A program made the position numbers and the translations under genes. The notes beneath the pieces were generated by a model, which was not told the DNA's origin, did not search any database, and saw only the letters and a list, made by a program, of their open reading frames with translations. Of a stretch of 64,000 bases of DNA, positions 1 through 64,000 are shown one piece after another. How positions within the stretch are numbered: the stretch's first letter is position 1; every line of letters begins with the position of its first letter. The stretch comes from Candidatus Omnitrophica bacterium UBA6253 (GTDB taxonomy: Bacteria; Omnitrophota; Gorgyraeia; Gygaellales; Profunditerraquicolaceae): NCBI GenBank assembly GCA_002441245.1, contig DJVP01000011.1, positions 129,722-193,721 of the forward strand. The letters are read 5' to 3'.

Positions 1-341
1 CAAGGAATTATGGTAAATATAAAACAGCTGCCGCTGAAGCCAGTTTTAAGACACCTGATACTATTTACGCGCATAACAGTTTCCTGCAGATGGGCGGGGA
101 GATGGGGTTGCTTGGGCTGGGGGCATTCTTTATTTTCCTGTTCTTTACCTTAAAGTCTATTTGGTCAGCTTTTAAGAGAAGCGCCGATCCCTTTTTAAAA
201 GCTTTATCGATATCTGTTTTTGCGGCAATTATAGCTTATTTAATTAACGGCCTTACGGAAACAAGCCTTTATTACGCGCGGATAGTGATGATCTTTTGGT
301 TTTTAATCGGAGTTGGGTTAGCGCTAACCAGGAAGGAGTAA
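1..341 (+). CDS. O-antigen ligase (WaaL/RfaL)-like membrane protein, C-terminal fragment; ORF open to window start
   Basis: Reading frame of the 90..341 ORF has no stop back to position 3. Hydrophobic TM segments and an HNSFLQ...GE.G motif typical of the Wzy_C/O-antigen ligase C-terminal region. Sits at the head of a glycosyltransferase cluster. Confidence 0.4.
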   Translation, partial: RNYGKYKTAAAEASFKTPDTIYAHNSFLQMGGEMGLLGLGAFFIFLFFTLKSIWSAFKRSADPFLKALSISVFAAIIAYLINGLTETSLYYARIVMIFWFLIGVGLALTRKE

Positions 342-342
342 T

Positions 343-1020
343 ATGCTTTCAGTGATAATACCGGCTTATAATGAAGATAAGTCGATTGAAGCGATAATAA
401 ACCAGGTTAGTAATCTGCCTATTGAAAAAGAAATTATCGTGGTTAACGACTGTTCAAAAGACCGCACCACATCAATCTTAAGTTCGCTTTCTTGTAATAA
501 CTTAAAGGTTATACATCATGTCAGTAGAAGAGGCAAGGGCGCTGCGGTGCGCACAGGCCTGGAGAATGCGACAGGCGAATTTGTTATTATTCAGGATGCG
601 GATTTAGAATATGACCCCAATGATTATCTTAAGCTTCTGGAGGCGATAAAAAACCAGGGTGTTGATATAGTTTTGGGAGCGCGGTTTACTGAAGGGTACC
701 AGGGGATATTGCTTCCCAAGGCGGGCAACCGTTTTCTGACCGGGTTAATGAATAAACTATTCGGTGTTAAATTAAATGATTGTTTTACCTGCTATAAACT
801 TATGCGCAGGGATGGTATTTTGGGATTAGGGCTTGAGTCTAATAGTTTTGATATTGAGATTGAAATATTGGCCAAGGCGGTAAAGAAGGGGATGCGTATA
901 CTGGAGATGCCTGTTTCGTATAAGGCGCGTTCGTATAAAGAGGGAAAGAAGATAAAAATTCGCGATGGGCTCTGGGCAATAATGAGGATAATATATTTTA
1001 GATTCAGCAAGCAAAAGTGA
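343..1020 (+). CDS. Family 2 glycosyltransferase (polyprenol-phosphate sugar transferase/DPM1-like)
   Basis: N-terminal IIPAYNE motif and DxD-type (QDADLEYD) motif. AGGAG RBS 7 nt upstream of the ATG. Confidence 0.8.
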   Translation: MLSVIIPAYNEDKSIEAIINQVSNLPIEKEIIVVNDCSKDRTTSILSSLSCNNLKVIHHVSRRGKGAAVRTGLENATGEFVIIQDADLEYDPNDYLKLLEAIKNQGVDIVLGARFTEGYQGILLPKAGNRFLTGLMNKLFGVKLNDCFTCYKLMRRDGILGLGLESNSFDIEIEILAKAVKKGMRILEMPVSYKARSYKEGKKIKIRDGLWAIMRIIYFRFSKQK

Positions 1021-2789
1021 ACGAAAAAATTTATATTCTGGGGATTTCCTGTTTTTACCATGATAGTGCCGCCTGTTTAGTTTGCGGCGGAGAAATTATT
1101 GCCGCTGCCCAGGAGGAACGTTTTACGCGCAAGAAACACGATTTTAATTTTCCTAAAAACGCGGTAGATTACTGCCTGAAAGAAGCATGTATCAGCGCGA
1201 GTGATTTAGATTTTGTAGTTTTTTACGATAAACCGTTCATCAAGTTCGAACGTATCCTTGAAACTGCCCTTACTTATGCCCCCGGAGGCATAACTCAATT
1301 TATTCAGGCTATCCCGTTATGGTTGAATAAGAAGATCTGGATCTGCGAGCTGATCAGGAGGAACCTGGATTATAAAGGAAAGGTTTTATTCAGTGGGCAT
1401 CATGAAGCACATGCCGCAAGCGCGTTTTATGCCTCACCTTTTAAAGAAGCCGCATTCCTGACTATGGATGGGGTGGGGGAATGGGAGACGGCAAGTTTTG
1501 GCGCAGGCCGGGGTAATGAATTAGATATTCAATATTATCTGCGGTTTCCGCATTCCCTGGGTTTACTTTATTCAGCGTTTACTTATTATTGCGGTTTTAA
1601 GGTTAACTCAGGGGAATATAAGCTTATGGGGCTTGCTCCCTATGGCCGGCCTATTTATAAAGATTTAATTTTAGATAAACTGATAGACCTTAAAGACGAC
1701 GGTTCTTTTAAAATAATCATGAAGTATTTTGGTTATTGCAACAGCTTGCGTATGACAAATTATCGTTTTGACCGTCTTTTTGGCGCTCCTCCCAGAAAAC
1801 CTGAAACAGAGATATCTCAAAAATATATGGATGTAGCTGCTTCTATACAGGATGTTACAGAGGAAATAATGCTTAAAATGGCCTGTCATGTTCACAGGGT
1901 AACTGGGCAGGAGAACCTTTGTTTGGCCGGAGGCGTAGCTTTAAATTGCGTGGGAAACGGCAGGATATTACGGGAAGGCCCGTTTAAGAATATTTGGATC
2001 CAGCCGGCAAGCGGGGATGCAGGCGGCGCGTTAGGAGCTGCTCTTTTGATCTGGTATAAATATTTAGGCAACAGAAGGATTGCCGATGGCAGGCATGATT
2101 CACAAAAGGGTTCATTATTAGGGCCATCTTACAGCGATGATTATATAGAAAGATTCTTGAAAGAATCTAATATTCCTCATAGGCGCCTTGCTGATGAAGC
2201 CATCGCAGGGGAGGCTTCGGATTTAATCGCGCAGGGCAAGGTTATTGGTTGGTTTGAAGGTCGTGCAGAGTTTGGGCCGCGGGCATTAGGAGCAAGAAGC
2301 ATCATTGGGGATGCGCGTCAGGCGGATATGCGATCCAGGATGAACCTGAAAATTAAATATCGTGAATCATTCCGCCCGTTTGCCCCTGCGGTTTTAAGGG
2401 AAAAAACAGATGAATGGTTTGATTTAGATAAAGAAAGCCCGTACATGCTTTTAACCGCCCCGGTAAAAAAAGAAAATAAATGTTCTCCTATACCCGCAGT
2501 TACCCACGTGGATTATACCGCCAGGGTGCAGACTGTTTTTAAGGAAGATAATCCGCTTTTTTATGAGCTCATAAATCAGTTTTATCAAAAAACAGGATGC
2601 CCGGTCGTAATTAACACTTCTTTTAATGTAAGGGGGGAGCCGTTAGTCTTGACTCCGCAGGATGCTTTTAAGTGTTTTATGCGCACGGGAATTGATTATC
2701 TTGTTATGGGTAGTTTTTTGCTGGATAAGGCTGCGCAGGAACCTGCAGAAAAAGATTTTAAATGGCAGAAGGAATTCGCATTGGATTAA
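1017..2789 (+). CDS. Carbamoyltransferase (NodU/CmcH family)
   Basis: N-terminal ILGISCFYHDSAAC and HHEAHAASAFY motifs of NodU/CmcH carbamoyltransferases. 590 aa. GTG start overlaps the upstream stop. Confidence 0.85.
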   Translation: MNEKIYILGISCFYHDSAACLVCGGEIIAAAQEERFTRKKHDFNFPKNAVDYCLKEACISASDLDFVVFYDKPFIKFERILETALTYAPGGITQFIQAIPLWLNKKIWICELIRRNLDYKGKVLFSGHHEAHAASAFYASPFKEAAFLTMDGVGEWETASFGAGRGNELDIQYYLRFPHSLGLLYSAFTYYCGFKVNSGEYKLMGLAPYGRPIYKDLILDKLIDLKDDGSFKIIMKYFGYCNSLRMTNYRFDRLFGAPPRKPETEISQKYMDVAASIQDVTEEIMLKMACHVHRVTGQENLCLAGGVALNCVGNGRILREGPFKNIWIQPASGDAGGALGAALLIWYKYLGNRRIADGRHDSQKGSLLGPSYSDDYIERFLKESNIPHRRLADEAIAGEASDLIAQGKVIGWFEGRAEFGPRALGARSIIGDARQADMRSRMNLKIKYRESFRPFAPAVLREKTDEWFDLDKESPYMLLTAPVKKENKCSPIPAVTHVDYTARVQTVFKEDNPLFYELINQFYQKTGCPVVINTSFNVRGEPLVLTPQDAFKCFMRTGIDYLVMGSFLLDKAAQEPAEKDFKWQKEFALD

Positions 2790-3049
2790 CAGGTGTAACT
2801 ATGAAGACCGTTTCTATATTTAAGCCTTTATATATTTGCTGGATGAAATTAGCATATGTCTTATCCTGGTTCAACAGTAGGTTGTTATTGTTTTTAATAT
2901 TCTATTTTGTTTTTACGCCGATCGGCTGGATTTTAAAATTACTGCGCAAAGATTTGTTAGATATGAGGATTAAAAGGGGAGAAAAGTCGTATTGGAGAAA
3001 AAAAGATAAGAATGAATTTGGCACAGTTTCTTATGAGAAGCAATTTTAA
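2762..3049 (+). CDS. SxtJ-like small membrane protein, a partner of carbamoyltransferases
   Basis: 95 aa with one long hydrophobic helix. Overlaps the 3' end of the carbamoyltransferase gene. Same gene order as sxtI-sxtJ-sxtK. Confidence 0.45.
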   Translation: MAEGIRIGLTGVTMKTVSIFKPLYICWMKLAYVLSWFNSRLLLFLIFYFVFTPIGWILKLLRKDLLDMRIKRGEKSYWRKKDKNEFGTVSYEKQF

Positions 3050-3077
3050 ATTCGCCTTACTGCAGGCAGGGGGGTAA

Positions 3078-3236
3078 ATGGGCAAGTTGGGGATTTTGAA
3101 AGAATTATGGGATTTTCTACGCCTAAGGAGAAAATGGTGGCTGACTCCGATATTGATTATACTTATTTTGCTGGGGTTATTGATATTTCTTACTCAAGGC
3201 AGCGCGATAACTCCGTTTATTTATGCGCTTTTTTAA
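3078..3236 (+). CDS. DUF5989/SxtK-like 52-aa membrane peptide, absent from the ORF track
   Basis: My translation is MGKLGILKELWDFLRLRRKWWLTPILIILILLGLLIFLTQGSAITPFIYALF. The KKWWL-P...LLG...GSA..PFIY pattern matches the DUF5989 family that follows SxtJ-like genes next to carbamoyltransferases. Stop at 3234-3236 abuts the next start. Confidence 0.55.
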   Translation: MGKLGILKELWDFLRLRRKWWLTPILIILILLGLLIFLTQGSAITPFIYALF

Positions 3237-3239
3237 TTT

Positions 3240-4160
3240 ATGGTCGATAAGGTAAAAATAAAGAATATTTTAATAATACGCAATGACCGCTTCGGTGAGT
3301 TTTTGCTGAATATCCCGGCAATGCGCGCATTGAAAGAGGCTTATCCTTATGCAAGGCTTACCCTGGCAGTAGATCAGGCGGTTTTCGAGTTGGCTGGCGC
3401 GGTTGAGTGCGTTGATGAGGTGCTGGTTTGGGAGGAGGCCAGGGGAAGTTTAAGTAAGCATAAGTTTGATCTTTGTGTTATTTTAAACCCTACGAAAGAG
3501 GCGCACTGGGCTTCTTTTTGCGCCGGCATACCTGTGCGCGTGGGCTATGACAGGAAATGGGGATTTCTGTTGACGCATAAAATAAAAGATACTAAAGACC
3601 AGGGAAGCCGGCATGAGGTGGATTGTAATTTGGAACTGGTGGGGTTGGTCGGCGCAAAGACTGATGATAAAACGCTTAAGATTAAGGTTGATGACAATCT
3701 GTTCAGGGGTTTTATCGGGCAGGGGATTGTGGTGATACACCCGTTTACCAGCGACCCAGTTAAGCAGTGGCCTGTTGAACGGTTTAAGGAGTTGGCCTTA
3801 CGTATTAAGCGTGAATTGGGATTAAATGTTGTTATGGTGGGGTTATCGCCAGGCGTTTTAGACGCAGGCGATGGCATCATTAATTTGATCAATAAAACTT
3901 CTTTATTGGAATTAGCTGCGCTATTAAAACACAGTTCTTTGCTTGTTTCATGCGATAGCGGGCCGGTGCATTTGGCTTCTAGCGTGGGTACGGTGGTGGT
4001 GGCCTTGTTCAGGAATGACCTGCCGGGTAAGTCCAGCCGGCGCTGGGGGCCATGGGGGGAGGGGCATGTGGTTATAGAAAAAAGCAACCTTAGGGATATA
4101 AGCGTGGGTGAAGTATTAGCCTTGGTAAGGGGATATTATGATAAAAAAAAGAAAGGTTAA
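3240..4160 (+). CDS. GT9 heptosyltransferase (ADP-heptose:LPS heptosyltransferase family)
   Basis: NILIIRNDRFGEFLLNIPAMRAL N-terminus and C-terminal GxxxGPxHLA motif of glycosyltransferase family 9. Confidence 0.8.
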   Translation: MVDKVKIKNILIIRNDRFGEFLLNIPAMRALKEAYPYARLTLAVDQAVFELAGAVECVDEVLVWEEARGSLSKHKFDLCVILNPTKEAHWASFCAGIPVRVGYDRKWGFLLTHKIKDTKDQGSRHEVDCNLELVGLVGAKTDDKTLKIKVDDNLFRGFIGQGIVVIHPFTSDPVKQWPVERFKELALRIKRELGLNVVMVGLSPGVLDAGDGIINLINKTSLLELAALLKHSSLLVSCDSGPVHLASSVGTVVVALFRNDLPGKSSRRWGPWGEGHVVIEKSNLRDISVGEVLALVRGYYDKKKKG

Positions 4161-4866
4161 TTTCCTGCTTGAATCGGTAATCAGTAATTTTTCCGGATTG
4201 CCGAAAGGAAAGATACTGGACTTGGGCTGTGGAGAAGGTGAATATTCCAAAAGACTGAAGGATTCGGGATTTGACGTTATTTCCGGGGATATTGATTCAG
4301 CAAGATTTAAATATAAAGATGAGATTGGGTTTAAGTATTGCGACATAACAAATAAGCTTCCTTTTGCGGATAATACTTTTGATTATGTTTTATTGCTGGA
4401 GGTTATAGAGCATTTAAGAAATCCGTATGCGGTTATTTCGGAAATCAACAGGATTATTAAAGAAAATGGCTTTTTGATTTTATCCACCCCTAACATTCTC
4501 AGCTTAAAATCAAGGTTCAGGTTTATTTTTGAAGGTGGATATGAATATTTCAGGGAGCCGCCTTTTGACCAGGCAAAAAACTCCAATGAAGTTATTTTTA
4601 ATTTGCACCTTATGCCGCATAGGTATCATGAGCTGGAGTATTTATTATCCGCGAGCGGATTTAAGGTTTACGGTATTTTTACCAGTGTTTATGAAGGATT
4701 TGAACTGGGGTTGTTATACCCGGTTATTTTATTCCAAGCCTGGCTTAAGGAGAAGCGGTTCATGAAAAAAGGTGGCGTAAATTACAGGCGCATAAATAAA
4801 ACCTTGCTTTCTAAAGAGCTAATTTTCGGCAGGCATTTAATTATTAAAGCGCTTAAGATAAAGTAG
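4138..4866 (+). CDS. Class I SAM-dependent methyltransferase
   Basis: ILDLGCGEGEYS motif I and a LLLEVIEH acidic motif. Confidence 0.75.
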   Translation: MIKKRKVNFLLESVISNFSGLPKGKILDLGCGEGEYSKRLKDSGFDVISGDIDSARFKYKDEIGFKYCDITNKLPFADNTFDYVLLLEVIEHLRNPYAVISEINRIIKENGFLILSTPNILSLKSRFRFIFEGGYEYFREPPFDQAKNSNEVIFNLHLMPHRYHELEYLLSASGFKVYGIFTSVYEGFELGLLYPVILFQAWLKEKRFMKKGGVNYRRINKTLLSKELIFGRHLIIKALKIK

Positions 4867-4887
4867 GCATTTAGGTATCGTATTTTG

Positions 4888-4937
4888 TATTTGTTTTGTA
4901 ACACGTGTTATTGCAGATAATTACATAGACTGTCTAC
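4888..4937 (+). promoter_or_regulatory. Bipartite conserved motif copy A (TATTTGTTTTGTAAC-N19-TACATAGACTGTCTAC) upstream of manC
   Basis: One of six copies. Contains the 11-bp palindrome TAGACTGTCTA. Followed by TATAAT at 4949-4954 and the ATG at 4963. Confidence 0.6.
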
Positions 4938-4962
4938 AGGATATGGGGTATAATTAAAAACT

Positions 4963-6354
4963 ATGACATACGCAGTTATTTTAGCCGGTGGAGTGGGAAG
5001 CAGGTTTTGGCCATTTTCGCGCTCCTTTGAGCCAAAGCAGTTTATGAAGGTTATTGGAGAGGCAAGTCTTTTTCAGACGACTATTCAGCGTTTAAAAGGC
5101 TTGGTGGATAAGCGCCGCGTTTATATTGTTACGAACAGTATTTATTTCTATGAAGTAAAGGCGCAGGTCGCTAAGTTTGGAATTCCCGATACAAATATAA
5201 TCTTAGAGCCGCAAGGTAAGAATACCGCTCCGGCGGTTGGGCTTTGCGCAAAATTAATCAGCAGGATAGATAAAGACGCGGTGCTCCTGGTTTTTCCCTC
5301 GGATCACTATATCAAGAATATAGGAAATTTTAAGAAAACGATTAAAAAAGCAATTGCCTGCGCAGGGAAAGATTTCTTGGTTACGATAGGGGTCAAACCG
5401 GGGGCAGCCTCAACGGGATATGGGTATATAAAGGTTGGCGGTAAGGAGAACGGATATAATATAGTCGAGAATTTCCTGGAAAAGCCGGGCTTAAAGGAGG
5501 CAGAGAAATATTTTAAGGATAAGAAATTCTTCTGGAACAGCGGGATGTTTGCCTGGAAGGCTTCGGTGTTCCTGGATGAGGCCAGGAGATACCTGCCTAA
5601 ACTGTACGCTAATCTGAGGTTGATTAATTCGGCAAATGATATCCCTGAAATCTGGCCGAGGATTAAGGCGATTTCTATTGATTACGGGATTATGGAACAT
5701 TCGCGCAGGATCGCGCTTATCCCCGCTGATTTTTACTGGACGGATTTAGGCAGCTGGGGTGCGCTGGCGGAGATCTTTCCGAAAGATAAGAAAGGTAATA
5801 TCGCTAATAGCGATACCTTGAATGTGGATAGCCACGGCGTATGTATATTTGCCAGAGGCAACAGGTTGGTTTCGACAATTGGTGTTAATAATATGGTTAT
5901 CGCGGACACCCCGGATGCCTTACTGGTTTGCGATAGGAACAGGACTCAGGATGTGAAGCAACTGGTTGATAGGTTAAAGACGCTCAAGCGCAAAGAGCAT
6001 CAGGTGCATTTGACTGAGCGCAGGCCCTGGGGGTCGTTTACTGTTTTACAGGAAGGTCCGGGTTTTAAGATTAAGCTTATTGAGCTTGCGTCGAAGAAAC
6101 GCCTTAGCCTGCAAAGGCATAAATGCAGGGCTGAGCATTGGGTGGTGGTTTCCGGCATGGCAAAGATTACCAGCGCTGATAAGGTTTCATTTGTACGCAG
6201 TAATGAGAGTGTGTATATACCTAAATACAGGAAGCACCGCCTGGAGAACCCACTGCGCATACCTTTGAAGATTGTTGAAGTGCAGACAGGCGCCTATCTT
6301 GAGGAAGACGATATTGAAAGATTTGAAGACGATTTTATTAAAGAGCGCAGGTAG
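4963..6354 (+). CDS. manC: Mannose-1-phosphate guanylyltransferase / mannose-6-phosphate isomerase (bifunctional ManC type)
   Basis: AVILAGGVGSRFWP nucleotidyltransferase N-terminus plus a C-terminal cupin domain. 463 aa. Confidence 0.9.
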   Translation: MTYAVILAGGVGSRFWPFSRSFEPKQFMKVIGEASLFQTTIQRLKGLVDKRRVYIVTNSIYFYEVKAQVAKFGIPDTNIILEPQGKNTAPAVGLCAKLISRIDKDAVLLVFPSDHYIKNIGNFKKTIKKAIACAGKDFLVTIGVKPGAASTGYGYIKVGGKENGYNIVENFLEKPGLKEAEKYFKDKKFFWNSGMFAWKASVFLDEARRYLPKLYANLRLINSANDIPEIWPRIKAISIDYGIMEHSRRIALIPADFYWTDLGSWGALAEIFPKDKKGNIANSDTLNVDSHGVCIFARGNRLVSTIGVNNMVIADTPDALLVCDRNRTQDVKQLVDRLKTLKRKEHQVHLTERRPWGSFTVLQEGPGFKIKLIELASKKRLSLQRHKCRAEHWVVVSGMAKITSADKVSFVRSNESVYIPKYRKHRLENPLRIPLKIVEVQTGAYLEEDDIERFEDDFIKERR

Positions 6355-7438
6355 GGTAGGCAGAAATGCCCCTAAATTCCTGATTGTTAATCCGTTTGGG
6401 ATCGGGGATGTCCTGTTTACCACGCCGGTGATCAGGGCGATTAAAGGGCATTATCCGGATAGTTTTATCTGTTACTGGTCGAATGCGCGGGTTAAACCTA
6501 TTTTGGAAGGTAATCCTCATATAAATAAAGTTTTTGCTCTTTCGCGCGGAGACCTTAAAAAGATTTACGAGGAGTCATTTTTTAAAGGTGCCTGGAGCGC
6601 GATTAAACTGGCTTGGGAGATAAGGAAGGAACGTTTTGATATCTGCCTCGATTTTTCTCTCGACCACCGTTATAGTCTGTTTGCGAAAATAATGGGGATA
6701 GGCAGGCGTATTGGATTTAATTATAAAAGCAGGGGGAGATTTCTTACTAACCGCCTGGACATAGACGGCTATCATAATAAGCATGTAGTAGAATATTATC
6801 TGGAGTTGCTTAAATTTTTAGATATTTCAGTTAACGACAAGGGGATGCTCTTGGATGTTTCTCCTGAAACAGAATCGAGGGCAAAAAACTTACTTGCTGC
6901 AGCGGGGATTGAAGAAAAGGATTTAGTGATCGGCATTGCCCCTGGAGCCGGAGGCAGCTGGGGCAAGGATGCCCCTTACAAGCATTGGCCGGCATTAAAG
7001 TTTGCTCAGTTAGCGAATAAGCTTATAGATGAGTTTGGCGCCAAGGTGGTAATACTGGGAGATGAGCCAGAACGCAAGATCGCTGAGGTAATGGTTCATG
7101 CTATGCGTAATAAGCCGATAGATTTGACGGGTAAGACGGGATTGGATATTTTACCGGGGATAATTAAGAATTGTAATTTGCTTATTACTAATGATGGCGG
7201 GCCGATGCATATGGCAGTGGCGTTGGGGGTCAGGTCAGTTTCAATCTTTGGGCCGGTAAGCGAAACGGTGTATGGGCCGTATCCCGGAAAGTGGACACAT
7301 ATAGCCTTGAAATGGGATATGACTTGCCGGCCGTGTTATAAGAATTTCAGGCTTGCGGTTTGCGATAAAGATAGAGAATGTTTAAGGCAGATTAGCGTTG
7401 ATACGGTTTTTGGGGCGGCGGCGAGGTTGTTAAAATAA
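6272..7438 (+). CDS. GT9 heptosyltransferase; true start probably downstream of 6272 (TTG candidates at 6299, 6314, 6323)
   Basis: KFLIVNPFGIGDVLFTTPVIRAIK N-terminal region and ITNDGGPMHMAVALG C-terminal motif. The ORF overlaps manC by about 80 nt. Confidence 0.75.
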   Translation: MLKCRQAPILRKTILKDLKTILLKSAGRVGRNAPKFLIVNPFGIGDVLFTTPVIRAIKGHYPDSFICYWSNARVKPILEGNPHINKVFALSRGDLKKIYEESFFKGAWSAIKLAWEIRKERFDICLDFSLDHRYSLFAKIMGIGRRIGFNYKSRGRFLTNRLDIDGYHNKHVVEYYLELLKFLDISVNDKGMLLDVSPETESRAKNLLAAAGIEEKDLVIGIAPGAGGSWGKDAPYKHWPALKFAQLANKLIDEFGAKVVILGDEPERKIAEVMVHAMRNKPIDLTGKTGLDILPGIIKNCNLLITNDGGPMHMAVALGVRSVSIFGPVSETVYGPYPGKWTHIALKWDMTCRPCYKNFRLAVCDKDRECLRQISVDTVFGAAARLLK

Positions 7439-7447
7439 AGGAGAATT

Positions 7448-8566
7448 ATGGAAATATCAGCGTTAGATTTGAAAAAACAAATTGCGCCGATACGGCAGGA
7501 AATAGATGCGGCTATAAAAGAGGCAATTGATAATACCAGTTTTGTATTGGGGCAGGGGGTGGCTAATTTTGAAAAGAGTGTTGTAAAATATTCCGGAGCA
7601 AAATATGCTGTCGGGGTTTCAAACGGGACTGATGCTATAATGCTGGCCTTGCTTGCCTTGGGGGTTGGGCCTGGAGACGGGGTAATCTGCCCTGCGTTTA
7701 CTTACTACGCTACGGCAGGAGCGGTGGCAAATATTGGGGCAAAGCCGGTATTTTCGGATATTGACCGGGATACATATAATATTTCACTTGAAGGTATTGA
7801 AAAGGTATTATCCGGGAAGAATAAAATAAAAATTAAGGCGATTATTCCGGTCCATCTTTATGGCCAGTGCGCTGATATGGATGGGGTATTGAGGCTGGCG
7901 CGTAAGTATAAATTAAAGGTAGTCGAGGATACTGCGCAGGCCTTTGGCGCGGAATATAAGGGTAAAAAAGCAGGGACATTGGGCGATTGCGGGGCGGTGA
8001 GTTTTTATCCGGGGAAAAACCTGGGGGCTTTTGGCGATGCGGGATTAATTTTAACGAACAATAAAATTGTTGCTGAGCGATTAAATATCCTGCGTAATCA
8101 GGGTAATAAAAATAAATATTATCATTTAGTCCTGGGGCGGAACAACCGCATGGATACGATCCAGGCACTGGTCCTTGACGTTAAGTTAAGATACCTTGAT
8201 GGATGGAATAAGAAAAGGCAAGAGGTTGCGCGGTATTATAATGAAAATCTGACCGGGTTGCCGGTAAAGACCCCATTTGTGCCCAGCTATACTACGCATA
8301 TCTATCATCAATATACTTTGCGTGCCCGGGGTTCGAATAAAAAGTTTGTGGAGCATTTGCAGGCGAAGGGTATTGATACGCGGGTGTTTTATCCGGTGCC
8401 GTTGCACATGCAGAAATGTTTTAAATATTTAGGGTATAAGGCGGGGGATTTTTCGGAGGCGGAGTCAGGGGCGAAACAGACATTTACTCTGCCGATTTAT
8501 CCGGAGTTGACCATGGGGGAAAAAGATTATATTATTCAATCTATTAAGGAGACCATTAATGGTTAA
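7448..8566 (+). CDS. DegT/DnrJ/EryC1/StrS-family PLP-dependent sugar aminotransferase
   Basis: Family-typical GxxxGDxV and VSFYPGKNLGAFGDAG (PLP lysine region) motifs. 372 aa. Confidence 0.9.
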   Translation: MEISALDLKKQIAPIRQEIDAAIKEAIDNTSFVLGQGVANFEKSVVKYSGAKYAVGVSNGTDAIMLALLALGVGPGDGVICPAFTYYATAGAVANIGAKPVFSDIDRDTYNISLEGIEKVLSGKNKIKIKAIIPVHLYGQCADMDGVLRLARKYKLKVVEDTAQAFGAEYKGKKAGTLGDCGAVSFYPGKNLGAFGDAGLILTNNKIVAERLNILRNQGNKNKYYHLVLGRNNRMDTIQALVLDVKLRYLDGWNKKRQEVARYYNENLTGLPVKTPFVPSYTTHIYHQYTLRARGSNKKFVEHLQAKGIDTRVFYPVPLHMQKCFKYLGYKAGDFSEAESGAKQTFTLPIYPELTMGEKDYIIQSIKETING

Positions 8567-9314
8567 GTTGTCAGTGGTAGTTTTGACGAAAAATGAAGAG
8601 TCTTGTATTGCCCAGTGCCTTGAGTCGGTGAAATGGGCGGATGAAATTATTGTAGTAGATGATGAGAGTTCGGATAAGACGGTAGAAATTGTTAAGAGGT
8701 ATAATTGTAAAGTTTTCTTAAGGAAGATGGATGTGGAGGGCAGGCATAGGAATTGGGCTTATGCCCAGGCGAGAAATCAATGGGTTTTAAGCCTTGATGC
8801 GGATGAGACAGTTACTCCGGAATTAAAGCTTGAGATTGAACAGGCGATTGGATCAGGCGGGTTTGCGGCTTATGATATACCGCTGCGTAATTTTATCAGT
8901 AACTACTGGGTAAAATACGGTGGATGGTATCCGGCATCAAAGGTAAGGCTTTTTCAAAAAGATAAATTCAAATATGAAGAGGCGGAGGTACACCCCCGGG
9001 CATTTATTGATGGCTCATGCGGGCATTTAAAATCGGATATTGTCCATAGGGGGTATCCGGATCTGGAGCATTTTCTAAACAGCGTTAACCGGCAGTCGAC
9101 TCTTGAAGCGGTAAAATGGGTTAAAACCGGGCGCAAGATGACATTATTATGGGCCAGCTGGAGAGCAATAGATCGTTTTTTCAGAAGGTATATTTATAAG
9201 GGGTCGTATAAAGACGGGATGTATGGTTTTGTTATTGCTTATTTTGATATGTTGTATCAGATATTAAGTTATGTGAAATTCAGGGAAATGAAGAACAAAA
9301 GTAAAATACGGTAA
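8559..9314 (+). CDS. Family 2 glycosyltransferase (LPS core type)
   Basis: LSVVVLTKNEE and LDADE motifs. Confidence 0.8.
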   Translation: MVKLSVVVLTKNEESCIAQCLESVKWADEIIVVDDESSDKTVEIVKRYNCKVFLRKMDVEGRHRNWAYAQARNQWVLSLDADETVTPELKLEIEQAIGSGGFAAYDIPLRNFISNYWVKYGGWYPASKVRLFQKDKFKYEEAEVHPRAFIDGSCGHLKSDIVHRGYPDLEHFLNSVNRQSTLEAVKWVKTGRKMTLLWASWRAIDRFFRRYIYKGSYKDGMYGFVIAYFDMLYQILSYVKFREMKNKSKIR

Positions 9315-9326
9315 TTGTTGGTATTT

Positions 9327-9869
9327 ATGAAAAATGTATTTTTAGACCGTGATGGGGTAATAAATAAATATCCTGGCGACAGGTTATATGTAACTTCGCT
9401 TAAGAAGTTTAGATTTCTGCCTCGGGCAAAGAAAGCAATTGCCTTCTTGAGTAAAAAAGGGTGCAGGATATTTGTGGCATCTAATCAGGCCGGAGTGGGC
9501 AAGGGGGCTTATAGCCAAAAGACCCTGGATGCGATAACTGCTAAGATGCTTAAGGATATTGAGCGCTCAGGAGGGAAAATTACCAAGGTTTATTATTGTA
9601 CGCATCGTAAAGAGACAGGTTGTAGCTGTCGTAAGCCAAAACCGGGTTTACTTAAGAAAGCTGCGAAAGAATTCAAGATTTCCTTGAAGGAATCATATTT
9701 TGTGGGCGATACTATACGCGATGTACTGACTGCCCATGCCGTGGGCGCTAAGTCTATCCTCATCCTTTGCGGTAAAGAGAAATTATCTAATCAAAAGAAC
9801 TGGGAAATAAAGCCGGACTTTGTGTTTAAAGATCTCCTCACAGCAACGAAATTTCTGACTAGCAACTAA
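9327..9869 (+). CDS. gmhB: D-glycero-D-manno-heptose 1,7-bisphosphate phosphatase (HAD-IIIA)
   Basis: FLDRDGVIN HAD motif I and a CxHxxxxxCxC zinc motif (CTHRKETGCSC). In-frame ATG at 9327 follows a TTG at 9315. Confidence 0.8.
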   Translation: MKNVFLDRDGVINKYPGDRLYVTSLKKFRFLPRAKKAIAFLSKKGCRIFVASNQAGVGKGAYSQKTLDAITAKMLKDIERSGGKITKVYYCTHRKETGCSCRKPKPGLLKKAAKEFKISLKESYFVGDTIRDVLTAHAVGAKSILILCGKEKLSNQKNWEIKPDFVFKDLLTATKFLTSN

Positions 9870-9882
9870 ATTATTGCTTAAA

Positions 9883-9933
9883 TAATTGTTTTGTATCTTA
9901 CGTATTTTTAGAGAGTTATATAAAGCGTCTACA
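9883..9933 (+). promoter_or_regulatory. Bipartite motif copy B (degenerate: TAATTGTTTTGTATC-N20-ATATAAAGCGTCTAC) upstream of the GT28 gene
   Basis: Weaker match with a 20-nt spacer. The ATG is 8 nt after GTCTAC. Confidence 0.4.
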
Positions 9934-9940
9934 TAAGAAG

Positions 9941-11032
9941 ATGAGGGCATTGATTACTTATGCTTCAGCAGGAGCCGGGCACCGCAGGGCAGCTGAGGCA
10001 ATATATGATTATTTAAAGGATAGCCGTAAGGATCTGAGGCTTGAGTTAGTTGATATCCTGTCTTTTGCCAGTTGTTCTTTCCGTTTTTCTTATAATTCCG
10101 GATATCCGTTCTTAGTGCACTATGCCATCTGGCTTTGGGGGTTATTTTTCTGGATGACTAAAGCCCGCCCATCCCGCTGGCTCAGCCGCAAAGGCGCTTT
10201 AATTATAAATTATCTAGGTTGCCGTAAATTCATTGCATATTTAGTCAAAGAAAAGTTTGATTATATTATTTCTACGCATTTTCTTAATTCAGAGCTGGCC
10301 GCAAATTTAAAACTTGAAAATAAAATTCAGGCAAAGCTGGTTACGGTAATTACGGATTTCGGGGTGCATCCATTTTGGGTTTCAGCCGGTACAGACCTTT
10401 ATGTTGTTGCCTCAGAATCAACCAGAGATATATTATTAGGCATGGGAATATCCGGGGAAAAGGCCCAGGCTTACGGTATTCCGATTAGTTCCAGTTTTGT
10501 TAAAACTCAAGACAGGGGGCAGTTGGCCGTAAAATTAGGCATAGATGGAAATAAGTTTACGGTTTTGGTTATGACCGGATCGTTTGGCTCAGGGCCGCTT
10601 GAGGAAATTGCAGAGGGCCTTTGCGGCCAGGCACAGGTGCTGGTAGTTTGCGCAAAAAATAAGAAACTTTTTAGCCGCCTGCAAAAGCGGAAACTGGAGA
10701 ATGTAAAAGTTTTCGGGTTTGTGGATAACGCGGAAGAATTAATGGCGGTTTCTGATGTTATAATTACCAAGCCCGGAGGCTCAAGCATCGCGGAGTTCCT
10801 GAGTATGGGTTTGTCCCCTATTTTTATATCCGCGATCCCGGGCCAGGAGCAGGAGAATATCAGAATCCTAGCCGGGTACGGAATAGGATGCGCCCCGAGG
10901 AATATTAAGCAAATCCAAGAGTTGATTGTTGAGTTAAAGAATGACCCTCAGAGACTCCAGGGTTTAAAGAAGAATGCCAATCAGGCAGCTAAGCCAGATG
11001 CCTGCCGGGAGATAGCCAGTGTTATATGCTAA
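9941..11032 (+). CDS. MGDG-synthase-like / GT28-family glycosyltransferase (diacylglycerol glycosyltransferase type)
   Basis: N-terminal ITYASAGAGHRRAAEAI (MGDG synthase domain) and a C-terminal GT28/MurG-like domain. Confidence 0.7.
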   Translation: MRALITYASAGAGHRRAAEAIYDYLKDSRKDLRLELVDILSFASCSFRFSYNSGYPFLVHYAIWLWGLFFWMTKARPSRWLSRKGALIINYLGCRKFIAYLVKEKFDYIISTHFLNSELAANLKLENKIQAKLVTVITDFGVHPFWVSAGTDLYVVASESTRDILLGMGISGEKAQAYGIPISSSFVKTQDRGQLAVKLGIDGNKFTVLVMTGSFGSGPLEEIAEGLCGQAQVLVVCAKNKKLFSRLQKRKLENVKVFGFVDNAEELMAVSDVIITKPGGSSIAEFLSMGLSPIFISAIPGQEQENIRILAGYGIGCAPRNIKQIQELIVELKNDPQRLQGLKKNANQAAKPDACREIASVIC

Positions 11033-12857
11033 GGTTGTATTAGGCCTGCCTATTGAAGGACCGTTTGACTATCTTGTCCCTCCAGGTTTAGAAAATAAAG
11101 TTTTTATCGGAATAAGGATTTGGGTAAATTTCCGCAATAAAAAAGAGGTTGCCTATGTAGTTGGTTTAAGCAGTAAAACAAAAATCAAGAAAATAAAAGA
11201 AGTGTCGGCGGTAATCGATGCAGCGGCTGTTTTGGATGAGAATATGCTGTTGTTGACCAGGATGTTAGCGGAGTATTATTGTTGTTCCTGGGGCGAGGCG
11301 ATTGAAGCTGCGCTGCCGGATGAATTGAGAAAAGGCAGGGAAACCGGGAACGGTTCTGTTTTTCAGGCACCTGAAAAAGAAAAAACAGAACCGTTCCCGG
11401 TTTTTGTTCAGGGCCAGGATAGGTTTCCAGTCTATTTGAGAGAAATCAAGGAGGCTTTGGCATCTGCTCGTTCGGCAATTGTTTTATTTACTGATATCTT
11501 GGAGGCAGAGAGGGCCAAAGAATTAATTGAAAAAAAATCAGATACAGAAGTTTTTCTGGCATTTCGCAAACAGCCAAAAGAATTAGAGGTATGGAAAAAG
11601 ATCAGCCAGGCGCAAAAATGTGTTGTAGTAGGCACACGTTCAAGTATTTTTTCTCCGGTAAATAACCTGGGTTTGATTATAGTTGACCAGGAGCAGGACC
11701 AGGTTTATAAACAGGAGCAGTCGCCGCATTATCAGGCCCGGCAGGTAGCGTTAATGCGCGCCCAGATTTGCGGATCAAAAGTTGTTTTTGGGGGGCTTGT
11801 CCCTTCTTTGGAAAGTTTTCATCTTGCCCAGGAAGGTAAATTTAAATTTGAAATTATCCCTTCAAAACAGGCATATCCGCAGGTGCAGGTTATTGACAAC
11901 CGGAGGCTTTCTTACGCGGACAGGAAAAATAAGCCCATATTTTCCAAATTCCTGGCGGATACGATTTACGCGACACTGGCTGAAAAAGGAAAGGTCCTGG
12001 TGTTTATTGAGCGTAAAGGTTTTGCTACCAGTGCAGCTTGCCATAATTGCGGGGCGGCTTTAAAATGCCCGCGCTGTAATATTAACCTGGTATTTCATTT
12101 TGATGAAGACAAATTAAAGTGCCATCATTGTAATTTTAAGATGGAGGTGCCTAGGATCTGCCCGAGCTGTAATGCCGGTTACATAAAATATTCCGGATTA
12201 GGCACGGAAAAAGTGGAGAGTGAATTAGCCAGGATTTTTCCGCAGGCGCGCGTAAAGATCCTTAATGAGGAAAATATAACCGGGACCAATTTGGCCGCAG
12301 ATATTTTTGTAGCGACCAGTTCGGTTATAAAGCATCAGGGTTTAAATTTCGATTTAATAGGGGTAATCGCAATAGATAATTCGCTCAACAGGGTGGATTT
12401 CAGGTCCGGCGAGAAGACATTTGCTTTACTTATGGGCCTGGCCAGCATTACCTCGAAGAAAATGATTATTCAAAGCGTTAATGCCAACCATCATTGTTTT
12501 CAGGCCCTGATCAAGAACGACCCGCAGATTTTTCTCAAAGAAGAATTAAAACAGCGTAAACAGTTGAACTTTGCTCCGTATAAACATATGATTTTGTTAA
12601 GACTAAGAGGGGCGAGGTTGGATAAAGTTAAGGATGCAGCTTGCGCTTTGTTTGAGAGGTTAAGCCGGATTAAAACCTCCAGCATAAAGATGCTTTCGCT
12701 TAATCCCGGGCAGCCGGCTAAATTACGCGGTAATTTTTATTACCAGATATTAATGCGCGCATCCAGCGCAGAGAAGGCGGGGAAGTTTCTAAGATTGCAC
12801 TTAAAAGAAGGCCATTTTTCGGGTATAATAGTGACTGTTGATGTTGACCCCGTATAG
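11019..12857 (+). CDS. priA: Primosomal protein N' (PriA) homolog with degenerate Walker A and DExH motifs
   Basis: N-terminal 3'-DNA-binding domain. Cys-rich zinc region CHNCGAALKCPRCN...CHHCNFKMEVPRICPSCN. The GxGKT position reads VQGQDRFP and DEEH reads DQEQ. Confidence 0.8.
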   Translation: MLYAKVVLGLPIEGPFDYLVPPGLENKVFIGIRIWVNFRNKKEVAYVVGLSSKTKIKKIKEVSAVIDAAAVLDENMLLLTRMLAEYYCCSWGEAIEAALPDELRKGRETGNGSVFQAPEKEKTEPFPVFVQGQDRFPVYLREIKEALASARSAIVLFTDILEAERAKELIEKKSDTEVFLAFRKQPKELEVWKKISQAQKCVVVGTRSSIFSPVNNLGLIIVDQEQDQVYKQEQSPHYQARQVALMRAQICGSKVVFGGLVPSLESFHLAQEGKFKFEIIPSKQAYPQVQVIDNRRLSYADRKNKPIFSKFLADTIYATLAEKGKVLVFIERKGFATSAACHNCGAALKCPRCNINLVFHFDEDKLKCHHCNFKMEVPRICPSCNAGYIKYSGLGTEKVESELARIFPQARVKILNEENITGTNLAADIFVATSSVIKHQGLNFDLIGVIAIDNSLNRVDFRSGEKTFALLMGLASITSKKMIIQSVNANHHCFQALIKNDPQIFLKEELKQRKQLNFAPYKHMILLRLRGARLDKVKDAACALFERLSRIKTSSIKMLSLNPGQPAKLRGNFYYQILMRASSAEKAGKFLRLHLKEGHFSGIIVTVDVDPV

Positions 12858-12871
12858 AGGAAGGTTTTTTT

Positions 12872-13819
12872 ATGAAAATTGTATTTTTTGGAAGCGCTCA
12901 TTTTGCGGTCCCGGCTCTTGAGGCTTTAATTAAGTCTAAGTATAAGCTGGTTTGCGTGGTTACCCAGCCGGATAAGAAAAGAGGCAGGCACTTGCATATT
13001 TCCGGGACAGATATTAAAAGTACCGCTGTTGCAGCAGGGCTTAAGATTTTTCAACCGGAGAATATTAAAAGCAAGGAGAGTGTGGATTTGCTAAAGGATT
13101 TAGATGCCGATCTCTTTGTGATTGTCGCTTATGGCCAGATTTTATCCCAGGAGGTACTGGATATCCCAAAAATCATGCCAATTAATATTCATGCTTCGCT
13201 CCTGCCGCGTTACCGAGGGGCGGCTCCAATTAACTGGGCTATAATTAACGCCGAGAAAAAGGCCGGCGTGAGTATTATGTATGTGAGCCTTAAAATGGAT
13301 TCGGGGCCGGTTATCCTGCAGAAGGAGCTAAAAATTGAAGATAGTGATACGGCGGTAACTCTTGAAGAAAAGCTGCGTTATCTGGGGGCGGAGTTGCTAA
13401 TGGATGCACTTGAGATAATTGATAACAGAAGTTATAGGTTGCTGGAACAGGATGAGGACAAGGTAATCCTGGCGCCGAAACTGAAAAAGGAAGATGGGTT
13501 AATTGACTGGGATGCGCCTGCCGCAGCTATCCATAACCAGGTAAGGGGGGTCTTGCCATGGCCAGGGGCATTCACGGGTTTTCGCGGCAGGCTGCTTAAG
13601 ATATTCGAAACGGATGTCTTAGCTGTATTCCCGAACCATAAGCCTGTACCCGGAGAGGTGCTCAAGGCGGATAAACATGGTATTATCGTAGCTTGCGGCA
13701 GGGGTTTCTTAAGTCTGAAAGAATTGCAGTTAGAGGCGGGGAGGCGTATGCCTGCGCAAAATTTTATCATAGGGCATGAGCTGCAGGCAGGCGAGATCTT
13801 AGGTAAATTTAATCTATGA
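12872..13819 (+). CDS. fmt: Methionyl-tRNA formyltransferase
   Basis: MKIVFFGSAHFAVPALEAL N-terminus, HASLLPRYRGAAPI motif, C-terminal domain. 315 aa. Confidence 0.9.
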   Translation: MKIVFFGSAHFAVPALEALIKSKYKLVCVVTQPDKKRGRHLHISGTDIKSTAVAAGLKIFQPENIKSKESVDLLKDLDADLFVIVAYGQILSQEVLDIPKIMPINIHASLLPRYRGAAPINWAIINAEKKAGVSIMYVSLKMDSGPVILQKELKIEDSDTAVTLEEKLRYLGAELLMDALEIIDNRSYRLLEQDEDKVILAPKLKKEDGLIDWDAPAAAIHNQVRGVLPWPGAFTGFRGRLLKIFETDVLAVFPNHKPVPGEVLKADKHGIIVACGRGFLSLKELQLEAGRRMPAQNFIIGHELQAGEILGKFNL

Positions 13820-15060
13820 ATAAGAGAACATCATTTCCTCTTATGGTAATGGTTATTTGTTTTATAACCGGTAATCTTATAGGCGCCGGAATTCTCGGCC
13901 TACCCATCAAGACGGGAATGGCTGGTTTATTGCCTTCATTGGCAGGGATACTTGTAATAAGCTGCGCTATGTTTATTACTGCCTTCATACTGGCAAAAGA
14001 GTCAACGGCTACCCATCAGGAGGTATTTCATTACCCGAGCATGTATCAAAAGTATTTTGGCTCTATCGGTAAGTGGGGAGCTACTATTGCTAACCTGATT
14101 ATTCTTTATGGTTCGCTTTTGGTGTATATTACCGGGGCCACTGCAATTATCATCAGGTTCGCAAATATCCATATTTCCAGAGAATTGATTATATTGTTGT
14201 TTTTTCTGCCTGTGACAGCAATTACCATAGCCAAGCCCAAGTCTCTTCTCAGGTGTAATGCTTTATTTGTCGGGTTATTATTAATTTCTTTTGTTGTTAT
14301 TGTGGCAATGGGGGAGAAGCATGTAGACCCGCAGCGTTATTGGCGTATGGATTGGACGATGTTGCCGGCTGCCTTACCTATTATTATAATGGCAGCGAAT
14401 TTCCATAATATTATCCCTACTGTTTGTAAACAGCTGGACTGGAATTTTAAGAAGATATTAATAGCTATATTTTCCGGCACTGTTATCGGTTTTATTATGA
14501 ATGGGTTATGGGTCCAGGTGGGCATCGGGGTATTGCCATTTTCGGGCAGCAATGGCATTGTCCATGCTTTAGATAATAATTTACCGGCTACCCTGCCTTT
14601 GGCCCAGGCGATAAAAACTCCTTTTTTTGTTCCTGTCTCGGTTATCTTTTCCCTCCTAGCCATTATTACTTCATATATATCTTTTGGCAATACTACGATA
14701 GAATTTGTTGATGACCTGATGATAAATCATTTCAAGATAAGAAATAAGGCATTGACTATAGCGGCTGCTTTTATCCCGCCGCTTGTTGTTGCCATTGTTT
14801 ACCCGAATATATTTCTTTGTGCACTTGATTTTGTAGGGGGGATAGGGGTTGTAATACTTTTTGGTATTTTCCCCTGTGTAATAGGCTTGAAGCTAAAAGG
14901 GCCATTATTCAGGCGCCTGGTATTTTTTATTCCGGTATTTATTTTATTCACTGCAATCCTGTTGTTTAAAGTCCAGCAGGAACTGGGGATGTCCCGGATT
15001 AAGCCGAGAGTAGAGTATTGGACAAATTTCAGGTTTTTTTCTTACCATAACCATAAATAA
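13816..15060 (+). CDS. Aromatic amino-acid (Trp/Tyr) permease-family transporter
   Basis: About 11 TM helices. N-terminal GNLIGAGILGLP motif of the TnaB/Mtr/TyrP family. Confidence 0.6.
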   Translation: MNKRTSFPLMVMVICFITGNLIGAGILGLPIKTGMAGLLPSLAGILVISCAMFITAFILAKESTATHQEVFHYPSMYQKYFGSIGKWGATIANLIILYGSLLVYITGATAIIIRFANIHISRELIILLFFLPVTAITIAKPKSLLRCNALFVGLLLISFVVIVAMGEKHVDPQRYWRMDWTMLPAALPIIIMAANFHNIIPTVCKQLDWNFKKILIAIFSGTVIGFIMNGLWVQVGIGVLPFSGSNGIVHALDNNLPATLPLAQAIKTPFFVPVSVIFSLLAIITSYISFGNTTIEFVDDLMINHFKIRNKALTIAAAFIPPLVVAIVYPNIFLCALDFVGGIGVVILFGIFPCVIGLKLKGPLFRRLVFFIPVFILFTAILLFKVQQELGMSRIKPRVEYWTNFRFFSYHNHK

Positions 15061-15101
15061 AAGAGGCAGCTTGAGACTGGTTTATTTTGTAAGATGTAAG
15101 A

Positions 15102-16157
15102 ATGCGAGGGTTAAAAACTATGGATGATTATTTGCTCTCCGGAGTCCTGATAGTTTCCAGTTTTGTTTTGGGGTGGATACTATATTTATTTGTTTCACTT
15201 TTGCTTAAACGGCAAAATTGTTTTTTCTCTAAAGAGGTTAAGGTTGATTTGGGGCTTCTTAGGCCTCCATTGCGTTTTCTGATACCTTCTGTATGTGTAT
15301 TAACGGTTATCCCCCTGTTGCATTTTCCGGAAAAGGTGCGTTTATTTACCGGCAACTTTATACATATTCTGCTTATTGTTTTATCCGGCTGGTCCGCCGT
15401 AAAGATTGCCTATATTGTGCGCGATGCGTTTTTGAACCGTTATGATATTAATATACGGGATAACGTGCGTGCCCGCAGCGTGCATACCCAGATGCGCGTG
15501 ATTACAAATATTGTAGTTGTAGTTATAATTTTCTTAACGGTTTCTTTTATATTGATGAATTTTGCAGCAGTCAGGCATATAGGGGTAAGCCTGCTGGCTT
15601 CAGCAGGGGTCTTGGGAATAGTCATAGGTTTTGCCGCGCAAAAAACACTAGGAAACTTTATTGCCGGCATCCAGATAGCTATTGCCCAGCCTATCCGGCT
15701 GGATGATGTGGTTATCATTGAAGGTGAATGGGGCTGGATCGAGGAGATTGCCCTTACTTTTGTAGTGGTGCGTATCTGGGACTTAAGGCGCATGGTAGTG
15801 CCGATATCGTATTTTCTCGAGAAACCATTTCAGAACTGGACGCGCACCTCGGCAGACCTTCTGGGGACTGTTTTTATCTATTGTGATTATACTGTGCCTG
15901 TCGGCCAGGTCCGCGATGAATTAACGCGCATCCTGGAAAACAGCACTAAATGGGATAAGAAGGTAAATGTACTGCAGGTTACCGATGCAACTGATAAAAC
16001 AATTGAGCTGCGGGCATTGATGAGCGCGGCGGATTCTCCTACTGCCTGGGACCTGCGCTGTGAAGTCAGAGAAAAGCTTCTGGAGTTTTTGCAGCGGCGT
16101 TTTCCGGAATGTTTACCGCGGGTACGTATTGAAACAAACGGGGCAGGTCCGCAATAA
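15102..16157 (+). CDS. Mechanosensitive ion channel (MscS family); alternative in-frame start at 15120
   Basis: N-terminal TM helices, then the MscS signature LGNFIAGIQIAIAQPIRLDDVVII and a C-terminal beta domain. Confidence 0.8.
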   Translation: MRGLKTMDDYLLSGVLIVSSFVLGWILYLFVSLLLKRQNCFFSKEVKVDLGLLRPPLRFLIPSVCVLTVIPLLHFPEKVRLFTGNFIHILLIVLSGWSAVKIAYIVRDAFLNRYDINIRDNVRARSVHTQMRVITNIVVVVIIFLTVSFILMNFAAVRHIGVSLLASAGVLGIVIGFAAQKTLGNFIAGIQIAIAQPIRLDDVVIIEGEWGWIEEIALTFVVVRIWDLRRMVVPISYFLEKPFQNWTRTSADLLGTVFIYCDYTVPVGQVRDELTRILENSTKWDKKVNVLQVTDATDKTIELRALMSAADSPTAWDLRCEVREKLLEFLQRRFPECLPRVRIETNGAGPQ

Positions 16158-16200
16158 CGGCCATTATAAATTTATTGCAACCTATGTTCTTTAATTTAGA

Positions 16201-16228
16201 TTGAAAATTAAAGAAGTTCTGCTATAAT
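16201..16228 (+). promoter_or_regulatory. Sigma70-type promoter TTGAAA-N16-TATAAT ending 8 nt before the ATG of GalT-like copy 1
   Basis: TTGAAA at 16201-16206, TATAAT at 16223-16228, ATG at 16237. No Shine-Dalgarno sequence. Confidence 0.65.
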
Positions 16229-16236
16229 TAATTTCT

Positions 16237-17259
16237 ATGCCAGAATTAAGAAAAGATCCGATTATAGGTAGATGGGTAATTATCGCCACTGAGCGCGCCC
16301 GGCGGCCTGACCAGTTTGCGGGCCATAAAGAACAGGATGATCAGGGCGCTTGCCCATTCTGTGAGGGCAAGGAATCCAATACTCCGCCTGAAATTTACGC
16401 TATGCGTCCGCGAAATTCTACGCGCAACGGGCCGGGTTGGGATTTACGGGTCGTCCCCAGTATTGCGCCTTTCTTAAGGGTTGAGGGTGATCTGGACCGG
16501 CGCGGAAACGGTATATATGACGTAATGAACGGTTTAGGCGCGCATGAGATTGTGATTGAAACCAACCAGCATGTTGCCAACATGGCGGATTTAAGCGAAG
16601 AGCAGATTGCCAATGTGCTCAATTGTTATTCCGATAGGATAATTGACCTGGAAAAGGATAGTCGGCTTAAATATGTTTTAGTATTTAAAAATTACGGTAA
16701 AGGTTCCGGCGGCGGCGGTATCAGGCATTCCCGCTCGCAGTTAATTGCTACTCCAGTTAATCCTAAACGCGTAAAAGAAGAGCTTGCCGGTGCGCGTAAA
16801 TATTATGAATATCATGAGCGGTGCGTGTTTTGCGATTTGATTAAGCAGGAGCTGGCACAGAAAGAACGCGTAATTGCTGAATTCGATGGTTTTGTAGCGG
16901 TAGCCCCGTTTGCCGCGCGATTTCCTTTTGAGACCTGGATTTTACCAAAAAAACATTGTTGCGATTATACCTGTATGGACACAGAGTCCAGGAGGCATTT
17001 GGCGCATGTACTTAAAAACGTGCTTTTGAAATTAAAAATCGGCTTAAACGACCCGGATTATAATTATATAATCCACACCGCGCCATTCCGCAGGCAAAAA
17101 ACAGGCTATTGGAAGACTATTGACCATGATTATCATTGGCATATCGAGATCATGCCGCGTTTGACTAAAGTAGCAGGTTTTGAATGGGGCACGGGTTTTT
17201 ATATCTGCCCGCTTCCGCCTGAAGATACAGCTAAGTTTTTAAGAGAGGTAGTAATTTAA
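16237..17259 (+). CDS. Galactose-1-phosphate uridylyltransferase-like (GalT/HIT-family nucleotidyltransferase), copy 1; canonical HPH nucleophile site reads H-S-R
   Basis: CPFCEG zinc knuckle and a two-half GalT architecture. The active-site region is IRHSRSQL instead of HPHxQ. Canonical TTGAAA-N16-TATAAT promoter ends 8 nt before the ATG. Confidence 0.75.
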   Translation: MPELRKDPIIGRWVIIATERARRPDQFAGHKEQDDQGACPFCEGKESNTPPEIYAMRPRNSTRNGPGWDLRVVPSIAPFLRVEGDLDRRGNGIYDVMNGLGAHEIVIETNQHVANMADLSEEQIANVLNCYSDRIIDLEKDSRLKYVLVFKNYGKGSGGGGIRHSRSQLIATPVNPKRVKEELAGARKYYEYHERCVFCDLIKQELAQKERVIAEFDGFVAVAPFAARFPFETWILPKKHCCDYTCMDTESRRHLAHVLKNVLLKLKIGLNDPDYNYIIHTAPFRRQKTGYWKTIDHDYHWHIEIMPRLTKVAGFEWGTGFYICPLPPEDTAKFLREVVI

Positions 17260-17260
17260 T

Positions 17261-19379
<2,119 letters not shown>

Positions 19380-19396
19380 TAAGCAAACTTGTTAAG

Positions 19397-19446
19397 TATT
19401 TGTTTTGTATCTTTTTGAGTTTGAGATAGTTACATAGACTGTCTAC
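19397..19446 (+). promoter_or_regulatory. Bipartite motif copy C (TATTTGTTTTGTATC-N19-TACATAGACTGTCTAC) upstream of pgk
   Basis: Exact half-site matches with a 19-nt spacer. Sits between gap and pgk. Confidence 0.6.
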
Positions 19447-19467
19447 TGTATTGGATTGGGAGATGAA

Positions 19468-20649
19468 ATGGCAAAGCTGACATTAAAGGATGTGGATTTA
19501 AAGAATAAGATTGTGTTGGTGCGCGCGGATTTTAATGTGCCGCAGGATGCCAGCCTAAATATTACCGATGATACGCGTATACGGGCAACCATGCCTACCT
19601 TAAAATATATTTTGGAGAATGGTGCCAAGAAAATAGTGTTGATGAGCCATTTGGGCAGGCCGGATGGAAAGCCGGTCGCTAAATACAGCCTTAAGCCGGT
19701 AGCTGTGCGTTTAAAAGAATTATTAGGCCAGGATGTGTTGTTTTTGAATGATTGCGTAGGTGGAAGTATTAAACAGGATATTGATAATTCAAAAGAAAAA
19801 ATAGTTTTGCTTGAGAATTTACGGTTTCACTCCGAGGAAGAAGGCAATGACGCTAATTTTTCCAAACAGCTTGCCTCTTTAGCCGATATATTTGTTAATG
19901 ATGCTTTTGGCACGGCGCACCGCGCTCATGCCTCAACGGAGGGGGTAACTCATTTTTTAAAATCCTGCGCAGGGCTGCTTTTAGAGAAAGAGATTAAATA
20001 TTTGGGGGATGCAGTTAAAGAGGCACAGAAGCCGTTTGTGGTCATTTTAGGCGGTGCCAAGGTCTCGGATAAGATCGGGGTAATTGAGAATCTTCTGCCT
20101 AAGTGCGATGCGATTATTGTAGGCGGCGGGATGGCATATACTTTTTTAAAAGCGCAAGGAAGGCAGATTGGTAATTCCAAGCTGGAAAAAGAAAAGTTAG
20201 ATTTAGCAAAGTCAATTTTAGATAAGGCCAGTCAATCAGGTAAAGAGATCTTATTGCCTGTCGATAATGTAATAGTTGATTCTATTGATGCTAATGCCAA
20301 AACTGAAATTGTGGGCGAAAATATACCCGACGGCAAGATTGCCGTGGATATTGGGCCGGAGACGATTAAATTATTTGAAGGGAAATTGAAATCCGCTAAA
20401 ACAATTGTCTGGAACGGGCCGATGGGGATATTTGAGATGGATGCTTTCAGCAAGGGGACAAAGGCCCTGGCTGATTTTATTGCCGGCTTAGAATGCATTT
20501 CAATTATCGGCGGAGGGGATACTGCCGCCTCGATTGCTAAATTCAAATTAGAGGATAAGATGTCGCATATTTCAACTGGAGGAGGGGCAAGCCTGGAGTT
20601 TTTAGAGGGAAAGAATTTGCCAGGGATCGCCGCACTTACGGACAAATGA
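19468..20649 (+). CDS. pgk: Phosphoglycerate kinase
   Basis: VRADFNVP N-terminal motif and a PGK hinge/C-terminal domain. GGGAG RBS 5 nt before the ATG at 19468. Confidence 0.95.
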   Translation: MAKLTLKDVDLKNKIVLVRADFNVPQDASLNITDDTRIRATMPTLKYILENGAKKIVLMSHLGRPDGKPVAKYSLKPVAVRLKELLGQDVLFLNDCVGGSIKQDIDNSKEKIVLLENLRFHSEEEGNDANFSKQLASLADIFVNDAFGTAHRAHASTEGVTHFLKSCAGLLLEKEIKYLGDAVKEAQKPFVVILGGAKVSDKIGVIENLLPKCDAIIVGGGMAYTFLKAQGRQIGNSKLEKEKLDLAKSILDKASQSGKEILLPVDNVIVDSIDANAKTEIVGENIPDGKIAVDIGPETIKLFEGKLKSAKTIVWNGPMGIFEMDAFSKGTKALADFIAGLECISIIGGGDTAASIAKFKLEDKMSHISTGGGASLEFLEGKNLPGIAALTDK

Positions 20650-21419
20650 GAAAAACAATTATTGCCGGAAACTGGAAGATGTTCAAGACGATAAAGGAGG
20701 CTATCGAACTGGCCAATGGATTAAAGCGTGAGTTTTTTAAGTTAGACTTTGCGGCAGTGGATGTAGTATTGTGCCCGGCATTTACCGCTTTAAGCGAGGT
20801 AGCTGAAGTTTTAACTGAAACAGGCATTGGTTTAGGCGCACAGGATGTTTATTGGCTTGATGAAGGGGCTTTTACCGGAGAGGTTTCTCCTGTTATGTTA
20901 AAAGACGCAGGGTGCCAGTATGTGATTATCGGCCATTCTGAACGCAGGCAGTATTTTGGCGAAAGCAATGAAACCGTAAATAAAAAAATCAAGGCTGCAC
21001 TAAAGTATGGGCTTACTCCTATTATTTGCGTGGGCGAGAATTTACAGGAAAGAGAAGGTAATAAGACATTTCAGGTAATCGAAGACCATGTTAATAATGG
21101 CTTAGCGGATATAAGCGGTTCTGATATATTAAAATCTGTCATTGCTTATGAGCCGGTTTGGGCAATTGGTACAGGTAAAACTGCTACTCCGGACCAGGCG
21201 CAGGAGGTACATAAGTTTATCCGCGATTTATTGAAGAAAAAATACGGACAGGAAGTGGCCGATAGCCTCAGGATCCAATATGGTGGAAGCGTTAAACCTG
21301 AAAATATTACCGAGTTAATGAATAAGCCTGATGTAGACGGCGCCCTGGTGGGAGGAGCAAGTCTGAAGGTGGATTCTTTTAGCACAATAGCTATTAAAGC
21401 AAGCGAGGTTTTGAAATGA
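20646..21419 (+). CDS. tpiA: Triosephosphate isomerase
   Basis: AGNWKM N-terminus, IIGHSERR and AYEPVWAIGTG catalytic motifs. Confidence 0.95.
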   Translation: MRKTIIAGNWKMFKTIKEAIELANGLKREFFKLDFAAVDVVLCPAFTALSEVAEVLTETGIGLGAQDVYWLDEGAFTGEVSPVMLKDAGCQYVIIGHSERRQYFGESNETVNKKIKAALKYGLTPIICVGENLQEREGNKTFQVIEDHVNNGLADISGSDILKSVIAYEPVWAIGTGKTATPDQAQEVHKFIRDLLKKKYGQEVADSLRIQYGGSVKPENITELMNKPDVDGALVGGASLKVDSFSTIAIKASEVLK

Positions 21420-21826
21420 TGACGTTTATAATTATAGTCCATGTGATTGCCTGTGTAGTTTTGATTGTTTTGGTCCTGATCCAGCGTGGAAGAGGGGCGG
21501 GGTTGGTGGAGAGTTTTGCCGGGGTTGAGTCGATGTTCGGCACAAAGACCAGCGCCTTCCTTACCCGTACGACTACAATTATGTCGGTAGTTTTCTTTCT
21601 GACTTGTTTGAGCCTGGCGGTATTATCCGTTAAACAAAGTAAGTCTTTGATGCGTAATACTAAGGTTCCGGCAAAGGCAGCGGCAGCAAAAACTGAAGCT
21701 GTTAAAACAGGGGCTATGAAGGTAGAACCGGCAAAGGCTGAGGCACCGAAAGCAGCAAAAACCGAAGCGGTTAAGGCTCCGGAGCCGGTAGGTAAAATTA
21801 AACCGGAGGCAGGAAAAGCTGAGTAA
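21416..21826 (+). CDS. secG: Preprotein translocase subunit SecG with a low-complexity Ala/Lys/Pro/Glu-rich C-terminal extension
   Basis: N-terminal VLIVLVLIQRGRGAGL SecG signature and a second TM helix. The roughly 60-aa C-terminal tail has AKAxAxK-like repeats. Confidence 0.8.
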   Translation: MMTFIIIVHVIACVVLIVLVLIQRGRGAGLVESFAGVESMFGTKTSAFLTRTTTIMSVVFFLTCLSLAVLSVKQSKSLMRNTKVPAKAAAAKTEAVKTGAMKVEPAKAEAPKAAKTEAVKAPEPVGKIKPEAGKAE

Positions 21827-21875
21827 TAAGGTTAACTTGTTGATATCCTCGCAGCCAGAAACATTTTAAGTTTGT

Positions 21876-21910
21876 AAGGCTACCAATTAAATTGGTAGCC
21901 TTTATTTTAT
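21876..21910 (+). terminator. Intrinsic terminator after secG
   Basis: Near-perfect palindrome aaggctaccaatt-a-aattggtagcctt followed by tattttatt. Confidence 0.7.
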
Positions 21911-21916
21911 TAAGCG

Positions 21917-23062
21917 ATGAAGAATAAAAAACTTTTTTGGGTATTTGCCCTAAGCAGCGCGGTTTATTTTACCCAAGGCATAGAAGGACTGCCTAGCCAG
22001 GGGTTATTCTATTATCTTAAAGAGGTTTTGCATTTATCTCCGGAGAAGATAATGTTTCTTGGTAGCTTGACTACCTTTGCCTGGATGGTCAAGCCCCTGA
22101 TTGGTTATGGCATAGACCATATTTTTACTAAAAGATGCTGGGTATTTATCTCCCTGGCACTAGACATAGTTTTTGTCCTATTTTTAGGCCTGATGCAGAT
22201 GCCGCTTATTTTCCTAGTGATTTTGTTGGCGGTTAATTCCGCCAGTACTGCCTTCCGTGATGTTGCAGTTGACGGGATAATGTGCGTGGAGGGAAAGAAA
22301 TACCAGGCTACCGGCAAGATCCAGAGTATCCAGTGGGTTTCGATCTTGGTAGCGGGATTATTTACCGGCATAGGAGGGGCTTTTATCGCTGAGAAATGGG
22401 ATTATAAGATTGGTTTCTTGTGCCTTGTGCCGGTTTATTTATTAGTAGCCTTGCCGGCTTATTTTTACCGTGGGGAACCCGGAGAAAAGAAGTACGCTTC
22501 TTTATTGATTGATTTAAAGAAACTTTTTAGCGATAAGAAATTACTGGTTATCGGATTATTCGTTTTTCTGTATAAATATGCTCCTTCTTTTGGCACGCCG
22601 TTACTTTTTATTCAAAGGGATGCGTTTAAGTGGGGCAAGATGTGGATTGGTACATTAGGGGCGATCAGTATGGTATGTGGGATTATCGGCTCGCTGCTTT
22701 ATTACAGATTCAGCCAGAGAATAAATATCAAGCGATGGTTGTTTTTTTCAGTATTTTTGGGTGCCTTGACTACTTTAAGCTATCTTTACTATACTCCTGT
22801 AACTGCGGTTGCTTATGATGTAGTTTACAGCTTTCTGGGTATGTTTATATTCCTGATGGTTATGGATTTTATGGCCCGGCATTCGATTGAAGGTTTAGAA
22901 GCAACCTCGTTTGCCTTGTTGTGCAGCATAAATAACCTCTCTGGAGTAGCCGGTAATTTATCCGGTGCATTTTTACTTCCGCATATTGGTTTAAAATGGT
23001 TGATTGTTTTGTCTGCATTGACCAGTTTTCTTTGTTTGCCGTTGATCCGAAAAATAGAGTAG
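21917..23062 (+). CDS. MFS-type transporter (folate-biopterin transporter-like)
   Basis: About 12 predicted TM helices. Family assignment is weak. Confidence 0.45.
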   Translation: MKNKKLFWVFALSSAVYFTQGIEGLPSQGLFYYLKEVLHLSPEKIMFLGSLTTFAWMVKPLIGYGIDHIFTKRCWVFISLALDIVFVLFLGLMQMPLIFLVILLAVNSASTAFRDVAVDGIMCVEGKKYQATGKIQSIQWVSILVAGLFTGIGGAFIAEKWDYKIGFLCLVPVYLLVALPAYFYRGEPGEKKYASLLIDLKKLFSDKKLLVIGLFVFLYKYAPSFGTPLLFIQRDAFKWGKMWIGTLGAISMVCGIIGSLLYYRFSQRINIKRWLFFSVFLGALTTLSYLYYTPVTAVAYDVVYSFLGMFIFLMVMDFMARHSIEGLEATSFALLCSINNLSGVAGNLSGAFLLPHIGLKWLIVLSALTSFLCLPLIRKIE

Positions 23063-23166
23063 GAGCAGTTAATTATAATTGTTGTATTTGGTTTGGTAGC
23101 AGGTTTGGTAGACAGTGTATCTAACTTGTTGAAACTAATTAAATTATAAAAGAAATAAATTTCATG

Positions 23167-23216
23167 TATTTGTTTTGTAACTAGTTGATTCACAAATGGA
23201 TATGTACACTGTCTAT
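23167..23216 (+). promoter_or_regulatory. Bipartite motif copy D (TATTTGTTTTGTAAC-N19-TATGTACACTGTCTAT) upstream of marC-glgC
   Basis: 19-nt spacer. Preceded by a GGTTTGGTAG tandem repeat. Confidence 0.55.
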
Positions 23217-23281
23217 GGATCTGCTACGGATCTGTTTACGGATTTATTTATATTGCGTTTTAGCGGGTGATTTTATATAAT

Positions 23282-23887
23282 ATGGATATGATGGAAGCGT
23301 TTAGGCCGTATATACTTAGTTTTATTCCGATGTTTGTGGCGGTGGATGCGATCGGCAATATCCCTATTTTTTTGTCCCTGGTTGAAGGGACATCAAAAAC
23401 TCAAAGGCATAAGATAATCCTGGATGCGGTTGTTACTGCTATTGTGGCAGCGGTTATTTTTATGTTTATAGGCAAGTGGGTTTTTTTGCTTTTAGGCATA
23501 ACTATTCCTGATTTTCAAATTGCCGGCGGTGTGTTATTGTTTGTTATTGCGGCGCGGCTTTTGTTGCCGGGAGCGCAGAAAAGCGTATTAACTAGTTCCC
23601 GTGATAAAGATATTGGCGTATTCCCGCTGGGGACGCCTTTAATCACAGGTCCTGCGGTTTTGACTACTACGCTGATGATGATGAACAGCTTTGGCGTTGC
23701 GGCCACATTAGTTTCGTTAATATTAAATATGTTTTTTGTCTGGATTACTTTGATTAAGACTGATACAATTATGAAGGTGATCGGCCCCAGCGGTATAAGG
23801 GCATTTTCCAAGATAATTTATATATTGTTGGCGGCGATCGCGGTGATGATGATAAGGATTGGTATAATTGGGGCATTTATTAAATGA
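23282..23887 (+). CDS. MarC-family (UPF0056) integral membrane protein
   Basis: [14 protein letters not shown] motif, about 200 aa, six TM helices. The ORF begins at GTG 23267; first in-frame ATG is at 23282. Confidence 0.7.
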
Positions 23888-25107
23888 TGCGTAAGGTATT
23901 AACATTTATTATGGCGGGGGGCAAGGGTGAGCGGCTCCTGCCTTTGACTAAAGACCGTACAAAGCCGGCGGTCCCTTTTGGCGGGATATACCGGATTATT
24001 GATTTTACTTTAAGTAATTGCATTAATTCAGGGATGCGCAAGATTTATATCCTTACCCAGTATAAATCCGCATCTTTGCAGAGGCATATCCGACTGGGGT
24101 GGAATTTTCTTCCTTCGGAGCTGGGGCAATTTATAGAATTGCTTCCCGCGCAGCAGCGGGTCGGGGATTCTTGGTATATGGGTACGGCTGACGCGATCTT
24201 TCAGAATCTCTATGCCCTGGAAATGGACAAGCCGGATGAGGTTTTGATTTTAGCCGGGGACCATATTTATAAAATGAATTATTACTCCATGATTGATGTG
24301 CACCGGGAGCAAAATGCGGACCTGACGGTGGGGGTAGTGGAGATAGATAAAAGTAAATCAAAGCATCTCGGTGTGGTTGAGGCAGATGCGGGTGGCCGGG
24401 TTACGGGTTTTTATGAGAAGCCGTCAAATCCTAAAACTATCCCCGGAAAACCAGATAAGATTTATGGCTCAATGGGGATATATGTGTTCAACCAGTCTGT
24501 GTTGATGCAAGAACTGCTTGAGGATGCTAAAAACAGTAAGTCTTCGCATGATTTCGGTAAAGATATAATTCCCCAGATGTTGAAGAAAGGCATGAAGGTT
24601 GTGGCGTATAATTTCCGCGATAAAGACAGGAATGAAGAGTATTGGAGGGATATCGGGACAATTGACGCTTACTATGAAGCCAACATGGAGTTAATCCAGG
24701 TTAATCCCACATTTAATCTTTATGACCAGGAGTGGCCGCTTAGGACTTTTCAGGAGCAGTATCCTCCGGTTAAGACTGTGCACTCCGGAGACCGTGAAGA
24801 GGGTAGGGTTGGGTTGGTACTCGATTCAATAGTTTCTGAAGGCTGTGTGGTTTCCGGGGGCAGGGTACAGCGTTCTATACTTTCGCCTAATGTGAGGATA
24901 AATAGTTTTTCCGAGGTGTATGATTCCATTCTAATGGAAGGTGTTAATGTGGGCAGGTATGCTAAAATTAAGCGGGCGATTATCGATAAAGACATCAGTA
25001 TTCCTCAGGGGATGATTATTGGTTTTAACCTGGAAGAGGACAAAAAAAGGTTTTTTGTCAGCGAGTCGGGTATTGTAGTTGTAGCAAAAGGCACAGAAAT
25101 TAAGTAG
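23884..25107 (+). CDS. glgC: Glucose-1-phosphate adenylyltransferase
   Basis: [13 protein letters not shown] nucleotidyltransferase N-terminus and a left-handed beta-helix C-terminus. 407 aa. Confidence 0.9.
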
Positions 25108-25108
25108 G

Positions 25109-25567
25109 GTGGTTTTGATGATTAGGAAAGCGAAGATAAAGGATATAAAACAAATCCAGGAGCTAATTGCTTGTTTTGCCAGGCGGGATGAAATGCTGCC
25201 CAGGTCGCTGAATGAGCTTTATGAAAATATAAGGGATTTTTGGGTATATGAAGACAGGGGCAGGGTGGCTGGTTGCGCGGCCCTGCATGTTTCCTGGGAT
25301 GATTTAGCTGAGGTGAAAGCTTTAGCGGTTGCTAAGAATAAGCAAGGCAAGGGGATTGGCCGGGACCTGGTAGCAGCTTGCCTTGCGGAAGCTGAGGTCA
25401 TGGGGGCAAAAAAGGTTTTTGTGCTAACATATAAGCCTAAGTTTTTTAAAAAGATAGGTTTCAGGAAAATCAAACACGAGTCCCTTCCGCATAAGATTTG
25501 GGCGGAGTGTATAAACTGCTGTAAATTCCCCAACTGCCAGGAAATTGCCCTGTTAAAAATCTTGTAA
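25109..25567 (+). CDS. GNAT N-acetyltransferase, short-form N-acetylglutamate synthase (ArgA, Rv2747-like), with an extra C-terminal Cys cluster
   Basis: Strong similarity to short single-domain ArgA (FWVYE...GCAALHVSWDDLAEVKALAV...VFVLT). Ends in CINCCKFPNC. Confidence 0.65.
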   Translation: MVLMIRKAKIKDIKQIQELIACFARRDEMLPRSLNELYENIRDFWVYEDRGRVAGCAALHVSWDDLAEVKALAVAKNKQGKGIGRDLVAACLAEAEVMGAKKVFVLTYKPKFFKKIGFRKIKHESLPHKIWAECINCCKFPNCQEIALLKIL

Positions 25568-25615
25568 AATAATCTTTTTATGTTATAATTCTAAGATTAA
25601 TTAAAGGGAGGAAAA

Positions 25616-26767
25616 ATGGATTATTTGTTGACTGATGAGCAGAAGATGATTAAAGAGTTGGCGCATAAGATTGCCGAAGATAAGATCCGGCCGGCTGCGG
25701 CTAAATATGATATCAGCGAAGAGTATCCCTGGGATGTTTTAAAGGTTATGGCAGAATCAGATATGTTTGGTTTATTTATCCCTGAGGAGTACGGCGGATT
25801 TGCGACCAGTGTCCTTAATTTGTGCCTTGCTACCGAGGAGTTTTCCCGGGCCTGCGGCGGCATCGCAGTCTGCTATGCAGCCAGCGCCCTGGGGACCTTC
25901 CCGATTGTTTTATTCGGGACTGATGAGCAGAAGAAGAAATACCTGCCGGATTTAGCAAAGGGTAAGAAGGTAGCTGCATTTGCAATTACTGAGCCGGAAG
26001 CAGGATCAGATGCTTCAGGGATTAAGACCACCGCTAAAAAAGAAGGGGATTATTACATTTTAAATGGCCTCAAGCATTTTATTACTAATGGCGGAGACGC
26101 GGAGACTTATGTTGTAATCGCCATGACCAATAAATCAAAAGGAGCCCGTGGAGCTTCCGCGTTTATTGTAGAGAAGGGGACGCCGGGTTTTACTTTTGGG
26201 AAAAAAGAAGATAAGTTTGGTATTCGCGCATCCAGTACGCGTGAGTTAATTTTTACGGACTGCAAGATTCCTGCGAAAAACCTTCTTTCTAAAGAAGGCA
26301 TGGGGTTTATTGTCACTATGAAAACTTTTGATATGTCTCGCCCGGGAGTTGCGGCTCAGGCTTTAGGCATTGCTCAGGGGGCTTTGGAACTTGCGGTAAA
26401 ATATGTACGTGAGAGAGTGCAGTTTGGTAAATCTATATCGAGTTTTCAGGGTATCCAATGGATGCTGGCGGATATGGCAACTGAAGTTGAGGCAGCGCGC
26501 GGTTTAGTTTATTCTACTGCCAGGATGGTTGATGCCGGTATCAAGGATGTGGCAAAAGAATCCGCAATGGCTAAGATGTATGCTTCAGATGTGGCGATGA
26601 GGGTTACGGTAGATGCCCTGCAGTTATTCGGCGGGTATGGTTATATGAAAGATTATCCGATTGAGAAATATGTACGCGATGCCAAGATTACCCAGATTTA
26701 CGAAGGAACAAATCAGGTGCAGCGCAATATTATAGCTTTGGCATTGATTAAGGAAATGGCGAAGTAA
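25616..26767 (+). CDS. Acyl-CoA dehydrogenase (butyryl-CoA dehydrogenase type)
   Basis: ACAD N-terminal, middle and C-terminal domains and a catalytic Glu region (YEGTNQVQ). AGGGAGG RBS. Confidence 0.9.
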   Translation: MDYLLTDEQKMIKELAHKIAEDKIRPAAAKYDISEEYPWDVLKVMAESDMFGLFIPEEYGGFATSVLNLCLATEEFSRACGGIAVCYAASALGTFPIVLFGTDEQKKKYLPDLAKGKKVAAFAITEPEAGSDASGIKTTAKKEGDYYILNGLKHFITNGGDAETYVVIAMTNKSKGARGASAFIVEKGTPGFTFGKKEDKFGIRASSTRELIFTDCKIPAKNLLSKEGMGFIVTMKTFDMSRPGVAAQALGIAQGALELAVKYVRERVQFGKSISSFQGIQWMLADMATEVEAARGLVYSTARMVDAGIKDVAKESAMAKMYASDVAMRVTVDALQLFGGYGYMKDYPIEKYVRDAKITQIYEGTNQVQRNIIALALIKEMAK

Positions 26768-26842
26768 AGTAAGTAATAATAGTTAAGTATAAGTAATATT
26801 AAGTAAGTTTGAGTAAGTAAGATAATTAGATAGGATAAAGAA

Positions 26843-27625
26843 ATGAATATAGTGGTTTGCATAAAACAGGTTCCTGAAACAACTGAGGTAAGGATCAATC
26901 CGGAGACAAATACGCTTATGCGAGAAGGGGTAAAATCAATTATAAATCCCTTTGATATGTATGCAATTGAGGAGGCGGTACGGCTTAAGGAGAGGTTCGG
27001 AGGAAAGGTCTCTGTTTTGACAATGGGGCCGCCGCAGGCAGACGGCGCCTTGCGCGAGGCAATTTCCATGGGGGCTGATGAAGGGTTTCTGGTTTGTGAT
27101 CGCGCCTTTGCTGGAAGCGACACCTGGGCAACCAGCTATACTTTGGCCGGGGCAATTAAGAAATTGGGAGCGTTTGATTTGATTATTTGCGGCAAGCAGG
27201 CTTCGGATGGAGATACGGCGCAGGTTGGCCCGGGTATATCTACACATTTGGATATTCCTCAAGTAACTTATGTTAAGAAAATAGAAGAGGCAACTGATAA
27301 AATAATGAAGGTTGAGAGGATGCTGGAGGAAGGGTATGAGATTATTGAGACTCCTCTTCCTGCGCTTTTGACCGTGGTTAAAGAGATCAATGAACCGAGG
27401 ATCCCTTCGCTAAGAGGGTTGATGAAAGCAAAGTCAGCTAAGATTACTACGCTTACTCAGAAGGAGCTGCAGTTAGATCCGCAGCAGATTGGGTTGTGTG
27501 GTTCGCCTACTCAGGTGGTAAAGATTTTTACTCCTACTCCGAGGGTTGGCGGACAGATGCTCACGGGAGAGATCCCTGATATTGCTAAGCAGCTGGCGGA
27601 TCTAGTTAAAGACGAGGTTAATTAA
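26843..27625 (+). CDS. etfB: Electron transfer flavoprotein beta subunit
   Basis: MNIVVCIKQVPE N-terminus typical of EtfB/FixA. Confidence 0.9.
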   Translation: MNIVVCIKQVPETTEVRINPETNTLMREGVKSIINPFDMYAIEEAVRLKERFGGKVSVLTMGPPQADGALREAISMGADEGFLVCDRAFAGSDTWATSYTLAGAIKKLGAFDLIICGKQASDGDTAQVGPGISTHLDIPQVTYVKKIEEATDKIMKVERMLEEGYEIIETPLPALLTVVKEINEPRIPSLRGLMKAKSAKITTLTQKELQLDPQQIGLCGSPTQVVKIFTPTPRVGGQMLTGEIPDIAKQLADLVKDEVN

Positions 27626-27626
27626 G

Positions 27627-28829
27627 ATGTCTATTGCGATTATTATCGAAAAATGTACAGGTTGCTCTCTTTGCGTAAAGGCCTGCCCATTTGATGCCAT
27701 ACGCATAATGGACAAGAAGGCTTCCATTGATTTGCATAAATGTACCCTTTGCGGTGCCTGCAAAGATGCCTGTAAGTTTAAAGCGGTTTTATTGGAGAAG
27801 ATCACCGCTAAATGCGAGCTGCCGGATATAAAAGATTATAAAAGTATTTGGGTTTTTATCGAGCAGAAGAACGGCAGGGTGCAGTCGGTTTCATATGAAT
27901 TGTTAGGCAAGGCACAGGAACTGGCGAAGAAGTTAAATTGTGATGTGAGCGGGGTTTTAATCGGCAATAAGTTAGAGGATCAATTGGATGAACTGACATT
28001 TTGCGGAGCGGATAATATATACCTGGTTGAGGCCCCGGAGTTAGCTAATTTCCAGGATGAGCCGTATACGAATATTCTTGTTGGACTGGTAAGGAAATAT
28101 AAGCCCGAGATTCTTTTATGCGGGGCGACAAATATCGGCAGGTCTTTGATTTCACGCGTGGCGATAAATATTAAAGCTGGTTTAACCGCAGATTGTACGG
28201 GCTTGGATATTGACCCGGATAAAAAGATATTATTGCAGACTCGGCCGGCATTTGGCGGCAACATTATGGCGACGATCATTTCACCGAATTACCGTCCGCA
28301 GATGGCGACAGTGCGCCATAAGGTATTTACTCCTATGGCTGCGGATAAGAAGCGCAAGGGGAAGATTATAAGGGAAAATTTTGACAGTTCGCTTTATGTA
28401 TCGCGCACCAAGCTTTTGGATATTATTGAAGAGATTGAATCTACGGTAAATTTATCCGAGGCCGATATTATTGTTTCCGGAGGGCGCGGTTTAGGCGGGG
28501 CTGAGAATTTTAAATTATTAGAAGAACTGGCGCATGCCTTGGGGGCGGCAGTCGGCTCAAGCCGCGCGGCAGTGGATAGCGGCTGGATGCCTTATTCGCA
28601 TCAGGTGGGGCAAACCGGCAGGACCGTGGCTCCAAAGATTTATATTGCCTGTGGAATAAGCGGGCAGATTCAGCATCTTGTTGGGATGCAATCTTCGAAG
28701 ATTATTATTGCTATTAACAAAGACCCCGAAGCTCCTATTTTTAAGGTAGCTACTTATGGGATTGTTGGTGACCTGTTCCAGGTTGTTCCTGCTTTAACCC
28801 AGGCTTTTAAGACGGTATTGCGTAAATAA
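27627..28829 (+). CDS. etfA: Electron transfer flavoprotein alpha subunit with an N-terminal 2x[4Fe-4S] ferredoxin domain
   Basis: CTGCSLCVKACP and CTLCGACKDAC motifs followed by an EtfA FAD-binding domain (SGGRGLG, PYSHQVGQTG). Confidence 0.9.
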   Translation: MSIAIIIEKCTGCSLCVKACPFDAIRIMDKKASIDLHKCTLCGACKDACKFKAVLLEKITAKCELPDIKDYKSIWVFIEQKNGRVQSVSYELLGKAQELAKKLNCDVSGVLIGNKLEDQLDELTFCGADNIYLVEAPELANFQDEPYTNILVGLVRKYKPEILLCGATNIGRSLISRVAINIKAGLTADCTGLDIDPDKKILLQTRPAFGGNIMATIISPNYRPQMATVRHKVFTPMAADKKRKGKIIRENFDSSLYVSRTKLLDIIEEIESTVNLSEADIIVSGGRGLGGAENFKLLEELAHALGAAVGSSRAAVDSGWMPYSHQVGQTGRTVAPKIYIACGISGQIQHLVGMQSSKIIIAINKDPEAPIFKVATYGIVGDLFQVVPALTQAFKTVLRK

Positions 28830-28855
28830 AATAATAGATAGGTTATTTAAGTGAA

Positions 28856-28908
28856 AATGAGGCTAAGCTTACTTTCTAGAAAAGTAAGCTTAGCCTCATT
28901 TATTTTCT
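28856..28908 (+). terminator. Strong intrinsic terminator after etfA
   Basis: Perfect 20-bp inverted repeat aatgaggctaagcttacttt / aaagtaagcttagcctcatt with a ctag loop, followed by tattttctt. Confidence 0.85.
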
Positions 28909-28913
28909 TACAG

Positions 28914-28963
28914 TATTTGTTCTGTAACACTATGTTATACAGTTAGTTACGTACACTGTCTAC
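28914..28963 (+). promoter_or_regulatory. Bipartite motif copy E (TATTTGTTCTGTAAC-N19-TACGTACACTGTCTAC) between the etfA terminator and the HTH-smc promoter
   Basis: 19-nt spacer. Confidence 0.55.
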
Positions 28964-29039
28964 TTTGCAAAGATATGTAGTGTTATGCGATATATCTATA
29001 TTAATCTCAACTATATGTTAAAGAATGTAAAGATTTTCC

Positions 29040-29067
29040 TTGACAAGAGAAAAACAATATGTAGAAT
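29040..29067 (+). promoter_or_regulatory. Sigma70-type promoter TTGACA-N16-TAGAAT for the HTH-smc unit
   Basis: TTGACA at 29040-29045 and TAGAAT at 29062-29067. Confidence 0.6.
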
Positions 29068-29115
29068 ATAGTATGTAGTATTCAGGTAAAAGCAAAAACA
29101 AAAATAGGAATATAA

Positions 29116-29298
29116 ATGGTGAGCAACAATTTGATGACGATTGAAGATCTTGCGGATTATTTAAAAGTAACCCGCAGGACTATTTATGATTGGCTAAAGC
29201 ATAATAAGATACCGGCGTTAAAGCTCGTTGGGCAATGGCGCTTTAAAAAAGATAAAATTGATGACTGGCTTGAAGGCCAGCAGTCGCAATCACATTAA
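29116..29298 (+). CDS. Small helix-turn-helix DNA-binding protein (excisionase/MerR-like HTH_17 type)
   Basis: 60 aa; IEDLADYLKVTRRTIYDWLKHNKIPALKLVGQWRF matches the excisionase-family HTH. Lies immediately upstream of smc. Confidence 0.6.
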   Translation: MVSNNLMTIEDLADYLKVTRRTIYDWLKHNKIPALKLVGQWRFKKDKIDDWLEGQQSQSH

Positions 29299-29312
29299 AT
29301 TAAGGAGAGGCC

Positions 29313-32300
29313 ATGTATTTTAAAAGACTGGAGTTGCTTGGTTTTAAATCATTTTGCGATAAGACGGTGCTTAATTTTGAGCCTGGGATTACGGCTGTAG
29401 TCGGGCCGAATGGCTGCGGAAAATCCAATATCTTTGATTCTATCCGCTGGGTTTTGGGAGAGCAGTCGGCAAAGTCGCTGCGCGGCTCGGAGATGCTGGA
29501 TGTTATTTTTAACGGGGCGGACAATAAAGAGCCGTTAAGTATGGCAGAGGTCAGCCTTACTTTTGACAACTCTACACGTTTTTTTAATGTTGAGCATCCT
29601 GAGGTAATGATCACACGCAGGCTTTTCAGAAGCGGCGAAAGCGAATATCTGCTGAATAAAGCTACGGTGCGGCTCAAGGATATCCTGGATTTATTGTTAG
29701 GCACGGGTATCGGCGCGGAAAGTTATTCTATTATCGCGCAGGGAAAAATTGATTTGGTTTTAAGCAGCCGCCCCGAAGACAGGCGTATGGTTTTTGATGA
29801 GGCAAGCGGAATAAGTAAATATAAATCTCAGAAAAGAGAGACTACGCGTAAATTGGAGGAAACAGAACAAAACTTGCTGCGTGTAAATGATATTGTCGCG
29901 GAGGTAAAACGGCAGATTGGCTCTCTTGAACGGCAGGCGAATAAAGCACGCAGGTATAAGGAGGTTTTTGAGGAGTTGAAGTTAAAGGAAACCGACTCGG
30001 CGATCATGGATAGAAAGAGTTTCCTGATACAAAAGGATGAGATTGCTAAGCAGCTTGAGGATTTAAAAAAAGAGGATTTGCTTTTAACTGAATCGGTCGC
30101 GGAGCTTGAAGCTAAGATCTCAAATCGGCAATCGGAGCTGAAGGTGCTGGAAGAAAGTTTGATGGCCAGCCGCAGCGAAATACTTAATCTGGAGAACAGC
30201 CTGGTGCGCAATAACGAGCACATTGCTTTTAACCAGCAGCGCATCGCGGAGTTAACCGATAATAGCCAGGTCCTGGAGGGGCAGATTGAGCAGTCAAGGA
30301 GTAAACTCCTGCAGGATGAAGAGAAACTGCAGGTGGTGCGAGTAGAATATGATAGTTTAAAGCAAAACATAGAAGATAAGCAATTTGTTTTGGTTCAGAA
30401 GGAAGAGGAGATCGACAAGCTCAGTGCTTCTATTAAAAGTTCACTGGAGGCTATTTCTGAGAGCAAAAGAATCATATTGGATTTAGAAGCCAGGATTTCA
30501 AATACCCATAATGAGGTGAGCGAGTTTAATTCCAGACATCAGGTATTCCTGGCGCGTAAAAAGAGGCTGGAGATTGAAAAGGCCAAGGTTTATGAGGAGA
30601 AGGTGATTGCCGAGGATGCCTTGAGAAAAGTTGCCCAGGAGTTGGAGAGTACCCGGGAATTAGTGGATGGCTTAAGGCAAAAGATCGCTGCCGTTAAAGC
30701 CAGCCTTGATCAGGAAGGGGTAAATCTAAACGGGATTAACCAGGAAATTACCAACCTGGAGAATGAGAAGCTAACCTTGGTTTCACATAAGGAGTTCCTG
30801 GAGAAATTAAAGAATAAATATGATGATATTGGAGAGTCGCTAAATGCGGTGATTTATCTGGATAAGCTGCCCAGGGAAAACGTTACCGGCCTGGTAGTGA
30901 AGGTTTCTAGTCAGTTATCTTTAAGTGATGAAGACAGGGTGCATTTGGCGGCGGCTTTGCCTATGGGAGGGCAAACCGCGGCTGTTGATTCAGCCGCTTT
31001 TAAGATAAGCGGAGAGGCAAAGCCAATTGAATTAGATACGCAAAATATCAGCGATAAGATCGCCAGGCTTGAAGAAAACCTGGGAGAGCTAAGAAGCAGA
31101 AAGGTTTTACGTCAAACTTGTATCTCAGAATTAAACAGTATGTCTGAAGGCCTGGAGCTTGAGCTGCGTAATCATGAAATTACTCTTGCCAATAAAGAAT
31201 CCAGCCATGCTACGATCTTAGAGCAGTTTAATAAAATAAAAGAGGAAGAGGATGTAATTGTTATGGAGTTGGGCGATGTTGGCCGTGAAATCTCCGCGAT
31301 TGAACAAAATCTAGCTGATGCCCAAGCCAGGCTCTCTAATTTGAATAATGAGGAAAGGCTAAAACAGGATTTGATCGTGCAGGAAGAGGACAGTATTTCC
31401 TTAAACAGCAAGGAGCGCGAAAAGGTGCTGGTTTTAATTACTCAGACAAAGACGGAGATTGAGGCTTTAAACAAGCGCTTTAGTTCTGACGCGGCAACTT
31501 TGAAGATTCTTGATGAAACTTATGCGCAGGATAAAGCCAGCCTTGAGAATATTGAAAGGCAGATAGCTGAAGCTAAGGAACGCCAGCAGGGTTTAGGATT
31601 TGAGATTGTTGATTGCCAGAATAAAATTAATGAAGCAGGCCTGCAGATCAAAGAGAAAAAAAGTGGGTTGCTTGAGGTTGAGCTTAGATATAATGAGGTT
31701 TCCAGCGGCACGGTGGGAGTGGTTAAACAGATTGAAACAAGCCGTAAGCACCTGGAGCAGGTTAATAAGCAGTTACATGATTTAGAGATGCAGGGTAAGG
31801 ATTTGGACTACCGCTATTCCGCGATAAAGGAGAGGATGGGCTCGGCGTATAAGATCGACCTGGACATTCTTGAGGATCCAAATAAAGAGTTGGACCGGGA
31901 TGCCCTGGCGAATGAAATCGGCGAATTAAAAAGAAAGTTAGATTCTTACGGTACAGTTAATCTTGTGGCGATTGAGGAATATGATGAATTAAAACAGCGC
32001 TACGATTTTCTCATTCAACAGCAGACTGATCTTTTAACTGCCAAGGAGTCTTTGCACCAGGCGATTTTAAAGATCAACCGTACTACAAAACAGATGTTCA
32101 TTGAGACTTTTGAAAAGGTAAAGGTGGAGTTTAAGAATTACTTCCGCCTGCTTTTTAACGGGGGTGATGCGCAGTTGTTTTTAGTTGATGAGAATGACCC
32201 GCTTGAGTCCGGGATTGAGATTATCTGCCGGCCTCCGGGAAAGAAGCTGCAGAATGTCCTCCTGTTGAGCGGCGGAGAAAAGAGTATGTCGGCGATTGCG

Positions 32301-32576
32301 CTTATCTTTGCGATTTTTAAAATCAAGCCTTCTCCATTCTGTATCCTGGATGAGATTGACGCTGCACTCGATGAGGCTAATGTGGACAGGTTCTCCAGGG
32401 TCTTGCAGGAATTCTCCAAGACTTCACAGTTTATTGTAATCACACACAACAAAAAGACGATTGTGAATGCCAGTATTATGTATGGCATTACTATGCAGCA
32501 ATCGGGTGTTTCAAAGATAGTTTCGGTGAAATTATCCCAGAACAAGGAAAAAGAGGAGCAGGCGGTTGCGGTTTAA
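29313..32576 (+). CDS. smc: Chromosome segregation protein SMC
   Basis: Walker A (GPNGCGKSN) at the N-terminus, long coiled coils, hinge, C-terminal LSGGEKS signature and Walker B (ILDEIDAALD). 1087 aa. Confidence 0.9.
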   Translation: MYFKRLELLGFKSFCDKTVLNFEPGITAVVGPNGCGKSNIFDSIRWVLGEQSAKSLRGSEMLDVIFNGADNKEPLSMAEVSLTFDNSTRFFNVEHPEVMITRRLFRSGESEYLLNKATVRLKDILDLLLGTGIGAESYSIIAQGKIDLVLSSRPEDRRMVFDEASGISKYKSQKRETTRKLEETEQNLLRVNDIVAEVKRQIGSLERQANKARRYKEVFEELKLKETDSAIMDRKSFLIQKDEIAKQLEDLKKEDLLLTESVAELEAKISNRQSELKVLEESLMASRSEILNLENSLVRNNEHIAFNQQRIAELTDNSQVLEGQIEQSRSKLLQDEEKLQVVRVEYDSLKQNIEDKQFVLVQKEEEIDKLSASIKSSLEAISESKRIILDLEARISNTHNEVSEFNSRHQVFLARKKRLEIEKAKVYEEKVIAEDALRKVAQELESTRELVDGLRQKIAAVKASLDQEGVNLNGINQEITNLENEKLTLVSHKEFLEKLKNKYDDIGESLNAVIYLDKLPRENVTGLVVKVSSQLSLSDEDRVHLAAALPMGGQTAAVDSAAFKISGEAKPIELDTQNISDKIARLEENLGELRSRKVLRQTCISELNSMSEGLELELRNHEITLANKESSHATILEQFNKIKEEEDVIVMELGDVGREISAIEQNLADAQARLSNLNNEERLKQDLIVQEEDSISLNSKEREKVLVLITQTKTEIEALNKRFSSDAATLKILDETYAQDKASLENIERQIAEAKERQQGLGFEIVDCQNKINEAGLQIKEKKSGLLEVELRYNEVSSGTVGVVKQIETSRKHLEQVNKQLHDLEMQGKDLDYRYSAIKERMGSAYKIDLDILEDPNKELDRDALANEIGELKRKLDSYGTVNLVAIEEYDELKQRYDFLIQQQTDLLTAKESLHQAILKINRTTKQMFIETFEKVKVEFKNYFRLLFNGGDAQLFLVDENDPLESGIEIICRPPGKKLQNVLLLSGGEKSMSAIALIFAIFKIKPSPFCILDEIDAALDEANVDRFSRVLQEFSKTSQFIVITHNKKTIVNASIMYGITMQQSGVSKIVSVKLSQNKEKEEQAVAV

Positions 32577-32579
32577 GAA

Positions 32580-33746
32580 TTAGCTGCAGCAGGTGTTATT
32601 CTTGCCCTGGTTTTTGGCTTTATAGAGTGATTTGTCTGAAGAGGTAATCAACTCCGCAGGAAGCTGCCCATTTTCAGGGAAGGTGGCGATTCCCAGGCTT
32701 ACCGTTAGAGATTTGTTAGCAAAGATATTTTCATTTAAGAAAGGGTATTTTTGAATATCTATCCTTAGCCGTTCAGCGATCATGTAAGCTTCTTTTTGCT
32801 CGGTTTGGGGCAAGATTATGGTGAATTCTTCGCCTCCATAGCGGCAGACATGATCCATCTTGCGCGATTGATTACGTAAAAGCTGCGCCAAGTCTTTTAA
32901 TATCCTGTCTCCTGTCTGATGCCCCAAGGTGTCGTTGTAAACCTTAAAATTATCTATATCTATAGTAATTAAACTAAGTTTGCTTTTAGTTGCCTTAGCT
33001 TTTTCTACCTCTGTCTGCAGGAGGTATTGAAAATATCCGTGGTTCCAGAGGCCGGTTAGGTAATCCGAGTGTGCGCGTTCGGAGGTTAATTCAAAAAGCT
33101 GGGAGTTTTCAATTGCCAGGCCAGCCTGGTTGGCTAACATGGTAAGCATGCGTATATCGTCTTTAGTAATCGGGTCATTGGTGATAAAATTATCCGCAAT
33201 GATGATTCCGTTTACCCGGTCTTTTGCTTTTAACGGAATAAGCAAGAGTTCGTTGCTTTCCAGTATTTTAATTACGGGAGAGTTCTGGTACTTTTTGATG
33301 GTTTGATTGGTTAAATGTAAAGGCATGCCTTCCAGGACTGCCAGGGAAAGAGGGTTTTCATCTTTGTCCTGCATGGATACCTTTAGGCTTTTGACCTGGC
33401 GGTTAAAACCGGATTCCAATACCCAACTGGAATTCTTAAAGGCATTAATCAGGTCATCCAGATCCATTTTTTCCTCTTCGATCTTGGTCCAGGCGATGTT
33501 GGCCTCTTCGCCGTTTTCTGGGCCGATGCCCATTTTGCCTTCAATGATCTTTTCTTTTTCATTGACCAAAAAAAGCATGGCGCGATTGAATCCTAACCCC
33601 GTATGTGCGGTTACCCCGGTAAGAATAATGTAGAGGATTTCATCCAGTTTTAAGGTGGTACGCATGGCATTGGAGATTTCGTAAAGTATCCCCAGCTCGA
33701 TTTTTGTGCGTTCAAGTTCGATTTTCAGCTTATTTAGTTCTTCCAT
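32580..33746 (-). CDS. GAF-domain diguanylate cyclase (GGDEF)
   Basis: N-terminal GAF domain and a C-terminal GGDEF domain with RYGGEEF. The only minus-strand gene, convergent on smc. Confidence 0.85.
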   Translation of the reverse strand: MEELNKLKIELERTKIELGILYEISNAMRTTLKLDEILYIILTGVTAHTGLGFNRAMLFLVNEKEKIIEGKMGIGPENGEEANIAWTKIEEEKMDLDDLINAFKNSSWVLESGFNRQVKSLKVSMQDKDENPLSLAVLEGMPLHLTNQTIKKYQNSPVIKILESNELLLIPLKAKDRVNGIIIADNFITNDPITKDDIRMLTMLANQAGLAIENSQLFELTSERAHSDYLTGLWNHGYFQYLLQTEVEKAKATKSKLSLITIDIDNFKVYNDTLGHQTGDRILKDLAQLLRNQSRKMDHVCRYGGEEFTIILPQTEQKEAYMIAERLRIDIQKYPFLNENIFANKSLTVSLGIATFPENGQLPAELITSSDKSLYKAKNQGKNNTCCS

Positions 33747-33833
33747 AATGTTTTAAGTGTAGCACATTTTTTGCTAAAGTCAAGAAAGGGCAAACAGAAG
33801 CGCCATCTGATTATAAGGAAGGGTGTTAATTAG

Positions 33834-33862
33834 TTGACATTTCTTGAGTATTATTATATAAT
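33834..33862 (+). promoter_or_regulatory. Perfect consensus sigma70 promoter TTGACA-N17-TATAAT driving the secreted-protein pair
   Basis: TTGACA at 33834-33839, a 17-nt spacer, TATAAT at 33857-33862; the first secreted-protein gene then starts at an ATG (33923) with a GAGGAAG RBS. Confidence 0.75.
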
Positions 33863-33922
33863 TAACATAATGATTTTTGCAAGATTTGTAGTCACCTTGC
33901 CCTTGCTGGAGAAGAGGAAGAT

Positions 33923-34411
33923 ATGTTAAGATTATCAAAGATTATTTTATTAGTTTTGTTTGTTTTTGTTTTCTTTGCTCCGGCCATTTTCGCCGAAGAT
34001 ATCACTATTACCACATATTATCCTTCTCCGTATGGAAGCTACAATGAACTACAGTTATACCCGCATACTCCAGCTATTACTACCTGTGATGCTACTCACG
34101 GTATTGGTACGATGTTTTATGATTCCTCTACTAACGAGATAAAAGTTTGTCATGGATCTGCGGGTTGGCTAACACTTAACAGTGGCATAAGCTATACATA
34201 CTATTGCTTTAACCTTAGCCTTGGCACTCCTGTGTGTTCAAACGCAGGAGGTACTCAAGGTTATTGTCCCTCAGGATATAAACAGAAGCTTGCTCTTGGT
34301 TCATGGGGAGCTTGCGGTAACGTCGGTTACCACTATTTTCTTCCACCAGGAGGAACTTGTGATGCTTATCCTACTTCCATTGCCGGTCAAGCGTATGTAT
34401 GTTCTCAGTAG
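33923..34411 (+). CDS. Secreted Cys-rich protein (8 Cys) sharing its signal peptide and first mature residues with the next gene
   Basis: Signal peptide ...FAPAIFA|EDITITTYYPSPYGSY. Eight cysteines in the mature part. No recognisable catalytic motif. Confidence 0.5.
   Translation: MLRLSKIILLVLFVFVFFAPAIFAEDITITTYYPSPYGSYNELQLYPHTPAITTCDATHGIGTMFYDSSTNEIKVCHGSAGWLTLNSGISYTYYCFNLSLGTPVCSNAGGTQGYCPSGYKQKLALGSWGACGNVGYHYFLPPGGTCDAYPTSIAGQAYVCSQ
33981..34041 (+). repeat. 61-nt perfect direct repeat, copy 1 (signal-peptide end plus EDITITTYYPSPYGSY)
   Basis: Identical to 34485..34545. Confidence 0.9.
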
Positions 34412-34414
34412 ACA

Positions 34415-35080
34415 ATGTTTTTTAATATGGAACGTTTATTAAAGATTGCTTTATTAATTCTCCTTGTTTTAATTATTTCCACGTCGGCCATTTTCGCCGA
34501 AGATATCACTATTACCACATATTATCCTTCTCCGTATGGAAGCTATGATTCTCTTTTTACCGATAAACTTGGCGTGGGAGATAATAACAATGATACCCTT
34601 TATACTTCCGCTGATGTGCCCACTACTACCGGAGATGTTTGGATTAAAGGCAGACTTGGCATAGGAACGATGACCCCGGGTGCGTATAAAATAAACGTTG
34701 TTGGGGCAGCTGGATTGAGCACAGGAACTGCCTGGACTAATACATCTGACCGGCGCTGGAAAGATATCAAGAGCGAGTTGAAAGGCATCTCTCTCAGTAA
34801 AATTCTGGCTTTGCGTCCTGTATCTTATACGTGGAATAAACTGCACAATGAGCAGTTTGGAAAGAACACAGATTTAAAGTATGGATTTATCGCGCAAGAG
34901 GTCGAAGATATCTTTCCGACTATGATTACGCAGGATGAAGAAGGATATTATTGGTATAATCCTAGCGGTATGGAGGCGATTCTGACGGCTGCTATCCAGG
35001 AACAACAGGATATTATTAAGGCTCAACAGGTTGAGATTGATGGATTAAAGGCCAGGTTGAATAAGCTGGAAAGAAAGTAG
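34415..35080 (+). CDS. Secreted tail-fibre-like protein with a C-terminal intramolecular-chaperone (peptidase S74 / endosialidase chaperone) domain
   Basis: Same N-terminal cassette as the previous gene. C-terminal SDRRWKDI...LRPVSYTW...YGFIAQEVEDIFP...coiled coil matches the auto-cleaving chaperone domain of phage tail spikes and endosialidases. Confidence 0.7.
   Translation: MFFNMERLLKIALLILLVLIISTSAIFAEDITITTYYPSPYGSYDSLFTDKLGVGDNNNDTLYTSADVPTTTGDVWIKGRLGIGTMTPGAYKINVVGAAGLSTGTAWTNTSDRRWKDIKSELKGISLSKILALRPVSYTWNKLHNEQFGKNTDLKYGFIAQEVEDIFPTMITQDEEGYYWYNPSGMEAILTAAIQEQQDIIKAQQVEIDGLKARLNKLERK
34485..34545 (+). repeat. 61-nt perfect direct repeat, copy 2
   Basis: Identical to 33981..34041. 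Confidence 0.9.
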
Positions 35081-35107
35081 AAACGTCCGATAATCTTTGT
35101 TAGATTG

Positions 35108-35152
35108 CCCTCTTTTTTACGTCAGTTAGAGTAGAAAGGAGGGATTTTTTGT
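35108..35152 (+). terminator. Putative intrinsic terminator after the secreted-protein pair
   Basis: ccctctttt ... aaaggaggg stem with one bulge and a ~19-nt loop, followed by attttttgtt. Confidence 0.35.
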
Positions 35153-35165
35153 TACGGGAATGTGG

Positions 35166-35194
35166 TTGACACTTTAACGGTGGCAAGTTATAAT
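35166..35194 (+). promoter_or_regulatory. Perfect consensus sigma70 promoter TTGACA-N17-TATAAT upstream of recA
   Basis: TTGACA at 35166-35171 and TATAAT at 35189-35194; recA starts at 35227 with a GGAGGGG RBS. Confidence 0.75.
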
Positions 35195-35226
35195 ATTTAC
35201 TTAAATTTAAATAGCGGAGGGGTAGA

Positions 35227-36252
35227 ATGGTAGCTGAAAAAAAGAAAGAAGAGATAAGAGAGGCAACAGACCGGCAAAAGGCGCTGGATCTGGCGTTGGC
35301 GCAGATAGAAAAGCAGTTTGGTAAGGGGTCGATTATGAAGCTGGGGGCGCATACCAAGGCCAATGTTGAGATAATATCAACAGGTGCGCTTACATTAGAC
35401 CTTGCTTTGGGGGTTGGCGGCCTGCCGCGGGGAAGGGTAGTTGAGATATTCGGTCCGGAGGCTTCCGGAAAGACTACTTTGACATTAACTGCGATAAGAG
35501 AGATCCAGAAAAAAGGCGGGGTGGCGGCATTTATTGACGCAGAGCATGCTTTTGACCCTACTTATGCCAAGATAATTGGTTTGAATTTAGATGACCTTTT
35601 GATTTCTCAGCCGGATACCGGTGAGCAAGCTTTGGAAATTACGGAGACCCTGGTGCGTTCCAATGCTGTAGATTTGGTGGTGGTTGATTCAGTTGCGGCG
35701 TTGACTCCGCGAGCGGAGATTGAGGGAGAAATGGGGGATTCGCATATGGGCTTGCAGGCGCGGTTAATGTCGCAGGCCTTACGTAAGTTGACCGGCTCAA
35801 TCAGTAAATCGCGCACTACAGTAATTTTTATCAATCAGTTAAGAGAAAAGATCGGAGTTATGTTTGGTTCGCCTGAGACAACTCCCGGAGGACGCGCGCT
35901 TAAGTTCTATTCATCAGTAAGGTTGGATGTGCGCAGGATCGCTTACTTAAAAGAAGGGGATAAGGTCATTGGTAACCATGTCAGGGTAAGGGTGGTTAAA
36001 AATAAAGTCGCTCCACCGTTTCGTGAGGCGGAGTTTGATATTATGCATAACGAGGGGATTGCCAAAACCGGCGCAGTGATTGATGCCTCAGTAAGTTTAG
36101 GGGTGATTGCTAAGGCCGGGACCTGGCTTTCGTTTGAAGATAAAAAGTTAGGCCAGGGGCGGGATGCGGCGATAAAGTTCTTAAAAGAAAATCCAAGATT
36201 ACAGGAAGATATTGAAAAGGAAGCGCGTAAGCAGTTTGACCTCGCCAAATAA
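35227..36252 (+). CDS. recA: Recombinase RecA
   Basis: [10 protein letters not shown] Walker A and the [14 protein letters not shown] RecA signature. Confidence 0.97.
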
Positions 36253-36751
36253 TCCAGAGGGGCATGGTCTGGCTTCCAATAGCCAAAGCCATAGGCCTCA
36301 AGGCCAAAGCCCGGAAAAAGCCAGGGAATACGCTTTCCTGCTGCTTAAATTCCGTCTGCGCAGCGAGAAGGAATTGTTGCAAAGATTAAAGCAGAAGGGG
36401 TTCTCCGAAGAGCTATGCCGGGATACGGTAAATTTCTTAAAAGATAGAGAATTTATTAATGACCGCGTTTTTGCCAGAGGCTGGGTTGCCAGCCGGCTTA
36501 AGCGGCCATTTGGTTTAAGAAGAATAAAACAAGAGTTAGTCCAGAAAGGCCTGGATAGAGAGGTTATTGAGGATACTTTTTCTCGGGCAAGAGAGGGTTA
36601 TGACGAGAGTAGTATAATCAAGATGTTGGCGGAGAAAAGATTTTCTAAGTTAAAAGGCGTGGAGCCGCTTAAAGCGAGGCAGCGGGTATATGCGTATTTG
36701 ATGCGCAGAGGATTCTCGCCAGATTTGATTAGCTCTGTAGTGAATAAGTAA
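36212..36751 (+). CDS. recX: Regulatory protein RecX (true start probably downstream of 36212)
   Basis: Three-helix-repeat RecX-family sequence, directly after recA. Confidence 0.75.
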
Positions 36752-36766
36752 CAACGAGTTTAATAA

Positions 36767-36816
36767 TATTTGTTTTGTAAACTATAGGAATATAAAGAAA
36801 TACGTAAAGTGTCTAC
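36767..36816 (+). promoter_or_regulatory. Bipartite motif copy F (TATTTGTTTTGTAAA-N19-TACGTAAAGTGTCTAC) upstream of alaS
   Basis: 19-nt spacer. The alaS ATG is 4 nt after the motif. Confidence 0.55.
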
Positions 36817-36820
36817 AGAT

Positions 36821-39469
36821 ATGAATGCGGATAATTTGAGAGAAAAGTTCTTAATGTTTTTTAAGGACAAGAAACACAAGATTGTCGAGAGTGATTCTTT
36901 GGTCCCCAAGGATGACCCTACGGTGTTGTTTACTCCTGCAGGGATGAATCAGTTTAAAAAAGAATTTATGGGGTTTGATTCGGGGTTTAAGCGCGCCGCT
37001 ACTTCTCAACGTTGCCTGCGTACGGATGATTTGGATAAGGTAGGCAAAACCAGTGCGCACCATACTTTCTTTGAAATGCTAGGAAATTTTTCCTTTGGCG
37101 ATTATTTTAAGGCTGATGCGATTGCCTGGGCCTGGGAGTTTTTAACTAAGGAATTACGCATAGACCAGGATAAGCTTTGGGTTTCAGTCTATCAGGATGA
37201 TGACGAAGCTTATAATATCTGGAAAGATAAAATAGGCATACCTGAAAAAAAGATTGTAAAATTGGGGGATAAAGATAATTTTTGGCCCGCAGAGGCTAAG
37301 GCAAAAGGGCCTAATGGGCCATGCGGCCCCTGTTCAGAGATCTTCTATGATTTTGGGCCTGGCGTAGGATGCGGGGAAAAGATTTGCGACCCATCTTGCA
37401 GCTGCGGAAGATTTGTGGAAATATGGAACCTGGTGTTTACCCAGTTTAACCGTAAAGATGATGGTTCGCTGGCGCCGCTGCCGAATAAGAATATTGATAC
37501 TGGTATGGGCCTTGAGAGGCTGGCTGCGGTTATGCAGTGTAAGCAGAATAATTTTGAGACGGAATTATTCCAACCGATAATAAAAGAGATAATCCGGGGC
37601 CTGCTCCCGCAGGGGCCTGCTCCCGAAAATAAGCTTCTTTATGCGATTAGCGACCATTTAAGGGCAGTAGTTTTCTCAATATACGATGGTATTTCTCCGT
37701 CAAATGAAGGCCGCGGGTATATAGTCAGGAAGATTATCCGTAAGAGCGTAATGCATTTAAGGAGCCTAGGGATTACCAAGCCGTTTTTAAATAAACTGGT
37801 CGGACAGCTTGCACAAATTATGCAGCAGCCTTATCCGGATTTAAAGGATAGGCAGGAAGATATCGCGCAGGTTATTTTGAATGAAGAGGTTAATTTTATT
37901 AATACTTTAAAGTTAAGCAGTACTTTGGTGGATAGTGAAATTGAAAAAATAAAAACAGAATTAGATGGTGATCCAAAAGTAGAAGGTTTTACTATTGCCA
38001 GCGCACCTACTTCTAGCGCAATAGGTATTGCTGCTTTCAGATTATACGATACCAATGGTATTCCTTTAGAGATAACCAAGGATGAATTAGAAAAAAGGCA
38101 TATTAAAGTTGGGGATAATTGTGATATAGCCTTTCAGGAAGAGCTTGAGAAACAGAAGAATCTTTCTAAATCATCCAGCAGGATGAAGGGCGATGTTTTT
38201 GACGCTAAAGGGTTAGGTTTAAAATTGAATGAGACAAAGTTTCTTGGATATAAAGAGAATTCCTGCCAAGCCAATATTCTGGCTATCTTGAAAGACGGTA
38301 AAGAAATAAATGAGGCCTTAGCCGTAGATGGCTTAGAAATAGTTTTAGATCAGACTCCGTTTTATGCGGAATCCGGCGGTCAGGTTGGGGATACCGGCAA
38401 ACTGATAAGCGGTGATAATGTTTTTGAGGTCAGCGGCACCCGGAAAGCAGGCAATGTTTTTTTACATATTGGCAAGGTTAGTTCTGGCGCCTTTAAAAAA
38501 GGCGATAAGGCGATAGTGCAGATAAATGTTGAGCGTAGATTAAATATTGCCAGAAACCATACCGCTACGCACATACTGCAGGCAGCGCTGCGGCAAGTCC
38601 TGGGAAACCACGTTCAGCAACAAGGATCATTAGTTGCTGAGGATAGATTCCGTTTTGATTTTACGCATTTTAAAGGCCTATCCAAAGAAGAGATTGCCAG
38701 GGTTGAAGAGGTGGCGAATAGCTGGGTTGTTAAAAATCAGGCGGTAAGCTGTAAAGAGATGGCTTTTAAAGAGGCAAAGAAAGCAGGGGCATTAGCTTTC
38801 TTTGAGGAAAAATATGGCGAGAGCGTGCGCGTGGTTTCTATCGGAGAGATTTCTAAAGAATTGTGCGGAGGAACGCATCTTGACAATATTGGCGAAATCG
38901 GCCTTATAAAAATAACCAGCGAAAGTTCAGTGGCCAGCGGGATCAGGAGGATTGAAGGCGTCACCGGTAGTTTCGCAGAACAGTTTATTAAAGATGAACA
39001 AGGCAAGGCTGTTGAAGAATCTAAAAAGAAAAATAAACTAAAGAAGTTAAAAGAGCAGGAGAAAAAGCGCGGTTTAGAGATAAATAATCGCCTGCCAGAT
39101 GTAGCGGCGAGGCTTATAGATGATAAAGCAGAGATTAATGGCGTTAATGTTATCTCTTCGCTTGAGGCGGGTTTTGACATGAATGCCTTACGGCTTTTAG
39201 CAGATAAGGTGAAAAAGGGTCTGAAGCAAGCTGTGATTGCTTTGGGTTCGCAGGATGATGAACAGAAAAAAGCGTATTTGGTTATCGCGGTTACACAGGA
39301 TTTATTATCCAGAGGTTTAGATGCGAGTGTATTAATCCGCCAGATCGCTCCGGTTATCGGAGGTTCAGGCGGAGGCAGGCAGGATTTTGCCCAGGCCGGA
39401 GGGACATTACCTGAAAATTTTACATTGGCATTTGAGCAATTAAGAGTTATAATTAAAAGTTCCATATAG
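36821..39469 (+). CDS. alaS: Alanine--tRNA ligase
   Basis: Class II aaRS motifs, HHTFFEMLGNFSFGDYFK, editing-domain HxxxH (NHTATHIL) and CGGTH zinc motifs, C-terminal DHHA1. The ATG at 36821 lies 4 nt after bipartite motif copy F. Confidence 0.95.
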   Translation: MNADNLREKFLMFFKDKKHKIVESDSLVPKDDPTVLFTPAGMNQFKKEFMGFDSGFKRAATSQRCLRTDDLDKVGKTSAHHTFFEMLGNFSFGDYFKADAIAWAWEFLTKELRIDQDKLWVSVYQDDDEAYNIWKDKIGIPEKKIVKLGDKDNFWPAEAKAKGPNGPCGPCSEIFYDFGPGVGCGEKICDPSCSCGRFVEIWNLVFTQFNRKDDGSLAPLPNKNIDTGMGLERLAAVMQCKQNNFETELFQPIIKEIIRGLLPQGPAPENKLLYAISDHLRAVVFSIYDGISPSNEGRGYIVRKIIRKSVMHLRSLGITKPFLNKLVGQLAQIMQQPYPDLKDRQEDIAQVILNEEVNFINTLKLSSTLVDSEIEKIKTELDGDPKVEGFTIASAPTSSAIGIAAFRLYDTNGIPLEITKDELEKRHIKVGDNCDIAFQEELEKQKNLSKSSSRMKGDVFDAKGLGLKLNETKFLGYKENSCQANILAILKDGKEINEALAVDGLEIVLDQTPFYAESGGQVGDTGKLISGDNVFEVSGTRKAGNVFLHIGKVSSGAFKKGDKAIVQINVERRLNIARNHTATHILQAALRQVLGNHVQQQGSLVAEDRFRFDFTHFKGLSKEEIARVEEVANSWVVKNQAVSCKEMAFKEAKKAGALAFFEEKYGESVRVVSIGEISKELCGGTHLDNIGEIGLIKITSESSVASGIRRIEGVTGSFAEQFIKDEQGKAVEESKKKNKLKKLKEQEKKRGLEINNRLPDVAARLIDDKAEINGVNVISSLEAGFDMNALRLLADKVKKGLKQAVIALGSQDDEQKKAYLVIAVTQDLLSRGLDASVLIRQIAPVIGGSGGGRQDFAQAGGTLPENFTLAFEQLRVIIKSSI

Positions 39470-39516
39470 CGGGTAATTAGAATACAACGGGTAGAATGTA
39501 GGTAAATACAAAAAAG

Positions 39517-40740
39517 ATGAAGATAGTTAAGGCGGCGAGCAAAAAAATAGATAAGATTTATAACCGTGGTTTAACGCGGCAGATCCGTGTTGAGGAAAAG
39601 GTCAGGAAGATTATTGATGATGTGCGCCTTTTTGGTGATGAGGCGCTGATTAAATACACCAAGAAGTTTGATAAGGTAAAAATGCTTCCGAGGCAGTTAA
39701 AGGTCTCGGAGATTGAAATCAGCGGTGCCTACGCAAATATCAGCCCGAATTTTGTCAGTTCCCTTAAGGTAGTTATAGAGAATGTAAATCGTTTTTATCG
39801 CAAGCAGCTGCGTAAATCCTGGAGGATAAAGGATATTGAGGGCGCAGTTTTAGGCGAAAATTATACGCCCCTGGAAAAAGCGGGTATTTATATTCCCGCT
39901 GGGACCGCGCCGCTTGTTTCAACTGTTTATATGACGGTTTTGCCGGCAAAACTGGCAGGAGTAAAAAAGATTGTCCTGGTAAGCCCGCCGGACAAAAATG
40001 GCTATATTAACCCGCACATCTTAGTTATTGCCGACCTTTTAAAGGTTGATGAGATTTATCGTGTTGGCGGGGCGCAGGGAATTGCGGCCTTGGCGTATGG
40101 GACCAAGACTATCCCCAGAGTGGATAAGATTGTCGGGCCGGGTAATATTTATGTAAGCGAGGCAAAGCGGCAGGTTTTTGGTTTGGTTGATATCGATATG
40201 ATTGCCGGGCCAACAGAACTGGTGATTATTGCCAATCGTTTTAGTGACCCGAAATTTATTGTTGCTGACCTGCGCGCCCAGGCAGAACACGCCAAAGGCC
40301 TGGCGATATTAATTACAAATTCCAAGGCGCTGGCCAAGGAAGTAAAATCTCAGTTGGATGGCGATAACGGGTATATTATTTTAACCAAGAATTTAGAACA
40401 AGCCTGCGAGATTGCTAATAAGATTGCGCCTGAGCATTTGGAGATTCTGGTGCAAAATCCTAATGGTTTGGTTAAAAACATAAAGAATGCCGGGGCAATA
40501 TTTTTAGGGCCTTATAGCCCTGCTGCCGTTGGAGATTATGTTGCCGGTCCAAGCCATGTCTTACCGACAAGCGGCACAGCCAGATTTTTCTCCGGTTTAA
40601 GTGTGTGTGATTTTATGAAGAGTAGCCATATTATCAGTTATTCTAAAAAGGCACTGGAGAAAATGCGCGAGCCGTTGGAGAAGATTGCCGGTATTGAAGG
40701 GCTGCAAAAGCATGTGGAATCGGTAAAATCCAGATTTTAA
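39517..40740 (+). CDS. hisD: Histidinol dehydrogenase
   Basis: HisD family. 407 aa. Confidence 0.95.
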   Translation: MKIVKAASKKIDKIYNRGLTRQIRVEEKVRKIIDDVRLFGDEALIKYTKKFDKVKMLPRQLKVSEIEISGAYANISPNFVSSLKVVIENVNRFYRKQLRKSWRIKDIEGAVLGENYTPLEKAGIYIPAGTAPLVSTVYMTVLPAKLAGVKKIVLVSPPDKNGYINPHILVIADLLKVDEIYRVGGAQGIAALAYGTKTIPRVDKIVGPGNIYVSEAKRQVFGLVDIDMIAGPTELVIIANRFSDPKFIVADLRAQAEHAKGLAILITNSKALAKEVKSQLDGDNGYIILTKNLEQACEIANKIAPEHLEILVQNPNGLVKNIKNAGAIFLGPYSPAAVGDYVAGPSHVLPTSGTARFFSGLSVCDFMKSSHIISYSKKALEKMREPLEKIAGIEGLQKHVESVKSRF

Positions 40741-40840
40741 GCGGGTCCTGTCGCAGGCTAGTCGTACACCGCGGCTAAAATTTAACCTGCGCCACCTTCC
40801 CCTTAATAACTATTGCCATTTACATAGAAAGAGAGAGAGA

Positions 40841-41452
40841 ATGAAGAAGAGAAGCGCTGAAGTAAAAAGAAAAACTAAAGAGACAGAGATTACCGTTAAA
40901 TTGTTAATTGGTGGCCAGGGTAAAGGAAAGATTGATACCGGTATAGGGATATTGGACCACATGTTGGAATTGTTTAGCTTTCATGGTTTATTTGACCTGG
41001 ATATCCGGGCCAAAGGCGATCTTAAGGTAGATATTCATCACACCAATGAAGATATCGGTATTGTTTTGGGGGATGCTTTTAAGAAGGCACTGGGGGATAA
41101 AAAGGGGATTAAGAGGTTTGGTTCTATCGCTGTTCCTATGGAGGACGTAGTTGCTAATGTGGTTGTGGATATAAGCGGAAGGGGATTTTTTAACGGGATA
41201 AAATTTACTGTTCCAAAAGATGCAGCTTTTCAAAAAGATGAAGGCTATTCCTTTGAATACGCCAATCATTTCTTTGAGGCATTTGCCAAAAGGCTGGGGA
41301 TGAATCTGGGTATAAATATCTCAAGCTTAAATCCCGACCTGCATACTAATTTAGAGCCTATTTTTAAGGGATTAGGTATTGCTTTGGATCAAGCCACTCA
41401 AATTGACCCTCGAAGAAAAGGCATTCCTTCTACCAAAGGTGTTATTGACTAA
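40841..41452 (+). CDS. hisB: Imidazoleglycerol-phosphate dehydratase
   Basis: IGPD motifs GIGILDHMLELFSFHG and DIHHTNEDIG. Confidence 0.9.
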   Translation: MKKRSAEVKRKTKETEITVKLLIGGQGKGKIDTGIGILDHMLELFSFHGLFDLDIRAKGDLKVDIHHTNEDIGIVLGDAFKKALGDKKGIKRFGSIAVPMEDVVANVVVDISGRGFFNGIKFTVPKDAAFQKDEGYSFEYANHFFEAFAKRLGMNLGINISSLNPDLHTNLEPIFKGLGIALDQATQIDPRRKGIPSTKGVID

Positions 41453-42066
41453 TGAAGATAGCGATTATTGATTATGGCATGGGCAATATCCATAGCGTGT
41501 CCAAGGCAATTGAACTTTGCGGTGCAAAGCCGATAATAACAAATAAAAAAAGCCAGTTGAGTTCCTGCGAAAAAATAGTCTTGCCGGGAGTAGGCGCTTT
41601 TGATGATGCAGTAACGGAGTTGGAAAAGCTGAAGTTGATCCCTGTTATTAAAGAGCAGGTTAAAAATAAGAAACCGTTCCTGGGTATTTGTTTAGGCATG
41701 CAGCTTTTATTTGAGACTAGCCAGGAGGCGAAAAGCAAGGCGGGTTTAGGGATATTGAAAGGCCAGGTAATTAAATTTAGCGCTAAACTTGGGCAAAAAG
41801 TTCCGCATATGGGCTGGAATAATCTAGAGGATATTTCGGCCGGTTGTTCTTTGTTGAACGGAATAACGGCAAGGGCGCAGGTTTATTTTTGCCACTCTTA
41901 TTATCCTGAGCCTGTTGACAAAGATGTTGTTGCGGCAAGTTGTAATTATGGGGTGAAGTTTGCTTGCGCCCTGGCTAAGGAAAATATTTACGGGGTGCAG
42001 TTCCATCCGGAAAAAAGTCAGGCAATAGGCTTAAAGATAATCAGGAATTTTGTGGAGTTATGTTAA
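41452..42066 (+). CDS. hisH: Imidazole glycerol phosphate synthase, glutamine amidotransferase subunit
   Basis: GATase-1 with a catalytic Cys in GICLGMQ and an HPE triad. Confidence 0.9.
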   Translation: MKIAIIDYGMGNIHSVSKAIELCGAKPIITNKKSQLSSCEKIVLPGVGAFDDAVTELEKLKLIPVIKEQVKNKKPFLGICLGMQLLFETSQEAKSKAGLGILKGQVIKFSAKLGQKVPHMGWNNLEDISAGCSLLNGITARAQVYFCHSYYPEPVDKDVVAASCNYGVKFACALAKENIYGVQFHPEKSQAIGLKIIRNFVELC

Positions 42067-42779
42067 TCATACCGGCGATAGATTTAAGAGGCGGCAAGGT
42101 AGTCAGGCTTTTTCAGGGCAGGTTTGACCGGGAGAAGATTTATTCGGCTGACCCGGTTAAGGTGGCTAAACATTGGGCTAAGCAGGGAGCGCAATTCCTG
42201 CACATTGTGGATTTAGATGGGGCCTCAAGCGGAAAGCCCAAGAATTTAGAGGCATTAAAGAGGATATTGAGCGAGGTTGGCGTACCTATTGAATTTGGCG
42301 GCGGGGTAAGGGGCATGGAAACAATCTCTGATCTGCTTAATCTGGGGGTGCAAAGGGTTGTTTTGGGGACGCGGGCAGCCGATGATCCGCAATTTCTGAA
42401 AAAGGCATTTAAAAAGTTTGGGCAAAAGATTATCGTGAGCATTGACGCTAAAGATTCTAAAGTTTTGACGCGAGGATGGAATAGTCCAACTTCTAAAATA
42501 GTATTGGATTTTGCCAAAGAATTAAAGGGTATAGGATTCAGGCAGGTGATCTATACTGATATTTCCAGGGATGGCGCTTTGGCTGGGCCGAATATCCTGG
42601 GAATTAAGGATTTGATTCGTAAGGCCGGATTGGATGTTATTGCCTCCGGCGGGGTGTCGGGATTAAAAGATCTGATTAAGCTCAAGAGTTTGCAGAAAAA
42701 AGGCGTATCAGGGGTGATTGTAGGTAAGGCTTTGTATGAGGGTAAATTTACCCTTGCTGAGGCCTTAAAGTTAAGCTAG
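42060..42779 (+). CDS. hisA: 1-(5-phosphoribosyl)-5-[(5-phosphoribosylamino)methylideneamino]imidazole-4-carboxamide isomerase
   Basis: MLIIPAIDLRGGKVVRL N-terminus. (beta/alpha)8 HisA family. Confidence 0.9.
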   Translation: MLIIPAIDLRGGKVVRLFQGRFDREKIYSADPVKVAKHWAKQGAQFLHIVDLDGASSGKPKNLEALKRILSEVGVPIEFGGGVRGMETISDLLNLGVQRVVLGTRAADDPQFLKKAFKKFGQKIIVSIDAKDSKVLTRGWNSPTSKIVLDFAKELKGIGFRQVIYTDISRDGALAGPNILGIKDLIRKAGLDVIASGGVSGLKDLIKLKSLQKKGVSGVIVGKALYEGKFTLAEALKLS

Positions 42780-42851
42780 GTATTTGGCGTTGATCAGCAC
42801 CCAACGCTGGTAAGTATTGCGCTGGTGCGTGTTTCTAAACAAGGAGGAAGT

Positions 42852-43271
42852 ATGGAGAGAAGAATACTGTTGTTGGTGGCGGCAGGGGCTTTTATTTTTT
42901 CTTTAAGTGGATGCGCAAGTAGCAGGAATAAAGATTTAGAAATCCAGGGTTTAAGAAATCAGGTTACTGCGCTTGAATCACAGGCGCCTGTTAAGGCTGA
43001 TGAGGCAAGCAGCATGGAACAGGTTTCAGCTGTATCTACGGAGAGTTTAGACAAAAGTGGAGAGGCCAAAGAGCGCCCGAGCGCAAGGCAAATTCAAGCT
43101 GCTTTAAAGAATGCCGGTTATTATCAGGGGATTATTGATGGCAAGATCGGCAGACAGAGCCGTCAGGCAATAAAGGATTTCCAGAAAGCAAATAATCTTT
43201 CAGTGGACGGGAAGGTGGGCAAAAAGACCTGGATAGCTTTAAGAGAGTATTTACAGAAAAAAGTTAAATAA
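42852..43271 (+). CDS. Lipoprotein with a peptidoglycan-binding (PG_binding_1) domain, inserted between hisA and hisF
   Basis: Lipobox LSGCASS. C-terminal PGBD repeat (IQAALKNAGYYQGIIDGKIG...VDGKVGKKTW). AAGGAGG RBS before the ATG at 42852. Confidence 0.65.
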   Translation: MERRILLLVAAGAFIFSLSGCASSRNKDLEIQGLRNQVTALESQAPVKADEASSMEQVSAVSTESLDKSGEAKERPSARQIQAALKNAGYYQGIIDGKIGRQSRQAIKDFQKANNLSVDGKVGKKTWIALREYLQKKVK

Positions 43272-43319
43272 TAAATATAGGGTAGGTAGCAGTTAGTAGG
43301 TAGAATTTACTGATTTTCT

Positions 43320-44075
43320 ATGCTGAGTAAACGTATTATTCCTTGTTTAGATATTAAAGCAGGCCGTGTGGTAAAGGGCGTAAAATTCCTGGGGCTTCGT
43401 GATGCCGGGGATCCGGTTAGCGTGGCTAAGGAATATGATGCCCAGGGTGCGGATGAGCTGGTTTTTCTGGATATTACTGCCAGTATTGAAAATAGAAAAA
43501 CCCTGGTGGCTTTGGTTGAAAAGATCGCCAGTAATATTTTTATGCCGTTTACGGTTGGCGGAGGAATAAGCGAGATTGACGATATTCGAAACATTCTTAA
43601 CGCCGGAGCGGAGAAGGTTTCTCTTAATACTCAAGCAGTGAAATTCCCGGAGTTAATCAGCAGCGCCGCGAAAAGATTCGGCAGCCAGTGTGTCGTGGTA
43701 GCTATTGATGCAAAGAGGCAGGGTGAATTCTGGGAGGTGTTTATTAACGGCGGCAGGACTCCTACGGGTATCGATGTTGAGGTTTGGGCAGAAAAAGCCG
43801 CCCGGCTTGGCGCAGGCGAAATACTTTTGACCAGTATGGATTGCGACGGGACAAACGACGGTTATGACATTAAGTTGACCAAGGCGATTACCTCCAAGGT
43901 GAATATCCCGGTGATTGCTTCCGGAGGCGCGGGAAAATTAGAAGATTTCTATAATGTTTTTATGCAGGCAGAGGCGGATGCTGCTTTGGCCGCTTCGCTT
44001 TTTCATTATGGTAAGTTATCCGTAAAACAGATAAAGGAGTATTTAAATCAAAGAGGGGTAATGGTAAGATTATGA
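43320..44075 (+). CDS. hisF: Imidazole glycerol phosphate synthase, cyclase subunit
   Basis: [17 protein letters not shown]-terminus of the HisF family. Confidence 0.95.
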
Positions 44076-44404
44076 AAAAGACATCATTTAATCTAGGAAA
44101 CTTGAAGTTTGATAAAAACGGGTTGATACCGGCAATAATCCAGGATTATAAAAATAATCAGGTGTTAATGATCGCTTATATGAACAAGGAGTCGCTGCGC
44201 AGGACTTTGAAATTGGGTAAAACCTGTTTTTGGTCGCGTTCAAGAAAAGAGTATTGGGTCAAGGGGTTAACCAGCGGGCATTTCCAATTTATTAAATCTA
44301 TTGCTTATGATTGCGATATGGATGCGCTTTTAATTAAGGTGCGCCAGGTGGGCAAGGCATGCCATACGGGAAACAGGTCATGTTTTTACAGGAGGTTAAA
44401 TTAG
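44072..44404 (+). CDS. hisI: Phosphoribosyl-AMP cyclohydrolase
   Basis: GLIPAIIQD and the CHTG zinc motif. 110 aa, single domain. Confidence 0.85.
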
Positions 44405-44409
44405 TATTC

Positions 44410-45891
44410 ATGTTTAAACCAGATTTAAAAGAATTCCTAAAATTAAGCAAAAAGGGCAATGTTATCCCGGTTTATCTGGAGGTCAACGCGGATCTGGATA
44501 CTCCGGTTTCCGCTTTTTTGAAGATTAAGCAGGGGGATTATTCTTTTCTTTTGGAATCAGTGGAAGGCCAGGAAAAGATTGCCAGGTATTCTTTTCTGGG
44601 GACTAATCCCAGCCTTATTTTTAAAAGCAAGGGCAGGCAGATTGAGATTATTGATGTTGCTAAGAAAAAGAACAGGAGTTTTACCATTGAAGGAACCCCT
44701 TTTGATGAGATTAGGAAAATAATGCGGGATTTCCGTAGCGTAGAATTAGCTGGTTTGCCGCGTTTTTACGGCGGCCTGGTAGGGTATATCGGATATGATA
44801 CAGTGAGGTTTTTCGAAAAGATCCCTGATAAAAATAAGGATGCTTTGAAAATTCCTGATACGCTTTTTATTTTAACAGATACAATCTTAATCTTCGACCG
44901 GCTCAATCATACCTTAAAGATTGTAAGCAATGTTATCATACCCAAACAATCAGGAGTTTTAAAGAAAAAAGAACTTTATCAACAGGCCATCAAAAAGATC
45001 GGATCTATTTACAGTGATTTTAACCGGTTTATTATCCAGCCTAAGGATTCCTTGGGGCGCGCTGGCAAGTTATCCATCAGCAGTAACCTCAGAAGGCCGG
45101 AATTTGTCGATATGGTCAAGAAGGCCAAAGAATATATAAGGAAGGGTGATGTTATTCAGGTAGTTTTATCGCAAAGGTTCAAGGTGAAAACGCAGAAGGA
45201 CCATTTTGAAATATACCGGGCCCTGCGTAGCCTTAATCCATCTCCCTACATGTATTATTTAAAGTTGAAAGATTTTTCTATCGTTGGATCAAGCCCTGAG
45301 ATGCTCGTGCGTTGCGAGAATGGCCTGGTGCAAACCCGCCCTATCGCCGGGACGCGCAGGCGCGGCAGAAATAATCAGGAGGACGCACGTTTAGAGAAAG
45401 AACTCCTGGCTGATGAAAAGGAAAAGGCAGAACATCTAATGTTGGTAGATTTAGGCAGGAATGATTTGGGGCGTATAAGCAAGCTGGGTAAGGTGAAGGT
45501 TGATGATTTTATGCGCGTAGAAAAATACTCCCATGTAATGCATCTGGTCAGTGGGGTTAGCGCAGTACTTGACAAAAAAAGGTTTGATATCTATGATGTG
45601 TTGAAAGCCGCTTTTCCGGCAGGTACAGTCTCAGGGAGTCCTAAGATCAGGGCTATGGAGATTATTGATGAGCTGGAGAATTTGAGGCGTTCTTTATATG
45701 CCGGATCAATAGGTTATTTTAGTTTCTCGCATAATATGGATACTTGCATTGCCATCCGTACGATTTTGCTCAAGGATGGTTTTGCTTATGTGCAGGCTGG
45801 CGCCGGGCTTGTCGCTGACTCAGTGCCGGAAAAGGAATATCAGGAATCAGTGAATAAAGCCAGGGCTATGATGGAAGCAATTAGAGGTTAA
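44410..45891 (+). CDS. Chorismate-binding enzyme, anthranilate synthase component I / aminodeoxychorismate synthase family (TrpE/PabB)
   Basis: C-terminal chorismate-binding domain (IAGTRRRG, GAGLVADSVPEKEYQES). Confidence 0.8.
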   Translation: MFKPDLKEFLKLSKKGNVIPVYLEVNADLDTPVSAFLKIKQGDYSFLLESVEGQEKIARYSFLGTNPSLIFKSKGRQIEIIDVAKKKNRSFTIEGTPFDEIRKIMRDFRSVELAGLPRFYGGLVGYIGYDTVRFFEKIPDKNKDALKIPDTLFILTDTILIFDRLNHTLKIVSNVIIPKQSGVLKKKELYQQAIKKIGSIYSDFNRFIIQPKDSLGRAGKLSISSNLRRPEFVDMVKKAKEYIRKGDVIQVVLSQRFKVKTQKDHFEIYRALRSLNPSPYMYYLKLKDFSIVGSSPEMLVRCENGLVQTRPIAGTRRRGRNNQEDARLEKELLADEKEKAEHLMLVDLGRNDLGRISKLGKVKVDDFMRVEKYSHVMHLVSGVSAVLDKKRFDIYDVLKAAFPAGTVSGSPKIRAMEIIDELENLRRSLYAGSIGYFSFSHNMDTCIAIRTILLKDGFAYVQAGAGLVADSVPEKEYQESVNKARAMMEAIRG

Positions 45892-45906
45892 GAAAGGAGT
45901 AAGTAG

Positions 45907-46143
45907 ATGGCAGTACATATTCGTTTAAGGAGGATCGGTAAAAACCCTAAAGGCAAACCGCATTTTCGCATTAGTGTTTTTGACGAACGTAAAGGCCGGG
46001 ACAGCCGGATAATTGAAGAGCTGGGTTATTATAAGCCGGCAACCGGCTTAGCGGTGATTAAGAAAGAACGCCTTGCCGCCTGGGTAAAGAATGGCGCGCA
46101 ATTATCGGTTACCGTAAAAAGTTTATTAAAGAAGGATAAATAA
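45907..46143 (+). CDS. rpsP: 30S ribosomal protein S16
   Basis: MAVHIRLRRIGKNPKGKPHFRI...LGYYKP S16 signature. Confidence 0.9.
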   Translation: MAVHIRLRRIGKNPKGKPHFRISVFDERKGRDSRIIEELGYYKPATGLAVIKKERLAAWVKNGAQLSVTVKSLLKKDK

Positions 46144-46155
46144 AAGGAGCTTAAT

Positions 46156-46443
46156 ATGCCACAACAAAGTGCAGCTAGTCCGTTAATCCAGCTTTTTCCG
46201 TTAGTTCTGATCTTCGTTATTTTTTACTTTTTATTGATCCGCCCGCAAAAACAAAAAGAAAAAGAGCACCAGAAAATGCTGGCAGGGATCAATAAAAATG
46301 ACGAGATTGTTACTTCAGGCGGAATACACGGCACGGTCGTTAATGTAAAAGAGAAGACTTTAACTTTACGCATTGATGATAATGTGAAGATGGAGATTGA
46401 AAAAAACAGCGTTGCCTATATTAAGAATCTGAAGGGCGCTTAA
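46156..46443 (+). CDS. yajC: Preprotein translocase subunit YajC
   Basis: Single TM helix plus the YajC motif (QKQKEKEHQKMLAGINKNDEIVTSGGIHG). Confidence 0.85.
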   Translation: MPQQSAASPLIQLFPLVLIFVIFYFLLIRPQKQKEKEHQKMLAGINKNDEIVTSGGIHGTVVNVKEKTLTLRIDDNVKMEIEKNSVAYIKNLKGA

Positions 46444-46461
46444 AAACAGGAGTTCTAAGTT

Positions 46462-48663
46462 ATGGAAAGAAAACTGATCTATAAAATATTGCTTATCCTG
46501 GGGGTTGTGGGGTTGTTTTCTTATTATGCCTTTCCTTTGGATAAACGTATTAATCTTGGGCTTGATTTACAAGGCGGGATGCATCTTTTGCTTAAGGTTG
46601 ATACCAGCCACCTTGAAGGCCAGGCCAAGCTTGATGCTTGTGACCGGGCAGTAGAGGTAATCCGCAACCGCATAGATGAGTTTGGTGTCAGGGAAACTTC
46701 CATTCAGAAACAGGGTGAGGATGAGATTGTTGTGCAATTACCCGGGGTTACTGATCGTGAGCGCGCCATTGATATTATTGGTAAAACCGCGATGCTCGAG
46801 TTTAAGATTGTTTCTGACGATCCGATTAAGCTTAAAGATGCCCTGGCAGGAACGATTCCGGATGGGTATGAATTAAAGTATACCCTGGATGAGAATATGC
46901 CGCTTTTGGTTGAGAAAAAAGCGGCGTTGGTAGGCGATATGCTGACAAATGCGGAAGTTCGTTTTGATCAAAGCCAATTTAATGAGCCCATTGTTTCTTT
47001 GAAATTTAATGCCGCAGGGGCTAAAAAGTTTGCTGAAGTAACCGCAGCTAATGTCGGTAGAAGCTTGGCAATAGTCTTGGATGGCAAGGTGCAGTCGGCT
47101 CCCCGGATAAGAGAGGCGATCCCCTCGGGGGAAGCAGTGATTACCGGCAGGTTTGACGCGGAAGCTGCGCAAGACCTGGCGTTGATCTTAAGGGTGGGTG
47201 CTTTACCCGCTCCTATGCATATTGAAGAAGAACGGACTGTTGGGCCATTGTTGGGCCAGGATTCTATTAACAAGGGAGTTAAAGCTTGTTTGATTGGCTG
47301 TGCGCTGGTTTTTATTTTTATGCTAGGTTATTATCTTATAGCCGGGTTTATAAGCGATATCGCGCTTTTATTAAACCTTATAATAATCCTCGGGGGCTTA
47401 GGTTTGCTGCCAGCACTGTTTCCGGGGGTCTCGGCTACTTTGACCTTGCCCGGTATTGCTGGTATCGCATTATCCCTTGGGATGGCCGTAGATGCCAATG
47501 TTTTGATTAATGAGCGCATCAGGGAGGAATTGGCGTTGGGCAGGAATCTGCGCACTGCTATAGGCAATGGTTATTCGCGCGCTTTTAGCGCTATATTTGA
47601 TTCTAACCTGACTACTTTAATTGCAGCATTTCTATTATTTCAGTTTGGTACAGGGCCAATACGCGGTTTTGCGGTTACCTTAACTATAGGTTTACTGGCA
47701 AGTATGTTTACAGCTATCGTGGTTACCCGCGTGATATTTGAGATATTGCTTAATTTAGGATGGATCAAGAGCTTGCCGATGCTTAAGCTCATCGGGGAAA
47801 CTAAGCTGGATTTTATCAGCAAAAGGAAAATATTTTATGCGTTGTCTATTATTTTAATTGCGGCAGGGGCCTTTTCGTATATTAAGAAAGGGCCGGCGGT
47901 ATATGGTATTGATTTTGCCGGCGGGCAATTACAGGAGTACAGTTTTAAGAATGTACCTTCTATAGATAGGGTTAGGGAGGTACTTAAAGATATAAACCTG
48001 TCGGATGCTGCTATCCAGCAGTTTAAAGACAATCCAAGGGTGGTTTTAATCAGGACGACTGAAGATAAGAATCAAATTCTTACTAATAAGTTAAAAGAGG
48101 TTTTTCCCGATGAGGATATTCAGATTTTAAGGATTGAGCGCGTGGGGCCGGTTGCCGGGAAGAACCTAAAGAAAAAGGCTATCCTCGCATTGTTCTGGTC
48201 TTTGGTGGGGATACTGATTTATGTAAGCTTCAGGTTTAAACACATTAACTTTGCCTTTGCGGGTGTAATTGCGCTTTTGCATGACGTTCTGGTATCCATG
48301 GGATTTTTAGTAATTACTAACCGCCAGATCGATCTTTTAAGCGTAACTGCCTTTTTGACTATTGCAGGCTTTTCTATTAATGATACCATTGTTATTTATG
48401 ACCGGGTGCGTGAAAATACCCGTCTTTACCGAAAGCTTTCCTTAAGAGAGTTAATCAATTTAAGCGTGAACCAGACCCTTAGCCGGACCCTGCTTACTTC
48501 CGGGGTGACGCTTTTGGTAGTAGTTGCGTTTTTGTTTTATGGGGGAGAGGTTTTAAGTAATTTTGCCTTTGCTTTATTTGTGGGTTTTATTGCTGGAACA
48601 TATTCTACGGTCTTTATCGCCTCTCCTTTAGTGCTTGCCTGGAGCCGCAAGGGAGCTAAATAA
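46462..48663 (+). CDS. secDF: Protein translocase SecD-SecF fusion
   Basis: SecD periplasmic domain and TM bundle, followed by a SecF domain in one 733-aa ORF. Confidence 0.9.
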   Translation: MERKLIYKILLILGVVGLFSYYAFPLDKRINLGLDLQGGMHLLLKVDTSHLEGQAKLDACDRAVEVIRNRIDEFGVRETSIQKQGEDEIVVQLPGVTDRERAIDIIGKTAMLEFKIVSDDPIKLKDALAGTIPDGYELKYTLDENMPLLVEKKAALVGDMLTNAEVRFDQSQFNEPIVSLKFNAAGAKKFAEVTAANVGRSLAIVLDGKVQSAPRIREAIPSGEAVITGRFDAEAAQDLALILRVGALPAPMHIEEERTVGPLLGQDSINKGVKACLIGCALVFIFMLGYYLIAGFISDIALLLNLIIILGGLGLLPALFPGVSATLTLPGIAGIALSLGMAVDANVLINERIREELALGRNLRTAIGNGYSRAFSAIFDSNLTTLIAAFLLFQFGTGPIRGFAVTLTIGLLASMFTAIVVTRVIFEILLNLGWIKSLPMLKLIGETKLDFISKRKIFYALSIILIAAGAFSYIKKGPAVYGIDFAGGQLQEYSFKNVPSIDRVREVLKDINLSDAAIQQFKDNPRVVLIRTTEDKNQILTNKLKEVFPDEDIQILRIERVGPVAGKNLKKKAILALFWSLVGILIYVSFRFKHINFAFAGVIALLHDVLVSMGFLVITNRQIDLLSVTAFLTIAGFSINDTIVIYDRVRENTRLYRKLSLRELINLSVNQTLSRTLLTSGVTLLVVVAFLFYGGEVLSNFAFALFVGFIAGTYSTVFIASPLVLAWSRKGAK

Positions 48664-48758
48664 ACGGGGAAGTGAAAAGGATGAGGGGCGTTTCAATCAC
48701 AGGGACGTTTCTATTTTTCTAAATTAAAAAATAGGAATGTCCCTTAATTTCTAAGATT

Positions 48759-50663
48759 ATGTTTAAATCTCTAAAACTGTATGTTAATCAAATTATTGAT
48801 CCGGAAGAGCTTGCTAAGGTCCTAGTTGACTTTGGTTATAAAAGACAGGAACAGGTTTCCGGCGAAGGTGATTTCAGCCGCCGTGGAGGGATTATTGATA
48901 TATTCCCGGTTTCTTTTGAATTGCCCATCCGTATCGATATGGATAATGATAAGGCGATTTCTATTAAAACATTTAATCCTGAAAGCGGCCAGGCGCTTTG
49001 GCAGCATAATATTGTTATTATTCTTCCCTATAAGTCTTCGGCTGCCAGAACTGCCGTATTTAATGAAGAGTTTCCTTTAAAAAACTTTGTAGATTTAAAT
49101 GTCGGTGATTTTGTTGTGCATAATCAGCATGGCATTGGAAAATTCCTGGGCATGCAGAAGGTCCAACTGAAGGGGGTTTCCAAGGATCATCTGGTAATTG
49201 AGTATGATCGTAATGAGAGACTTTTTGTTCCGGTTGATTCCATGCATTTGGTGCAGAAGTATATTGCTTTCCATACACGCAAGCCGAAGCTTTACCGCCT
49301 GGGAAATAAGGAATGGCAGAGGGTTAAGGAGCGTACGCGTAAAGGTATCGCCAAGCTTGCCTGGGAATTATTAGGTTTACAGGCGATGCGTCTTGCGGGG
49401 GAAGGATTTAAGTTTTCCAGGGATACGGATTGGCAGGTTGATTTTGAGAAAACATTTCCATATCAGGAGACTCCTGATCAAGCCAGGGCGATGGCCGAGG
49501 TTAAGCGGGATATGGAGTCGGTTAAACCTATGGACAGGTTGCTTTGCGGCGATGTGGGGTATGGAAAGACCGAGGTGGCTATGCGTGCGGCTTTTAAGGC
49601 AGTGATGGATAATAAACAGGTCGCTTATCTTGTGCCAACCACTATTCTAGCTGAACAGCATTATAAGAATTTTATTCTACGGCTGAAGAACTTTCCGGTA
49701 AAAGTAGAAATGCTTTCACGTTTTAAGACTGCCGCGGAACAAGATGAAATTATTAAGGGTTTACGTAGCGGAAGCGTGGATATTGTTATCGGTACGCACA
49801 GGCTGCTTTCGCCTGACGTTAGTTTCAAGAACTTAGGCCTGGTTATTGTTGATGAAGAGCAGCGCTTTGGTGTTAAGGCCAAGGAACAGTTAAAGAAAAT
49901 TAAAACTTCTATAGATGTTTTGGTCTTAACTGCTACGCCAATACCCCGTACTTTGTATATGAGCCTTATGGGGGCAAAAGATTTTTCCGTGATTAATACT
50001 CCACCTCAAAATAGGTTGCCTATTAAGACGGTTGTGGTAGAATATGACTCAGACTTAATAGCCCAGGCAATTAAGTCTGAGCTTGATCGAGGCGGACAGG
50101 TTTTCTTTTTGCATAACCGTATCCTTGATTTGGAGAAAGTCAGGGATAAGATTGTCAGGAGCCTGGGCAGTAACGCACGTATATCAATAGCCCATGGTCA
50201 GATGCCGGCAAAGCAATTGGAACAGGTGATGTCGGATTTTATAAATGGCAATATTGATGTTTTAGTTTCTACGATGATTATTGAATCCGGGATTGATATT
50301 CCGAATGCTAATACAATTATTATTAATAATGCGCATTGTTTCGGACTAGCGGACCTGCATCAGCTGCGTGGCAGGGTGGGTAGGTTTAACCGTTCGGCAT
50401 ATGCTTATTTTATGATTGGACGTAAAGAGTTGATAGATACGGTTGCAAGAAAGAGGCTGCAGGCAATAGAAGAGCATAGCGATCTAGGTTCAGGTTTTAA
50501 TATCGCCATGGAAGATCTTGAGATACGGGGTGCAGGAAATCTGCTTGGCCAGGAGCAACACGGTTTTATTGTAGCTGTTGGTTTTGACCTGTATTGCCGC
50601 TTATTAAAAGAAGCAATCGTTAATTTTAAAAAGGCAGGTGTTTTTAATGATGCGCATAATTAG
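48759..50663 (+). CDS. mfd: Transcription-repair coupling factor (Mfd) homolog, shortened at both ends
   Basis: CarD/RNAP-interacting domain (VGDFVVHNQHGIGKF), SF2 translocase motifs (GDVGYGKTEVA, VIVDEEQRFG, QLRGRVGR) and a TRG motif. Lacks the N-terminal UvrB-homology modules and the C-terminal D7. Confidence 0.8.
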   Translation: MFKSLKLYVNQIIDPEELAKVLVDFGYKRQEQVSGEGDFSRRGGIIDIFPVSFELPIRIDMDNDKAISIKTFNPESGQALWQHNIVIILPYKSSAARTAVFNEEFPLKNFVDLNVGDFVVHNQHGIGKFLGMQKVQLKGVSKDHLVIEYDRNERLFVPVDSMHLVQKYIAFHTRKPKLYRLGNKEWQRVKERTRKGIAKLAWELLGLQAMRLAGEGFKFSRDTDWQVDFEKTFPYQETPDQARAMAEVKRDMESVKPMDRLLCGDVGYGKTEVAMRAAFKAVMDNKQVAYLVPTTILAEQHYKNFILRLKNFPVKVEMLSRFKTAAEQDEIIKGLRSGSVDIVIGTHRLLSPDVSFKNLGLVIVDEEQRFGVKAKEQLKKIKTSIDVLVLTATPIPRTLYMSLMGAKDFSVINTPPQNRLPIKTVVVEYDSDLIAQAIKSELDRGGQVFFLHNRILDLEKVRDKIVRSLGSNARISIAHGQMPAKQLEQVMSDFINGNIDVLVSTMIIESGIDIPNANTIIINNAHCFGLADLHQLRGRVGRFNRSAYAYFMIGRKELIDTVARKRLQAIEEHSDLGSGFNIAMEDLEIRGAGNLLGQEQHGFIVAVGFDLYCRLLKEAIVNFKKAGVFNDAHN

Positions 50664-51558
50664 TTTTGTTATGTTGGTATTTTTATTTCTTTGCCCCGCC
50701 TGTCGTCTTTACGCGCAGGACAAGATGGTGGCGGTGGTAAATAATGAAATTATTACACAAAAAGATCTCAATGATTTCTTAAACTTTATACGCATGCAGT
50801 ATGCCCGCGAGTTGAGCGGAAAGGCCCTTGAAGAAAAGGTGAATTCTTCTAAACAGGACCTGTTGCAGCGTTTGATCGAGGACAGGATTATGCTCCAGGA
50901 GGCAAAAAATGAGAAGATAACTATTGAGCCAGCCAGGATAAAAGCAAAAATTAATGAAATCAAAAAGCGTTATGCATTAGAATCTGATTTTGAGCATGAT
51001 CTTGCTAAGCAGGGGCTGGTGCAGGCAGATTTAGAAAATAAAATTCGCGAGCAGATGCTTACCTTTAACGTTGTGGAGCAGAATGTGCGCAGCAAGGTAA
51101 GGATCCGTCCTGAGGAGGTCACTGATTTTTATAATCAGAATAAGCGCAAGTTTTTAAAGCCGGAAGAACGGCTCCTAACAGTTATAGTTTTACAGGATGA
51201 AAGTACTGCAAAATCCTTAAGTTACTATTTGCGTCTGGGAGAGAAGCCGGAAGACCTAGCTAGTAAGTATGCCTTTACAGTTGATACTCTTTCTGTTTCT
51301 CAGGGGCAGGATTTGCGTAAAGAAATTGAAGAGACGGTATTTAAATTAGGTATATCTGAGGTGTCTGATCCGGTAAAGATTAATGGGCAATATTATATAT
51401 TTAGATTAGATGATATTATTGGGAGTCGGCAGTTAGACCTTGCTCAATCTCAGGATAAGATCCATGCATATTTATTTGATAAAAAGGTACAAGAAAGGCT
51501 AGCGAAGTGGTTAGATGAACTCAAGAAGCAATCCTATATTAAAATCCTCAACAATTAG
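50638..51558 (+). CDS. SurA-like periplasmic chaperone / peptidyl-prolyl isomerase (PpiC-type)
   Basis: Signal peptide, SurA N-terminal-like helical domain, C-terminal parvulin-like segment. Confidence 0.65.
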   Translation: MFLMMRIISFVMLVFLFLCPACRLYAQDKMVAVVNNEIITQKDLNDFLNFIRMQYARELSGKALEEKVNSSKQDLLQRLIEDRIMLQEAKNEKITIEPARIKAKINEIKKRYALESDFEHDLAKQGLVQADLENKIREQMLTFNVVEQNVRSKVRIRPEEVTDFYNQNKRKFLKPEERLLTVIVLQDESTAKSLSYYLRLGEKPEDLASKYAFTVDTLSVSQGQDLRKEIEETVFKLGISEVSDPVKINGQYYIFRLDDIIGSRQLDLAQSQDKIHAYLFDKKVQERLAKWLDELKKQSYIKILNN

Positions 51559-52507
51559 GATAGGCCTTACAATAGGAGATCCCGCCGGTATTGGTCCGGC
51601 TATTGCTTTAAAGGCGCTTGAGTTATTAAAAGGTAAAGTTAATTTTACGGTAATCGGCGACAGTTTTGTATTGTCCGAGGCAGCTAAGACTTTATGCATC
51701 AAGCCTGTGTTTTCGAATCTTATAGATTTACATAATGTAAAGAAAGACGGTTTTGTTTTTGGCAGGGTTAATTCTTTAAACGGTAAAGCCTCTTTGGAGT
51801 ATCTTGATAAAGCAGCAGAGTTGCTAAAGAATAGACAGCTTGATTGCTTAGTTACCTGTCCGATTTCGAAAGAAGCGATTAACCTGGCAGGGTCTAAATT
51901 CCCCGGACACACAGAGTATTTGGCAGATAAATTTAATTGCAAAGGTTTAACAATGGTGCTTATTAACAGCAAGTTTAGATTTAGTTTGGTCACCAGGCAT
52001 ATACCGCTTAAAGATGTTTGTAGGCAGATTACCCGTAATAGTTTGGAAAATAACATTTTGAATACAGTTAAAGGCTTAAAGTGTTTATTTTTAATACGCA
52101 AACCTAGGATTGTTGTCTGTGGAGTTAACCCCCATGCTTCTGATAATGGAATAATCGGCACAGAGGAGTTGAGAATAATTAAACCGGCAATCGCGGCCTT
52201 AAGAAAAAAGTGCAGGGAAGCGGTTATAACGGGGCCGCTTTCTGCGGATGTAGCAATATCAGAGTCCGCTAAGGGGAATTTTGATTGCGTTATTGTTTTG
52301 TATCATGATCAGGCGCTTATCCCTCTGAAATTGACAGATTTTGACAGCGGCATAAACCTTACTTTCGGATTGCCTTTTGTGCGGACTTCGCCTTTACATG
52401 GCACTGCCTTTGATTTGGCCACAAAACCTACCCTGGCTAATCCTAATTCTCTTATTGCAGCCGTAAAACTTGCCATAACATGTACCTTAAACCTAAAAAA
52501 AGCTTAG
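51515..52507 (+). CDS. pdxA: 4-hydroxythreonine-4-phosphate dehydrogenase
   Basis: IGLTIGDPAGIGP N-terminal motif and HTEYL / GPLSAD motifs. Confidence 0.85.
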   Translation: MNSRSNPILKSSTIRIGLTIGDPAGIGPAIALKALELLKGKVNFTVIGDSFVLSEAAKTLCIKPVFSNLIDLHNVKKDGFVFGRVNSLNGKASLEYLDKAAELLKNRQLDCLVTCPISKEAINLAGSKFPGHTEYLADKFNCKGLTMVLINSKFRFSLVTRHIPLKDVCRQITRNSLENNILNTVKGLKCLFLIRKPRIVVCGVNPHASDNGIIGTEELRIIKPAIAALRKKCREAVITGPLSADVAISESAKGNFDCVIVLYHDQALIPLKLTDFDSGINLTFGLPFVRTSPLHGTAFDLATKPTLANPNSLIAAVKLAITCTLNLKKA

Positions 52508-53322
52508 GCCAGAATTTTCTTGTTGATAAGAATATCCAGAGAAAAATAGTTTCTGCCTGCGCTTTATCTAAGGAAGACATTATTTTAGAGATTGGCGCCG
52601 GAATGGGGGATTTAACAGAACAGTTAGCGGTAGCTGCAAAGAGAGTTTATACTTTAGAGATTGACCGCCGCCTCTTTCCGGTACTTGAACAAAGATTACG
52701 CGAGCATACTAATTGCCAATTACTGAAAGAAAGCATATTAAAGTTTGATATTGATAAATTCTTGGAAGAGGATCTGATAAAGCAAAAAATAAAAGTGGTT
52801 GGCAACATACCTTATTATATATCCAGTCCGATTATCGAACACCTCGTTGAATATCGCGCTAATATAGATACGGTTTTTATGACTGTGCAAAAAGAATTCG
52901 GGCGCAGGGTTAATGCAGTTGCAGGGTCGAAAGAATACGGGTCATTCAGTTGTTTTGTGCAGTATTATGCCCAAAGCAAGATTATTTTTGAAATTAAAAA
53001 AGGGAGTTTTAGCCCCCGCCCAAAAGTAGATTCTTGTTTATTAAGTTTGAAGTTTAGACAGGAAGCGCCTGTTAAGGTTAAAGACGAGGGGCTATTTTTT
53101 AAATTAATACGCAGTGCTTTTAATCAAAGGAGAAAGACCTTAAGAAACAGTTTAGCAGATTTTATAACCTTAGGTTCACTTGAGCCATTTCTTGATAGAG
53201 AGGGGCTTGACAGGAATGTCCGACCGGAGGATCTTACTCTGGATAAATTCGCCCGCCTGAGTAATTCAATAGATTCCGCTAAGGATTTAGAGGTGCTTAA
53301 AAAAAATCAAAAAAGGTCTTGA
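52480..53322 (+). CDS. rsmA: 16S rRNA (adenine1518/1519-N6)-dimethyltransferase
   Basis: LGQNFLVD N-terminus, EIGAGMGDLT SAM motif, NIPY motif. Confidence 0.9.
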   Translation: MYLKPKKSLGQNFLVDKNIQRKIVSACALSKEDIILEIGAGMGDLTEQLAVAAKRVYTLEIDRRLFPVLEQRLREHTNCQLLKESILKFDIDKFLEEDLIKQKIKVVGNIPYYISSPIIEHLVEYRANIDTVFMTVQKEFGRRVNAVAGSKEYGSFSCFVQYYAQSKIIFEIKKGSFSPRPKVDSCLLSLKFRQEAPVKVKDEGLFFKLIRSAFNQRRKTLRNSLADFITLGSLEPFLDREGLDRNVRPEDLTLDKFARLSNSIDSAKDLEVLKKNQKRS

Positions 53323-53483
53323 CAAACAATCCATATTAGTATAAACTCTTTTTTTACGTAAATATCTATTATAACATCACTTTAGTTTGGTAGTATTATA
53401 ATCTCAAAGAGAGAATTGAATAATTTCTTGGCGTGTGGTTTTTTTTTGTTTAAAAGCTTATTCGACGGAGCGAATCCATTTCT

Positions 53484-53556
53484 GCTGGAGTAGCTCAGTT
53501 GGTAGAGCACGTCCTTGGTAAGGACGGGGTCACGAGTCCGATTCTCGTCTCCAGCT
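53484..53556 (+). tRNA. tRNA-Thr (anticodon GGT)
   Basis: Manual cloverleaf: acceptor GCTGGAG/CTCCAGC, D-arm GCTC-AGTTGGTA-GAGC, anticodon arm CGTCC-TTGGTAA-GGACG, variable GGGTC, T-arm ACGAG-TCCGATT-CTCGT. 73 nt; CCA not encoded. Confidence 0.85.
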
Positions 53557-53620
53557 TTCGTAGTTAACGAATACCGGCGCAATACCTTATAAGCGCGGGG
53601 TATAAAGAATAAATATAAAT

Positions 53621-53770
53621 ATGCGTGAAACAATCACTTTAGAATGTACGGTTTGCAAAAATCGGAATTATACGACGAGTAAAAATAAAAAGTTGCATCA
53701 AGATAGGCTTGAGCTTAGTAAGTTCTGCAATTCCTGTCATAAACATACCCCGCATAAGGAAATTAAATAA
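53621..53770 (+). CDS. rpmG: 50S ribosomal protein L33
   Basis: 49 aa, [24 protein letters not shown]...[14 protein letters not shown]. Below the ORF-track length cutoff. Confidence 0.85.
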
Positions 53771-53819
53771 GCGTTTAACTTACGAGCACGAAAGTGTGAG
53801 TAAGTTAATACGCGAATTT

Positions 53820-53876
53820 ATCCCGACGAATGCGTAAAAATTTCTTTAAATTTTTACGCGGGTTATGAGTCGGGAT
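53820..53876 (+). other. Nested perfect palindrome between rpmG and tRNA-Trp
   Basis: Outer arms atcccgac / gtcgggat (8 bp) enclose an inner hairpin cgtaaaaattt-cttt-aaatttttacg (11 bp). No trailing T-tract. Confidence 0.5.
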
Positions 53877-53899
53877 GGGAATTAGAAAGATTCAATCTT

Positions 53900-53970
53900 A
53901 GGGGCGTCGGTTAATGGCAAACCAACGGTCTCCAAAACCGTGACTGCAGGTTCAAGTCCTGCCGCTCCTG
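53900..53970 (+). tRNA. tRNA-Trp (anticodon CCA)
   Basis: Manual cloverleaf: acceptor AGGGGCG/CGCTCCT with one G-U pair, D-arm GGTT-AATGGCA-AACC, anticodon arm ACGGT-CTCCAAA-ACCGT, T-arm GCAGG-TTCAAGT-CCTGC. Canonical rpmG-tRNATrp-secE-nusG context. Confidence 0.85.
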
Positions 53971-54045
53971 TGGTTTTGAAAAAAGAGCGGCTTGAGGAGA
54001 AAACGCAGTCCCGTTTCCAAGGTATATTAATCCGGGAGAACGGGG

Positions 54046-54064
54046 CAAGTCCTGCCGCTCCTGT
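54046..54064 (+). repeat. 19-nt exact duplicate of the tRNA-Trp T-arm/acceptor 3' end, 76 nt downstream of the tRNA
   Basis: caagtcctgccgctcctgt at 54046-54064 matches tRNA positions 53953-53971. Confidence 0.7.
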
Positions 54065-54093
54065 AGTTACAGGTTGGGGAAAAAGTTATTAAA

Positions 54094-54285
54094 ATGAATA
54101 TTTTAGCAAAACCGGTAAATTTTTTAAAAGAAGTAAGGACTGAATTAAGCAAGGTTTCATGGTCAACCAGAAAAGAACTTTTGGCTTCTACGATTTTAGT
54201 AATTACTGTTACAGGGATAATGACAATTTTCATAGGGATAGTAGATCTGGGCTTATCCAGATTTCTAAGTGTGATTTTTAAATGA
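54094..54285 (+). CDS. secE: Preprotein translocase subunit SecE
   Basis: 63 aa, single C-terminal TM helix; position before nusG. Confidence 0.85.
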   Translation: MNILAKPVNFLKEVRTELSKVSWSTRKELLASTILVITVTGIMTIFIGIVDLGLSRFLSVIFK

Positions 54286-54809
54286 AGAAATGGTATGTTG
54301 TCCACACCCAGACCGGGATAGAAGAAAAGGTTAAGACCTCTCTGGATAAAAAGATTGCCTCAAGCGGTCTGAATGAATTAATTTCCAGTGTGGTTATTCC
54401 TACTGAGCAGGTTTCTGAAGTGCGTTCAGGAAAAAAGAAGATTACCCAGCGAAAATTCTTCCCTGGGTATTTGTTAGTAGAGATGGATTTGAGTGAAGAG
54501 ACGTATTTATTTATCAAGAATTCTCCGGGAGTTACGGGCTTTATAGGATTAGGCAGGAAACCTGTGCCCCTTCCTCAGGAAGAAGTGGATAGTATCCTTA
54601 AGCGTACCAAGGAAACTGCCGCTAAGCCCTCACCTAAAATAGTCTTTGAGAAAGGTGAGCAGGTGCGAGTTAATGAAGGGCCATTCTTGAATTTTAATGG
54701 GGTAATTGAAGAAGTTTATCCTGAAAAAGGCAAGGTTAAAGTAAGTGTTTCTATATTTGGGCGCTCTACTCCGGTGGAGTTAGAGTACTGGCAGGTGGAG
54801 AGGGTATAA
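54282..54809 (+). CDS. nusG: Transcription termination/antitermination factor NusG
   Basis: NGN domain ([14 protein letters not shown]) and a KOW C-terminus. The start overlaps the secE stop. Confidence 0.95.
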
Positions 54810-54811
54810 AT

Positions 54812-55237
54812 ATGGCAAAGGCAATTAAAGCTCAAATTAAATTACATGTTCCTGCAGCGCAGGCAAATCCTGCTCCTCCGGTAGGCCCGGCCTTAGGGCA
54901 GCATGGCGTAAATATTATGCAGTTTTGTAAGCAGTTTAATGACCAGACTAAGGGCAGGGATGGCCTGATCCTGCCGGTAGTTATCAGCGTTTATGAAGAT
55001 AGGACCTTTACCTTTATTATAAAGAGCCCGCCTTCATCCATTTTGTTGAAAAGGGCGGCAAATTTAGCCAAGGCCTCTGGTATCAGCGGAAAGGAAACTA
55101 TAGGTAAAGTAACTAAAAAACAAGTTGAGGAGATTGCCAAGCTTAAACTTTCGGATTTAAATACCGCTAGCATGGAACAGGCGATTAAGATTATTGAAGG
55201 TACCGCGCGCAGCATGGGCATAGCGGTTGAAGGATAA
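54812..55237 (+). CDS. rplK: 50S ribosomal protein L11
   Basis: [24 protein letters not shown]11 signature. Confidence 0.95.
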
Positions 55238-55239
55238 AC

Positions 55240-55920
55240 ATGAAAACATCCAGCAAAAGATATAAAGAATCGGTTAAGCAGGTTGAGCAGGACAAGCTTT
55301 ATCAGTTAAAGGAAGCAATTATTTTATTAAAAAAGCTGCCTAAACCAAAGTTTGACGGCTCAGTTGACCTGCATTTTAATTTGAGCGTAGATACTAAGAA
55401 GAGTGATCAAATGGTGCGCGGGACAGTTGTGCTTCCTCACGGAACCGGCAAGAAAGTGCGCGTGGCGGTGTTTTGTAAAGGTGAACATGAACGCCAGGCC
55501 AGGGAAGCAAAGGCAGATTATGTGGGGGGTACGGAATTAATTGATAAGGTTGGTGCTGGATTTCTTGATTTTGATTGCGCTATAGCCACTCCTGAAATGA
55601 TGAAAGATTTGAGTAAACTAGGAAAAGTATTGGGCCCGCGTGGTTTGATGCCCAGCCCTAAAACCGGAACAGTTACCAATGATATAACAAAAGCTATAGA
55701 AGATGTAAGAAAAGGCAAGGTTGAATTCCGTGTTGACAAGCAGGGCGGGATGCATTTATCTGTGGGAAAGATATCCTTTACTGAAGAACAGCTAAATGAT
55801 AATGCTTCTAAGGTTATAGAGGCAGTAAATGAATCCAGGCCTGCTTCTGTAAAAGGTAAGTTTGTGAAAAGTCTAGGCATTGCTACTTCTATGAATCCGG
55901 GATTACGGATTGCCTGCTAA
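55240..55920 (+). CDS. rplA: 50S ribosomal protein L1
   Basis: L1 family. 226 aa. Confidence 0.95.
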   Translation: MKTSSKRYKESVKQVEQDKLYQLKEAIILLKKLPKPKFDGSVDLHFNLSVDTKKSDQMVRGTVVLPHGTGKKVRVAVFCKGEHERQAREAKADYVGGTELIDKVGAGFLDFDCAIATPEMMKDLSKLGKVLGPRGLMPSPKTGTVTNDITKAIEDVRKGKVEFRVDKQGGMHLSVGKISFTEEQLNDNASKVIEAVNESRPASVKGKFVKSLGIATSMNPGLRIAC

Positions 55921-55949
55921 GTAAGTAATGCGCAAAGTGAGCTTATAAT

Positions 55950-56474
55950 ATGAAAAAAATCGGATTGTTGGTAAAAGAAACATCTGAAAATCGCATAAAG
56001 AACAGCTTTAAATCTTCCAGGGGGTTGATTGTTGTAAAATACTCTGGAGTAGCCAGCCCTGATATGAGCGGATTAAGAAAGACGCTTAAGGCAACCGGTT
56101 CAGATCTTTTTGTAGTCAAGAACAGCGTAGCCAGAAGGGCAATGAAAGAGTTAGGGCTAAATGACCTGATTAAGTCTATTGAATCCCCCTGCGGGTTGAT
56201 ATTCTTTAAGGATGAGCCAGTAGATACTTCTAAGATTTTATGCGCCTTTCGTAAAGATCATGAAAAACTTATATTAGAAGGCGGCCTTCTGGAGGAGAAG
56301 CTATTAACTTCAAAAGACATAGAAATCATGAGCAAGCTTCCATCTAAGGATGTCCTAAGGGCTCAAGTGGTCTGCGCTTTGAACGGTCCGATTGTCAAGG
56401 TAGTTGTTGTATTGAATCAAACTTTAAAGAAATTTGTTTATTGCATAGATCAAATCAGGCAGAAGAAACAGTAA
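55950..56474 (+). CDS. rplJ: 50S ribosomal protein L10
   Basis: L10 family, positioned between rplA and rplL. Confidence 0.9.
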   Translation: MKKIGLLVKETSENRIKNSFKSSRGLIVVKYSGVASPDMSGLRKTLKATGSDLFVVKNSVARRAMKELGLNDLIKSIESPCGLIFFKDEPVDTSKILCAFRKDHEKLILEGGLLEEKLLTSKDIEIMSKLPSKDVLRAQVVCALNGPIVKVVVVLNQTLKKFVYCIDQIRQKKQ

Positions 56475-56514
56475 TTAATACTAATAAATAGAAAAGCTAA
56501 AAAGGGAGGAATAA

Positions 56515-56898
56515 ATGGCAACTGAAAAATTGGAAGAATTAATTAAGTCTATAGAGACGATGAGCGTCCTGGAACTCGCTGACTTAGTTAAGGCTTTGGA
56601 AGAAAAATTCGGCGTAAGCGCGAATATGCCGATGGCCGCAGCTCCTGCTGCAGGCGGCGCAGCTCCTGCTGCAGCAGCAGAGGAGAAAAGCGTATTTACC
56701 GTAATGCTGGTTAATGCCGGTGCAAATAAGATTGCGGTAATCAAAGAAGTTCGTACCATTACTAACTTGGGTTTAAAAGAAGCCAAGGATTTAGTAGATG
56801 CTGCTCCTAAGGCAATCAAGGAAGGCGCTACTAAAGATGAAGCTGCTGAAATCAAAAAGAAACTGGAAGCAGCTGGCGCTACCGTAGAACTAAAGTAA
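56515..56898 (+). CDS. rplL: 50S ribosomal protein L7/L12
   Basis: N-terminal dimerisation helix, Ala/Pro-rich hinge, C-terminal domain. GGGAGG RBS. Confidence 0.95.
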
Positions 56899-56970
56899 AT
56901 AAGAGTAAATATAAGTAAGTTTAAGTAAACCTAAGTAATCAAAACAGGCTGAATTTAGCCATAAGGGATT

Positions 56971-59900
56971 ATGAATAAACGTAAAAGCTTTGCTAAAATA
57001 AAAGAAGTTTACGATTTGCCTAATCTATTGGATGTACAGCTTGATACTTATCGTGAATTTCTGCAGATGGATGTACCGGTAGATGAAAAAAAGAATCAAG
57101 GGCTTCAGGAGGTTTTTGGAGAGATCTTTCCAATCGAGAGCCCCGATCGTTCTGTGAAATTAGATTTTATCAGTTATTCTTTAGGTAAGCCTAAGTACAC
57201 AATAAGCGAATCCAAAAATCGCTCATTGACTTATGCCTCTCCTTTAAAGGTAAAATTCCGTTTAACTACTCCTCGTGAAACAAAAGAGCAGGATGCCTAT
57301 TTTGGCGAGATACCTTTAATGACTGAGACGGGTACTTTTATTATAAATGGCGACGAGCGTGTGGTAGTCAGCCAATTACAGCGTTCTCCGGGTGTGTCTT
57401 TTGAAGAGGAGTTACATCCAACAGGTAAGAAGATTTTTTACGGCCGCGTTATCCCTTACCGCGGAGCATGGTTAGAATTTAAATATGATCTTACGGAGAC
57501 AATTACCGCTTATGTTGACCGCCGCAGGAATTTTCCCGCAACACAAATCTTGAGGATACTTGGTTTTTCCGAAGACAGCCAGATTTTTGCCGCTTTTGGC
57601 AAAGAGCACCCGGAAATTATCAATACCTTAAAAAAAGATTACACTAAGAATAAAGAAGAGGCATATCTTGATTTTTATCGCAAGATGAGGCCTACTGAGC
57701 CGGTTACCAAAGAGGCTGCGGAAGGCTTGTTCTATAGATTATTTTTTGATCCTGCCAGATATGATTTAGAGCGTGCGGGTCGATTTATCTTGAACCGTAA
57801 ATTGGATATGGATGTATCTTTAGAAAAAAGGATACTTGATTCTGATACTGTAATTAAGGTAATCGAATATCTGATTAAGTTAAATGCCGGCACAGGAAAA
57901 ATTGATGATATCGATCATTTAGGAAACCGCCGGGTAAAAAGCGTCGGCGAGTTAGTGCAAAATCAGGTGCGTATTGGGCTTTCCAGGGTTGAGCGTTCAA
58001 TCAAGGAGAGATTGAGTATTTTAGGCGAGTTTGATAATTTAAATGTGCATTATCTGATTAACTCTAAGCTTTTAAGCAACCAGATCCGTGATTTTTTCGG
58101 CCGCAGCCAGTTATCCCAGTTTATGGATCAGATTAATCCACTGGCAGAGATGACCCATAAGCGCCGCTTGAGCGCTTTAGGGCCAGGGGGCCTGTCACGC
58201 GAAAGGGCAGGTTTTGAAGTAAGGGATATCCATCCTTCACATTATGGGAGGGTTTGCCCAATTGAAACTCCTGAAGGCCCGAATATCGGCCTGATTGCTT
58301 CTTTAAGTTGTTTTGCGCGTATTAATGCTTTAGGTTTGATCGAAACCCCGTACCGTAAAGTTGAAGACGGCCGCGTAACTAAGAAATTCGAATATTTGAC
58401 TGCAGATATCGAAGAGGATAAGATTATTGCTCAGGCTGATGTTGCCTTAGACAGCGAGGGAAGATTTATAGATAAGTTTGTCACCTGCCGGTATAGAGAG
58501 GATTTCCCGAAAGTTTTAGCAAAAGATGTCCAGTATATGGATGTTTCCGCTAAGCAGTTGGTTTCTGTTGCCGCGGCATTAATTCCTTTTCTAGAGCATG
58601 ATGATGCTAACCGCGCGCTTATGGGGTCAAACATGCAAAGACAGGCAGTGCCTTTAATGATAACCGAATCCCCTTTGGTAGGTACCGACATGGAAGCAAA
58701 GGTAGCTCAGGATTCCGGCACAGTGGTTATTTCTCAGGATGCAGGGAAGGTAACTAGTGTTGATTCTTTATCAATTACAGTTGGCAAGAAGATTTATCAT
58801 TTGAAGAAATTCCTGCGCACTAACGCAGATACCTCAATAAATCAAAGGCCATTGGTAAAATTAGGTGACCGGGTAGAGCCGGGCCAGGCAATTGCCGATG
58901 GCATTGCCACTAAAGAAGGCGAGTTGGCTTTAGGTAAGAATGTCTTGGTAGCTTTTATGCCTTGGAGAGGTTATAATTTTGAAGACGCTATCCTTATCAG
59001 CGAGAAATTAATCAAAGAGGATACTTTTACCTCCATACATATTGAAGAATTTGAGATCGAGGCTGCTGAAACCAGGCTAGGCAATGAAGAGATTACCCGC
59101 GATATCCCTAATGTAAGCGAAGAAGCTCTAAGGAATTTGGATGAAGACGGGATTATACGCGTTGGTGCCGAGGTTAGCGCAGGAGATATCTTGGTTGGTA
59201 AAATCACCCCTAAGACTGATTCTGAGCCCAGCCCCGAAGAAAGATTGTTGCGTGCGATTTTCGGAGAAAAGGCCGGGGATGTTCGTGATACCTCTTTAGT
59301 TGTCCCTCCTGGTGTTGAGGGGGTAGTTATCGATGTACATGTTTTTCAACGTAAGGATCGCGGCCGTAAGACAAAAGAAGAAAAAACCAAAGAGTTAGCT
59401 AAGATCCGCGAACTCAAAGCTTATTATAAACAGGAGATTGAGTTTTTGCAGATTGAAAAAACTGTGCGTTTAGCACAGGTTTTAGGTATAGATAAAAAGA
59501 AGGTGGAGAAGTTTGATTTTAGTGATAATGATGAAGCAAAGATTTTAGCTGCTTCTTTTGATGAGCAGATGCAGGAGTTGTTGGCCGAGGAAGAACAAGA
59601 GATTGAAAAGGTGCGCCGGGGAGATGAATTGCCCACGGGTATCTTAAAGAGGGTTGTGGTTTATATCGCTACAAAACGGAAGCTTTCCGAAGGGGATAAA
59701 CTCGCTGGCCGCCATGGTAATAAGGGTGTGGTTGCCAGGATCATTCCTGAAGAAAATATGCCTTATATGCCTGATGGCACGCCGGTAGACGTAGTTTTAA
59801 ACCCGCTAGGCGTACCTTCACGTATGAATGTAGGACAGATTCTGGAGTGTCATTTAGGTTGGGCGGTAAAGGCCTTGGGTTTAAATGTGAGCTGCCCGAT

Positions 59901-60375
59901 ATTTGATAGTGCTAAAGAAAGTGAGATTAAGGAATTATTAAAAAAGGCAGGTCTTCCTGAAGACGGCAAGATCACACTTTATGACGGTTATAGCGGTGAA
60001 CCTTTTGACCAGAAAGTAACTGTCGGGTATATGTATATTCTGAAATTAATCCATTTAGTTGACGAAAAGATACATGCCCGTTCTATCGGTCCGTATTCCT
60101 TGGTTACCCAGCAGCCATTAGGCGGTAAAGCACAATTCGGCGGACAGAGGTTAGGTGAAATGGAAGTTTGGGCCTTAGAAGCATACGGGGCGGCATTTAC
60201 CTTACAGGAAATGCTTACTGTCAAGAGCGACGACGTGAGCGGAAGAACGCGCATTTATGAGGCAATAGTTAAGGGTGAGCAGCGTTTAACCCATGGAACC
60301 CCAGAATCATTTAATGTTTTAATCAAAGAATTACAAGGCTTATGCCTTGATATCAAGACAGAAAAGGCAAAATAA
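56971..60375 (+). CDS. rpoB: DNA-directed RNA polymerase subunit beta
   Basis: 1134 aa with all conserved beta-subunit regions (e.g. [27 protein letters not shown]). Confidence 0.97.
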
Positions 60376-63300
60376 TGGAAGAAATCGTCTCATTCGATAG
60401 TATCTCAATTAAGATCGCCAGTTCCCAGGTAATTAAACTTTGGTCTAAAGGCGAGGTTAGAAAAGCGGAAACTATTAATTACCGAACGCTCAAACCGGAA
60501 AAAGACGGCTTGTTTTGCGAAAAGATTTTTGGCCCGGTGCGCGATTGGGAATGTAACTGTGGTAAATATAAGGGTATAAAATTCAAAGGGATTACCTGTG
60601 ATCGTTGCGGTGTGACCGTCGATCGCTCCTCCGTCCGGCGCGAACGCATGGGGCATATTGATTTAGCTACGCCGGTTACGCATATCTGGTTCTTTAAAGC
60701 CGTACCCAGCCGCATGAGCGCATTATTGGATATCGGATTAAGGGATTTAGAGAGGATTATTTATTATGAGGAATATGTTGTTGTTGATCCCGGCACTACT
60801 CCTTTAAAGAAAAAAGAGTTGCTCAGCGATGAGCAGTATCAGGAAGCATTGGATAAATATGGGGCAAATTTCAAGGCCAAGATCGGCGCTGAAGCGATAG
60901 TTGAACTTTTAAAAGAATTAGATTTGGATGCTGTCTGCCGTAAGTTCAGGAAGGACTTAGAGAAATCAAAGGATGTTTTAAGTAACCGTAAAGCGATTAA
61001 AAGTCTAAAGATTGTTGAAGATTTTAAGAAAAGCGGCAATAAGCCGGAATGGATGATTTTAAGTATCCTGCCGGTAATCCCTCCGGATTTACGTCCGTTA
61101 GTCCCGCTTGAAGGCGGAAGGTTTGCCACAAGCGACCTGAATGATTTATATCGCAGGGTAATTAATCGCAATAACCGTCTTAGAAAGTTAATGGAGTTAA
61201 GCGCTCCTGAGATTATTATACGTAATGAAAAACGCATGTTACAGGAAGCTGTTGATGCGCTTTTAGATAATGGCCGTCATGGCAAGCCTGTAAATGGGGC
61301 CAATAACCGTCCATTAAAATCACTTTCCGATATGCTGAAAGGAAAACAGGGTAGGTTCAGGCAGAATCTTCTTGGTAAGCGCGTAGATTATTCGGGGCGT
61401 TCGGTTATTGTCGTTGGCCCTGAGTTAAAACTGCATGAATGCGGTCTTCCTAAGCAAATGGCCCTGGAATTATTTGAGCCCTTTATTATCAAGAAATTAA
61501 GAGAAAAAGGTTTTGTGCATACTATTAAAGGCGCCCGCCGTATGGTTGAGCGCGGCAAGATTGAAGTTTGGGATATCCTGGATGAAGTAATCAAGGACCA
61601 TCCGGTTATGCTTAACCGTGCGCCTACCTTGCACCGTTTAGGTATCCAGGCATTCCAGCCGTTATTAATCGAAGGTAAATCAATAAAGATACACCCGTTA
61701 GTCTGTACTGCTTTTAACGCGGACTTTGACGGGGACCAGATGGCCGTGCATGTACCTTTATCTTTAGAGTCTCAACTAGAGACCAAAGTACTTATTATGG
61801 CCATAAATAATATATTTTCTCCGGCTGATGGCCGTCCGGTGATCTCTCCAACCCAGGATATTATCCTGGGTGTTTCATATCTTAGCAAGGAGAAGCCAGG
61901 TGCATTTGGGGAAGGGAAAGTGTTTTCCAATGCCGATGAGGTCTTGGTGGCTTATGATGATAAAGCTGTTGAATTGCACGCCAAGATCAAGGTCCGCATT
62001 AATTCTTTATATGATTTTGACCAGAAGAAATTGATTGATGGAAAACAACTGCTTGCTACTACTGTCGGACGAGTGATGTTTAACCAGGTTCTTCCTGCTG
62101 AGTTCGGGTTTGTTAACCGGGAATTGAACAAGGGCAGAGTTAGCGATATAGTAGTCAGCTGTTATAAAAGGTTCGGGCATACCGTAACCATTAAATTGCT
62201 AGATGATATTAAACGCTTAGGTTTTGAAATGGGCACCTTAGGCGGTATTTCTATTGGTATAGATGATATGACTGTGCCATTGGAAAAGCCGGAGGTTCTA
62301 AGGGAATCTAAAGAAGAGGTAGTCAGGGTTGAGGATCAATATCGTAAAGGTATAATTACTGACAGCGAGCGTAAATCCAAAGTTATTGACATCTGGACAC
62401 ATACAACGGATAAAATATCAGATTTACTGTTTAAGGGGATGCATGCATTTAATCCTATTTTTATGATGGCAGACTCAGGCGCCCGCGGTTCACGTTTGCA
62501 GGTAAGGCAGTTGGCTGGTATGCGTGGCCTTATGGCTAAACCCAGCGGTGAAATCATTGAAAATCCGATTACTGCTAATTTCCGTGAAGGTTTAAATGTT
62601 CTAGAATATTTTATTTCCACTCACGGCGCACGTAAGGGGCTGGCCGATACTGCCCTTAAAACCGCTGATGCAGGATACTTAACCCGCAGGCTGGTGGATG
62701 TTGCCCAGGAGGTTATTGTTTGTGAAGAGGATTGCGGTACTCTTAATGGTATTACCGTTTCGGCAATTGTTGAAGGCGATGAAGAGGTAGTTAGTCTCAA
62801 AGATCGTATTATCGGCAGGGTGGCTTTGGACAATGTGGTTGATATTATTACTGATGAGGTTATTGTTGAACAGGGGCATGAAATTACCGAAGAAAATACC
62901 GATCAGATAGAGAAACTAGGGATTGAAAAGATACGCATACGCAGTGTTTTAACATGTGAATCCGGAAGGGGGGTTTGCGCTAAATGTTACGGCCGAAATC
63001 TTTCTACCGGCAGGTTAATTGAGCTGGGTGAGGCAATCGGAGTTGTAGCAGCCCAGAGTATTGGCGAGCCCGGTACCCAGCTGACTATGAGAACTTTCCA
63101 TATAGGAGGCACGGCCTCCAGGACTATTGAACAGTCATTTGTTAAGTCTAAGAATGACGGTATAGTTAAATATCATAATTTAAGGGTCACACTTAAAAAT
63201 AAAGAGAACGTAGCTTTAAACAGGAATGGCGCTATCAGTATTAATGATGCCCAGGGGCGCGAGCTTGAGCGTTATCCGGTTCCTCAGGGTGCATTTATCA

Positions 63301-64000
63301 CTGTACTTGATGCAGGAGAGGTTAAGAAGGGCGTGGTTTTTGTGCGTTGGGACCCGTATACTTTACCGGTGCTTACTGAAGTTGCAGGTATAGTGCGTTT
63401 TGAAGACCTGCGTGAAAATATTACTATGCGTGATGAAGTTAACCCGGTTACAAAGTTAACCGAGCGCGTAGTTGTTGAACATAAACCCGAGTATCATCCA
63501 CAGGTGGTTATAATTGATGATAAAAAAGAGGTTTTGGGTATTTATCCTATTCCTATCGGCGCGCATATTATTGTTAAGGATGGCGAGCGGGTAGGGGGTG
63601 GGGACCTTTTAGCTAAAATTCCGCGTACAGTAGTTAAAACCCGTGATATTACCGGAGGCCTTCCGCGCGTGGCAGAGCTTTTTGAGGCCAGACGTCCTAA
63701 GGACCCGGCGGTAATCAGCGAAATAGACGGATTTGTGGAATTTGGCGAAACCAAGAAAAGCCAGCGAGTAATTATTGTTAAATCTGTTACCGGTATGTCC
63801 CGCGAGTATATTATTCCCCACGGCAAACATCCGAATGTGTACAAGGGTGATAAAGTTTCTGCCGGCCAGCAGCTTACTGATGGCCCGGTAGTTCTGCAGG
63901 ATATCTTGAGTGTTTGCGGTGACAAAGTCTTGCAGGAGTACCTGGTCAATGAGGTTCAGGAAGTATATCGTCTGCAGGGTGTGCGTATTAATGATAAGCA
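60376..64000 (+). CDS. rpoC: DNA-directed RNA polymerase subunit beta' (partial, runs past window end)
   Basis: The ATG at 60376 directly follows the rpoB stop. Zinc-finger CNCGKYKG...[15 protein letters not shown] catalytic motif and trigger loop are present. No stop codon before the window end. Confidence 0.95.

Follow-up and report, generated by a model that had tools for sequence, protein, structure and literature searches.

We identified at positions 1017-3236 of the window (the whole 64,000-nt stretch that was analysed, from the uncultured Candidatus Omnitrophica bacterium UBA6253) a genuine and already-annotated gene trio of a known type, composed of a carbamoyltransferase (CT), an SxtJ-family protein and a DUF5989 protein. 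All three open reading frames were found where the first-pass annotation had placed them, on the + strand, adjacent and in the order I-J-K (1017-2789, 2801-3049 and 3078-3236), and each family is represented by one copy in the whole window. The family assignments and the order proposed there, mirroring sxtI-sxtJ-sxtK of saxitoxin clusters, were correct. It had also described the SxtK/DUF5989-like ORF as unannotated, which it is not: in NCBI assembly GCA_041653735.1 (a Ca. Omnitrophota MAG) all three genes are called and named, as 'carbamoyltransferase', 'SxtJ family membrane protein' and 'DUF5989 family protein', and the 52-aa ORF was absent only from the ORF track used in that annotation. The CT start overlaps the stop of the upstream GT2 gene by 4 nt and a 3-nt gap separates the DUF5989 stop from a GT9 gene (3240..4160); the trio is thus embedded, with tight packing, in an envelope-glycan operon of ~22 kb. 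The same operon is kept in the related genome L085 and is also present in other assemblies of the same organism. The features are listed below; CTs encoded together with SxtJ and DUF5989 are referred to as partnered.

343..1020, + strand: GT2 glycosyltransferase, operon context outside the conserved trio (Pfam Glycos_transf_2, 123.8 bits)
1017..2789, + strand: O-carbamoyltransferase of the TobZ/NodU/CmcH family, assigned to the SxtI-like partnered subfamily (590 aa; Pfam and PDB matches)
1224..1367, + strand: CT residues ~70-117 (DKPFIKFERILET..AP.G..F..A.PLW..K..), the second segment kept in partnered CTs only
2733..2789, + strand: CT C-terminal tail (…QEPAEKDFKWQKEFALD), located past the point where the TobZ fold ends and seen in partnered CTs only
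2801..3049, + strand: short form of a small SxtJ-family membrane protein (82 aa; 95 aa if the longest ORF, from 2762, is taken)
3078..3236, + strand: DUF5989 (SxtK-sized) single-pass membrane protein (52 aa; PF19451)
3240..4160, + strand: GT9 glycosyltransferase, operon context (Pfam Glyco_transf_9, 83.6 bits)

The CT starts with GTG, is 590 aa long and has a two-domain architecture, with a Kae1-like Carbam_trans_N domain (330.7 bits, Pfam cutoff 24) followed by a YrdC-like Carbam_trans_C domain (246.2 bits, cutoff 27). Nearly full-length PDB matches were obtained with NovN (3e-97), GdmN (1e-90) and TobZ (2e-83). These proteins share with the window CT the two-domain fold and the motifs (E 1e-83 to 1e-97) and serve as the mechanistic template, with its carbamoyl-AMP intermediate; they differ in being stand-alone soluble tailoring enzymes of secondary metabolites (antibiotics) whose structures have been solved. 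No hydrophobic or transmembrane segment was detected in the CT, for which reason it is predicted to be soluble. NodU and NolO, which O-carbamoylate a sugar hydroxyl of a lipo-oligosaccharide (the Nod factor), belong to the same CT family. We rejected the window CT as a NodU orthologue, as it scored far under the cutoff of the NCBIfam NodU model (NF041651; 144.5 bits vs. a cutoff of 1000, residues 269-542 only); in a tblastn comparison with NodU, ~46% of the CT query was covered at ~32% identity. The motifs HHEAHA, SGDAGG, GPRALGARS, KYRESFRPFAP and NTSFN are all there and are invariant among 30 homologues, and GPRALG(x)RS has been named as the putative catalytic site of SxtI (bioRxiv 10.64898/2026.06.11.731795).

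Both small ORFs were assigned to their families by profile searches. The 95-aa frame (2762-3049), which had been called SxtJ-like, exceeded the Pfam gathering cutoff for SxtJ (PF19588; 29.9 vs. 24.4 bits), with only profile positions 50-97 of 99 covered. Against a family HMM built locally from 54 homologues adjoining DUF5989 genes, the window sequence among them, it scored 115.7 bits (positions 46-137 of 137), and the SxtJ of the independent relative L085 reached 111 bits with the same model. The true start is probably the ATG at 2801, giving a protein of 82 aa, since an AGGTG motif lies 5 nt upstream, close 82-aa homologues begin with MK(I/V)A(S/A)IFK, and the 95-aa ORF would run, over its first 13 codons, across the stretch that encodes the conserved tail of the CT. 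The protein is an N-terminally short form: the two hydrophobic segments with which the usual SxtJ of ~134 aa begins are missing, and the full-length membrane domain (about 134 aa) is therefore absent from it. This short form is common to L085 (an 82-aa orthologue), archaeal, CPR (candidate-phyla-radiation) and some other lineages, and retains every invariant core residue. It has a hydrophobic stretch at residues ~20-48 and then a tail rich in Lys and Arg that closes with the conserved SYW…YEKQF-COOH, and was predicted by AF2 as a single long helix (residues 3-61).

The 52-aa ORF had been proposed to fit DUF5989, and it matched the Pfam profile PF19451 over its full length (positions 2-49 of 49) with 82.3 bits vs. 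a cutoff of 27 (E = 2.5e-23), a match that by this profile score is far beyond chance. Across 28 cross-phylum homologues with 60-87% identity, 13 residues are invariant, and all 13 occur in the window protein, whose sequence belongs to that alignment. Its N-terminus is cationic and amphipathic (ELWDFLRLRRKWW), a single transmembrane segment follows, and the chain closes with …PFIYALF, which is conserved at the extreme C-terminus; a GGGGGG Shine-Dalgarno-like run is located 3 nt upstream of the ORF. SxtJ and DUF5989 are thus both hydrophobic membrane proteins, in line with the membrane-associated role suggested for them initially. The reading of both small ORFs as chance or decaying frames beside a CT that alone is functional can be regarded as effectively refuted. 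Although the SxtJ-like ORF is without the N-terminal half of the usual protein and its Pfam score is only 5.5 bits over the cutoff, the E-value for DUF5989, the complete set of invariant core residues in the short SxtJ, the retention of the short form (82 aa in the related genome L085, and seen elsewhere too, archaea and CPR among them) and the Shine-Dalgarno-like motifs before both ORFs all stand against it.

A trio of this type was first noticed in the saxitoxin clusters of cyanobacteria. There, too, a CT of identical Pfam architecture precedes an SxtJ-family membrane protein and an ORF of ~53 aa, in the order I-J-K and on one strand. In these clusters, sxtJ encodes 133-147 aa and sxtK 53-54 aa (162-165 nt) (PMC2679770, PMC7073992). 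We tentatively equate SxtK with DUF5989 on the basis of size, position and the strict SxtJ-DUF5989 linkage, not of direct alignment. The window differs from these clusters in that SxtJ is in its short 82-aa form and the trio lies in a glycan operon without other sxt genes: none of the core sxt genes (sxtA, sxtG, sxtB, sxtD, sxtS, sxtU etc.) was found in the window, where the neighbours are glycan or housekeeping genes.

A neighbourhood analysis, set beforehand as a test of whether the small ORFs are conserved beside carbamoyltransferases, showed that they are. A same-strand CT was present within 8 kb in 62 of 80 DUF5989 loci from other species; SxtJ accompanied 61 of these 62 CT-carrying loci and none of the 18 loci (of 80) in which DUF5989 had no CT nearby. 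Five gene orders were seen (IJK, JKI, JIK, KJI and IKJ), the trio spanned at most 3.6 kb in 58 of 61 cases, and no natural fusions among CT, SxtJ and DUF5989 were found. No further gene family occurred in more than 14 of the 80 loci. Judged by this gene-neighbourhood pattern, the trio is a conserved self-contained module, because its members constantly co-occur, their order is permuted and no other family exceeds 14 loci. DUF5989 itself comprises 5,715 clusters at 50% identity, distributed over bacteria, CPR and archaea, and Ralstonia solanacearum carries a K-less variant of the module. While the window itself offers nothing new in kind, these data reveal the trio as a very widespread module, strictly co-inherited, shuffled in order between lineages and mostly independent of toxin clusters.

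Such a distribution raises the possibility of an autonomous trio acting on one conserved acceptor that is not made by its neighbours, e.g., a common lipid of the membrane, a sugar on polyprenyl phosphate or a small metabolite, with the position in a glycan operon incidental or only loosely related. We consider this rather doubtful. It is consistent with the unusual cross-phylum conservation of all three members (60-87% identity for DUF5989, 52-60% for the CTs), with each member having the other two as its sole constant neighbours, and with the occurrence of the trio in streamlined SAR11, CPR and DPANN (small-genome archaeal) genomes. The flanks of the 62 loci are nearly all heterogeneous (103 flanking proteins fell into 103 different Pfam families), and the first and second flanking genes are often housekeeping ones (SecG, TIM, Mur ligases, ABC transporters). 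Against it, glycosyltransferase genes closely flank the trio on both sides here and in L085, and the families that recur most often within 8 kb belong to glycan genes (GT2 in 14 loci, epimerase in 12, NTP-transferase in 9 and GT9 in 7). Nor do these data point to any candidate for a universal acceptor. A recognised glycan gene was nevertheless present within 8 kb in only at least 21 of the 62 loci. Given the heterogeneous flanks across these loci, the glycan context therefore does not generalise.

For the window, the reading we favour is that a lipid-linked sugar is carbamoylated, because the trio is tightly packed in the ~22-kb envelope-glycan operon. Besides the trio, this operon encodes a polyprenyl-P-sugar-synthase-like GT2, two GT9 proteins, ManC, a GmhB-like phosphatase, two DegT proteins, a Wzy_C protein, a 13-segment membrane protein and an anchored deacetylase. 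At the Pfam level we confirmed the neighbours that the first-pass annotation had named (two GT9, a GmhB-like HAD, ManC, DegT, several GT2 and a Wzy_C/WaaL-like gene just upstream). The best NCBIfam matches of the GT2 at 343..1020 were AglJ, dolichyl-P-hexose transferase, PpgS and ArnC, i.e., the group of polyprenyl-phosphate hexose synthases, all below cutoffs. ManC passed its NCBIfam cutoff as GDP-mannose pyrophosphorylase. The window also carries a SurA-like gene.

From this context carbamoylation of a core-oligosaccharide sugar, and not of a secondary metabolite, had been proposed. The local context is indeed a glycan operon and no toxin or secondary-metabolite cluster, but the "LPS core" part was not established, given that the GT9 and GmhB assignments stayed below their cutoffs and that no GmhA, HldE, Kdo/WaaA or lipid A (Lpx) genes were found among the scanned annotated ORFs of the window. 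In its specific form, with the CT O-carbamoylating an LPS inner-core heptose and J and K assisting at the inner membrane, the site of lipid A-core assembly, the proposal appears unlikely. The two GT9, the GmhB-like HAD and the Wzy_C/WaaL-like gene do share the operon; the second GT9 (6272-7438), with 128.1 bits vs. an NCBIfam cutoff of 134.6 for heptosyltransferase II, and the GmhB-like HAD, with 172.4 vs. 178, are near misses just under their cutoffs, and the SurA-like gene suggests a diderm cell. On the other hand, no GT9 reached a heptosyltransferase cutoff and the first one (3240..4160) was far under that for heptosyltransferase I (59.3 vs. 185.3 bits). The assignment of ManC means that the sugar may be mannose, and the polyprenyl-P-sugar-synthase-like GT2, the 13-segment membrane protein and the anchored deacetylase suit other envelope glycans equally. 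As the trio is also found in archaea and CPR lineages, a function specific to LPS is unlikely.

A precedent for heptose as the acceptor is WapO (PA5005), a NodU/CmcH-type protein described as the putative 7-O-carbamoyltransferase of LPS-core HepII in Pseudomonas; it is encoded among heptosyltransferase and core genes, and carbamoyl phosphate supplied by CarB has been proposed for it (PMC8005017, PMC13552734). WapO resembles the window CT as a CT of this type in a glycan gene cluster with an envelope sugar as its proposed target, whereas the published Pseudomonas core-cluster gene lists show no SxtJ or DUF5989 genes beside wapO. Unpartnered CTs were found in comparable GT9-containing glycan clusters, in Burkholderia RPE67 and in a Streptomyces heptose cluster. 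Glycan substrates thus do not in general call for a membrane tether, and the glycan context by itself leaves the need for the partners unexplained.

The sequences of the CTs themselves differ according to the presence of these partners. Partnered CTs constitute, at the level of sequence, a distinct SxtI-like subfamily nearly always encoded with SxtJ and DUF5989: identity to the window CT is at least 52% for partnered CTs across phyla (52-60% between Omnitrophota, Alphaproteobacteria and Gemmatimonadota) vs. at most 43% for unpartnered ones. The alignments with TobZ, NovN and GdmN stop at residue ~571-577 of the window CT, and the tail beyond (consensus …W·KEFELD in partnered CTs) is without counterpart. 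An xLD or xKD ending after the conserved W/Y·KEF motif was found in 53 of 57 partnered CTs vs. 0 of 7 unpartnered (Fisher p = 5e-7, an association confounded by clade), and the CT of the related L085 is a counter-example that has no tail while retaining both partners. The segment at residues ~70-117 is conserved from Omnitrophota to SAR11, S. meliloti and Woesearchaeota but could not be aligned in the seven unpartnered CTs. The unpartnered p2 CT of Burkholderia RPE67, located between GT2 and GT9 genes, has neither the partners nor the tail nor the 70-117 segment. Both subfamily-specific segments are candidate partner-binding sites. AF2 assigned pLDDT values <50 to residues 586-590 (tail) and 82-106, a weak and non-specific indication for candidate interfaces, as several catalytic loops were also of low confidence.

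We propose, with about an even chance of being right, that the CT works with a membrane platform of SxtJ and DUF5989 and carbamoylates a lipid-linked envelope glycan. In the established chemistry of TobZ, carbamoyl-AMP is formed from carbamoyl phosphate and ATP, and the carbamoyl group is then transferred to the acceptor hydroxyl. The CT, an O-carbamoyltransferase of the TobZ/NodU type, would work in soluble form in the cytoplasm. Homology would place the step from carbamoyl phosphate and ATP to carbamoyl-AMP in its YrdC-like C-terminal domain, and the transfer of the carbamoyl group to the acceptor hydroxyl in its Kae1-like N-terminal domain. SxtJ and DUF5989, as small inner-membrane proteins, may form a platform holding the CT at the cytoplasmic membrane face, with the Lys/Arg-rich cytoplasmic C-tail of SxtJ and the cationic amphipathic N-terminus of DUF5989 as candidate contacts on one side and, on the other, the ~70-117 segment of the CT together with its acidic/aromatic C-terminal tail. 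The most likely acceptor would be a sugar or oligosaccharide that is linked to a lipid and based on mannose or heptose, which would yield an O-carbamoylated glycan at the cell surface. Complex formation, topology and acceptor identity are what we infer in this scheme, and it runs counter to the platform that saxitoxin clusters keep J and K though their presumed acceptor is small and soluble. The tail-less L085 CT, the heterogeneous flanks and the 18 of 80 DUF5989 loci with no CT nearby also count against the scheme.

The two small proteins could instead serve translocation or relay, either as a flippase or exporter for the product or as a link to an extracytoplasmic SGNH/GDSL (SxtL-like) enzyme that adds, moves or removes carbamoyl; we find this quite improbable. 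The strongly conserved DUF5989 C-terminus (S·AxAPFIYALF) is predicted to be extracytoplasmic from the positive-inside N-terminus, SGNH/GDSL genes directly adjoin (<300 bp) in 9 loci, with a signal-anchor at the N-terminus in 11 of 12 such proteins, and the SGNH pairing occurs also in Ralstonia and, as sxtK-sxtL, in saxitoxin-type clusters. Together, a long SxtJ and DUF5989 would total 4-5 membrane segments, but the short SxtJ seen here and in archaea/CPR leaves 2-3 helices in all, too few for a monomeric transporter. Moreover, even with matches accepted up to E = 10, neither GtrA nor SMR nor any other flippase family showed similarity, and no SGNH gene adjoins the trio in the window.

Going beyond the platform proposed for the window, we tentatively raise as a possibility that the trio is an autonomous carbamoylation machine of three subunits, ancient in origin and associated with the membrane, which thousands of lineages of bacteria and archaea possess. 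In such a machine J and K would be obligatory and contact the CT-specific segments, the acceptor would be one conserved membrane-bound molecule (a polyprenyl-phosphate sugar or a lipid head group), perhaps with an outward-facing SGNH/SxtL-like enzyme, and the saxitoxin clusters and the Omnitrophota operon would be secondary recruitments.

DUF5989 was not mentioned in the literature searched. SxtJ and SxtK have been labelled 'unknown' ever since the description of the saxitoxin cluster, and reviews up to 2025-2026 go no further than the assumption that they act with SxtI ('hypothesised to work in conjunction'). Should an envelope glycan prove to be the acceptor, many environmental phyla would carry carbamoylation as a surface modification that has been under-appreciated. 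The presence of the trio in genetically tractable bacteria makes the role of SxtJ/SxtK accessible to routine genetics and mass spectrometry; in S. meliloti 1021 all three genes are found together on pSymB.

Three consecutive open reading frames (ORFs) lie on the + strand of the window at the positions read from the sequence in the first-pass annotation, and the Pfam scores of all three products agreed with the families proposed there.

1017-2789, + strand: O-carbamoyltransferase (CT) of the TobZ/NodU/CmcH type, 590 aa, GTG start; both carbamoyltransferase domains matched (330.7 and 246.2 bits)
2762-3049, + strand: SxtJ-like membrane protein, 95 aa; Pfam SxtJ at 29.9 bits (threshold 24.4), the match being restricted to the C-terminal half of the profile
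3078-3236, + strand: DUF5989 protein of SxtK size, 52 aa, full-length match; 82.3 vs. 27 bits, E = 2.5e-23

For the SxtJ-like gene, ATG 2801 is the likely start, giving a protein of 82 aa, because an AGGTG motif is found upstream of it and close homologues of 82 aa have the same beginning, while the longer ORF would run into the conserved end of the CT gene. The trio proteins are encoded also in NCBI assembly GCA_041653735.1 and in three Logan assemblies. The 52-aa ORF had been taken as unannotated, but public records do annotate it: in a Ca. Omnitrophota MAG, NCBI already names the three products "carbamoyltransferase," "SxtJ family membrane protein" and "DUF5989 family protein." The association of a CT with SxtJ and SxtK is known from saxitoxin clusters, and the window trio is an already-annotated instance of it. 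The saxitoxin literature labels the two small proteins as unknown, "regulatory" or acting "in conjunction with SxtI." We found no mention of DUF5989 in the literature searched, and nothing on the motif strings of the trio or on the carbamoyltransferase of Sinorhizobium meliloti pSymB.

The window CT aligns over nearly its full length with the solved enzymes NovN (3e-97), GdmN (1e-90), and TobZ (2e-83). It keeps every motif that is invariant in 30 close homologues, HHEAHA, SGDAGG, GPRALGARS, KYRESFRPFAP, and NTSFN among them, and it contains no hydrophobic segment. These features predict an intact, soluble enzyme of the O-carbamoyltransferase family. TobZ uses carbamoyl phosphate and ATP via carbamoyl-AMP, and by analogy the window CT would do the same. 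The NodU model was far from being reached by this protein (144.5 vs. 1000 bits).

What the analysis adds is, in the first place, numerical support for regarding the trio as an autonomous and very widespread module. When one genome per GTDB species was scanned, at least 576 DUF5989 loci were found, hosted by many bacterial phyla, CPR groups, Woesearchaeota, Nanoarchaeia and Methanosarcinales, and a profile search of 1.84 billion representatives returned 5,715 DUF5989 clusters at E ≤ 0.001. Conservation of the small ORFs beside CTs in other genomes, as expected from the first-pass annotation, was clear among the best 80 of the at least 576 loci: a CT was encoded within 8 kb on the same strand in 62, and the family HMM detected SxtJ in 61 of these 62 (the lone exception is a contig of 2.2 kb) and in none of the 18 loci devoid of a CT. 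With I, J, and K standing for CT, SxtJ, and DUF5989, the orders found were IJK (34), JKI (11), JIK (8), KJI (7), and IKJ (1), with adjacency kept throughout. Shuffled order with constant adjacency classically marks a functional unit, not inherited synteny. We also considered whether the trio is a phage module and rejected this, since 2.9 million viral contigs yielded a single solo DUF5989. The DUF5989 genes without a CT adjoin genes for PRPP synthetase, ClpB-like ATPases, GDSL hydrolases or Wzy_C proteins. Such solo genes, with neither CT nor SxtJ nearby, lie directly downstream of PRPP synthetase at loci L011, L034, and L075 and directly downstream of a ClpB-like ATPase at L028, L030, and L065, three Nitrospinota loci.

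The surroundings of the trio were heterogeneous. Apart from the trio itself, no gene family was represented at over 14 of the 80 loci; the 103 immediate flanking proteins had matches to 103 different Pfam families, the commonest of which (GDSL lipase) had just five members, and the second flanks were as diverse as the immediate ones. The trio thus behaves as a self-contained unit that floats between genomic settings. Families recurring within 8 kb were mostly glycan-related (GT2, sugar epimerase, NTP-transferase, GT9, DegT, and Wzy_C) and included SGNH/GDSL hydrolases, which suggested that the trio usually resides in glycan clusters. Scans of 206 flanking proteins did not bear this out, and a recognised glycan family was nearby in only at least 21 of 62 loci. 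Genes for SGNH/GDSL hydrolases were the only neighbours typically in direct adjacency (within 300 bp in 9 of the 80 loci). They adjoin the trio or DUF5989 at L007, L015, L039, L043, L056, L063, L077, L079, and L080, and a further one is found at L087:8081-9178. The N-terminal signal-anchor present in 11 of 12 of these proteins suggests an outward-facing enzyme. Their position beside the trio resembles that of sxtL beside sxtK in saxitoxin-type clusters.

As a contrast set we used the CTs recovered by tblastn of annotated plasmids with the window CT. Those at least 52% identical to it come with partners, and Gemmatirosa has the full trio, whereas no SxtJ or DUF5989 ORF lies within 4 kb of seven CTs of at most 43% identity, one of which belongs to a Streptomyces heptose cluster. 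A conserved segment at about residues 70-117 is common to the partnered CTs and absent from the unpartnered ones. Likewise, a C-terminal extension of about 20 residues ending in …(W/Y)·KEF(E/A)LD-COOH occurs in 53 of 57 partnered and 0 of 7 unpartnered CTs (Fisher p = 5e-7). The analysis thus adds two candidate interface segments specific to this CT subfamily. Because the partnered CTs form one clade, the two elements characterise that clade and do not argue independently for partner contact. The AlphaFold2 model of the window CT (mean pLDDT 72) has low confidence at the tail and at residues 82-106, which supports an interface only weakly, since several catalytic loops are low too. Among relatives with long flanking context the closest is the Omnitrophota genome L085; in its locus (L085:7915-11131) the CT, of 579 aa, stops before the conserved tail and both partners are kept. 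There the SxtJ start overlaps the CT stop, and a gene with a Bro-N domain is inserted between those for DUF5989 and GT9. In the archaeal trios L040, L069, L078, and L080 the CT ends in …AKD instead of …ELD, and most DUF5989 proteins carry RKAWW instead of RKKWW, a pairing that could be charge compensation. Co-variation of charge between CT tail and partner was rejected: L078 and several bacterial …ALD/RKKWW pairs are exceptions, and the change is a single-clade event.

Several plasmid loci deserve separate description. On pSymB of S. meliloti Ak57 (L086:5376-7833) the order is SxtJ-DUF5989-CT, with DUF5989 already named by NCBI, and a DUF5989 match is found at the corresponding pSymB position in strains 1021 (L097, NC_003078.1 484,423-484,563; SxtJ lies upstream of it and the CT downstream) and 2011. 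The occurrence in S. meliloti 1021 and other tractable organisms is likewise added by this analysis, and the trio can thus be studied in a host open to genetics. DUF5989 matches exist in S. fredii NGR234 and Ensifer adhaerens as well. The Ralstonia CT is accompanied by a weak SxtJ-like ORF of 68 aa and an SGNH hydrolase, and none of the Ralstonia plasmid records gave a DUF5989 match. The R. solanacearum megaplasmid locus (L087:3883-13659) encodes an iron-containing redox enzyme, a trio-type CT with the conserved tail, the 68-aa ORF, the SGNH hydrolase, a second, divergent CT, an ATP-grasp enzyme and an MFS transporter; this variant cluster looks like a small-molecule pathway. On plasmid p2 of Burkholderia sp. 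RPE67 (L088:16-8799) another of the seven unpartnered CTs lies amid GT2, GT1, and GT9 genes. It lacks SxtJ, DUF5989, the C-terminal tail and the 70-117 segment, and therefore CTs of glycan clusters without partners exist.

Both small proteins are strongly conserved. Across 28 homologues from several phyla, DUF5989 shows 60-87% identity and 13 invariant residues, with a cationic amphipathic N-terminus (ELWDFLRxRKKWW), one predicted transmembrane segment and, at the very end of the chain, a conserved S·AxAPFIYALF. In the search of representatives the domain almost always forms the extreme C-terminus of its protein. SxtJ homologues are of two lengths. The long form, of about 134 aa, has two additional hydrophobic segments at its N-terminus; the short form, of about 80 aa, is found in the window, in L085 and in several archaeal, CPR and other loci. 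The short form keeps the core: KPLY·WM…W·N(T/S)R, a hydrophobic helix with TP·G, and a Lys/Arg-rich tail ending in SYW…YE(K/R)QF. Its AlphaFold2 model is a single long helix (core pLDDT about 70-84), fitting a hairpin or a single pass alike. Comparison of both forms with Pfam flippase and small-membrane-protein families at E up to 10 gave only noise. No fusions of DUF5989 or SxtJ with a CT were seen among 120 listed of 200 DUF5989 matches, 8 SxtJ matches, 120 CT matches and the best 150 of the 5,715 profile matches; candidates were over-extended or frameshifted ORFs, apart from one protein of 390 aa (P0346). It has an N-terminal signal-anchor, an extracytoplasmic-looking domain of about 300 aa, a transmembrane segment and a complete C-terminal DUF5989, and is either the sole plausible natural fusion among the matches listed or the product of a missed stop codon.

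In this genome the trio is embedded in a compact gene array. The stop of a GT2 gene overlaps the CT start by 4 nt, and a GT9 gene starts 4 nt past the DUF5989 stop.

Upstream, outside the window: DegT, GT2, methyltransferases, a 694-aa protein, a radical SAM/SPASM protein, a signal-anchored polysaccharide deacetylase and a Wzy_C protein
Downstream, in the window: methyltransferase, ManC, second GT9, DegT, GT2, GmhB-like HAD protein and GT28-like protein, then PriA and housekeeping genes

The best matches of the overlapping GT2 are polyprenyl-phosphate hexose synthases, all under cutoff; ManC is above its NCBIfam cutoff. The 694-aa protein (L001:3169-5253, in this same genome) has no Pfam match and is predicted to be a polytopic membrane protein because of about 13 hydrophobic segments; a GT-C-like glycosyltransferase and a polymerase of the same operon are two possible identities. 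Counts from a promoter and terminator scan of positions 1-13000 were at or below shuffle expectation, so that operon boundaries are not settable from it. The same operon is kept in L085, and this conservation, together with the glycan neighbours, supports an envelope glycan as the putative acceptor in this genome. In the accepted Pseudomonas model, the cluster-encoded putative CT WapO carbamoylates HepII of the LPS core (PMC8005017, PMC13552734), so there is nothing new in a CT being encoded within a core or glycan cluster. An LPS-core sugar had been proposed as the acceptor here too; the "LPS core" assignment is not established, both GT9 proteins and the GmhB-like protein being under their NCBIfam cutoffs, and the annotated ORFs of the window included no GmhA, HldE, Kdo or lipid A genes. 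We propose that the trio would form a membrane-docked CT complex modifying a lipid-linked envelope sugar, and taken as a whole this statement seems to us evenly poised between right and wrong. We are much surer of the family assignments, and less sure of the acceptor and of the docking role. Elsewhere in the window, two tandem paralogous genes with galactose-1-phosphate uridylyltransferase-like/DUF4921 domains (16237-18262) lie upstream of gap-pgk-tpi. Over positions 1-64000 the + strand carries nearly all long ORFs and every 2-kb window has a positive GC skew (0.11-0.30), which fits one leading-strand segment of a replichore.

Follow-up and report, generated by a model that had tools for sequence, protein, structure and literature searches.

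A two-gene locus beside recA and a family of putative surface fibres with a common N-terminal peptide in Omnitrophota

The MAT (mosaic adhesive trimer) family of Bdellovibrio bacteriovorus consists of proteins with a signal peptide, a conserved N-domain and a trimeric fibre (Caulton et al. 2024, PMC10769870). MAT fibres carry S74 or non-S74 tips, which are swapped, and the N-domain is presumed to bind a surface element (PMC10769870). S74 domains are also found in phage fibres and spikes, such as the K1F endosialidase (3gw6), the T5 L-shaped fibre and the distal subunit of a long tail fibre (6f45), and in the eukaryotic MyRF (7dc3). Variation by recombination at conserved 5′ segments is known from gene conversion between pilE and pilS in Neisseria and from the exchange of phage tail-fibre cassettes. 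The Omnitrophota are abundant, uncultivated and ultra-small bacteria, thought to be predators or parasites (Kizina 2022 and Seymour 2023, cited after a preprint). Here we analysed a 64-kb stretch of DNA from this phylum (the window), in which two neighbouring genes, ORF A and ORF B, may encode surface fibres with exchangeable tips, the Omnitrophota counterpart of MAT, with a conserved N-terminal peptide (the N-peptide) as their common handle. We give this reading a probability of about 0.6.

The ORF A and ORF B operon

ORF A (33923-34411) and ORF B (34415 or 34427 to 35080) form a single operon with a consensus promoter on the 5′ side and a hairpin terminator on the 3′ side, in a slot of variable content:

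32580-33746, minus strand: divergent GAF-GGDEF gene, conserved left border of the slot (Pfam GGDEF, E 1.6e-46; GAF, E 1e-8)
33834-33862, plus strand: sigma-70-type promoter TTGACA-N17-TATAAT, predicted driver of ORF A and ORF B (12 of 12 consensus positions)
33908-33919, plus strand: purine-rich Shine-Dalgarno region of ORF A, GGAGAAGAGGAA (read from the letters)
33923-34411, plus strand: ORF A, 162 aa, with signal peptide (aa 1-24), N-peptide (25-43), A-type beta-hairpin stalk (44-87) and 6-Cys tip (about 88-162)
34427-35080, plus strand: ORF B, in 221-aa numbering, with signal peptide (aa 5-28), N-peptide (29-47), extended B-type module (48-97) and S74 chaperone (111-221)
35108-35150, plus strand: intrinsic terminator, hairpin CCCTC..GGAGGG followed by U6, also the conserved right border of the slot

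An earlier, sequence-only reading of this DNA had described the two ORFs, a textbook promoter and a GAF-GGDEF gene transcribed divergently from the pair, and each of these is present. It had placed the ORF B start at 34415; the gene itself stands, but homologues and NCBI gene calls favour the second ATG at 34427, which gives 217 aa instead of 221. A promoter of like form lies at the equal relative position in the relatives L120 and L124. ORF B lacks a Shine-Dalgarno region comparable to that of ORF A and starts 3 or 15 nt past the stop codon of ORF A, so translation of the two genes may be coupled. The terminator hairpin folds with -21.6 kcal/mol (z -3.0), relatives keep it in place, and cross-species similarity starts again at about 35098. 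As the hairpin was found at the recA slot only, it was rejected as part of a mobile cassette. The possibility that the repeat shared by the two genes is an assembly artefact, raised in the earlier reading, is excluded because the pair was assembled independently, in the same order and with the same flanks, in at least six datasets from NCBI, JGI and ENA.

The slot lies in the order SMC, GAF-GGDEF, slot, recA, recX and alaS, and this synteny is kept wholly or partly in about 20 fetched loci. Its content varies across about 20 species (family members of 179-529 aa), while the flanks stay 70-84% identical at the nucleotide level. In a related strain, an ORF6N (KilA-N-like) gene occupies the same slot. 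The link of the pair to c-di-GMP, for which the earlier reading had suggested a check, consists only of a GGDEF synteny conserved within one clade.

Domains behind the N-peptide

Downstream of their N-peptides the two proteins are built from different parts:

34190-34408, plus strand: Cys-rich tip domain of ORF A, found behind several different stalks
34556-34705, plus strand: extended B-type module of ORF B, LFTDKLGVGDNNNDTLYTSADVPTTTGDVWIKGRLGIGTMTPGAYKINVVG
34580-34615, plus strand: DxNxD...D calcium-loop-like motif inside the B-type module
34745-35077, plus strand: Peptidase S74 / intramolecular chaperone auto-processing domain of ORF B, with Ser111-Lys116 (SDRRWK) and a C-terminal helix

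The S74 domain that had been proposed for ORF B was recovered by Pfam PF13884 at residues 111-169 (E 1.1e-13, 51.7 bits with a cut-off of 22). The Ser-Lys dyad motif S-D-x-x-x-K reads S111-D-R-R-W-K116, 31 homologues all keep S111 and K116, and the motif aligned with its equivalent in 6f45. In a PDB profile search the domain matched 6f45 at 1e-17 and 7dc3 at 9e-17, and the C-termini of PHROG tail fibres matched it with a best E of 1e-17. The predicted structure of the domain (pLDDT >90) gave a Foldseek match to 7dc3 with probability 1.0 and a TM of 0.64-0.68, and further matches to 3gw6 and 3gud. Judged by Pfam, by Ser111 and Lys116 and by the fold match of the model, the C-terminus of ORF B is a genuine S74 chaperone domain, predicted to be self-cleaving. 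The B-type module in front of it also holds a VGIGT..P..K capping-loop-like motif. Proteins of the B-type made up 117 of the 285 retrieved, and of 387 members 126 contain the calcium-loop-like motif, which in 120 of these stands at a constant distance from the N-peptide.

The S74 domain, the PHROG tail-fibre family matches and the ORF6N gene in the corresponding slot of a related strain could also be read as traces of a prophage or tailocin whose receptor-binding proteins were left in the chromosome. This explanation is scarcely credible and largely refuted. Phage and tailocin fibres are assembled in the cytoplasm, but both proteins here carry signal peptides; tail, baseplate and capsid genes are absent from the 64-kb window; the slot is conserved in about 20 species; and the module pattern had 0 matches in 2.9 million viral contigs. 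The neighbouring genes encode PGK, TIM, SecG, SMC, RecA, AlaS, his gene products, SecDF, Mfd and RpoB. With such housekeeping neighbours, signal peptides and no match among the viral contigs, the tailocin or bacteriocin option of the sequence-only reading found no support.

ORF A has 8 Cys, as had been counted before, and its tip follows the pattern SYTYYCF..GTPVC..GG.QGYCPSGY.QK.ALGSWG.C..LPPGG.C..G.AYVCSQ. Neither ORF A nor ORF B was matched by NCBIfam; with PHROGs, ORF A had no match and ORF B matched at its S74 end only. When the tip domain alone was used as query, one further, partial Omnitrophota protein was found, a low yield that reflects the weakness of the word index for a 78-aa query. 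The ORF A tip domain is also located at the C-terminus of the Omnitrophota protein P0204, behind a PilX_N-type pilin N-terminus, and is thus a portable display module. A type IV pilin or pseudopilin identity was rejected for ORF A and ORF B themselves, in which the order is the reverse of a prepilin leader ending in G with F/M-x-x-x-E and a hydrophobic helix behind it, a hydrophobic leader being followed by a conserved polar and aromatic peptide; only the separate protein P0204 is pilin-like.

The N-peptide, its family and recombination at the module

The start of both genes is marked by a repeat:

33981-34041, plus strand: first copy of a 61-nt identical tract (end of the signal peptide and N-peptide)
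33995-34051, plus strand: invariant N-terminal peptide of ORF A, EDITITTYYPSPYGSYNEL
34485-34545, plus strand: second copy of the 61-nt identical tract

The two tracts are exactly identical, as first noticed in the sequence, and the bordering bases differ on either side. A 59-nt core of the tract occurs twice in the window, with 0 occurrences expected from 100 shuffles, and the repeat spans 121 nt in all at 83% identity when the signal peptides are taken in. The shared start and later divergence of the proteins were also borne out, since both have a signal peptide ending in AIFA, followed by EDITITTYYPSPYGSY, and no relatedness beyond. The module had been described as 16 conserved residues; it is real but longer, a 19-residue peptide that extends to about 70 residues in ORF B. 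An Rfam scan of 33000-36000 gave no match, so a known RNA element does not explain the 61-nt identity. Selection on the module at the nucleotide level was rejected as a general cause, since the cores of other tandem pairs are only 71-95% identical and unrelated loci with the same core peptide only 81%, with 0.9% of such pairs identical.

The shuffling of C-terminal modules onto a common 5′ module, previously a suggestion, was directly seen as allele replacement with its breakpoint inside the module. L120 and L124 are near-identical strains that share promoter, signal peptide and motif, but the gene continues as A-type in L120 and as B-type in L124. Their identity is 98.7% over the 385 nt that end at ..CCGTATGG within the module; past that breakpoint they are unrelated, and in the right flank identity returns to 94-98%. 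Gene conversion between the two module copies was likewise seen directly: a synonymous TCT/TCG change co-varies in the two copies, which were (T,T), (G,G) or (T,G) among strains that are 98.8-100% identical. With regard to silent cassettes or a DGR, no further copies of either gene and no template repeats were present within the window.

A search for further ORFs that begin with the module, proposed along with the sequence-only reading, found very many members. With a profile of the 50-position N-terminus, 4,805 clusters (at 50% identity) were matched at E<=1e-3 and 1,199 at E<=1e-10, and all of the best 150 matches lay at or close to the protein start. The large protein library that was searched has no organism names, and the taxonomy rests on at least 119 genome stretches that contain the family. 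Among the matches listed, these were titled either Omnitrophota or with the placeholders Planctomycetales/Planctomycetia; where placeholder-titled loci included recA (L001, L013, L042), the RecA was 86-96% identical to that of the window. The family thus appears to be phylum-specific, found only in Omnitrophota-labelled genomes among the matches listed. Among the matches listed, its loci come from at least about 90 assemblies, a single MAG having as many as 6, and the genes often occur as tandem pairs. The proteins were 68-641 aa long in the set examined, with a median of about 208 aa among those retrieved.

The mature N-terminus is nearly invariant, with the consensus E-x-[ILVF]-TITTYYPSPYG-[SV]-Y-x-x-L. 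In a logo of 387 family members E was present in 95% and T, Y, Y, P, P and G in 100%. The motif begins 2-5 residues past the signal-peptidase site, and in 81% of the same members the residue at -1 is A. A hydrophobic leader at the N-terminus and an AxA-type site are both part of the family profile, and signal peptides were assessed by inspection for a hydrophobic h-region and such a site. The claim that the module belongs to no described family agrees with the lack of a match in Pfam, NCBIfam and PHROG models. The motif string was found in no paper, nor was a combination of Omnitrophota with S74 or endosialidase, and the papers that combine Omnitrophota with tail fibres concern other subjects. 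The N-peptide family therefore seems undescribed, no paper on it having been found.

An S74 domain was present in 28 of the 150 best N-peptide matches, and C1q, tail collar, YadA head and dockerin were found in one member each of the same 150. Members without S74 end in a C1q, Collar, YadA head or Cys-rich tip or lack a known domain. In about 80% of those sampled no domain could be recognised, so the fibre label depends on the others, whose C-terminal parts are for the most part of trimeric fibre or adhesin type (S74, C1q, tail collar and YadA head). Polymorphic secreted toxins or bacteriocins would have a similar layout, with a conserved N-terminal trafficking module, variable killing C-termini and ORF A as a defensin-like Cys-rich peptide. 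The recombinational allele replacement, the 8 Cys of ORF A and a faint gamma-thionin match (E 0.12, below any threshold) are in line with this. However, a toxin domain was present in 0 of the 150 scanned members, the domains identified are binding or fibre domains, and a candidate immunity gene is absent, the next genes being the other fibre gene or recA. We regard a toxin role as very unlikely.

The N-peptide could also be a signal for transport or processing instead of an anchor, much as the N22 segment of curli CsgA is a signal for CsgG. It would then be a tag for an outer-membrane translocator or a modifying enzyme, with the fibres released or attached otherwise. A fixed distance to the signal-peptidase site and near-invariance across otherwise unalignable proteins are typical traits of a sorting signal, and the N-peptide, which has low confidence and is disordered in AlphaFold2 monomer models, is very short for a structural anchor. 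On the other hand, known N-terminal sorting families gave no match, and MAT, the closest analogue, is thought to bind the surface via its N-domain. No translocator or sortase-like gene was linked to family members: the neighbours of the at least 119 loci included no conserved partner gene and no secretin, usher, sortase or chaperone, only housekeeping genes. A pure transport role is the lesser possibility and overlaps with the fibre reading; the present data are compatible with both.

The same peptide might instead build a filament or pilus, with the beta-strand ITITTYY at the mature N-terminus donated to the subunit that follows, a principle known from chaperone-usher pili and archaeal threads. 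The alternating hydrophobic and polar pattern of the strand, its position right at the mature N-terminus, the frequent tandem pairs and the presence of the ORF A tip on a minor pilin are compatible with this. However, ORF A and ORF B are alike in the peptide only, so a common acceptor domain is absent; no usher or chaperone gene lies nearby, and the recognised domains are mainly of trimeric-fibre types. Such a pilus is unlikely.

Proposed fibres and comparison with known systems

In the surface-fibre reading, both proteins would be exported by Sec, and signal peptidase I would cleave them behind AIFA and so expose the near-invariant mature N-terminus. If ORF B behaves like the S74 proteins of known structure, its chaperone would trimerise the stalk formed by the extended module and then detach itself by cleavage at Ser111, so that the mature chain would have about 83 residues. 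ORF A would combine its hairpin stalk with a disulfide-rich tip domain. The N-peptide would dock all members to one conserved envelope element, or pass them through it, and the variable C-terminal parts would be binding tips. We infer trimer formation, a surface location, an adhesin role and anchoring by the N-peptide from these features taken together. DNA-level conservation makes the module a recombination site, at which strains swap tips and gene conversion homogenises the two copies; exchange of the outer ends probably varies what the cell sticks to. Several points count against this reading. Family members have no conserved partner gene beside them, AlphaFold2 monomers give the N-peptide low confidence, and most sampled members lack a recognisable domain. 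A self-cleaved ORF B would be hardly more than the conserved module, which is odd for an adhesin, and a handle of 19 residues (up to about 70 aa in B-type proteins) is much shorter than the beta-rich MAT N-domain of about 130 aa. The MAT chains in the PDB are C-terminal fragments only.

A tentative extension is that the N-peptide, E-x-I-TITTYYPSPYGSY-x-x-L, is a new phylum-specific sorting or anchoring signal with which an envelope machinery mounts a large repertoire of exchangeable mini-fibres on these ultra-small predatory or parasitic cells, and that this repertoire sets the host or prey range. The N-peptide would then do at the N-terminus what tags such as the T9SS CTD or PEP-CTERM do at the C-terminus. 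With at least 1,200 clusters of putative exported fibre-like proteins, the family is a concrete candidate for the partner-recognition layer of the Omnitrophota, combining one invariant handle with exchangeable tips at hot spots of allele replacement. It also suggests that predators of the Bdellovibrionota and Omnitrophota independently made phage tail-fibre parts into secreted adhesins. In practice, thousands of hypothetical proteins can be annotated by a simple search for the 19-residue peptide, which could also be used as bait in the hunt for its envelope partner and, as a tryptic peptide, to diagnose the family in metaproteomes.

Compared to phage S74 fibres and MyRF, ORF B has the same SDxxxK dyad and predicted fold and an upstream loop of the VGIGT..P..L type. 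In contrast to the phage fibres, it is chromosomal, carries a signal peptide, lies outside a virion context and has only about 83 residues before the cleavage site. The conserved 5′ homology tract, variable 3′ parts and demonstrable gene conversion resemble Neisseria pilE/pilS and the phage cassettes. Unlike pilE/pilS, however, the window has no store of silent promoterless cassettes, and the exchange is seen between strains and between two presumably expressed neighbours, not as programmed switching. The Cys-rich tip is common to ORF A and P0204, which displays it in the manner of a PilX-type minor pilin, but the leader of ORF A and ORF B is a signal peptide of the classical cleavable kind and not a prepilin leader with a hydrophobic helix.

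The Omnitrophota proteins are far shorter than MAT proteins (median about 208 aa), come from another phylum and have a putative localisation and function. As in MAT, a Sec signal peptide leads directly into an N-terminal module that the whole family conserves, and the proteins consist of phage-tail-fibre parts and fall into S74 and non-S74 subgroups with diverse exchangeable C-terminal tips. In both cases a genome has many paralogues, and the bacterium is predatory or depends on a host. Positions 74-115 of the ORF B profile matched the MAT chains 8ond (E 8.6e-11), 8ojn (E 3e-8), 8oml and 8ol4. The MAT capping-loop motif, V-G-G/N-pi-x-x-P-x-x-x-L, together with a beta-helical stalk, has its equivalent in ORF B, where the loop reads GIGTMTPGAYKI. 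Among the described systems, the MAT fibres of Bdellovibrio are the closest known analogue of the Omnitrophota family.

Operon anatomy and the S74 domain of ORF B

ORF A and ORF B, the adjacent exported-protein genes that share the 5′ module, were arranged head to tail with the following features.

33834-33862, +: TTGACA-N17-TATAAT promoter, 12 of 12 consensus positions
5′ of ORF A, +: purine-rich ribosome-binding site, from the sequence
33923-34411, +: ORF A, 162 aa
34415-35080, +: ORF B, 221 aa from the first ATG
35108-35143, +: terminator hairpin, then U6; folding −21.6 kcal/mol, z −3.0
35166-35194: second perfect TTGACA-N17-TATAAT promoter, of recA, directly after the fibre-operon hairpin

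By homologues and NCBI gene calls, translation of ORF B starts from the second ATG (34427) and yields 217 aa, and the ORF A stop was 3 or 15 nt from the ORF B start, depending on the start chosen. ORF B had no purine-rich ribosome-binding site of its own. The exact identity of 61 nt (33981-34041 and 34485-34545) was bounded by mismatches on both sides and lay in a wider repeat of 121 nt with 83% identity that included both signal peptides. Past residue 43 of ORF A and residue 47 of ORF B the proteins were unrelated. Independent assemblies in at least six public datasets contained the pair with the same flanks, and the identity is therefore not an assembly artefact, a possibility raised in the sequence-only reading. 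The observation made there was confirmed as a whole, including the shared tract with divergence afterwards, the textbook promoter and the good ribosome-binding site, and its interpretation was largely right. The divergent GAF-GGDEF gene had a promoter-like site of its own (33853-33882, minus strand, 10/12) that overlapped the fibre promoter, and the two transcription units may thus interfere with each other or share regulation.

The S74-type chaperone end that had been proposed for ORF B was borne out by a match to Pfam PF13884 (E 1.1e-13), by the S111/K116 dyad (SDRRWK), which was invariant in 31 homologues, and by its fold. The AlphaFold2 model of ORF B, with pLDDT >90 in the S74 domain, superposed on 7dc3, 3gw6 and 3gud (probability 0.99-1.0). 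The family profile matched 6f45, a long tail fibre distal subunit (1e-17), and MyRF 7dc3 (9e-17), and many PHROG tail-fibre families matched ORF B over its C-terminal portion, from about position 93 onwards. Thus, the S74 domain is real. If cleavage occurs at Ser111 as in relatives, the mature chain would be residues 29-111, about 83 aa, with little beyond the conserved N-terminal module.

The N-peptide family, its stalks and tips

Homologues of ORF A and ORF B were annotated only as Candidatus Omnitrophota, and most had the N-terminus alone in common, with unrelated C-termini. Further genes with the module, which the sequence-only reading had suggested looking for, were numerous: a degenerate DNA pattern for TITTYYPSPxG matched at least 119 genome stretches. 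The matches listed came from at least about 90 assemblies, with at least six loci in one MAG, and all had titles of Omnitrophota or of placeholder Planctomycetales/Planctomycetia. The placeholder-titled loci with recA (L001, L013 and L042) encoded RecA 86-96% identical to that of the window, and these and other 'uncultured Planctomycetales' loci had the synteny of the window. For both reasons the titles look like mislabelled Omnitrophota placeholders. A search of 1.84 billion representative proteins with a 50-position N-terminal profile gave 4,805 matching clusters at E≤1e-3, of which 1,199 reached E≤1e-10; the match was at or near the protein start in all 150 listed.

The logo of 387 members was E(95%)-x-[ILVF]-T-I-T-T-Y-Y-P-S-P-Y-G-[SV]-Y-x-x-L, located 2-5 residues past a signal-peptidase-type site with A at −1 in 81%. 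The module had not been recognised from any described family in the sequence-only reading, in agreement with the lack of an N-peptide model in Pfam, NCBIfam and PHROGs and of a paper on it in the accessible literature. Among 2.9 million viral contigs, none matched the module pattern. AlphaFold2 monomer models of both ORFs had low confidence at the N-peptide, as would be expected if its folding needs an oligomer or a partner.

Among 285 retrieved motif-bearing proteins, at least two more stalk types accompanied the A-type of ORF A (xELQLYPH...C..GTMYYDS...VC.G..W) and the B-type of ORF B (xSLQTDKLGVGDNNxDGxFTSADVPTTxGxVWIKGxVGIGT). The B-type stalk includes a calcium-loop-like motif of dockerin type, DxNxDG...D, which was at 34580-34615 in the window, at a fixed offset past the N-peptide, and in 126 of the 387 members. 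Dockerin-rich giant proteins have been described in Omnitrophota (preprint 10.1101/2023.11.21.568195). S74 was found in 28 of the best 150 N-peptide matches; C1q, phage tail collar, YadA head and dockerin occurred in single members each, and the others of these 150 had no Pfam family. The recognisable C-terminal domains are mainly parts of trimeric fibres or adhesins.

The C-terminal domain of ORF A, with 6 Cys, was found behind different stalks and is a portable module in its own right. The retrieved protein P0204, with a PilX_N-type minor-pilin N-terminus, ended in the same Cys-rich tip, which is therefore common to two display scaffolds. The fold of this domain in ORF A was predicted with confidence (pLDDT >90), and a structure search with the model gave no significant neighbours.

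The slot and exchange at the module

About 20 of the fetched loci had, wholly or partly, the gene order SMC, GAF-GGDEF (minus strand), slot, recA, recX, alaS, with one or two family members of varying subfamily and length (179-529 aa) in the slot and 70-84% nucleotide identity in its flanks. Similarity to the window ended near 33784 and returned at about 35098, by the terminator hairpin. Between these points the module alone aligned in most of these species; in two relatives that carry a gene of the ORF A or ORF B type, the alignment extended past the module. Elsewhere, members adjoined argH-like or MiaB-like genes, and no linked secretion, usher or sortase-like gene was found among the neighbours in the fetched loci. 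The window, 64 kb of core chromosome, contains PGK, TIM, SecG, SMC, RecA, RecX, AlaS, his genes, SecDF, Mfd and RpoB. Specific tests spoke against three other readings of the locus, namely donor-strand filaments, polymorphic toxins and a prophage or tailocin remnant, each of which is disfavoured.

Recombinational shuffling of C-termini onto a common 5′ module, as first suggested from sequence, was upheld by two sets of relatives. The slot gene is B-type in locus L124 and A-type in L120. Over 385 nt that take in the GGDEF 5′ end, the promoter, the ribosome-binding site, the signal peptide and the module up to ..CCGTATGG, the two loci were 98.7% identical; beyond that point they were unrelated until 94-98% identity resumed at the hairpin and in the recA upstream region. 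This is an allele replacement with its left breakpoint within the module. For a synonymous Ser codon, the two module copies read TCT/TCT in the window and in three assemblies nearly identical to it, TCG/TCG in a strain with 99.1% identity to the window and TCT/TCG in one with 98.8%, and this pattern indicates gene conversion between adjacent copies. Unrelated loci with the same core peptide had 81% nucleotide identity, with 0.9% of pairs identical, and the core in other tandem pairs ranged from 71% to 95%. Given these values, the exact match of 61 nt is a product of local homogenisation rather than of a universal nucleotide constraint.

Several other features were seen in and around the slot. 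In L120, from a close relative, the slot contained an 87-aa A-type fragment without a tip, an orphan module (5550-5813), and, between hairpin and recA, an inserted gene for an ORF6N (KilA-N-like) DNA-binding protein (5915-6421); the adjacent SMC gene had an intein (1-3645; Intein_splicing and LAGLIDADG_3 matches), at a position where the 1087-aa SMC ORF of the window is uninterrupted. Extra copies of the terminator hairpin in some relatives, upstream of the fibre gene or duplicated beside it (L033, 2726-2770; L040, 5356-5408 and ~5256-5308) may be scars of past cassette exchange. In the window, a 148-aa PG_binding_1 (peptidoglycan-binding) protein was encoded at 42825-43268 within the histidine biosynthesis row.

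Proposed role and comparison with MAT fibres

The locus is best seen as part of an undescribed, phylum-wide family of exported proteins, putative mini-fibres of the kind of the Bdellovibrio mosaic adhesive trimer (MAT) fibres. The family combines Sec-type leaders, an invariant mature N-terminus, S74 and fibre-type domains, and exchange of 3′ parts. We infer that the proteins trimerise, with the help of S74 where it exists, and that the N-peptide would be a handle common to all of them, by which they are docked to a single conserved element of the envelope or passed through it. The same data fit a sorting signal as well as an anchor, and we consider the sorting signal the less likely of the two. 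The variable ends would bind targets on hosts, prey or surfaces; a predatory or host-dependent life is ascribed to Omnitrophota (preprint 10.1101/2023.11.21.568195).

In MAT, the proteins start with a signal peptide and a conserved N-domain, which is presumed to attach to a surface element; the fibres are trimeric, tips are swapped, and there are 13 S74 and 8 non-S74 members (PMC10769870). The family resembles this layout, with trimers and surface binding proposed here by inference and taken for MAT from that paper, and its stalk profile matched MAT crystal chains. In contrast, its N-terminal module is much shorter than the MAT N-domain and probably distinct from it.
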